From positions 1-31,933 of the forward strand of contig JAFGJI010000031.1 in the NCBI GenBank assembly GCA_016929175.1: DNA of 31,933 nt, given 5' to 3'. The position numbers and the translations under genes are program-made. Positions 1 to 31,933 of this stretch are shown in pieces. The notes beneath the pieces were generated by a model. It was not told the DNA's origin. It ran no database searches and saw only the letters and a program-made list of their open reading frames with translations. The DNA comes from Thermoplasmatota archaeon (GTDB lineage: Archaea; Thermoplasmatota; Penumbrarchaeia; Penumbrarchaeales; Penumbrarchaeaceae). The stretch's first letter is position 1, and every line of letters begins with the position of its first letter.

Positions 1-13
1 AGCTTCGATCGTT

Positions 14-1267
14 TTGGATAATGACTACATGATGGACCTTCCTGCCACGGGGGAGTTCCCTGTTATCGTAAGGAACGACGGCAATACCCTATCCGCGGTC
101 GGATCGATGTTCGAAGGGATCCCGATGTCCGCAACGGGCCCCCGGATCACCGAACCGGGGGAAGAAACATCGATCGATGTAGGATATGACCTCTCCGACG
201 TGGTCATTCAGACTTCCGGCGTTCTCAAGGCGTTTTCCGGGGATTGGGTGTCGGATGAGGGCCTGGAGGTCACATTCATCAGAGAGGGGGACCTCTTTCA
301 CCTGCTTTTCAGGAGGGGGCCATTCCTGATCATCAAACCTGCAGAGCTGATCGATCCGAAGACCAATAAAGTGGACCTGTTCTGTCTCGGGGGCGGGCTT
401 TCGAACGTAGGGATGGAGATCGTAGAAGGTCCCGATAGGGCAAGGATCAGAACTGATATGAGACTGGACCTGTCCAACCTTGACCGTGATGAGCTGTCCT
501 TTGAGGTCTCCGGGCTCGAAAAGGACGGTATCGTAATTGTCCGCGGATACGGATTCAGCGGGGAGACGAAGGTGGTTTCCAACTCAGTCCCTGTTCTGAT
601 AGAAGCAGATGCCGTTCGATCTGCCGCCGTTCCGGTCCCGGTAGTTGTGGGGGGCGGAGCCGCTGTTTTTTCAGTGATAGTGGCGGGCTCGGCTGCATAT
701 TTCTATTCTGCCTCCGAGGTGTTCAAATACAGGTGGCTCACATTGGCACTCGTGCCCCTTTATTCTCTGGTCCATGATGAGAAGGTCCTCGATCATTTCT
801 TCCGGGGGCGTCTTTTCGAGTACATCAAGGAGCACCCTGGTGTGACCTTTACTGCTCTGAAGGACCACTTCGAGGTGAACAACGGTACCTTGACCTATCA
901 TCTCCACAGGCTCGAGAAGGAGGAGCTCGTGGTACATCGGAACCTGGGCAAGTACAAGATGTTCTATGCCGATGGGGTCAAAATAAAGGGCTGCGAGGTT
1001 GTGATCTCACAAATGGACAAGGACATCATCGAACTCGTTTCAAGAAACCCCGGGATAACCCCCGCTCTGGTATTTGCCGATCTTCGGGGGGAGCGCTCCA
1101 GAAGGACGATATCAAGGCATCTGAAACAGCTGGAGCGGAAAGGTTTCATTGATGTGGAGTCCCGACATGGGGAAAGGAGATTGTTCATTGCAGGCGAGCT
1201 CGAAAGGGTACTTATGCCAAGAAAAGGAGTGGTCGAGGTCGTCGAGATGACCGGTGTGGAGACATGA
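14..1267 (+). CDS. Membrane-anchored transcriptional regulator with two C-terminal winged-helix HTH domains (COG3398-like); 5'-partial
   Basis: The frame is open to the window edge, so the true start is probably upstream. An acidic beta-rich N-region is followed by a hydrophobic helix (VPVPVVVGGGAAVFSVIVAGSAAYFY) and two wHTH units (RGRLFEYIKEHPG..GTLTYHLHRLEKEELV; DKDIIELVSRNPG..RTISRHLKQLERKGFI). Confidence 0.8.
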   Translation: MDNDYMMDLPATGEFPVIVRNDGNTLSAVGSMFEGIPMSATGPRITEPGEETSIDVGYDLSDVVIQTSGVLKAFSGDWVSDEGLEVTFIREGDLFHLLFRRGPFLIIKPAELIDPKTNKVDLFCLGGGLSNVGMEIVEGPDRARIRTDMRLDLSNLDRDELSFEVSGLEKDGIVIVRGYGFSGETKVVSNSVPVLIEADAVRSAAVPVPVVVGGGAAVFSVIVAGSAAYFYSASEVFKYRWLTLALVPLYSLVHDEKVLDHFFRGRLFEYIKEHPGVTFTALKDHFEVNNGTLTYHLHRLEKEELVVHRNLGKYKMFYADGVKIKGCEVVISQMDKDIIELVSRNPGITPALVFADLRGERSRRTISRHLKQLERKGFIDVESRHGERRLFIAGELERVLMPRKGVVEVVEMTGVET

Positions 1268-1280
1268 TATTATTTGTTCT

Positions 1281-1343
1281 GTTCGAATCCACCCTTTGGC
1301 TATACTATGTAAAAAATGTTGGCGCCGCAGGGCGGATTCGAAC
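1281..1343. repeat. Imperfect inverted repeat: 20-nt copy of the tRNA-Asn 3' end (1281-1300) facing the tRNA (1324-1343)
   Basis: 1281-1300 GTTCGAATCCACCCTTTGGC vs tRNA sense GTTCGAATCCGCCCTGCGGC: 17/20 identical, 23-nt spacer. Confidence 0.75.
1311..1316 (-). terminator. Oligo-T tract just downstream of tRNA-Asn (archaeal-type terminator)
   Basis: A6 on + (T6 on -), 3 nt after the encoded CCA. Confidence 0.4.
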
Positions 1344-1396
1344 CGACGACCTTACGGTTAACAGCCGTACGCTCTAACCTGCTAAGCTACTGCGGC
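1320..1396 (-). tRNA. tRNA-Asn (anticodon GTT), CCA encoded, no intron
   Basis: Reverse complement GCCGCAGTAGCTTAGCAGGTTAGAGCGTACGGCTGTTAACCGTAAGGTCGTCGGTTCGAATCCGCCCTGCGGCGCCA folds as a cloverleaf: 7-bp acceptor stem, CTGTTAA anticodon loop, TTCGAAT T-loop. Confidence 0.97.
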
Positions 1397-1429
1397 GTAT
1401 GCTTGGCATAGGGGCCAATATTGAAATCT

Positions 1430-1437
1430 TATATAAA
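1430..1437 (-). promoter_or_regulatory. Putative TATA box of tRNA-Asn
   Basis: TTTATATA on the - strand, 33 nt upstream of the mature tRNA 5' end. Confidence 0.5.
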
Positions 1438-1807
1438 ACATGCTGTGTGTATTCTTGACGGCCATCCAGACGTCATTTCGATGGAGTGATCGAAAGGAAA
1501 AAGCACCGATGAAGGATCGGGACTTTCCCCTACCGTTCACCAGGCAAGAAGAACGCAACGGGAGCCCGGAGAAATTCTCCCCCTGGCATGAGGAAGGTCC
1601 CGCAGCTTGGGGTCAGATAATCAATAATGATGACATCACAGGAAAGATATGTTAAAGGAAAAACCCGAAATTATGGCCATTCTCCCACACGGGAGCACTG
1701 GAATGGGTAATAATGGTATCTTTAGGCCTTTTAATAAGGATTATGTAATATGTGTCTATTTACCATCCGGAACGAGATCCCATCGGATTCCAAAAGGGGG
1801 AGCAAAC

Positions 1808-2977
1808 ATGAGGTCATACATCTTGATATCAATGTCTTTGTGCCTGGTTTTACTTATGAGCATGGCATCGAACGTATCCGGAGAAGGCCAGATAATGGAA
1901 AAGACGGACCCGGATGGCGATGTTCTAATGATGACGGATCCCTTCGCCGAAAAGAACGAGGTGTCCAACGACTGCGAGGTCCTTTCTGCCTCCATCGATT
2001 GGTCCGGAGATGTGGTAGTGTGCCAGTTCACTGTCAAAGGAGAGGCGGTTGCCACTTCCTCCGATGACAGCACGAACATATACTACTTCAACATCGATCT
2101 GACAACGGAGACCGATGAGGAGGAAATATTCTTCATCTATACTTCCACCGGACTCTCCGGAGGATCGCTCGAGACCGGAGCGATCGCTCTATCCTCTGAT
2201 GATTTCTCATCCGAGAGTGGTACCTTCACATTCGAGTTCGACAAGACACATTTCGGGAGCTATACCGAGGTCCTGGATATCGAGGTCAGGGCGACCAATA
2301 CAAACGGATGGATGGATGAGATAAGATGGGACGAGGGATTGCCCGGTGATGATGATATAATAGACGATGACACGGTGGATGATGATGAAGAACCCCAAAT
2401 ACCGGACCCGAAGACCGAAACACCAACGGATGACAGCATCTCCGTGGATATCAAGACCGCATCCTTCGAATACGAGGTCACCGAGGAGCACATGACCGTC
2501 GAGATCAAGATAACAGGAACGACATCCGGAGATGTCCACCACTGCTCGAACGTCATGATCACATATGATGAGAATGGAGATCCTGAGGACCTTGAGGATG
2601 CCGAATGGGAGGTTGGACCGGACGTAACCGAGAGGATGACCTTCCTTGGATACACGATAGAGCAGTATTTCGGGGGAAAGGGAGACGGCGGCGAGGATGA
2701 TTGGTCAAAATGGGAGTTCTACGTCTACATGGACGGTCCGTTCGATGAGAACATGACACTGTTCGATACCGATGACATGGAGGACAAAACGGCGGTATTC
2801 TATCTCAGGGCTTACTCCGATGAGAGTGAGACCGGATGGAACCAGGCCTCCAGGGATATGACAGATGAGATAAAGGATGATGACGAAAAAGACAGTCCAG
2901 GTCTCTCTCTGATCCTTGTTCTTGCATCGGTGGCTGCGGCTGCGATCATTATAGGTTACGGCAGAAGAAGGGATTGA
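1808..2977 (+). CDS. Secreted acidic two-domain surface protein with PGF-CTERM-like C-terminal sorting signal
   Basis: ATG 1808 follows a GGGGGAG SD and opens a signal peptide (MRSYILISMSLCLVLLMSMASNVSG); the ORF-track start at 1649 is probably too long. The C-terminus is DSPGL + hydrophobic helix + GRRRD. Confidence 0.8.
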   Translation: MRSYILISMSLCLVLLMSMASNVSGEGQIMEKTDPDGDVLMMTDPFAEKNEVSNDCEVLSASIDWSGDVVVCQFTVKGEAVATSSDDSTNIYYFNIDLTTETDEEEIFFIYTSTGLSGGSLETGAIALSSDDFSSESGTFTFEFDKTHFGSYTEVLDIEVRATNTNGWMDEIRWDEGLPGDDDIIDDDTVDDDEEPQIPDPKTETPTDDSISVDIKTASFEYEVTEEHMTVEIKITGTTSGDVHHCSNVMITYDENGDPEDLEDAEWEVGPDVTERMTFLGYTIEQYFGGKGDGGEDDWSKWEFYVYMDGPFDENMTLFDTDDMEDKTAVFYLRAYSDESETGWNQASRDMTDEIKDDDEKDSPGLSLILVLASVAAAAIIIGYGRRRD

Positions 2978-2978
2978 A

Positions 2979-5900
2979 TTGAAGCGAGTTGCCTGCATAC
3001 TCATCTTTCTAGCTATGGCTATGAACATGTTCAATTTGACCGGGAACGGGGAGGAGCAGGGGACAAGGGCCACGGTCCTCCCCCCGTATGTTCACAACGA
3101 CTTTAATTTCGATGAAGATGAATACCTTCTGATCCAGGACATGTACATCGATGCGGGAGTGCAGGTCAACTTCACAAGTTGCACGGTCAAGGTTTCGAAG
3201 AATACGGAACCGATCAGAATATGGGTCGATGGTAATGTAAAGCTAGGTAATGTGCATTTCATCTCTGGAGCCACGGATCCAAGACCAGGGGACTGGCAAG
3301 GTTTTGTCGTTAGAGGCAGGTCAAACTTCGCCATGGGGTACTCGTCCATAGAACATGCGGTGGTCGGTGTTGACCTGTTTCATTCAGAGGATTCAACAAT
3401 GATTAGGTTCAGCTCTTTCACGAACATGTCAATAGCCGGGATAAGGTTCAACAACTTCGAATATACGAACGGAACGATATATGCTCCGCACGATGTGTAT
3501 ATCTACAATACCATTTTCAAGGACTGCGGATGGGGGATCATCGAGAACGGTTTCAATACCGAGATCGAGAAATGTGAATTCATCAATAATGATCCTGGTG
3601 GGATTCTGGTCGGGAACGGCACATATCCATTCTCCAAGGGTCTGTATCTAGATCGCAACACTTTCACCGATAACAGGAACGCATCCATTCAGATCGGCTC
3701 GGAGGGCGACCGGTCCTGTGGTATTACCGATCTGCACACATATCATAATGAATTCAGGTCAACAGGGTTTGCTAAAAATTATGTTGTTTCAAGAATCCCC
3801 TCAACTAACCTGACTTTCCAATACGATTATTTTTATGAGGGTTATCAGGGTAATATCATGGAAATGGAAGATTGTGAAGACCTGCTTCTACGGAACAACC
3901 ATTTCTATGGTATAGAAGAGAATGGAAAATTTGCACTTCTTCTTTCCGGCTTCCGGAATTTCAACGCCACCTCAAATTATCTTTTTGGAATGGGCGGGGA
4001 CATGCTCGTTCAGGATGGAGATATTGCCAAATTCCGGGTAAATCAATTGAGAAGTGAGTGTGCGATCACCTGCAACAATGTCACAGATGCGGCCATTCAC
4101 AAGAATTACGGAGGTTTCATATCTGTAAAGAAATCCGCTCCCGTTGCGATCTACGATAATCGGGGAAGCGACATACGCGTGAGCGGATCGATAAACGCAA
4201 GGGAGATCGGTGACATCCTCGTGTTCAACAACAGTGTCGGCCAGTCAGAGGATACGTCGATGTACTTTGCCGATAATATCAGAACATACATCTGTAATAA
4301 TTCGATCTTGCGTTCCGGGGGGTCGGGGATGGCATTCAGGTCCCAATACACATCCGGTATCCAGTACATTCTGGAGAACAATACGATCATGAATTCCACG
4401 GATTACGATATCGAGATGGACCAGTTCATGGAGGCGGAATATGGGATCATCATCAAGAACACGACATTCGATCCCGAGAAGGTCAAACTTGAATGGAATA
4501 CCACGATCCAGGCATGCTGGTTCATGAAGGTGAGGACCCTCAACGATATCAAGGGACCCCTTGACGCTTTTATGAACGTGATGAACAGCACTGGGATACA
4601 TGACAGCGATCACGAGGTATCGGGAGAATGGGGTCTGGTACAGGGTCCTTACATGGAATTCGTCTACAATACGACCGACACCTGGGAGGAGAGATCGGAT
4701 CCGAAATATGAGGATGTGATGTGCGACCTCACTTTCACCGCAGATAACCGACTGTGGGAAACCACTGTCAACTGGTCCAGATATCTGGAGATGGACCTCA
4801 CCTTGGATGCTTTTCCCGTGTTCAACGACCCGGAGATCATCCATTTCGATGAGGATCAGCTTCTCGACCTGAACATATCCGACCTCTTCTCGGACCTTGA
4901 TGCTATCGATGTCGAGATCACCGGTTCGGATGGGAACCTCACCTTTGAAAATGATACGGTAAGGTCAACTTTCGAGAACTGGACCGGGACCTCCAACGTG
5001 ACCTTCAGGGCAACGGACACGTTCGGCAATCACACCGACGGAACGGTTACGTTCATCGTTGACCCGATAAATGATGCTCCGGCAATTTCTCCCGAGCCTG
5101 ATGATATTTTCATGGACGAGGACACGGTCCATGTCATTGAACTGGGGCTTCACATGTATGATGCCGAAGACGACCTTCTCGAATGGACCTTCGAGGAAAC
5201 GGAGCATCTGGCCATATCATTGGACAATGTGACATGGAACCTCACGATCGCTCCAGATGAGAATTGGTATGGCAATACGAGCCTGACCCTGCATCTTGGC
5301 GATGGGCAGACATTATCGAACATCACCGTTGAGGTCAACGTTCGATCTGTGAACGATGCACCCGTGTTCAACGCACCGGAGAACTGGAACATCACAGTTT
5401 ACAGAGGTACGCTTCAGACCATCGATCTCCTCTCGATGGTATTCGATGTTGAGGATGATGAGATATCATTCTCGATGGACCCATCATCGGAATATGTTAC
5501 CATAACCAACGGCGAGCTTGCAATTCTCTTCCCCGAGAGCACCGATGCAACTCTTTTAACCTTGGAGATAACGGCTGATGACGGCAACGGAGGAACGGAT
5601 ACGGTCTCACTTCGTATCATCATCGATCATGGAACGTCTCCTCCGCCAGAGGGTTGGGACCTGTACTCATCCAACGTGGAGGTTGATGAAAAAGGAAACT
5701 GGTATGTGGGAGCTGCGGGATCGCCCGGGATCGATGTGTATCTGGTCGTGAAGGACGAGGAGGGAAAAACGGCAACCTACAAGATGGAGGAAGACAGCGA
5801 ACACCCGGGCAACTACTCGCTGGAGATAGACAGCAGCAAGTTCGAGGAGGGAATGGTATACTCCTACTTCTTCACGAATGCAACGGGTAACGGGGACCTG

Positions 5901-6074
5901 GAACCTGACCTGTCGGGGATCGAGGTCCAACCAGGGGAAGAGGTCGAGGAGGTTCCCAGCCTGTGGGCGCTCATAATCGGAGGGATCTGTATCACGCTCC
6001 TGGTTGTGCTGGTGATCATCTTATTGATAGTTGTTATTGCACGAAGATCAGGAAAAGGACATGAGGAAGAATAG
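2979..6074 (+). CDS. Large surface glycoprotein: right-handed parallel beta-helix (pectin-lyase-like/NosD-like) region, tandem Ig-like (tandem-95/cadherin-like) repeats, C-terminal TM anchor
   Basis: TTG start 1 nt after the upstream stop; signal peptide; N/F/I-rich beta-helix ladders; INDAP/VNDAP and ENWYG repeat motifs; about 30 N-x-S/T sequons; C-terminal TM followed by RRSGK. Confidence 0.8.
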   Translation: MKRVACILIFLAMAMNMFNLTGNGEEQGTRATVLPPYVHNDFNFDEDEYLLIQDMYIDAGVQVNFTSCTVKVSKNTEPIRIWVDGNVKLGNVHFISGATDPRPGDWQGFVVRGRSNFAMGYSSIEHAVVGVDLFHSEDSTMIRFSSFTNMSIAGIRFNNFEYTNGTIYAPHDVYIYNTIFKDCGWGIIENGFNTEIEKCEFINNDPGGILVGNGTYPFSKGLYLDRNTFTDNRNASIQIGSEGDRSCGITDLHTYHNEFRSTGFAKNYVVSRIPSTNLTFQYDYFYEGYQGNIMEMEDCEDLLLRNNHFYGIEENGKFALLLSGFRNFNATSNYLFGMGGDMLVQDGDIAKFRVNQLRSECAITCNNVTDAAIHKNYGGFISVKKSAPVAIYDNRGSDIRVSGSINAREIGDILVFNNSVGQSEDTSMYFADNIRTYICNNSILRSGGSGMAFRSQYTSGIQYILENNTIMNSTDYDIEMDQFMEAEYGIIIKNTTFDPEKVKLEWNTTIQACWFMKVRTLNDIKGPLDAFMNVMNSTGIHDSDHEVSGEWGLVQGPYMEFVYNTTDTWEERSDPKYEDVMCDLTFTADNRLWETTVNWSRYLEMDLTLDAFPVFNDPEIIHFDEDQLLDLNISDLFSDLDAIDVEITGSDGNLTFENDTVRSTFENWTGTSNVTFRATDTFGNHTDGTVTFIVDPINDAPAISPEPDDIFMDEDTVHVIELGLHMYDAEDDLLEWTFEETEHLAISLDNVTWNLTIAPDENWYGNTSLTLHLGDGQTLSNITVEVNVRSVNDAPVFNAPENWNITVYRGTLQTIDLLSMVFDVEDDEISFSMDPSSEYVTITNGELAILFPESTDATLLTLEITADDGNGGTDTVSLRIIIDHGTSPPPEGWDLYSSNVEVDEKGNWYVGAAGSPGIDVYLVVKDEEGKTATYKMEEDSEHPGNYSLEIDSSKFEEGMVYSYFFTNATGNGDLEPDLSGIEVQPGEEVEEVPSLWALIIGGICITLLVVLVIILLIVVIARRSGKGHEEE

Positions 6075-6228
6075 TCATAGGCCGATCATAATGAGTATTG
6101 ACGGGCCAGGCCGAGTCCGTTCATTAATAAAGGTCATGGATCAAACTATGAAGGAGTTCAATAATGGAATTACCAAGTACGGGGAACATTTTCATTCAGG
6201 TTTTCATTCGGTTGGAATGGAGTTAGAA

Positions 6229-6729
6229 ATGATCATAAGAAAAGAAGCCGTTGAAGATATCGATGCGATCACGAAAGTTACCATTTCGGCCTTCAAGGAC
6301 CACCCGATAAGCAGACAAACAGAGCATTTCATCATACATGCACTACGTGCAGCAGGGGGGCTTACCATCTCCCTCGTGGCGGAGATCGATGGGCGAATTG
6401 TCGGGTAAATTGCTTTTTCACCGTTAATGATTTCAGATGGAACCGATGACTGGTATGGGATGGGTCCGGTTTCAGTGTTACCTGAATTTCAGAAACAGGG
6501 TATTGGGAGATCTCTTGTCAACGAGGGGTTGTCCATTCTGAAAAGGATGGGGGCCAAAGGCTGTGCACTTGTCAGCCCTCTGGATTATTACGTTAGATTC
6601 GGATTCAATAATATTCCAACTCTCATTCACGAAGGGATCCCTCAGGAAGTCTTTCCTGTCTTGCCGTTCACGGAAGAGGTCCCTGAAGGGATCGTAACTT
6701 TTCATGAAGTTTTTTCAGCTCAAAGTTGA
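6229..6729 (+). pseudogene. GNAT N-acetyltransferase (YhbS-like) interrupted by in-frame TAA at 6406-6408
   Basis: ORFs 6031-6408 and 6427-6729 are in the same frame and join as MIIRKE..GRIVG*IAFSPLMISDG..GPVSVLPEFQKQGIGRSLV (GNAT motif A). GGAG SD precedes ATG 6229. Confidence 0.85.
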
Positions 6730-7027
6730 AAAATGCGAACCTGTAAACCTTTCGCTTCCAACCGGTTCTATTGTTACCATTTGAACCATACCTTTCCATT
6801 CAGAAGGGTCCATGGTATGCAATTTTTCAATAACATTGTTGAAAGGAACGACAGAGAACCCGCAATAAAAACACCATTCATCAATCCGATTGTGAACATG
6901 AGATTATATTAAAGGGGCGGTTCGGCTCTATCATGGAACATAAAGCAGCGCTCAAAATGGATGCGATGATCGAATTGATACGAAAAGGCCGCGGCTCCGA
7001 ACAAGCATCTCCAGGGGTGATTCGGCG

Positions 7028-7540
7028 ATGAGGATAGAATATGTTCATGCTTCGAAATACGGGAACGGAGCAATGGTTGCACAAGAGTTCAGAATGCAGA
7101 TGGCCTCCAAAGGGATTGTTGTTAATATTCATCATACCAGGGATGCGAAACCAAAGGAGATGCCTCCATCGGATCTATATATTTTCAGCTCTCCAGGTCG
7201 AATGGGCAGACCTATCGGATCCATGCGAAGGTTCCTCAAGAAGCTCAAGCTACCGGAAGGAACCAGATACGCAATACTAACAACTGAGTTGAAACCTCAA
7301 CCCGACTGTAAGAGCGGTCGTATGCCCACCGAGGAAGAGCTGGGCAAATGTCAATTGATCATCCCGAGAATGAACAAGGCCCTGCAGGAAAAAGGCCTCA
7401 TTAATGTGGCACAGGAGAAGGTCCTTGTCATCGGTCTGAAGGGACCGCTTGAAGAGAGCTGGGATAGGAAGATAGAGAAATTTGCAGAAGAAATATCGAT
7501 CGAACTTATAAAAAGAGGAGAGCGAGGTGATATCAAATGA
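7028..7540 (+). CDS. Flavodoxin-like domain protein
   Basis: N-terminal FMN phosphate-binding loop ASKYGNG, FSSPGRMG loop; GGGGTGA SD upstream. Confidence 0.75.
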   Translation: MRIEYVHASKYGNGAMVAQEFRMQMASKGIVVNIHHTRDAKPKEMPPSDLYIFSSPGRMGRPIGSMRRFLKKLKLPEGTRYAILTTELKPQPDCKSGRMPTEEELGKCQLIIPRMNKALQEKGLINVAQEKVLVIGLKGPLEESWDRKIEKFAEEISIELIKRGERGDIK

Positions 7541-7992
7541 AATTAAGACAGCTTTTGGGTAGCGGGGAGAAGATTATGCTGTTCACTCTGCCGTTTGTTA
7601 TTATCGGTGTGACGTTGAACATCATTCTGCCCTCGATCTTCAGCGTCGGAGGTCCATCCACTTTATTGCAGCTGGTTTCCCTGATCATTCTGATCTCCGG
7701 GGTGGCTGTATGGATATGGTCCGTGGTATTGATATTGATAAAGGTCCCCAAAAATGAACTTATAACGACCGGCCCCTACTCGGTGGTGAAGCATCCCCTG
7801 TATAATGGTGTTGCATTTCTGGTGCTTCCATGGGCCGGGTTCATCTTCAACACGTGGCTGGGGGTCGCGATCGGTCTGATGATGTATACGGGATCCAGGA
7901 TATTCTCTCCTCAGGAGGAGATACAATTATCAGATGTCTTCGGCGCCATGTGGGATGAATACTGTGAAAATGTGATGATCCCCTGGCTGTGA
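7537..7992 (+). CDS. Isoprenylcysteine carboxyl methyltransferase / PEMT family membrane protein
   Basis: Multi-TM; LITTGPYSVVKHPLY motif and C-terminal EE..L..FG..W.EY; ATGA overlap with the upstream gene. Confidence 0.85.
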   Translation: MKLRQLLGSGEKIMLFTLPFVIIGVTLNIILPSIFSVGGPSTLLQLVSLIILISGVAVWIWSVVLILIKVPKNELITTGPYSVVKHPLYNGVAFLVLPWAGFIFNTWLGVAIGLMMYTGSRIFSPQEEIQLSDVFGAMWDEYCENVMIPWL

Positions 7993-8016
7993 GGATCACA
8001 TGTGGGAGGGAAAAAG

Positions 8017-8715
8017 ATGGAGACCTTGACGACTGCTTCCGGATACAGGATAACTAGGATCTGGTCCAGGCACAGCAATTCGTACCTTATCACGGATGGC
8101 AGGTTAACTCTAATGGTGGATTCATGTTTCAAGACCCAGGGGAAAGCCATCGTGAAAAGGATCAGGAAAATGGGCATAGAAAAGATCGACCTCCTTGTCC
8201 TGACCCACTCCCATCATGACCATGCCGGAAATGCTTCAAGAATTCGAGAAGAGTTCGGATGCAAGGTCCTGATCCATAGGGAGGAGGCGGAGTATCTTGC
8301 ACACGGCAGGACCCCTCCGGTCAACGGGATTAAACCTCTATGGAAATTCTTCATGAAGCTGCTGGGCACCAGGATGCTGTCAATTATGAGATATACGGCG
8401 TGCAAACCTGACATCATCATCGACGATGACCACAGCCTGGATGGATACGGGATCAAGGGAAAGATCATCCATACTCCGGGGCACACCACGGGTTCGATAA
8501 GCATCATAATAGACGGTCAGTACGTCTTCGTCGGCGACACTCTGTACGGACTTTCAAGGAAGGGGGTCCTGCCTCCATTCGCCCAGGATAAGGAAGAGTT
8601 GATCAGGAGCTGGGGAAGATTGTTAGGAACCGAAGGAACCCGTTTCATACCCGGACATGGAAAGATACTGGAAAGGTCACAGGTCCAGACAGAATACTCG
8701 TCGCAGAAAGGGTAG
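8017..8715 (+). CDS. MBL-fold metallo-hydrolase
   Basis: THSHHDHAG (HxHxDH), HTPGHT, GD and PGHG metal-ligand motifs; ATG 8017 after GGGAGGG. Confidence 0.9.
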   Translation: METLTTASGYRITRIWSRHSNSYLITDGRLTLMVDSCFKTQGKAIVKRIRKMGIEKIDLLVLTHSHHDHAGNASRIREEFGCKVLIHREEAEYLAHGRTPPVNGIKPLWKFFMKLLGTRMLSIMRYTACKPDIIIDDDHSLDGYGIKGKIIHTPGHTTGSISIIIDGQYVFVGDTLYGLSRKGVLPPFAQDKEELIRSWGRLLGTEGTRFIPGHGKILERSQVQTEYSSQKG

Positions 8716-8767
8716 AAATATTGCTTTGATCAATCCTGAATTGGTACGAAAAGGGGGAGCACTGTCA

Positions 8768-9706
8768 CTATTTCGGTCCGGTCCTGCCTTCGGCCTTTTC
8801 CCTCAGCAGCTTATCCCGCCATGTATCCTGGACCCAGCCATCCCTGAGTACAGCGGAAAGGACGTTGGCAACCCCGTCGCATTCCTTGATGCCGTCCAGA
8901 AGCTCGTTGTATCTCCTGATCGAAGGGGACCACGCATAGCTGGAGATCAGTCCCGAGATGTTGCTGACCATGGTGAGGTTGAAAAGGGCCCCGTCGAATC
9001 GTTGGTTCAGTTCGTTCCGGACTTTCATCGGGTTCGCATCTTCCTTCAGTAGGATCCCGAGCATTGCGGTCATTCCAGACGCGTTCCCCGGACGCCAGTC
9101 AACACCGAAATTGACAGCTCCGTCCTCGATCAATCTATCGAGATGTCTCTTCACCGTTCTCGCCGATGCGTTGCACTTCTCGGCGATGTCACCGATCGCC
9201 ATACGTGCATCCTCGTGAAGAACATGGATGATCTGGAAATCCAGTCTGGACAGTTCGGAAGGTCCCTTGTAGCCGGTATCCAGCATCTTCTTGCCGAAAT
9301 GCACCTGGGAATGGAACAGGACATTCGGGGTGGGGATATTCGCCTCGTTTCGCAAGAATGCGACAACCGGGTCCAGGTCCGTGATGTCGTGAATGATGGC
9401 TTCCAGGAAGTACTGGAGCTGCCCCTCCCCGATGAAGATCGACTGTATCTTATCGTTGCTTCTCAGCGCCTTCTCCACATCTTCCGGTCTGCCCTTAGAT
9501 ACTCCCTCTATCAGAACACGGATCGCACGGAGGTATCCGAGAGATAGGGACGCTCTGAAACCTATGACAAGCTCCTCCTCCTTCAATATCTGCATCCGGC
9601 GATGTGTAGCCTGGACAGAGATATCAAGACGGTCTGCCAACTCCCGTATCGGGATCCTCGAATTGGCAAAGAGCATCTGACACAGGCGGATGTCCGTCTC
9701 GTCCAT
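8768..9706 (-). CDS. Double-length Lrp/AsnC family regulator (two HTH+RAM units), paralog A
   Basis: Two Lrp-type HTHs (MDETDIRLCQMLFANSRIPIRELADRL..; LSRLDFQIIHVLHEDARMAIGDIAEKC..SARTVKRHLDRL) in 312 aa. Confidence 0.85.
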   Translation of the reverse strand: MDETDIRLCQMLFANSRIPIRELADRLDISVQATHRRMQILKEEELVIGFRASLSLGYLRAIRVLIEGVSKGRPEDVEKALRSNDKIQSIFIGEGQLQYFLEAIIHDITDLDPVVAFLRNEANIPTPNVLFHSQVHFGKKMLDTGYKGPSELSRLDFQIIHVLHEDARMAIGDIAEKCNASARTVKRHLDRLIEDGAVNFGVDWRPGNASGMTAMLGILLKEDANPMKVRNELNQRFDGALFNLTMVSNISGLISSYAWSPSIRRYNELLDGIKECDGVANVLSAVLRDGWVQDTWRDKLLREKAEGRTGPK

Positions 9707-9730
9707 GTGGATGGTTGATATCTATAGGTG

Positions 9731-9738
9731 CTTAAAAA
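9731..9738 (-). promoter_or_regulatory. Putative TATA box for leaderless Lrp paralog A
   Basis: TTTTTAAG ends 24 nt before ATG 9706; no SD; overlaps the stop codon of paralog B. Confidence 0.45.
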
Positions 9739-10655
9739 CCTGCCCTCTCGGCAAGCAGCCGGTCCCGCCATGTCTCCTGGACCCAACCGTCCTGCAGGAT
9801 CTTAGACATGGTATGTTCGACCCCATCGATCCTCCCCATCGATCCTACGAGCTCCTTCTGCCGCATGACGGTCGGGGTCCAACTGTAGCAGCCGAGGACA
9901 TCAACAAGGTTGATGAACGATGTAATAAATATAATCGAGACGCCGAACGAACTGAACAGTTCATCCCTGACCTTGCCGAGCTCCGAACTCTGCCTGACCT
10001 TGACCATTATGAGAGAGGTGTTACCGCTCGTATATGCCGGGTTCCAGTCGAGACCGAATTCGACGGCTCCTTCCTCTATCATCCTGTCCAGGTGCCGTTT
10101 CACAGTTCGGGCAGACAGGTTGAGTTCGTCCGCGATATCTTCCACGGCCTTCCGGGAATCACCCTGGAGGGCCCGTACGATGCGGTGATCGACGGAGGAA
10201 AGCTCCGGAGGTCCAGTGTACCGTTTATTAACGACCGTGTCGCCGAACCGCACCTGGGATTCGATGGAGAAGAAGGGGTCCGGTATCCTGACGTCATTCA
10301 CTACGAAGTCCGAAATACTTTCAAGGTCCTTCATTTCCCTTGGTATAAACGATATGTTGAGGAACTCCTCTCCGGCAACCAGAACGACATAGACCATATC
10401 GTTCTTGCCAAGGACCCTCTTGATCTCCATATAATCCTCTATCTTCGTTCTTCCCGAAACATATACGCGACATGTATGCAGGTATTCCACCGACAGGCAA
10501 GTGATATATCTGTGAATGACCCCCTCGTCCTTGAGATTCTGCATCCGACGATGTGTGGCCTGGATGGAGATGTTCAACCGGTCTGCCAAATCCCGGATGG
10601 GCGCCCGGGAATTGGCAAAGAGCATCTGACATAGCCTGATATCTGTCTCATCCAT
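9732..10655 (-). CDS. Double-length Lrp/AsnC family regulator, paralog B
   Basis: Same architecture as 8768-9706; first 17 aa identical; second HTH SARTVKRHLDR identical. Confidence 0.85.
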   Translation of the reverse strand: MDETDIRLCQMLFANSRAPIRDLADRLNISIQATHRRMQNLKDEGVIHRYITCLSVEYLHTCRVYVSGRTKIEDYMEIKRVLGKNDMVYVVLVAGEEFLNISFIPREMKDLESISDFVVNDVRIPDPFFSIESQVRFGDTVVNKRYTGPPELSSVDHRIVRALQGDSRKAVEDIADELNLSARTVKRHLDRMIEEGAVEFGLDWNPAYTSGNTSLIMVKVRQSSELGKVRDELFSSFGVSIIFITSFINLVDVLGCYSWTPTVMRQKELVGSMGRIDGVEHTMSKILQDGWVQETWRDRLLAERAGF

Positions 10656-10678
10656 GGAGGACTATATTTTCGCTCGAT

Positions 10679-10686
10679 TATTTAAA
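10679..10686 (-). promoter_or_regulatory. Putative TATA box for leaderless Lrp paralog B
   Basis: TTTAAATA ends 23 nt before ATG 10655; no SD; overlaps the TAA of the Cys-rich gene. Confidence 0.5.
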
Positions 10687-11170
10687 CCCGGATAATCTCT
10701 CGCCTTCGAATAAGGACATTGTAAAGGTCCCTGAAAGGAAATTGAACTTTCTTCATCCATAGATCGATCAGCATTTTCCCTTGGGGACTGTCCCATTCGA
10801 ATTCGAGGTCCCGGTGACACCGGGATCCCAGTCCGATCCTATCATGATGGCAAAAACGACACTCAAGGGGTTGATAGGGTGTCCCATGTAGTTCACATCG
10901 ATTCATACGTAAGAAATTACATCCATTGTTTGAGAATTCCTGCAGTGCAAAGTTGCCTTCACAACCATGAAATGCAGGGGACAAGATCCCGAACTTCAGT
11001 TCGGGGGACATTTCGAGCATCATTCGATTGCCAAGACCAGCTTCCATTGCCATATATGCCTCTTCCAGCGTCCACCAACCCGGCCTCCTGCAATATGTCT
11101 TGCATATATGACAGGAACAAGGATCTGATGGGGGATATCTTTCCGGGAGCCTGCTTCTCATGACCTGCAT
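10682..11170 (-). CDS. Cysteine-cluster protein, YkgJ-like (putative Zn/Fe-S binding)
   Basis: CSCHICKTYCRRPG, CNFLRMNRCELH and PLECRFCHH motifs. Confidence 0.6.
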   Translation of the reverse strand: MQVMRSRLPERYPPSDPCSCHICKTYCRRPGWWTLEEAYMAMEAGLGNRMMLEMSPELKFGILSPAFHGCEGNFALQEFSNNGCNFLRMNRCELHGTPYQPLECRFCHHDRIGLGSRCHRDLEFEWDSPQGKMLIDLWMKKVQFPFRDLYNVLIRRREIIRV

Positions 11171-11210
11171 ATTATTCCTTCAATTTTCAGATAATTACAA
11201 TCTCAATTCG

Positions 11211-12089
11211 CTAAGGGAACACACGAACCCCATCTGTCCTGGTGATCTTCCGGAACTCTTCAAGCAACTTTATGAAGATCTCTCCTGGTTCTCCTTTGCC
11301 GATCGTGCGCCCGTCTATTCTGATGACGGGGATCAGCTCGGCAGCTGTCCCTGTCAGGAAGCATTCATCAGAATTGTAGAGGTCATGCCTGGTCAAGGTC
11401 TTCTTCTCGCAGGTGTACCCGAACCGATCTGCGATTTCGATGACTGTGTTCCGGGTGATACCGGCAAGGGCACCATCGAATGTGGGCGGTGTCCTGAGGG
11501 TCGAATTCTTGACGCTGAAGATGTTGTCTCCGGTCCCCTCGGTCACGAATCCCAGGGAGTTCAACATGATCCCCTCCGGAACCCCTATATTGTTTGCTTC
11601 GATCTTCGCAAGCACATTGTTGAGGTAATTGAGGGATTTGACCTTCGGGCAAAGAGCATCTGCCATATTTCTCGTAGTCGGGACGGTCGCCACCTCTAGA
11701 CCCTTTTCATAGAACTCAGCGGGAAAAAGCGAGATCTTATCCACGATGATGATGACGGTAGCTTTGGGACATTTCCTTGGATCAAGACCAAGATCTCCAA
11801 TGCCTCTTGTGACCATTAAACGGATATAACCATCCCGCAGCTTGTTGGTCCTGACCGCATCGATACAGGCATCCCTGAGCTCCTTAAATGACAAAGGTAT
11901 GTTCAGCGTGATGGTCTTTGCCGATTCATACAGTCTCTCAAGGTGTTTGTCCAGCTTGAAGATGTTCCCGTCGTAGATCCGGATACCCTCGAATATTCCA
12001 TCTCCGTAAAGGAGCCCGTGATCATAGACGGATATCTTTGCCCGGGACCGGGCGTAATACGACCCGTCAATATATACCTGTGATACCAT
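11211..12089 (-). CDS. ilvE: Branched-chain amino acid aminotransferase (class IV PLP)
   Basis: YGDGIFEGIR, KSLNYLNN (PLP lysine), EGTGDNIF, LAGITR, FLTGTAAE motifs; GGAGGTGA SD 4 nt before ATG 12089. Confidence 0.95.
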   Translation of the reverse strand: MVSQVYIDGSYYARSRAKISVYDHGLLYGDGIFEGIRIYDGNIFKLDKHLERLYESAKTITLNIPLSFKELRDACIDAVRTNKLRDGYIRLMVTRGIGDLGLDPRKCPKATVIIIVDKISLFPAEFYEKGLEVATVPTTRNMADALCPKVKSLNYLNNVLAKIEANNIGVPEGIMLNSLGFVTEGTGDNIFSVKNSTLRTPPTFDGALAGITRNTVIEIADRFGYTCEKKTLTRHDLYNSDECFLTGTAAELIPVIRIDGRTIGKGEPGEIFIKLLEEFRKITRTDGVRVFP

Positions 12090-12142
12090 TTTTTCACCTC
12101 CTGAAATTACAGCCATTCATCTTCCTTTCTCATAGTGTTGAC

Positions 12143-12517
12143 CTATAGGGTCTGACCGGGAGTATCCACGAGAGCCATCAGGAACTGAAGCTCCGTCTCT
12201 ACCAATGCGGGATCGATCGAGCGTTGTGCGTATATCCAACCATCGTTTTCAGTGGACAGGGAATAATCCCTTTCGGTCAATTCCCTGGTGATCTTAAGGA
12301 TCTGCTCCATTCGCGTGGTGTCCACCTCGTGGTCCGAATCCAGAGCTCGAACGAGTACCTCCACGGTATGGGATATCTTGGATCCCCTGCCCACCAGGGC
12401 GACGATCCCTATTCTGTACCCGTTACCCCTGGCCAACACCATGTAACCTTCCCCGTCCTGGGATGCTTTAGCATTTTTATCCAATCTTTCCATATCGATC
12501 TTCGAAGCAGTGCTCAT
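12143..12517 (-). CDS. Hypothetical protein, 124 aa
   Basis: Clean ORF with GGAGG SD, 20 nt downstream of the ABC permease; no family recognised. Confidence 0.7.
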   Translation of the reverse strand: MSTASKIDMERLDKNAKASQDGEGYMVLARGNGYRIGIVALVGRGSKISHTVEVLVRALDSDHEVDTTRMEQILKITRELTERDYSLSTENDGWIYAQRSIDPALVETELQFLMALVDTPGQTL

Positions 12518-12537
12518 TTCTCAACCTCCTTCGTTCA

Positions 12538-14928
12538 TCACTGGTACCTTAGGGCCTCCCCCGGTCTGAAACGACCCGCCCTGAAGAGGGGGGGCTGGAT
12601 TATCAAAGCGGAAATGATCACAGTGATCGCGAGCGATATCAGGACGAAGGGCAAAGGGAAAATGTATGCAATGTCCATTCCGCTGCTGGACCTGATGGAA
12701 TTCGTCAGTAGAACCTGTACACCATATCCAACCGGCAATCCTGCGATCCAACCACCGAGGGCGATTATCATACCCTCCATGCCAAAGACTGAGATGATGC
12801 TTCTCGAGGACGACCCCAGGCAGCGGAGTATACCGATCTCACGGGTCCGTTCGATGACGTTCATGGTCAGCATGCTCATCAGGCCGATCATGGTCACGAA
12901 AACTATGAGCGCTCCGGAGGCTATCATCATTGCTACTGTACTGTCCGCACCTCTTGTTATCTGAACGCTGTTTACGTACCAGATCTGGTTGGTGACCAGG
13001 TAACCACGTTTGATCAAAGTGTCCTCGATCATAGTGGCTACACGGTCTATCTCGGAGTGGTCCCTACTCTCGGTGAATATATTGAACCCGGATACCGTCG
13101 ATCCGTAACCCATAAGATACTTGACCATTCCAAAGGGCATGTACACTTCTGTGAATACCTGGATGCTGATACCGACCACTTTGAATGATACGGGGCCTGT
13201 CCGCGTCTTCACCTTAACGCTATCCCCCACCTCGATGCCCAAACTCGAGGAAAGCCGCTCGTTGATGACCAGCACTGGCTCGTTTCGCTCATACTCATCG
13301 TCAGAAAACCACCGGCCGGAGCTGATGGTCTTGTCTTGATCTATTGCCTCCGTATCATGAACGTATGCAAGAGCGATCGTATTGTAATCATCGAACCCGA
13401 CCATGGTGGATATGAAGGGTTCTGCATAGCGCACCCCGGGTATGCCATTGATGATATGTCCCACCTCCTCGGTCAGCGGATTGGCACTTTCCTCCTGCCC
13501 TATTGATTGGATATCGTAGGTGACGCAGGATATCTCCCGGTCGATCTCCTCCGACATCGCCACACAACAGGTTACCACGCCCAGGAGCATTCCTACGGCC
13601 AGTGCTACCTGGAAAATGGTCGAAAATGAACGACCCTTGCGGCGCGATGTGTTGCGTATCCCCATCTGGAAGACAACTGGAATTCTGGCCAATCCGGTAC
13701 TTATCATCAGTCTGTCAAGAAGGGAAGATCGATAGGATGAAGAAATGGAACTTCCTTCCATACCCTCACGGACCCCAACTCTCAGCGCTTTCAGCAGAGC
13801 AGGGGCTGAGGCAAGTACAGTAACTATACACCCGGTCGTGAAACCTATGATCACCGTGGGCAGATGGATACGGAATCCGACACGTATGCCGACCATATTG
13901 CCGAACATCCCCGCCATTCCCATGGTTATTAACAAGCCAAGTAGGGCTCCGATGGAAGAGCCTATGACCCCCATTATGAGAGAAGTTGTAAGATATGACC
14001 TGACCACCTGAGGACTTGTGGCTCCGATAGCCTTCATCTGTGCGATCTCCCTTCTCTGTTCGGTGATGATCGTATGCATCGTATTGGAGATGAGGAACAG
14101 ACCGCAGAAGAGGACAATGTAGGCGATCAGATTGAAAAGAGAACCTACGCTTTCTAACATCTCCTTCTGTGGCCAGTCGCCAGGTTTCCTGATATGAGGT
14201 GTTTGGGTGAAACCATTGAAGTCGGTCCTCTCTGTTAAACAAGCTTTCACATCATCAACGGTCCTGGTCACCGCTGCATTATCCGTTTCAACAAGGTCAA
14301 GGGTGAGTAAGTTGTATCCTGAAGTATTTGCAATACCCCGAACCGTATTCACATCGGTGTAGAACACCGCTACCTGTTCGAAGGGTTTCCCCGAAAAATG
14401 CGGAGTGTGGGCGATGCCAGTGACATTCATTTCCCTGACATTGCCAAAGGTGTCGTACATCCGCACCTTGTTGCCCATACCTGCCGTGTAGAGGCCAGTA
14501 TCAATATTGCTGCGCTCCGAGAGAAGGTCGCCCTTACCTGCCTCGGGTATATCCCCGTCCTCGATGGATATCTTATCCACTGACATGCTTTGAAAATCAT
14601 CAACACCAACGACCCAGGCGATGTTCCGGCGCTCCCCGAGATATATCTTGGTGTAGAGTATGAACATAGCTTCCGTATTTCGAACGTTGTCAAGTTCATT
14701 GATGGACCCGAGAACATCATCGTCCATTGCGGTATCATTGAATCTCAGAAGGACATCATACATGTTCGATCCGCGGATCTCATCCTGCATCGCTTGGTCA
14801 ACCAGAGGCATCACTCCGAACATTCCCAGTGCAGCCACACCAAGGATTATTGTCAGTATTGTGAAAACGGACCTTGCCTTTCGCTGTTTGAGATCTCGGA
14901 AGGATTTGTTTAAAAGAGTTGATTTCAT
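12538..14928 (-). CDS. ABC transporter permease, FtsX/MacB-like, internally duplicated
   Basis: Two MacB-PCD/FtsX halves (ITEQRREIAQMKAIGAT; VIERTREIGILRCLGSS). Start taken at ATG 14928 after GGGAGG; the ORF-track extension overlaps the ATPase. Confidence 0.9.
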   Translation of the reverse strand: MKSTLLNKSFRDLKQRKARSVFTILTIILGVAALGMFGVMPLVDQAMQDEIRGSNMYDVLLRFNDTAMDDDVLGSINELDNVRNTEAMFILYTKIYLGERRNIAWVVGVDDFQSMSVDKISIEDGDIPEAGKGDLLSERSNIDTGLYTAGMGNKVRMYDTFGNVREMNVTGIAHTPHFSGKPFEQVAVFYTDVNTVRGIANTSGYNLLTLDLVETDNAAVTRTVDDVKACLTERTDFNGFTQTPHIRKPGDWPQKEMLESVGSLFNLIAYIVLFCGLFLISNTMHTIITEQRREIAQMKAIGATSPQVVRSYLTTSLIMGVIGSSIGALLGLLITMGMAGMFGNMVGIRVGFRIHLPTVIIGFTTGCIVTVLASAPALLKALRVGVREGMEGSSISSSYRSSLLDRLMISTGLARIPVVFQMGIRNTSRRKGRSFSTIFQVALAVGMLLGVVTCCVAMSEEIDREISCVTYDIQSIGQEESANPLTEEVGHIINGIPGVRYAEPFISTMVGFDDYNTIALAYVHDTEAIDQDKTISSGRWFSDDEYERNEPVLVINERLSSSLGIEVGDSVKVKTRTGPVSFKVVGISIQVFTEVYMPFGMVKYLMGYGSTVSGFNIFTESRDHSEIDRVATMIEDTLIKRGYLVTNQIWYVNSVQITRGADSTVAMMIASGALIVFVTMIGLMSMLTMNVIERTREIGILRCLGSSSRSIISVFGMEGMIIALGGWIAGLPVGYGVQVLLTNSIRSSSGMDIAYIFPLPFVLISLAITVIISALIIQPPLFRAGRFRPGEALRYQ

Positions 14929-14953
14929 CGTAGGTCGCCTCCCATATTCAAGC

Positions 14954-15634
14954 TCATGTGTTTTCTGCCTGGACCTGTCCATCACGAATAGTGATCCTAC
15001 GCATCGCCCGGGCTGCCAGGTCCTTTGAGTGTGTGACATATATGATTGTCTTGCCCTGGTCATTGAGCTTCTTGAGGAGGTCGAACATGGCCGCTTCCGT
15101 CTGAGAGTCCAGGTTCCCAGTTGGCTCGTCCCCGATGATTATCTTGGGGTCGCAGGCCAGAGCCCTGGCGATGGCGACTCTCTGCTGCTCTCCACCCGAG
15201 AGTTCCGAGGGTAGATTGTTCAGCTTGTCGCCGAGACCCACTAGTGTGAGATTCCTCACCGCGGTCCTTCTTCGTTCCGAATTGGAGCCCATGTGGGCAA
15301 GGTCCAAAGGCAGCATCGCATTCTCCAGGGCAGTCAGCGTGGGGAATAGCTGGAAGAACTGGAATATGATGCCCACATTCCTCCCTCTCCACCTTGCCAA
15401 CTCATTCTCGTTCATGGTATCTATTCGGGTACCATCCACTATGACGGACCCTGATGTAGGACGGTCGATCCCGGTGATCATATTCAGGATGGTTGATTTA
15501 CCCGATCCCGAAGGACCCACGATTGCTGTCACCTGTCCGCCTGCGATGGTTAGATTGACATTCTTGAGCGCTTGATATTCGACCTTGCCTGCCGCGTAGA
15601 CCTTGTCAAGGTTCTTCAGTTCGATCTTGCACAT
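14954..15634 (-). CDS. ABC transporter ATP-binding protein, LolD/MacB/SalX-like
   Basis: Walker A GPSGSGKST, LSGGEQQRV signature, Walker B IIIGDEPTGNLD, H-loop VTHS; GGTGA SD 5 nt before ATG 15634. Confidence 0.95.
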   Translation of the reverse strand: MCKIELKNLDKVYAAGKVEYQALKNVNLTIAGGQVTAIVGPSGSGKSTILNMITGIDRPTSGSVIVDGTRIDTMNENELARWRGRNVGIIFQFFQLFPTLTALENAMLPLDLAHMGSNSERRRTAVRNLTLVGLGDKLNNLPSELSGGEQQRVAIARALACDPKIIIGDEPTGNLDSQTEAAMFDLLKKLNDQGKTIIYVTHSKDLAARAMRRITIRDGQVQAENT

Positions 15635-16001
15635 ATTTTTCACCTGTATCCATCGATCTTAGGGAGGCCTTTACAACCTCTGAGGAGGCCGATGAAGAAG
15701 AGTATAATAATGGCATGTTCACCATGGAATTGAAAAAGGAACATTCAAGATCCGCCCATATGGACGATCCTTCATACCGATAATTGATGAAATGGACAGC
15801 GGTATCTTTGAATTGAACTAGCCAGTCCTTAAAATAAGAAGGTTCTCATGATCATTCCATTAATGAGTAGGCAGAGCGATCATCGTTCTCTTCCCCTGAT
15901 ATCGTCGATCAAACCCTTGATATTTGTTTTTTCATCCGATCGGTCTCTTGATCATCGATTATCCTGCTTCACGTTATTTGGACTCCGACCAACCATGTCC
16001 A

Positions 16002-16433
16002 TTAACCGCATCCACAGCTTACCTCACAACAAGATCCTTTGAATTGATCCAACACCTTCAGTATCCCTTCCCGAAGCATCTCTTTGGGTATGTTCTCGCT
16101 GGTTTCTCCATCGTATTCGAATGTCCGGCAATTCGTTTCCTCTCCGCAAACATCCGAACAGGAACCGCAATAATTATCGGACATTGTCAGTTTTCCGGAG
16201 ACTATCTCCTCGAGGTCCTGTCCGTTCAATCTGATGGTCGGTGATCTCTTCAAACCATACTTCTTCTCATCGTCCTTGGTGCTGATCCTGATCTTGTTAA
16301 CGGTAAGGTGATCGATCCCCTTCAACTCCTGTCGCAATTCTATAAGGACTTCATCCAGAGTTTCATCCGTTGACTGACATCTTTCACAGCATGACAGGTC
16401 CAGGTATAGGAAATCTATGTTCAGCTTGTTCAA
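16002..16433 (-). CDS. DUF2703-like thioredoxin-fold protein with Cys-rich motifs
   Basis: FLYLDLSCCERC, SPTIRLNG, CGSCSDVCG..CR motifs; TTG start 4 nt after GGTGA. Confidence 0.7.
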   Translation of the reverse strand: MNKLNIDFLYLDLSCCERCQSTDETLDEVLIELRQELKGIDHLTVNKIRISTKDDEKKYGLKRSPTIRLNGQDLEEIVSGKLTMSDNYCGSCSDVCGEETNCRTFEYDGETSENIPKEMLREGILKVLDQFKGSCCEVSCGCG

Positions 16434-16547
16434 GTTCTCACCAACCAGGATAGTAATGACAACACCCCAAATTAAATATTAAATTCTTTCCAATATGCCT
16501 GAATACCAGAGGATCCAATTTCAGCAACTTACGATGACATGGATATC

Positions 16548-16564
16548 CTTCTCATGATGAGAAG
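16548..16564. promoter_or_regulatory. Perfect 8-1-8 palindrome, candidate operator
   Basis: CTTCTCAT-G-ATGAGAAG in the intergenic region upstream of the DUF2703 gene. Confidence 0.4.
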
Positions 16565-16634
16565 TGTTCACATTTACCATACCCTTGCCCAACCGGATGA
16601 AGTAGTGACCGATAATGGGGAACCATTGTTCCAA

Positions 16635-16658
16635 GATGGTCCTCATAATGGGACCATC
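16635..16658. repeat. 8-8-8 inverted repeat
   Basis: GATGGTCC-TCATAATG-GGACCATC. Confidence 0.5.
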
Positions 16659-17021
16659 ATTATAATCACAAACCATCGATGAGTTTCATTTTCCTATACT
16701 AGGGCCGGTGCAAGATGTTAAGTGGGCCAGGCCGGTCTAACTGATAATTGGTTTTTACCTGAAAAGTCGCTTATTTCTTAACCACTCGACCTGGGTCAAT
16801 TCAGCGGATCATATAATGAATTGGGGATTTGGCTAGGTTCGAATCCGTCTGCACGATTAACAAATTGTTTTTGAATAGAATCAATGGTCCAAACAAGCGA
16901 TGGTAAGGTTTTTATTGGTCTGGATAATGAATTACATCTTATAGGTCCTCCCTCGATTATGGGAGGACTGCTACAAATTTGAGCCAAATTTACGAGGATA
17001 GAATTTTATGACTGTAAATGT

Positions 17022-17942
17022 TCATCGACCAAAGACCAAGTAAAGGTTCGCTAGGATCAGAAAAGCGAACATCGATGCCATTGATATGGTGACAAGAACG
17101 GTGGCAGGTCTTTTCAGGGCGGGTCTGAGAATGATCGAAGGTATCGAAGCTGTGAGAGGTATCAATGATAGCAAGCAAAATACACCCAGGATCCTCCATA
17201 CAGGACCTATCCTAAGGACCCAGAATGAAAAATAAAAGAGAGTGGCGAGAAGTGTGGAGATGAAAAGTAGAATGAAGGAAATCCTTCTTCCATAGAGGAC
17301 GACCATTGTGGTTTTTCCTCCCTTTCGATCTGCTTCCCTGTCAGGGATCTGAACGCTGGTGATGAACTGGATACCGTAAAGTAGCTGAGGAAAAAGGAAG
17401 TATACAATAATTGAGAGCGAGCCTTTGTACATCACAAAATAGCCCATGAACAGGACCAATAATCCCACCGCGGTAACGGTCGCAACCTCTCCCAGCCTCC
17501 TGTAAGCCAACCTGAAAGGCGGGCTCGTGTAGGCCCACCCAAGGAGAGCCCCCGATAGGACCAGCAGTGGAAAGAACAGTGTTCTTTGGTATATGAACAT
17601 GAATACAATCGAAAGGGAGATCGATAACAAGATCAATCCAATGGCGATGGTCTTTGCGATGGGTGCCAATTCCGGTTTTCTTTGAAGGACGCCACTCCCT
17701 CCGGAGAAAGGGGAAGGAGAATTGAACTTATCAGCGGAAATATCGTAGAGGTCATTGCTGTAGGATACGGAAAGATGTGCGGGAAAGAACACTGCGTAAC
17801 CGAAAAGGAACTTCAATACGTCCCCTTCACCTCCCAGTTCTACCGCTATGAGGGCCCCCAGCGAATATATCAGGAAACCTCCGAAAAGAAAATGGAATCT
17901 TCCAAGTTTCAGAATATCAATGAGATCCTGTCTTTTGGACAC
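17022..17942 (-). CDS. UbiA-superfamily prenyltransferase, MenA-like
   Basis: Multi-TM; Asp-rich motifs SNDLYDISAD and IPDREADRKGGKTT; YTSPPFRLAYRRLGE. Confidence 0.85.
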   Translation of the reverse strand: MSKRQDLIDILKLGRFHFLFGGFLIYSLGALIAVELGGEGDVLKFLFGYAVFFPAHLSVSYSNDLYDISADKFNSPSPFSGGSGVLQRKPELAPIAKTIAIGLILLSISLSIVFMFIYQRTLFFPLLVLSGALLGWAYTSPPFRLAYRRLGEVATVTAVGLLVLFMGYFVMYKGSLSIIVYFLFPQLLYGIQFITSVQIPDREADRKGGKTTMVVLYGRRISFILLFISTLLATLFYFSFWVLRIGPVWRILGVFCLLSLIPLTASIPSIILRPALKRPATVLVTISMASMFAFLILANLYLVFGR

Positions 17943-18089
17943 ACCTTATCATGGACTTATAGGGATAGAATGATTTCCCAAAATTCACTCTCAGACATTC
18001 AGAAAGCAATGTAGTATTGATCTAATGTTTTGGTGTTTTCAATATTGAGGGGGGGAGGATCATCAAGAAGTTGATGGACCAGGCCGGAC

Positions 18090-18749
18090 TCACTCGTTTT
18101 CGACCTTCTGCAGAAGCTGTATTATCATCCTTTCCGGGGCGGCCCCCTCCTGATGATACTTGTCGTTGATGACGGTCCTCGGGACCCCCATGACCTTGTA
18201 TTTCCCGGAAAGCTCCGGGAACTCCTGCGCTTCGACCATATCGGCCGTTATCTTCTCGCTCACCAGAGCCATGTGATGGGCCAGTACCACCGATCTCGGG
18301 CAATAGGGACATGTTGGGGTGACGAAGACCTGCATATGTACGTCCTTTGTCAGCCCCTTCAGGAACTTCTGCCCCTCCTCGGAGATGCCCGGGACACCGA
18401 TCGAAACGGTAAGTATGGCATCCAGAAGCGATGTGAACTCGTACCCTGCCGGTATCCCGAAGAACCTGATCCCGAGGTATTCGTTCTTCTCCTCGGTCCC
18501 TTTCATTATCAATATCGCGGGTGTCTTGTCCACGCCGTATCTCTTTGCTATCCCTTTGTCCTTCTCGATATCAAGATGCTTCACGGTGATATTCTTGGAA
18601 AGTGCCGAGATCTCCTCCACTATGGCAAGGGTTTCCTTGCATGCCATGCAGCCGTCCTCTGCCGTGAATACCAGTATATGCACCGGTCCCTTCATTTCCC
18701 CAAGGGCTCCTATCACATGTTCCCTGGTCTCCTTGTCCATCATTTCCAT
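18090..18749 (-). CDS. Protein disulfide oxidoreductase (PDO, two thioredoxin folds)
   Basis: CMAC and CPYC motifs; RFFGIPAGYEF and GVPR cis-Pro loops; GAGGTGA SD. Confidence 0.9.
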   Translation of the reverse strand: MEMMDKETREHVIGALGEMKGPVHILVFTAEDGCMACKETLAIVEEISALSKNITVKHLDIEKDKGIAKRYGVDKTPAILIMKGTEEKNEYLGIRFFGIPAGYEFTSLLDAILTVSIGVPGISEEGQKFLKGLTKDVHMQVFVTPTCPYCPRSVVLAHHMALVSEKITADMVEAQEFPELSGKYKVMGVPRTVINDKYHQEGAAPERMIIQLLQKVENE

Positions 18750-18837
18750 GTTCTTCTCACCTCAAGTATTTGATCTCGAGCAAAGGAAAAGATACCCTTT
18801 AATAACATTTGTGCATAAAAAAAACGGCCGAACCGTA

Positions 18838-19305
18838 TCAGGTCCGATCCCACATATCGTCCGGGAGCTCCCCGTAGAGTTCCTCCCCGTCCACATCCGG
18901 TATCAGAGAACCGATGTCTCCGCCGCATGTTCTCTGGCTTTCGGTAAGGTCGGCGATATATTTCTTTTTCAACGTCCAGTAGTTGATCCTCCACTCCCTT
19001 CCATCGTAGAGAGTGGTCTCCTCCCTCTCGGTCTTCAGGATTCCCAGGTCCTCGAGCATGTAGAAGATGTCCCTGTCATCCGTTTTGAGCATGTTGTCTA
19101 TGATACGCTCTCCGAAGCCGAAGAAGTTCAGCACATGTTCGGCCATCTCCTCGGCCACGCCCACCTCCAGGGAGCCCTCCTGGTTCTTCTTCTTGAAAGA
19201 CCTCTGGATCGCCGTGGTCAGAACGAAACGTGAAACTACGTCGCCCTTTCCTCCGCAGAAGTCCATCATCATTGGTTTTCCCAATACATCTTCTTTCAAT
19301 ACCAT
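18838..19305 (-). CDS. DUF6015-like conserved archaeal protein (winged-helix-like)
   Basis: AEHVLNFFGFGERIIDN..DRDIFYMLEDLGIL.TEREETTLYDGREWRINYW recognised from memory; the start codon is uncertain. Confidence 0.65.
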   Translation of the reverse strand: MVLKEDVLGKPMMMDFCGGKGDVVSRFVLTTAIQRSFKKKNQEGSLEVGVAEEMAEHVLNFFGFGERIIDNMLKTDDRDIFYMLEDLGILKTEREETTLYDGREWRINYWTLKKKYIADLTESQRTCGGDIGSLIPDVDGEELYGELPDDMWDRT

Positions 19306-19455
19306 GAGAATTCTGTCCCTTTGGATCTTTCAACTATATACCTTACCGTATGATTTTCTATCCTAATTAAAATTCCCCCTGTTCTCAATTGGAGCGAATG
19401 CGCGGACTAACTTTAAAAACACCTTTGGAACTGCTATGTCCGAGGGTGAGTGCAA

Positions 19456-20655
19456 ATGACGTTGCCGAAGCTCAGCGAGCAGACAGTAAGGGTAGTGGTT
19501 GTCGTCTTCTCCCTGGTGGGAATGGCGGTCCTCGGCATCATTGCGGCAGTGACGGAGGTGGAGAGGATACGCGTGGCGGAAGCAGCAGACCACTCCGGAG
19601 AACGGGTGGAAGTTGTTGGATCGGTAATAGGATCGGCAACATCGGCCTCGGGCTCCTCCTGGGTCCTGATAATGGAGGAAAATGTCACCATGGAGGTGTT
19701 CATAGAGAACGGAAGACCGGACATCGAGCCCGGAACGCTGATATCCGTTGAAGGGGAGATCACCATGATAGGAGGAGATCCTGTCCTAACTGTCCAGAAG
19801 GTGGAGGATATCCGGGTGGAGGAACGATCGACCGTTCAGATGTACGAAGGAAATGCAGTCCCTGGCATACCGTATTGCCTGAAGGTGATGGTACGATCCT
19901 CGACCCATACCGGATGGATCGACCAGGAAGTGGTGGCCATTCCACTCGGGGGGAACGGCCTGGAGGAGCTTCCCGTTTTCCTTACCGTCAACAGGCTGGA
20001 CATGGACCTGAGACCGGGGGATATACTTAACCTGACAGCCGTCTTCACAGGCCCAAGTTCGGGGATGGTCTATGGCGATCTCAACTGCGAGCTCCTGGCC
20101 CGGGCCGAGGTTCTGACCACGAGCCTGCTCTGGCTGGTGAACGAGATGAGGTCATCACCCTCATCGGCTCCTATAGATCCCATCACGCTGGAGGGGTATA
20201 TCAAATACCCTCCGGGAGGAAAGACCGTGTACATATCGGAGATGGTGGAGGGAGGTGAGATCTCCGTCAGGGTCAGACTGCCGCAGGAGCGGTCCGATAT
20301 CTCAATGGGTGACCTCGTCAGGCTTTTCAACTGTTCCTTCTCATGGGATGTGGAGGGAATGAGAATGGAGCTGATCGCAGAAGAAAGTGAAATACTGGAT
20401 GTCCACGGTCCCTGGAGGCTCAACCTCGGGTCGATGGAGTGGGGGCTTCTGGATTTCGTGGACTGCAGGGTTGTAATTTCCGGGGCTGTCGAGGTGGCAG
20501 GGAACAGTACCAGGATAGTTCAGGACGGGGTCTCTCTCGAGGTCAGGAACTATACAGGTCCGATCGGTTACGGTGATACGAAGGTTACTGGAAAGCTGCT
20601 TTATGATGAGGTCATGAACACCCTTTATCTGGAGTCGGAGGCGGTCGCCTCGTGA
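19456..20655 (+). CDS. N-terminally membrane-anchored protein with about four tandem OB-fold-like domains
   Basis: A single TM (VVVVVFSLVGMAVLGIIAAV) precedes four ~90-aa beta-rich units, each with a G[DT]..V.V.G-type motif (IEPGTLISVEGEI, LRPGDILNLTAVF, ISMGDLVRLFN, IGYGDTKVTGKL). GAGGGTGA SD. Confidence 0.7.
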   Translation: MTLPKLSEQTVRVVVVVFSLVGMAVLGIIAAVTEVERIRVAEAADHSGERVEVVGSVIGSATSASGSSWVLIMEENVTMEVFIENGRPDIEPGTLISVEGEITMIGGDPVLTVQKVEDIRVEERSTVQMYEGNAVPGIPYCLKVMVRSSTHTGWIDQEVVAIPLGGNGLEELPVFLTVNRLDMDLRPGDILNLTAVFTGPSSGMVYGDLNCELLARAEVLTTSLLWLVNEMRSSPSSAPIDPITLEGYIKYPPGGKTVYISEMVEGGEISVRVRLPQERSDISMGDLVRLFNCSFSWDVEGMRMELIAEESEILDVHGPWRLNLGSMEWGLLDFVDCRVVISGAVEVAGNSTRIVQDGVSLEVRNYTGPIGYGDTKVTGKLLYDEVMNTLYLESEAVAS

Positions 20656-22010
20656 TCGACACGATATTGCTGATCCTTCTCGGGGCCCTTGCGGGGACAG
20701 GTTTCGGGGTGATGACGGGTCTGATCCCCGGCGTACACGTGAACAACGTGGCCATTGTCCTGCTTGGACTGAGCCCGATCATCTCCTCCGCTCTCCAGGA
20801 CCTCACGGGACTTGGACAGACCGAGGCCATGCTCATGGTCGCCTCCGCCATAGTGGCCACTTCTATGGCCCACACTTTCCTCGATTTCATACCATCGACC
20901 TTCCTTGGTGCCCCTGAGGCTGAAACCGCGCTGTCGGTCCTTCCTGCCCATGGGATGCTCCTGGAAGGGAACGGTTACAGTGCGATCTTCCTATCCGCGG
21001 TGGGCTCCTTCGGGGCCATAGTGGCAGGGACCCTTCTTCTGATACCCTACAGTCTTCTGGTCAATGATCCGATAAACGGATACCAGCTTCTGAAAGAGGT
21101 GATGGTATGGGTCCTGATAGGAGTTGTGGTCCTTATGCTTGTGACCGAGACAAAGAAGGTCCCGTATATTCCTTACCGCACGGGGGATGGAAAGTTGATA
21201 TGGTCGGAGGGCAGGTTCTCATCGGTCCTTGGCGTTCTCGGGGCATTCCTTCTCTTTTTGACATCCGGTCTGCTGGGGCTCATAGCTCTCGACCTCGAAC
21301 TGAGCTCCCCCTTCGGACTTCCGGCAACCTCTCTCTTTCCCCTGCTGTCAGGTCTCTTCGGGACATCCACCCTGCTGGAATCACTCAGAGGGGGCGCCAC
21401 GGTACCGTTGCAGAGGATAGAGAAGCAATCGGTGGACCCTGCAGAAGCCGTGTCCTCCATCACTTCAGGCTCGATAGCTGGTTCGATCGTAGGCTTTCTG
21501 CCTGGAATGAGCGGCGGTGTTGCCACCGTGATAGCCATGATATTCAGGAAGGAGCCCAAGCCAAGCTCGGTCATACTGACACTCTCGGCCATCAACACGG
21601 CCAATTCGTTCTTCGTTCTCGGGGCGCTTTTTTTAATACTGAGGCCGCGTTCGGGAGCTGCCATCGTTGTGAATGAACTTGTGAACGTGAGGGAATGGAG
21701 CGACATGCTCCCTCCATCCGAGCTCTCCCTCCTGCTGATGTCGGCCCTCCTCGCTTCATGCCTGGGGTTCTTCCTCACCCTCATTCTCGGATCAAAACTG
21801 GCCAATATCATGCCCCGTCTTCCATACAGCAAGGTGGCCTGGAGCATAATCATCCTTATCGCATTGATGGTCCTTGCCTTTACGGGCCCTATTGGCCTCC
21901 TGGTGCTTGCCGTATCGACATCGCTCGGCATGATGGCACCCTTGACCGGGATCAGAAGGTCGCACGCCATGGGTGTTCTTCTGCTTCCAGTCATCACAAT
22001 GATATGGTAG
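20652..22010 (+). CDS. DUF112 / TctA-like (tripartite tricarboxylate transporter-like) integral membrane protein
   Basis: GLIPGVHVN, FLDFIPSTFLGAP, VLPAHGMLLEGNG motifs; second-half repeat GFLPGMSG; many hydrophobic segments; GTGA overlap with the OB-fold gene. Confidence 0.85.
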   Translation: MIDTILLILLGALAGTGFGVMTGLIPGVHVNNVAIVLLGLSPIISSALQDLTGLGQTEAMLMVASAIVATSMAHTFLDFIPSTFLGAPEAETALSVLPAHGMLLEGNGYSAIFLSAVGSFGAIVAGTLLLIPYSLLVNDPINGYQLLKEVMVWVLIGVVVLMLVTETKKVPYIPYRTGDGKLIWSEGRFSSVLGVLGAFLLFLTSGLLGLIALDLELSSPFGLPATSLFPLLSGLFGTSTLLESLRGGATVPLQRIEKQSVDPAEAVSSITSGSIAGSIVGFLPGMSGGVATVIAMIFRKEPKPSSVILTLSAINTANSFFVLGALFLILRPRSGAAIVVNELVNVREWSDMLPPSELSLLLMSALLASCLGFFLTLILGSKLANIMPRLPYSKVAWSIIILIALMVLAFTGPIGLLVLAVSTSLGMMAPLTGIRRSHAMGVLLLPVITMIW

Positions 22011-22042
22011 GTTGTTTGAAAAAAATTCTGGATGACCAGGTC

Positions 22043-24649
22043 TCATGATATCGAGGTCATTCTGCTGTAGCAGTCCTTACCGATCTCCAATGCCTTGATG
22101 TACTGCTTCTGGATCACAAGGTCCTGGATCTTCTCGATATCCTTTTTGTATTCCTCTGTCTCCATTCCCTTGGAATGCATTCTCGTGATCTCAACCTTGA
22201 TCTTTGGGATCAGCGTGAAGAGCTCGGTCCGGGCCTGTTCGTCCTCGGAGAACGCTCCCCTTCGTAAGCTGTTCAAAGAGGTCATTCCATCCCTGGCATC
22301 CGGTCCCCGGTACTGGTCTTCCATGATGGTGCTTACCATCTCCTTCTTCAGCTGTTCGGGCGAAGCCATCAGGAGTGCATTGACCTCATGGTCCATCTCG
22401 GTAAGTGCTTTCTCTGCATTCGGGGCGTCGAGGGAATCTATCAATGCAGTGATGTTCGATATCCTCTGCTTGAAACCGTCCACGGTCACACCCGATCTCT
22501 CGAGCCTGGCGATCTTTCCCTTCTGTGCCAGCAGGTTGCCCCCGAGTTTGTCCATTTTGTCCTGGAGTATCATCCTTTCCGATATCTTTTTTAAGAGTTT
22601 CTCGGTCACACGGGAGAGTAGCTCATTGGCTCCATTGACGTCTCCCACCTCCCTCAAGACCCTGGACTTGGTGAGTATTGCCTTGTATTGGGACACTTCC
22701 ATGCCGATCTGTCTGCCCTGCTTGATCAAGTCTGACATCTGGATTATAAGGTCCTGTGCTTTGAAGGCAGATGCCTTTCTTGCAAGCGATTCCCGGAAAC
22801 CGGTGAGATCCTCAAGGGCATCCCGGATCCTCCCCTCGTCGGCAAGTGAGTATGCTGCCGATATCTTTTCGTTGACATCCCCCATCTCCGATCCATGTTC
22901 CTTGCATTGGGAAGCCAGATCGCGTATCTCGATCTCCAGGGAAGAGAACATCCTCCGGGTCATCCGATCTTCAAGTTCAACCTGCGCTTCGATGTAAAGG
23001 TCAACTGCCTTTTCAGGCTCCTTTGCCTTGACCAGTTCGTTCGCTCTTGAGAGCTTTTCCCTTGATGATGAGACATCCACCTCAAGGGCATCGGCTTCCA
23101 TGATCATTTCCTCGACGATCTGCTTTCTCTTGTCGACCGTCCTGTACAACAGGCGTGGGTCGATCTTGTCCAGGAGTCTTTCGGAAGCTCTCACGGCCTT
23201 CTCGTACTTTCGGTCAAGGTAAAATGATCGCATCTCATCCAGCTCATTTTCAAGGTCCTTGACGTCCTGACCTCCTTCCGTGAGCTCCTTCATCTTGTCC
23301 ATTATCTTTGTGAGGTTCTTTTGGTATTCTATCTTGATCTCTTCATTTGATATGTAAACGAGCCTCTGATCTATCACGGTCATGATCTTCTCCAAAAGTT
23401 GCATATTATGGTCTTTCAAGGATCTCAGGGCTTCGTTAACCGGGCCTTTGAGGGGAGTGATATCCAGCCCTTTCTTGTGCATGACCGCCATCGATCTCTT
23501 GATCTCTTCCATCCTCAAGGTCGCGAATTCGAATGCCTTTTCCTCCTTCAGTCGGGAGAGCTCGGACTCGGCCCCATTTACCAAAATATAGGCTTCATCC
23601 ATTGCTCCATCCATAACAAGCCCGTCAGCCCTTTCCAGGATGTTCAGGACTGCTGATGGATCGATCAACTTGACGATATCCTCCGCCGTGCTTCTAAGTT
23701 CGGATATCTTCTTCTGTATTTCCTTGACGGGTTTCTCCTCGATCTCTGTAGCTTCGGAGGCCACTCTGTCCAGGAAGGTCTTCATGGCCGCCAGCGCCTC
23801 TTTAGGGTCCTCCCGTGCCATCTCGATGATCGAATCCTGCTTCTTCTTCAGGTCCAGGTAAAGCTTTGAACCTGTCCCCTCAGATGCCTCGATCTTGCCC
23901 ATCAGAGGCGCGACCGAAAGGAGAAGGGCTTCCAGTTTCCTGAATTCCGCGACATTACTCTCCGATCCAACTCTGGAAGCGAGGTCCCGGCTCTTTTCCC
24001 AGGCGTCGATTAGATCCCCATCGAACAGAAACCTCCTGACCTCACCAAGCTCTTCTCTCAGGGAGGTCGTATCCAGCTCTGATGAGATCTCGTTGATCAT
24101 TTCTTCGACCTTTGACAGGGATCTGTTGGTCTTCATGGTAAGGTCTTCGGTCAGCACTTTATGGAGGTTTTCCGCTTCATTCTGGATATCCTTCAATGAT
24201 GAGAGAACATTCTTCATCCCTTCGGGATCAGCATCCTTCTGGCGCTTGAGGCATTCCGAGAACCTCTCTTCTATTTCCCTGATCCTTTCCAATTCACCGG
24301 CTCTTTTGAAATCGTTCATCAGCACTCTAAACTTGCCGTTGATGCCCGTGATGCTCTCTTTGATCTTTTCCTGATCGGAAGGGGTTTCATCCTTAACGAC
24401 CCGGGTGGCGCCCATTTCTGCTTTAATGGTCTTTTCCTCGAGCTTTTTCAGTATTTGCTCGAACTTTTCAAAGGCTTCATCGACCTTTTGCTCATCGTTC
24501 ACTCTCGATATGACTTGTTCCAGGTCCTTGAAGATCTCCCTGGCCCTCTTCGTATCGGCAACTTTCTCTTCCAGTTTGCCGATACGCAGGTATAGGGCCT
24601 CCATCCTATCCGAATGTGTTGCCTTTGTGTCCTTTGCCATCTGGATCAT
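22043..24649 (-). CDS. Soluble all-helical tandem-repeat protein, 868 aa, unknown function
   Basis: E/K/L-rich; no signal peptide, TM or Walker motif; recurring G-x-[DE]-[VIT] turn every 63-71 aa. The start could be ATG 24640. Confidence 0.8.
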   Translation of the reverse strand: MIQMAKDTKATHSDRMEALYLRIGKLEEKVADTKRAREIFKDLEQVISRVNDEQKVDEAFEKFEQILKKLEEKTIKAEMGATRVVKDETPSDQEKIKESITGINGKFRVLMNDFKRAGELERIREIEERFSECLKRQKDADPEGMKNVLSSLKDIQNEAENLHKVLTEDLTMKTNRSLSKVEEMINEISSELDTTSLREELGEVRRFLFDGDLIDAWEKSRDLASRVGSESNVAEFRKLEALLLSVAPLMGKIEASEGTGSKLYLDLKKKQDSIIEMAREDPKEALAAMKTFLDRVASEATEIEEKPVKEIQKKISELRSTAEDIVKLIDPSAVLNILERADGLVMDGAMDEAYILVNGAESELSRLKEEKAFEFATLRMEEIKRSMAVMHKKGLDITPLKGPVNEALRSLKDHNMQLLEKIMTVIDQRLVYISNEEIKIEYQKNLTKIMDKMKELTEGGQDVKDLENELDEMRSFYLDRKYEKAVRASERLLDKIDPRLLYRTVDKRKQIVEEMIMEADALEVDVSSSREKLSRANELVKAKEPEKAVDLYIEAQVELEDRMTRRMFSSLEIEIRDLASQCKEHGSEMGDVNEKISAAYSLADEGRIRDALEDLTGFRESLARKASAFKAQDLIIQMSDLIKQGRQIGMEVSQYKAILTKSRVLREVGDVNGANELLSRVTEKLLKKISERMILQDKMDKLGGNLLAQKGKIARLERSGVTVDGFKQRISNITALIDSLDAPNAEKALTEMDHEVNALLMASPEQLKKEMVSTIMEDQYRGPDARDGMTSLNSLRRGAFSEDEQARTELFTLIPKIKVEITRMHSKGMETEEYKKDIEKIQDLVIQKQYIKALEIGKDCYSRMTSIS

Positions 24650-24735
24650 CCAACCCTTCTAGTTGCCGACCATTCATTAAATGGACTGGATTTTATAGGT
24701 CATACCCTTTCTTTGATATTTAAGTTATGATATGA

Positions 24736-27513
24736 CTATTCCCCGATGGAAGTATTCCCCTCATTGCCTTCGGAGCTTATGGTGTGTTCTATTATATGGG
24801 CCCCCTCACTGGTATTTTTACCCAGCCCGGCCTTCGGCAGCGAGGAAACGGGAACGCCTGAACCTTTTTCATCATGCCCTTCCGGAGGGGCCGTGCCGTA
24901 GAGGTCCTGGTAGGATGCGGGTTTTGCACCCTCATTTTCGACCTCCTTGTCGAACAGGTCCTTCCCTTCCTCCCTCATCTTCCTGACATGATCTATGAAC
25001 TCCTGTTCCTCCTTCTTCTTCTCTTTGGCCTGCTTCCTTGCGAAATAGAATGCAGCAAGGCCGATCAGGATTAGCAGAACGACCAGGGCTATGACCACCC
25101 CGATCTTGGTCGATGTTGAGATATCAGCCAGGTTCGATCCCCCTCCGCCTCCCGAAGAGCCCTCTGGCTTGATCGGACCGACAACAAGCGCTCCTTCTCC
25201 AGCCGTATCGGACATCTCGTACCTTTCCACCATGCCCATCGATTCTCTGTAGGGCACTGCATGCTCGGATACGGCGAAGAGGGAAAAGTTCAAGGGGTCG
25301 ATCGGCAGGTCCAGTCCTCCTTCCACGAGTTCCGTAAAGGGGATCAGCCACACGATCGACCTTTGATCGATAATGGTACCGGTGCTCATATTGTGGAGGG
25401 CAGGATCCCCCAGATATTGCCTTTGGGCAATGATATCTCCATCGAATGGATGCCTGTCGGGAACCTGTGCCCATTCACTGATGTTCTGAAGGTCCATTAC
25501 ACCCTCGGAATATCCGGGTTCAAGTACGTATATGAAATATCTGAAGGTGCCGTCGATCTGTATGGAGTCCTTGACGCTGAGAGTGACCTCGAGGTCGTTC
25601 CCTCTCCTTCGACACACAAGGGAGGTTATGTCCACTCCCGCTTTTTCCAGCTTTTCCACCTTGAACTTTTTCTCGTCATCGGCGGAATTTGGCCTCCAGC
25701 TCTCCCCGAACTTCACGACATCTCCGGAAATATCCGGAAAGCTCTTCACGAGATCATCTTTTGACAGGTCCTCGGGTTTCTCGAGGAACAGTAGGATGGT
25801 GGCAGTGCTTGTCAGGCGGCCGTCGGAGACCGTGAGCCTGACCGTACGGTTCCCGTAGATGCCTGTTGCGTATACATGCGAGGAGGTGCGGCCCTGGCTT
25901 GTTCTCCCATCACCCCATTCCCATGTAAAGGTGAGAACATCACCGTCCGGGTCCGCTCCGATCACGGCTTCCGCATGGACCTCTTCGCCGGGGAGAACGG
26001 ATCCGGGGTCAACCCCGGTGACCTTGATCTGGGGTGTTGGAGGTCTCTCGTTGACGGCTTCTATCCTGAGGTGTATATCGATCACAACGATGTCATGTGT
26101 ATCGGACATCTGAAGATCGAACATGTAATCTCCGACATCCTCCTGCACTGCTTCTATGGTCATGGTCCCGTTAACGGGATTTATTTCCAGGAAATCGAAC
26201 GTCTCGTTGGATGCGAAGAATATCCGTGAGATGGGGTCGTCCTCATCATCATAGGTCAATTTATAGATCTTTATCTCGTCCTCGTAGGCGAACATGTTGA
26301 ATACCCCGCCCTTGTATTGTGCTTCACCGATCTTTTCCATGTAGGGAAGGTCGTTGACCGAGGTCACATTGACCGTGATACTGTCGGTGATATTGCCGTC
26401 TGGGTCACTGCAGCGAAAGGTGAGGACCTCGTCCCCGTACCAGTTGTGATGCGGGACCACGCTGACATTGACAGCTACCACTTCCCTTGCAAGGTTTGTG
26501 GTGTAGACGAACTGTATGTCAAGGTTTTCTGGTTCATCGACGAGCTCGAACTCGAGATCATCGCCATTTGGCTCCATGAAATGTCTTGTCAGGTTTATAT
26601 TGGGGAACAGAGGTTGGTCCTCGCTGGTCCTCGCCATTGTCCATGGGTCCGAGGGGTTTACCATGGGCTTGGTCAGATGCGACCACAGTACGATCTCCAG
26701 ATTGTACGGTTTCTTCGATGTGGGGTAGCCCCCTCTCGTTGAAAGTCGGACATAGACCCGGAGTATGATCTCAATGGGTTCGCCGCCATCGTTTGTGAAG
26801 ATGTAGGACCCCCCGCTTCCGAGTTCGGCGAACATGAAATAGGTCTCGTTGAGTACCTGAAGCTTGAATGTCAGATCGCCCTCGAATACGATCGTGGCTT
26901 CCAGGGACCGCTCCGATGGTACGGATATATGGAAATAATCCACCATATCCTTAGAGGGGTCCAGGTAGTTCGCCACATCGACCGAATCGGAGAACCCGAT
27001 CCCCGGAGGAACGTTGTTCTTATCGTAGGGACGGTTGTCAACGTTCATGTTTCCCCCCTGATATACCTCGTAGGAGGAGCTGCTTCCCCTGGGATCGGTC
27101 ATTACAAGCAGGAAATAATCCCCGTCCCTGGGAACGATGAACGCAAGCTCCTCGATAGCACCTTCAGAATAGATCTCCCCCATGACCAGTCCGTTGGGCT
27201 CCATCAGGATGCCTTTGACATTCGCGCCGCTCGTCCTCTTCAATCCGATGGAGTACTCCTGGGCTTTCAGCTGGTCGTTCTCCGTATCCCCGATCAGGTC
27301 AAGGATGCGGTACCAATCCTCGGTATCACTGGCGTCAAGATAGCCCGAGAAAGGGTTCGTATCGAAATACAGGTCCTCGGCATCCTCCATGGAATTGTTG
27401 GGCTCGGCCCTTGTGGGCGGGTCCGCGGTTCCCGGTGGAACGGAATTCATCAGGAGGAGGATCAGAGCGGTCGAAGCCGTGATGAGCGCCCAAGTACGTT
27501 TTCCGAATAACAG
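24736..27513 (-). CDS. Modular surface protein: two PPC-like domains, tandem-95/cadherin-like Ig repeats, PKD domain, membrane-proximal domain, TM and acidic cytoplasmic tail
   Basis: LDASDTEDWYRI and LDPSKDMVDYFHI (PPC-like); NWYGDEVLTF and VNDLP; PKD motif TFTWEWGDG..SHVY; TM followed by RKQAKEKKKE. The first ATG (27450) truncates the signal peptide; a CTG start at 27513 is proposed. Confidence 0.8.
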   Translation of the reverse strand: MLFGKRTWALITASTALILLLMNSVPPGTADPPTRAEPNNSMEDAEDLYFDTNPFSGYLDASDTEDWYRILDLIGDTENDQLKAQEYSIGLKRTSGANVKGILMEPNGLVMGEIYSEGAIEELAFIVPRDGDYFLLVMTDPRGSSSSYEVYQGGNMNVDNRPYDKNNVPPGIGFSDSVDVANYLDPSKDMVDYFHISVPSERSLEATIVFEGDLTFKLQVLNETYFMFAELGSGGSYIFTNDGGEPIEIILRVYVRLSTRGGYPTSKKPYNLEIVLWSHLTKPMVNPSDPWTMARTSEDQPLFPNINLTRHFMEPNGDDLEFELVDEPENLDIQFVYTTNLAREVVAVNVSVVPHHNWYGDEVLTFRCSDPDGNITDSITVNVTSVNDLPYMEKIGEAQYKGGVFNMFAYEDEIKIYKLTYDDEDDPISRIFFASNETFDFLEINPVNGTMTIEAVQEDVGDYMFDLQMSDTHDIVVIDIHLRIEAVNERPPTPQIKVTGVDPGSVLPGEEVHAEAVIGADPDGDVLTFTWEWGDGRTSQGRTSSHVYATGIYGNRTVRLTVSDGRLTSTATILLFLEKPEDLSKDDLVKSFPDISGDVVKFGESWRPNSADDEKKFKVEKLEKAGVDITSLVCRRRGNDLEVTLSVKDSIQIDGTFRYFIYVLEPGYSEGVMDLQNISEWAQVPDRHPFDGDIIAQRQYLGDPALHNMSTGTIIDQRSIVWLIPFTELVEGGLDLPIDPLNFSLFAVSEHAVPYRESMGMVERYEMSDTAGEGALVVGPIKPEGSSGGGGGSNLADISTSTKIGVVIALVVLLILIGLAAFYFARKQAKEKKKEEQEFIDHVRKMREEGKDLFDKEVENEGAKPASYQDLYGTAPPEGHDEKGSGVPVSSLPKAGLGKNTSEGAHIIEHTISSEGNEGNTSIGE

Positions 27514-27587
27514 AATATCACCCCGGGACGGGATAGGTTATCTGTTCACTGGTATAAATAGTGTAATTTGAAGGACAGGGAATGTAC

Positions 27588-27622
27588 AAAAAAAAAGCGC
27601 CCCCCTTTTTAGGGAGGCGCTT
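27588..27622 (-). terminator. Hairpin + U-tract terminator after the 750-aa surface protein gene
   Basis: On the - strand: AAGCGCCTCCCT-AAAA-AGGGGGGCGCTT (12-bp stem, one G-U) running into a T9 tract (27596-27588), then GTAC. Confidence 0.75.
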
Positions 27623-27636
27623 GGCTCATTGATGTC

Positions 27637-29889
27637 TCACTGCGGAGGCATCGGTGTTTCCGGAATGGGTTCCTCGGGAACCGGTTCCTCGGGGGCGGGC
27701 ATTTCAGGTTCCACGGGGGGCTCTTCGGAGCCTTCCATCGGGAACTCGCCTTCCTCGGGTGGGACCTCGGTTTCCTCTGTCGGCATCTCGCCTTCTTCCG
27801 GCGGCGGCATCTCTTCCTCGAGGGGTGCCTCCGGTTCTTCCTCTTTCTTGCCCTTCATCATGAAGACGACAATGAGGATGATGGCTATCACGATGACGAT
27901 CACGATGATCAGTATGATGAGCCAGAGCCAGCTATCCTCTTCTTCGTCATCATCCACAACATCATCATCGTCAACGACGGGTATAAGGTGTACGACCGCG
28001 CTCTTTCCGGCAGAATCGTATCCCGCCTTCAGGGTAGGTGCCAGTAGAGTGCCACCGTGGTCCTCAAGAGTTGCAACGAAGAACAGATTGAAATCATCCT
28101 TCGTGATCCCCGCATCGTCGAGGTCGGACAGGGCTATTCTGAAGACCATGTCGTTTCCGGTGATCGTCGCATCGGTCGCATCCAGGTAATCCCATAAGAA
28201 ACCTATGCTGTAGACATCGGCCTCGGCGGGCTCGAAGTCCATATCGGGTGATGCCTGGTTGAACTTGGTTTCGGTGAATGTTGACTTCACGAAATAGAGC
28301 CTGTATTCCGGTACTTTGTAGTTCCCGTCTACCATGTCAGCAAGTGACAGGGTGTAGGGAGCTCCTGCAAAGGTTATGGTCACCACCAGTTCGGTATCCT
28401 CGAGCGCGGTTGCGATCGCGGTGATATCAATGCCCTGGTAATCGGCCGCCAGCCTGAGATTGCTGTAGGTGTAGGGGGGCACGAGACCTCCTATATCGGC
28501 CACGACCACATCTCCGGACCCCTCGGTATAGTTGACGACCACATCATCGGCGGTCCATGTGGGGGCTGGTTCCGTAACATTGACCCAGAAGTACAGGAGA
28601 TCCGAGGTCAGGTCACCGTCGGTGACCCAGACGGTGATGTTGTAGATACCCTCGTCGGACCAATTGTAAAGGAAATAGTCCATGTTCCAGTCCTCAACCT
28701 CGACCTCATCGATGTACCACATGATGGTCAGCTCCTCGCTGTCGATATCATCGACAGAAACGGAGACGTTCACGGCCTCCAGAGGCTCGACATCGAGCTG
28801 GTCTCCCATCTCGATCGTGTCGAACATTATGGTCGGTGCGTCGTTGACCCCAGTTACATTGAACCAGAGTGTCTCTGTAACAACGTTTGCACCGTCGCTG
28901 ACCGTGAGGACAGCTTCCCAGATGCCGAACATGTTCTCGTCCCCGATGAAGTGGAACCAGCATGGGATCGACTCGTTCATGAGCGCGAGGGTGTAGTAAT
29001 CTCCTTCTGCGATCTCGTACGTGAGCTCGTCCTTTGCGGTCTCCACATCGGTCGCGTTGACGGTGAAGTTGACCTCCATCTCGTCCTCCATGATCGGGAG
29101 ATCTATTACCTCCACCGTGGTCCAGTTGATCGCCTCGCCGGAAGTCTCGTTCCATTCGGTCTCGATGGTCCTTTCCACGACCGTGTAGGTCGTATCCTTG
29201 TATTCGATGCCTATTATGATCGGATCATCATTGACCGCCGATACAGTGAAGGTGTATGTGTTGTTGACCTCCATGCCGTTTACGTCGGTGGCGAAGACCT
29301 TCACATCCTCGGTACCGGACCATTCTGCTGCAGGGGTCACTGTCCATATGGCGTATTCCCCCTCGCCTTTGGCGAAGGTGAGGTTCTCCGGGGCAGCTTC
29401 CTCGGCAAAGGTCAATCCCTCGCCACTGAACTCAGCGGAGAGGTTCCATTCCAGTGGAACGTCCTCTTCCATGGCGACAGCGCTGGTCCCTATGAACTCG
29501 GGATAGGCGAACACATGGAACGTACCGGTGGTGTTCCACTCGGCACTGTCGGTGTTGTTCGTCACCATGACCATCCAATCGTGGTCTCCGGCCACTGCGG
29601 TCCAAACCCATTCAAAGTAGTCATGATCCGTATTGTACGTTGGTGTACCAGTGACCACCTCATTGAGTTTCAGTTCCACGGTGAAATCCGCAGCGATGTC
29701 CCATTCGTACCCCCAACCTGTAAGGTTGAAGACAACGTCATCTCCTGCATATATCGGTCCCTCGGTAACAGTTACGCTGAGCGTTGTGGGGTTTTCAGCT
29801 CCCTCTACAAAGAACAACCCAGCGAATGCCACCGCAAATAGGGCCATGGTCAGAGTTATGGCCATGGCTCTTCTTTTCATTGTGCTCAT
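27637..29889 (-). CDS. Very acidic surface glycoprotein with Ig-like (tandem-95-like) repeats, TM anchor and Pro/Glu-rich cytoplasmic tail
   Basis: Signal peptide MSTMKRRAMAITLTMALFAVAFAG; VNDDP/VNDAP motifs; many N-x-S/T sequons; TM WLWLIILII.. followed by KGKK; GGTGGTGA SD. Confidence 0.85.
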   Translation of the reverse strand: MSTMKRRAMAITLTMALFAVAFAGLFFVEGAENPTTLSVTVTEGPIYAGDDVVFNLTGWGYEWDIAADFTVELKLNEVVTGTPTYNTDHDYFEWVWTAVAGDHDWMVMVTNNTDSAEWNTTGTFHVFAYPEFIGTSAVAMEEDVPLEWNLSAEFSGEGLTFAEEAAPENLTFAKGEGEYAIWTVTPAAEWSGTEDVKVFATDVNGMEVNNTYTFTVSAVNDDPIIIGIEYKDTTYTVVERTIETEWNETSGEAINWTTVEVIDLPIMEDEMEVNFTVNATDVETAKDELTYEIAEGDYYTLALMNESIPCWFHFIGDENMFGIWEAVLTVSDGANVVTETLWFNVTGVNDAPTIMFDTIEMGDQLDVEPLEAVNVSVSVDDIDSEELTIMWYIDEVEVEDWNMDYFLYNWSDEGIYNITVWVTDGDLTSDLLYFWVNVTEPAPTWTADDVVVNYTEGSGDVVVADIGGLVPPYTYSNLRLAADYQGIDITAIATALEDTELVVTITFAGAPYTLSLADMVDGNYKVPEYRLYFVKSTFTETKFNQASPDMDFEPAEADVYSIGFLWDYLDATDATITGNDMVFRIALSDLDDAGITKDDFNLFFVATLEDHGGTLLAPTLKAGYDSAGKSAVVHLIPVVDDDDVVDDDEEEDSWLWLIILIIVIVIVIAIILIVVFMMKGKKEEEPEAPLEEEMPPPEEGEMPTEETEVPPEEGEFPMEGSEEPPVEPEMPAPEEPVPEEPIPETPMPPQ

Positions 29890-30383
29890 TATTTTTCACC
29901 ACCTATTGTAGTTACCATTCGGCTCTGTTTTTCTTAGCCAGAGTGAACCAGTCCCCATTCAGCTCACCCTTGTTAGAAAAATATTGTACAATTATATAAG
30001 GGTTTCCCGCAATTCTTAACTTATTGTCGAACATTTTTCACATCACCTTCTAATTAAAATGTATATTTTTCAACAAACGGGGTCATCCTTCGATGGAAGC
30101 GGATCGGATCCGGGGAGCCTGGATATTCCCGATGATGCTCTTCGATTTAAGGTCAGTGTCTTCGGACCATGCCGCCATATAACTTGTCAAAAGGGCAGCT
30201 TTGTTGGTATAGCATGAGCATATGTCTCGTAAGGCAGGTAACGCTCATATACTCGAATGAAGCAATATAAATAGGAGTACTCTTTTGCCCGATTGACCTT
30301 AGGGGACCGGACATATCTTCGATACCGGTCTCTTATCAATAAGGGACGATGCATCTACGAGGAAAAAGATCGGTGATGAAGGA

Positions 30384-31742
30384 TTGATATCCATGATGGA
30401 TGGGACGGACTGGAAAAGGACGAAGTTTGCGGCAGAGATCGGGGAAGAGGACTACAACACCGAGGTCACTCTTTGCGGGTGGGTCCAGTATACCAGGAAC
30501 CTTGGAAAGATGGCCTTTGTCCACCTCAGGGACAGAAGCGGTGTCGCACAGATAACCGCCCTGTCAAAAACGATGGATAAGGATCTCTTTGATCTGATAG
30601 TCTCCGTTCCCAGGGAGTCCTCGCTTTCGGTCAGGGGGATCATCAAGCAGTCCCCCCAGGCCAAGGCCGGATGGGAGATCATTCCGTACCAGGTGCAAGT
30701 CCTAGGGATCGCAAAGACCCCTCTTCCGCTGGGTGTCGTTGATAGGGTCGATGCTGACATGGAGACGAGGCTTGACAACAGGTTCCTTGACCTGAGGAAG
30801 CAGGAGATACAGGCCATATTCAAGATCCGCTCGACCATACTTGCCGCCGCACGGGAGGTATTCCTTGAGGAAGGGTTCATCGAGATCCAGACACCGAAGA
30901 TAGTCGCAACGGCGACCGAGGGCGGAACCGCGCTGTTCGAGATGAAGTACTTCGACAAGAAGGCCTATCTGAACCAATCACCGCAGCTCTTCAAACAGAC
31001 CATGATGTCGACCGGGCTGGACCGGGTTTTCGAGATAGGACCTGCCTTCAGGGCCGAGGAGCATGATACGAGAAGACATCTCAACGAGTATACATCCATC
31101 GATATAGAGATGGCATACGCAGATCTCGAGGACTGCATGGGAATTCTCGAGATGGTGGTCCAGAGGGTCTATACCAATGTGCTAAACAACAACTTCATCG
31201 ACCTGGATGTCCTGAACCAGCAGATAGTTGCTCCGGAGAGGCCTTTTCCCAGGCTGAGGTACGGATGCATCATTGAAAAACTCCAGAAAGCAGGTCTTGA
31301 GGTTAGGGACGAGAATACGGGACGGAACCGTTTGATCGAGTGGGGTGACGACATCCCGCTGGAAGGTTTCAAGGAGATCGCCAGGGACAGACCTTCCCTT
31401 TATTTCGTGACAGAGTGGCCCATGAAACTGAAACCTTTCTACATCCACCCTCACCCGGAGGATCCCGAGTTATCTCTGGGGTTCGACCTCAATTACGGGG
31501 AGAAGGAGATCGTTTCCGGAGGTCAGAGGGTCCACGAACCGGATCTCCTGAAGGAGATGCTTAAGAAGTACGGATTGGATGCAGAAACCTTCGGTTTCTA
31601 CACAAAGGCGTTCGACTACGGTATGCCGCCCCACGCCGGTTGGGGCCTGGGGGCGGAGCGTTTGACGATGATCATAACCGGGGCCCCGAACGTCAGAGAG
31701 ACCGTCCTGTTCCCCAGGGACAGATACAGGCTGGTCCCTTGA
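30384..31742 (+). CDS. aspS: Aspartate--tRNA ligase, archaeal type
   Basis: OB anticodon domain (GWV..R.LG..F..LRDRSG), motif 1 [19 protein letters not shown], motif 2 FRAEE, motif 3 [13 protein letters not shown]. The start may be ATG 30393 or 30396. Confidence 0.97.
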
Positions 31743-31856
31743 GGAAAGCAGTGTCATGCCGCATGGCAATTCGCGAAATGACGCAATATTGTGGGTCATG
31801 ACCATTCGTTATTGTTGCATACTGGCTAAGGCATGTTAACATAGAATAAAAGGTAC

Positions 31857-31884
31857 AAAAAAAAGGGGACCCCATTGGGCCCCC
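31857..31884 (-). terminator. Hairpin + U-tract terminator for a convergent gene entering from the right edge
   Basis: On the - strand: GGGGGCCC-AATG-GGGTCCCC followed by T8 and GTAC. Confidence 0.6.
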
Positions 31885-31908
31885 CTGGAAAAAAGGCCAG
31901 CTTTCCGA

Positions 31909-31933
31909 TCAGATCTTCTTGCTTCCCTTGAGG
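31909..31933 (-). CDS. Possible 3' end of a convergent gene (…LKGSKKI*)
   Basis: Only 8 codons are visible; inferred from the TGA at 31909-31911 lying just upstream of a - strand terminator. Confidence 0.25.

Follow-up and report, generated by a model that had tools for sequence, protein, structure and literature searches.

A translationally coupled operon for a membrane-anchored four-OB-fold protein and a TctA-like permease in a Thermoplasmatota archaeon: candidate counterpart of a methanogen transformation module

The DNA considered here, termed the window, is the whole stretch of 31,933 nucleotides that was analysed. It comes from a Thermoplasmatota archaeon from sediment that is known only as a metagenome bin. 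Many large acidic surface proteins are encoded in the window. The two genes of interest, called gene A and gene B, are located on the forward strand with the following features.

19442..19449, + strand: Shine-Dalgarno-like purine-rich stretch GAGGGTGA, 6 nt upstream of the gene A ATG (from the sequence; putative function)
19456..20655, + strand, stop codon included: gene A, a 399-aa membrane-anchored protein with four tandem OB folds (ORF and AlphaFold2 model)
19477..19551, + strand: N-terminal TM anchor helix, residues 8-32, predicted N-in/C-out (model; sole hydrophobic segment)
19555..19833, + strand: OB fold 1, residues 34-126 (structure comparison)
19834..20106, + strand: OB fold 2, residues 127-217 (hhalign; beta-strand pattern in the model)
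20107..20406, + strand: OB fold 3, residues 218-317 (hhalign)
20407..20652, + strand: OB fold 4, residues 318-399 (hhalign; alignment with M. jannaschii RFA)
20637..20641, + strand: GGAGG within the end of gene A, 10 nt upstream of the permease GTG start (from the sequence; putative function)
20652..20655, + strand: GTGA start/stop overlap of gene A and gene B (from the sequence)
20652..22010, + strand: gene B, a 452-aa TctA-like permease of a divergent archaeal subfamily (PF01970 match)

Gene A lies within an open reading frame that the ORF list places at 19450/19456-20655 on the + strand, and the ATG at 19456 is the start used in a database copy (P0003) of the identical 399-aa protein. An earlier, sequence-only reading of this DNA had described two genes overlapping by GTGA, and indeed the gene A stop codon TGA (20653-20655) overlaps the gene B start codon GTG (20652-20654). 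This overlap couples translation of gene A and the permease gene. A look for expression found the locus in no RNA run. Close junctions are also present in relatives, with 8-nt overlaps at two loci (L010 and L011) and a 3-nt gap at another (L009). An apparent gene A/TctA fusion in one genome (G099; open frame of 848 aa) was rejected because it represents two genes located 3 nt apart. A 647-aa TctA ORF at another locus (L032) was also rejected, as an arginine-rich artefact that arises when ORFs are extended in GC-rich DNA.

In the AlphaFold2 model of gene A (mean pLDDT 89.2), four beta domains come after a helix spanning residues 8-32. Together with the Z scores from structure comparison and the hhalign results, this model bears out the earlier description of one N-terminal TM segment and four OB folds. 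Domain 1 is a canonical OB fold, superimposing over ~90 residues with an rmsd of 1.5-1.8 A on the anticodon-binding domains of AspRS and AsnRS (Z 14.3), and methanogen RPA domains are also matched (Z 13.3-13.9). The four domains are mutually homologous in profile-profile comparisons by hhalign, with probabilities of 97% for domains 1 and 2 (E 5e-11), 96% for domains 3 and 4, 92% for domains 1 and 4, and 89% for domains 2 and 3. Whole-chain Foldseek matches are tandem-OB DNA binders, and the top structural match in Swiss-Prot is M. jannaschii RFA, in keeping with the RPA-like array that had been suggested. Extracellular nucleases with OB arrays, such as YhcR and an EEP nuclease, are also among the structural neighbors.

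At the level of sequence, gene A has no Pfam or NCBIfam match of its own, and its profile finds nothing significant among PDB sequences (best E 0.15). The family is small, comprising ~400-aa proteins with 19 matches below 1e-30. PF01336, a nucleic-acid-type OB model, matches 11 of 33 family members and exceeds its gathering score in a short homologue. The short homologues present in other classes cover profile positions ~7-130, and the number of OB folds differs between lineages. By these sequence comparisons, the anchor helix plus OB fold 1 is the core common to gene A homologues across the phylum. Two distant homologues found by phmmer (P0148 and P0153) do not adjoin a TctA-like gene and were excluded from the adjacency argument given below. 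When conservation is counted among the 20 closest family members, the densest cluster of conserved aromatic and basic residues is found in OB fold 3 (Y248, K250, Y251, Y259, R272, W297, and R303).

The OB array of gene A probably faces outward, as had been supposed earlier, and three sequence features support this indirectly. Subtracting the C flank of the helix from its N flank gives a positive charge bias in 33 of 33 family members, N-X-S/T sequons are in excess (155 observed vs 57 expected), and the acidity is typical of the surface proteins of this organism. The gene A ectodomain has a net charge of -30 and a pI of 4.4, resembling other surface proteins of the window, and the OB ectodomains of the family range from pI 4.2 to 5.1 and from -12 to -45 in net charge. 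Such strong acidity would disfavor DNA binding unless cations or a local basic patch were to assist.

OB folds also bind oligosaccharides. One might propose a role of the pair in building or maintaining the cell surface, for example with OB folds that bind an oligosaccharide or components of the S-layer or pili, and with a precursor that is exported or flipped. DNA uptake would then be affected only via the envelope or pili. We consider this explanation improbable, even though gene A is probably glycosylated and surface-exposed and the window encodes many large acidic surface proteins. It is also true that pili are essential for archaeal transformation, so that a defective envelope could look like a failure of uptake. 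However, the family matches PF01336, its closest structures are the OB domains of RPA, aaRS anticodon-binding regions, and nucleases, and unrelated lineages repeatedly have nuclease genes next to the module. Furthermore, no glycosyltransferase or pilus gene is linked at the locus.

Gene B matches the TctA model PF01970 at residues 9-440 (profile positions 1-422 of 423; score 183.6 bits, cut-off 28.9; 6.5e-54), and its AlphaFold2 model has a pLDDT of 85.7. Over its full length, it is 32% identical (E 2e-54) to a TctA-like protein of Methanoculleus palmolei. In contrast, BLASTP against a canonical archaeal TctA (G309, with TctC upstream) gives an E value of 0.12, which is no detectable similarity. 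The Pfam PF01970 score of gene B is 183 bits vs 436 bits for this canonical protein, and a profile of the TctA-like subfamily (A3) does not detect the latter. On this sequence evidence, gene B belongs to a divergent TctA-like subfamily that includes a transformation-essential gene. The earlier reading had called the gene B product a TctA-like channel. The PF01970 match upholds the first part of this name, whereas the structural model offers nothing for the second. The nearest structures are secondary transporters (YS1/OPT at Z 11.3; DASS, TRAP, and ArsB at Z 5-7.6), all with Z scores under the level that excludes a generic helical match, and the model has no likeness to any known nucleic-acid channel. 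Foldseek against the PDB returned nothing at E <= 0.001, and a profile search of PDB sequences returned nothing significant.

Bacterial TTT systems use TctABC. The window had been noted to lack a TctB or TctC partner, and the same outcome extends to the 79%-complete genome. TctC (PF03401) has no match in the window or this genome, and the controls were matched; TctB (PF07331) likewise has no match in either, where absence from a 79%-complete genome is not proof. The ComEC competence domain (PF03772) has no match in the genome, and 10 control genomes were matched. Co-occurrence of the pair with type IV pili and DprA, and with an absence of ComEC, had been put forward as a check on a role in DNA uptake. 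In the organism's own genome, at 79% completeness, neither a ComEC competence domain nor DprA was found, and prepilin peptidase gave only a sub-threshold match. No YdjM-type membrane hydrolase gene belongs to the operon; the single YdjM gene of the genome sits on a different contig, next to NYN and PD40 genes.

A second check concerned the adjacency of the two genes in other archaea. In 81 of the 92 Thermoplasmatota genomes for which both matches are listed, gene A immediately precedes the TctA-like gene and shares its strand, and these genomes represent several classes. Inspection confirmed the same gene order in one further genome. Given this recurrence of order and strand, the pairing is not a matter of chance. 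It is correspondingly far-fetched to view the two genes as mere neighbors that are functionally unlinked. Some genomes do have one gene without the other, but such a view is opposed by the GTGA overlap, by the order and strand kept in 81 of 92 genomes across classes of the phylum, by the pairing in M. maripaludis and cyanobacteria, and by a complex prediction that was passed, if weakly.

The TctA-like gene is distributed more broadly, being present in 249 of 301 genomes in Thermoplasmatota and in 50 of 61 in Halobacteriota. One Thermoplasmatota family has it in 36 genomes, none of which shows a match to gene A, and gene A occurs without a TctA-like gene in two genomes. The TctA-like gene is solitary in Methanoculleus and in most sampled Halobacteriota, and scans of ten candidate upstream ORFs from the Halobacteriota sample with the gene A profile and Pfam revealed no OB partner. 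In one Halobacteriota genome, an SNase+LTD nuclease with one TM is encoded 106 nt upstream of the TctA-like gene. On two cyanobacterial plasmids, a TctA-like gene closely follows a PF01336 OB gene, and one of these plasmids also carries a NERD nuclease-related gene downstream.

Prediction of a complex between gene A and the permease, which had also been suggested as a check, gave a score of 0.50 vs 0.00 for the best control. Of 80 solved complexes, 58 reached the mark used, as did 2 of 110 mismatched pairs; at scores of 0.60 or less there are only 7 of the 80 solved complexes, and both passing mismatches fall there as well. The predicted interface places gene A helix residues 3-35 against permease residues 113-127, 258-266, and 351-377. 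Thus, the prediction lends weak support to the docking of the anchor helix on the permease.

The sequence-only reading pointed to genetic screens in transformable methanogens that implicated a membrane transporter of this type, and such a study does exist (PMC10133366). Natural transformation of M. maripaludis requires each of two adjacent genes, MMJJ_13020 (OB fold, single TM) and MMJJ_13030 (TctA-like); each deletion abolishes transformation, and both were complemented (Fonseca et al. 2023, PMC10133366). Transformation likewise requires a TctA-like homologue in Methanoculleus thermophilus, and the same authors proposed the TctA-like protein as the archaeal DNA transporter (PMC10133366). Hence, the idea of DNA import is not new, but is essentially the hypothesis published in 2023 (PMC10133366). 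The published role of the module derives exclusively from knockouts, and the effect on transformation could be indirect.

With this in mind, the pair might act as an ordinary secondary transporter whose substrate is a small solute, for instance a carboxylate, a nucleotide, or some other anion. In that case, gene A would be a tethered accessory or substrate-binding subunit replacing TctB/TctC, and the transformation defect in methanogens would be indirect. Pfam places gene B in the TctA family, the permease model is closest to OPT, DASS, TRAP, and ArsB proteins, and the OB array is highly acidic. Moreover, the TctA-like gene is almost ubiquitous in lineages for which competence is not known (249 of 301 genomes in Thermoplasmatota; 50 of 61 in Halobacteriota) and frequently lacks an OB partner. 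MMJJ_13030 is also induced along with several transporter genes under selenium limitation (PMC11097638), and carboxylate transport has been proposed for arCOG04469 (Makarova et al. 2015, PMC5898192). We nevertheless find this explanation rather unlikely. Gene B has no detectable pairwise similarity to canonical TctA and no TctB or TctC was found, both M. maripaludis genes are specifically essential for transformation and were complemented, and the recurrent neighbors of the TctA-like gene are PF01336 nucleic-acid-type OB folds and nucleases. A chain of four RPA-like OB folds would also be an odd receptor for a small anion.

On balance, we think it somewhat probable that the locus is the Thermoplasmatota counterpart of the OB-fold/TctA-like module that M. 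maripaludis requires for natural transformation. Because this methanogen needs the same kind of gene pair for DNA uptake, the window pair would be a new member of a known system. In the mechanism that we infer, gene A would be inserted with its N terminus inside, and this would place the four-OB chain at the cell surface. Its single membrane helix would dock against the permease made from the coupled downstream gene. The OB chain might then capture nucleic acid outside the cell, with single-stranded or frayed DNA as the most plausible ligand. OB fold 3 would be the likeliest binding site because it has the most conserved aromatic and basic residues. The chain would pass the nucleic acid to the permease, which would constitute an import route across the membrane, or part thereof. 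DNA brought in this way might be either recombined or consumed.

A broader and more doubtful proposal is that a secondary-transporter fold of the TctA-like type has been recruited as a ComEC-independent route of nucleic-acid import. Perhaps the helix and OB fold 1 form a conserved docking piece, with extra OB folds, whose number ranges between lineages from one or two to four or more, serving to tune the capture of environmental DNA. If true, the module would provide uncultured archaea of sediments and marine habitats, as well as some bacteria, with a widespread means of taking up DNA. Thermoplasmatota are abundant in sediments and oceans.

To our knowledge, archaea have no ComEC, which is why the passage of DNA across the archaeal membrane is at issue, and we know of no genetic lead on DNA entry in archaea other than the M. 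maripaludis OB-fold/TctA-like pair. The present locus reveals this pairing as a conserved, translationally coupled operon across Thermoplasmatota. It also offers handles for experiments, including the invariant helix and OB fold 1 core, the variable number of OB folds, the aromatic/basic cluster of OB fold 3, and the predicted helix-permease interface. Models of a DNA channel must also answer the acidic ectodomain and the transporter-like fold.

Several known systems can be compared with the pair. M. jannaschii RFA, an archaeal RPA with four tandem OB folds, matches gene A over residues 33-393 and thus across its four OB folds, a likeness that is structural only (16% identity, with no sequence-level match). 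RFA is cytoplasmic and soluble, whereas gene A is anchored to the membrane at its N terminus, with a predicted outward orientation. YhcR of Bacillus subtilis, a surface nuclease whose N-terminal region contains OB folds, provides an example of an extracytoplasmic tandem OB array and is the third Swiss-Prot structural match (E 8e-10). However, YhcR has nuclease and 5'-nucleotidase domains, and gene A has neither.

The N-terminal region of ComEC (DUF4131) holds an OB fold next to TM helices, and three gene A relatives have sub-threshold DUF4131 matches. The ComEA/ComEC system resembles the pair by analogy only, in that an extracellular DNA-binding element sits beside a polytopic membrane protein. 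Unlike ComEC, the window permease has another membrane fold and its operon has no metallo-beta-lactamase nuclease domain. The bacterial and haloarchaeal TctABC systems (TTT family) share the full-length PF01970 match with gene B. They differ from the pair in that the search of the window genome gave no TctB or TctC, and in that gene B has no BLASTP similarity to canonical TctA.

The tested M. thermophilus gene (SAMN04488571_104187) and its M. palmolei counterpart (L006:2845-4065) belong to the same TctA-like subfamily as gene B. The M. palmolei gene is the sole TctA-like gene of its genome, and it is flanked by matches to the M. thermophilus deletion primers, which supports orthology to the tested gene by synteny. 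Unlike the window permease gene, it is solitary, with HemD and an IS605 TnpB upstream and no OB gene, and the gene A profile found nothing convincing in the M. palmolei genome.

The MMJJ_13020/MMJJ_13030 module, likened to the window pair by architecture and subfamily and not by direct alignment, also has a single-TM nucleic-acid-type OB protein encoded directly upstream of a TctA-like permease. The window pair differs in coming from another phylum and in having four OB folds (399 aa). In both cases the genes abut, by TAAATG in M. maripaludis (primers DF1-226 and DF1-229) and by GTGA in the window, and neither has TctB or TctC. Finally, the N terminus of MMJJ_13030 as read from primers (M-I-N-N-L-F-F-L) has the same pattern as the N termini of window-type TctA-like proteins.

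By its sequence, the window carries a new four-OB member of a known module of the M. maripaludis type, in which gene A (a membrane-anchored OB-fold protein) precedes gene B (a TctA-like permease). A sequence-only reading had described such a coupled pair joined by a GTGA overlap, and this is confirmed by the overlapping reading frames, the four OB folds, and a full-length PF01970 match. The features of the locus, from open reading frames and sequence inspection, are as follows.

18838-19305, minus strand: DUF6015 gene, divergent, directly upstream of gene A
6 nt 5' of the gene A ATG, plus strand: GAGGGTGA stretch
19450/19456-20655, plus strand: gene A; the database protein copy starts at ATG 19456 (399 aa)
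10 nt 5' of the gene B GTG start, plus strand: GGAGG
20653-20655, plus strand: gene A stop TGA, overlapping the gene B start GTG (20652-20654)
20652-22010, plus strand: gene B, with its GTG start at 20652-20654
22043-24649: convergent 868-aa coiled-coil open reading frame without a Pfam match, directly downstream of the pair

Because a divergent and a convergent gene flank them, genes A and B form a two-gene unit. The only YdjM-type membrane hydrolase gene of the genome is located on a separate contig, with NYN and PD40 genes for neighbours, and is unlinked to the pair. The pair and the DUF6015 gene, which keeps its position in a relative (L009:3162-3626), may use a common promoter region. The window comes from a Thermoplasmatota bin of a sediment metagenome (79% complete). 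Elsewhere it encodes three giant, very acidic surface proteins (2979-6074, 24736-27450, and 27637-29889; pI 4.05-4.4) whose domains include beta-helix, cadherin-like, Big_9, and PKD types, two paralogous regulators side by side (8768-9706 and 9732-10655, both minus strand) with two AsnC-type/winged-helix HTH domains apiece, and a MacB-like ABC exporter pair (12538-15643, minus strand) comprising an FtsX/MacB_PCD permease and an ATPase. Farther along, genes encode a DUF2703 protein, a UbiA prenyltransferase, and a protein with a double thioredoxin fold.

Transposon hits in M. maripaludis were reported in MMJJ_13020 (OB fold, single TM) and MMJJ_13030 (TctA-like, 11 TM), and in-frame deletion of either gene abolished natural transformation, with both deletions complemented (Fonseca et al. 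2023, PMC10133366). In the same study, a TctA-like homologue in Methanoculleus thermophilus was also essential for transformation, and the TctA-like protein was proposed to be the archaeal DNA transporter (PMC10133366). This work is of the kind that the sequence-only reading had mentioned as a screen in methanogens, and the interpretation given in that reading coincides with the published hypothesis. Our literature search found no later mechanistic paper, the only other mention being that the level of MMJJ_13030 rises under selenium limitation (PMC11097638). Using an M. thermophilus primer, we located the TctA-like locus of Methanoculleus palmolei. The start of the M. thermophilus downstream deletion arm matches M. 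palmolei 15 nt past the TctA-like stop codon, and thus synteny supports orthology of the two genes. An IS605-type TnpB gene (L006:1253-2821) lies between hemD and the TctA-like gene of M. palmolei, within the M. thermophilus deletion-primer span. The best-supported reading of the window locus is that a surface OB chain, anchored on the TctA-like permease, would hand nucleic acid to it, as proposed for M. maripaludis.

Gene A has no Pfam or NCBIfam match of its own, and its family of ~400-aa proteins is small (46 matches in an exhaustive phmmer search, 19 below 1e-30). PF01336 is matched directly by 11 of 33 family members. The AlphaFold2 model (mean pLDDT 89.2, 33-row alignment) contains the following elements.

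Residues 8-32: helix
Residues ~34-126, 127-217, 218-317, and 318-399: four beta domains (D1-D4, or OB1-OB4)

As modelled, D1 is a textbook OB fold, aligning with the anticodon-binding domains of AspRS/AsnRS (Z 14.3, rmsd 1.5-1.8 A, ~90 residues) and with RPA domains of M. maripaludis and M. jannaschii (Z 13.3-13.9). Profile-profile comparison of the four slices (D1-D2 97%, D3-D4 96%, D1-D4 92%, D2-D3 89%, D1-D3 78%) shows them to be homologous repeats. Foldseek matched the whole chain to tandem-OB DNA binders (p204 HIN, TEBP-alpha, BRCA2, RADX, POT1, CTC1, LEF-3, and RPA70), and the top Swiss-Prot model was M. jannaschii RFA (alignment spanning residues 33-393), with B. subtilis YhcR third. 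Given the D1 fold, the repeat homology, these structural matches, and the PF01336 matches, the earlier description of about four RPA-like OB domains was correct. A nucleic-acid ligand is favoured by a conserved aromatic/basic cluster in OB3 (Y248, K250, Y251, Y259, R272, W297, and R303).

The protein has a single hydrophobic segment, and the charge difference between its N-terminal flank and the 15 residues past the helix is positive in 33/33 family members. N-X-S/T sequons number 155 across the family, against 57 expected from shuffles. In acidity, the ectodomain (pI 4.4, net charge -30) resembles the other proteins of the window that are predicted to lie at the surface (pI 4.05-4.4) and differs from those of the cytoplasm. 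These features point to, rather than prove, an N-in/C-out protein with a glycosylated extracellular OB array; the sequence-only reading had called a position outside the cell probable. An envelope-related role of the pair is another reading of such a surface protein, one we regard as improbable. The strong acidity of the whole ectodomain weakens the nucleic-acid reading.

Gene B matches PF01970 over its full length (183.6 bits) and shares 32% identity (full length, E 2e-54) with the sole TctA-family gene of M. palmolei. BLASTP similarity to a canonical archaeal TctA from G309 was not detectable (E 0.12), and a profile of the gene B subfamily did not retrieve that protein (L022:289-2943), which scores 436 bits to the Pfam model and has a TctC fragment upstream. 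Because BLASTP similarity is absent between them, PF01970 falls into two sharply separate groups, and gene B is assigned to a clearly separate TctA-like subfamily, apart from canonical TctA. The 79%-complete window genome has one TctA-family gene; TctB, TctC, and a ComEC competence domain were not found in it, in keeping with the lack of a TctB or TctC partner noted earlier for the window. A Foldseek search of the PDB with the AlphaFold2 model (pLDDT 85.7) yielded nothing at E <= 0.001. In VIA-align the model lies nearest to secondary transporters (YS1/OPT Z 11.3; DASS, Pho90, ArsB, and TRAP Z 5-7.6), values compatible with generic helical resemblance. The designation as a TctA-like permease holds; the nearest folds suggest a carrier rather than the channel first envisaged. 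This resemblance to a small-solute carrier weakens the nucleic-acid reading, and the pair might instead transport a small solute, with the OB protein as an accessory subunit. We consider that unlikely. The OB folds, being of PF01336/RPA/YhcR type, favour a nucleic-acid ligand.

For a complex of gene A residues 1-130 and the permease, prediction from custom alignments scored 0.50 (best control 0.00; verdict "weak support"). The same mark was reached by 58/80 solved complexes and 2/110 mismatched pairs, and at 0.60 or under by only 7/80 solved complexes and both passing mismatches. The multimer check proposed earlier yields a predicted contact between the anchor helix (residues 3-35) and the permease (residues 113-127, 258-266, and 351-377); OB1 is absent from the confident interface.

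When 301 Thermoplasmatota genomes were searched, the gene A profile matched 184 and PF01970 matched 249. For the adjacency check proposed earlier, coordinates were compared by eye: of the 92 genomes with both among the matches listed, 81 have gene A directly ahead of the TctA-like gene and in the same orientation. That genes A and B are unrelated neighbours is very improbable. Beyond these 81, genome G055 has a second TctA-like gene preceded by two coupled OB genes. Gene A is ~400 aa long within the window's own class; in other classes it has ~200 aa (the anchor helix, OB1, and a further OB fold), ~340, ~600, or up to 976 aa (open frame), and the part common to all is the anchor helix plus OB1 (profile positions ~7-130). 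One family carries the TctA-like gene in 36/36 genomes and gene A in 0/36, and none of the three loci examined in it shows an upstream partner. Retention of the permease without an OB partner in many lineages weakens the nucleic-acid reading. Conversely, two genomes have gene A and no TctA-like gene was found in them. In G150 (a single contig), a 418-aa homologue (L013:2716-3972) adjoins a ribonucleotide reductase gene and the genome has no TctA-family match, and so the OB protein can exist without the permease. In two unrelated genomes of other classes, a convergent DUF2240 gene lies directly downstream of the TctA-like gene (L010:2784-3272 and L011:2447-2908, both minus strand). DUF2240 is, to our knowledge, archaea-specific and uncharacterised.

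In a sample of 61 Halobacteriota genomes, the TctA-like gene mostly stands alone, in agreement with what has been described for arCOG04469 (Makarova et al. 2015, PMC5898192). In one genome of the sample, G318, a gap of 106 nt separates the TctA-like gene from an upstream gene in the same orientation (L033:195-1367, plus strand), which encodes a one-TM SNase (thermonuclease) plus lamin-tail (LTD) protein. Transformation of M. maripaludis needs a thermonuclease. A tblastn search of 72,556 plasmids for gene B returned two records only, both cyanobacterial; in each, the TctA-like gene is closely preceded by a gene for a PF01336 OB protein.

L014:3180-7358, Cylindrospermopsis plasmid NZ_CP060823.1: OB-fold gene, then TctA-like gene
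L015:2874-5368, Pseudanabaena plasmid: OB-fold gene, then TctA-like gene

On one of these plasmids, a NERD nuclease-related gene follows the TctA-like gene. The recurrence of nucleases beside the module in cyanobacteria and Halobacteriota favours a nucleic-acid ligand.

On balance, we judge import of DNA or nucleic acid by the pair to be somewhat probable. The earlier interpretation is partly supported: the gene anatomy and the methanogen screen stand, and nucleic-acid delivery is predicted. The likeness to M. maripaludis lies in architecture and subfamily, in that a one-TM OB-fold gene abuts a TctA-like gene, through GTGA in the window and through TAAATG between MMJJ_13020 and MMJJ_13030, per the published deletion primers (PMC10133366). 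Set against that published pair, the window locus belongs to another phylum and has the four-OB form.
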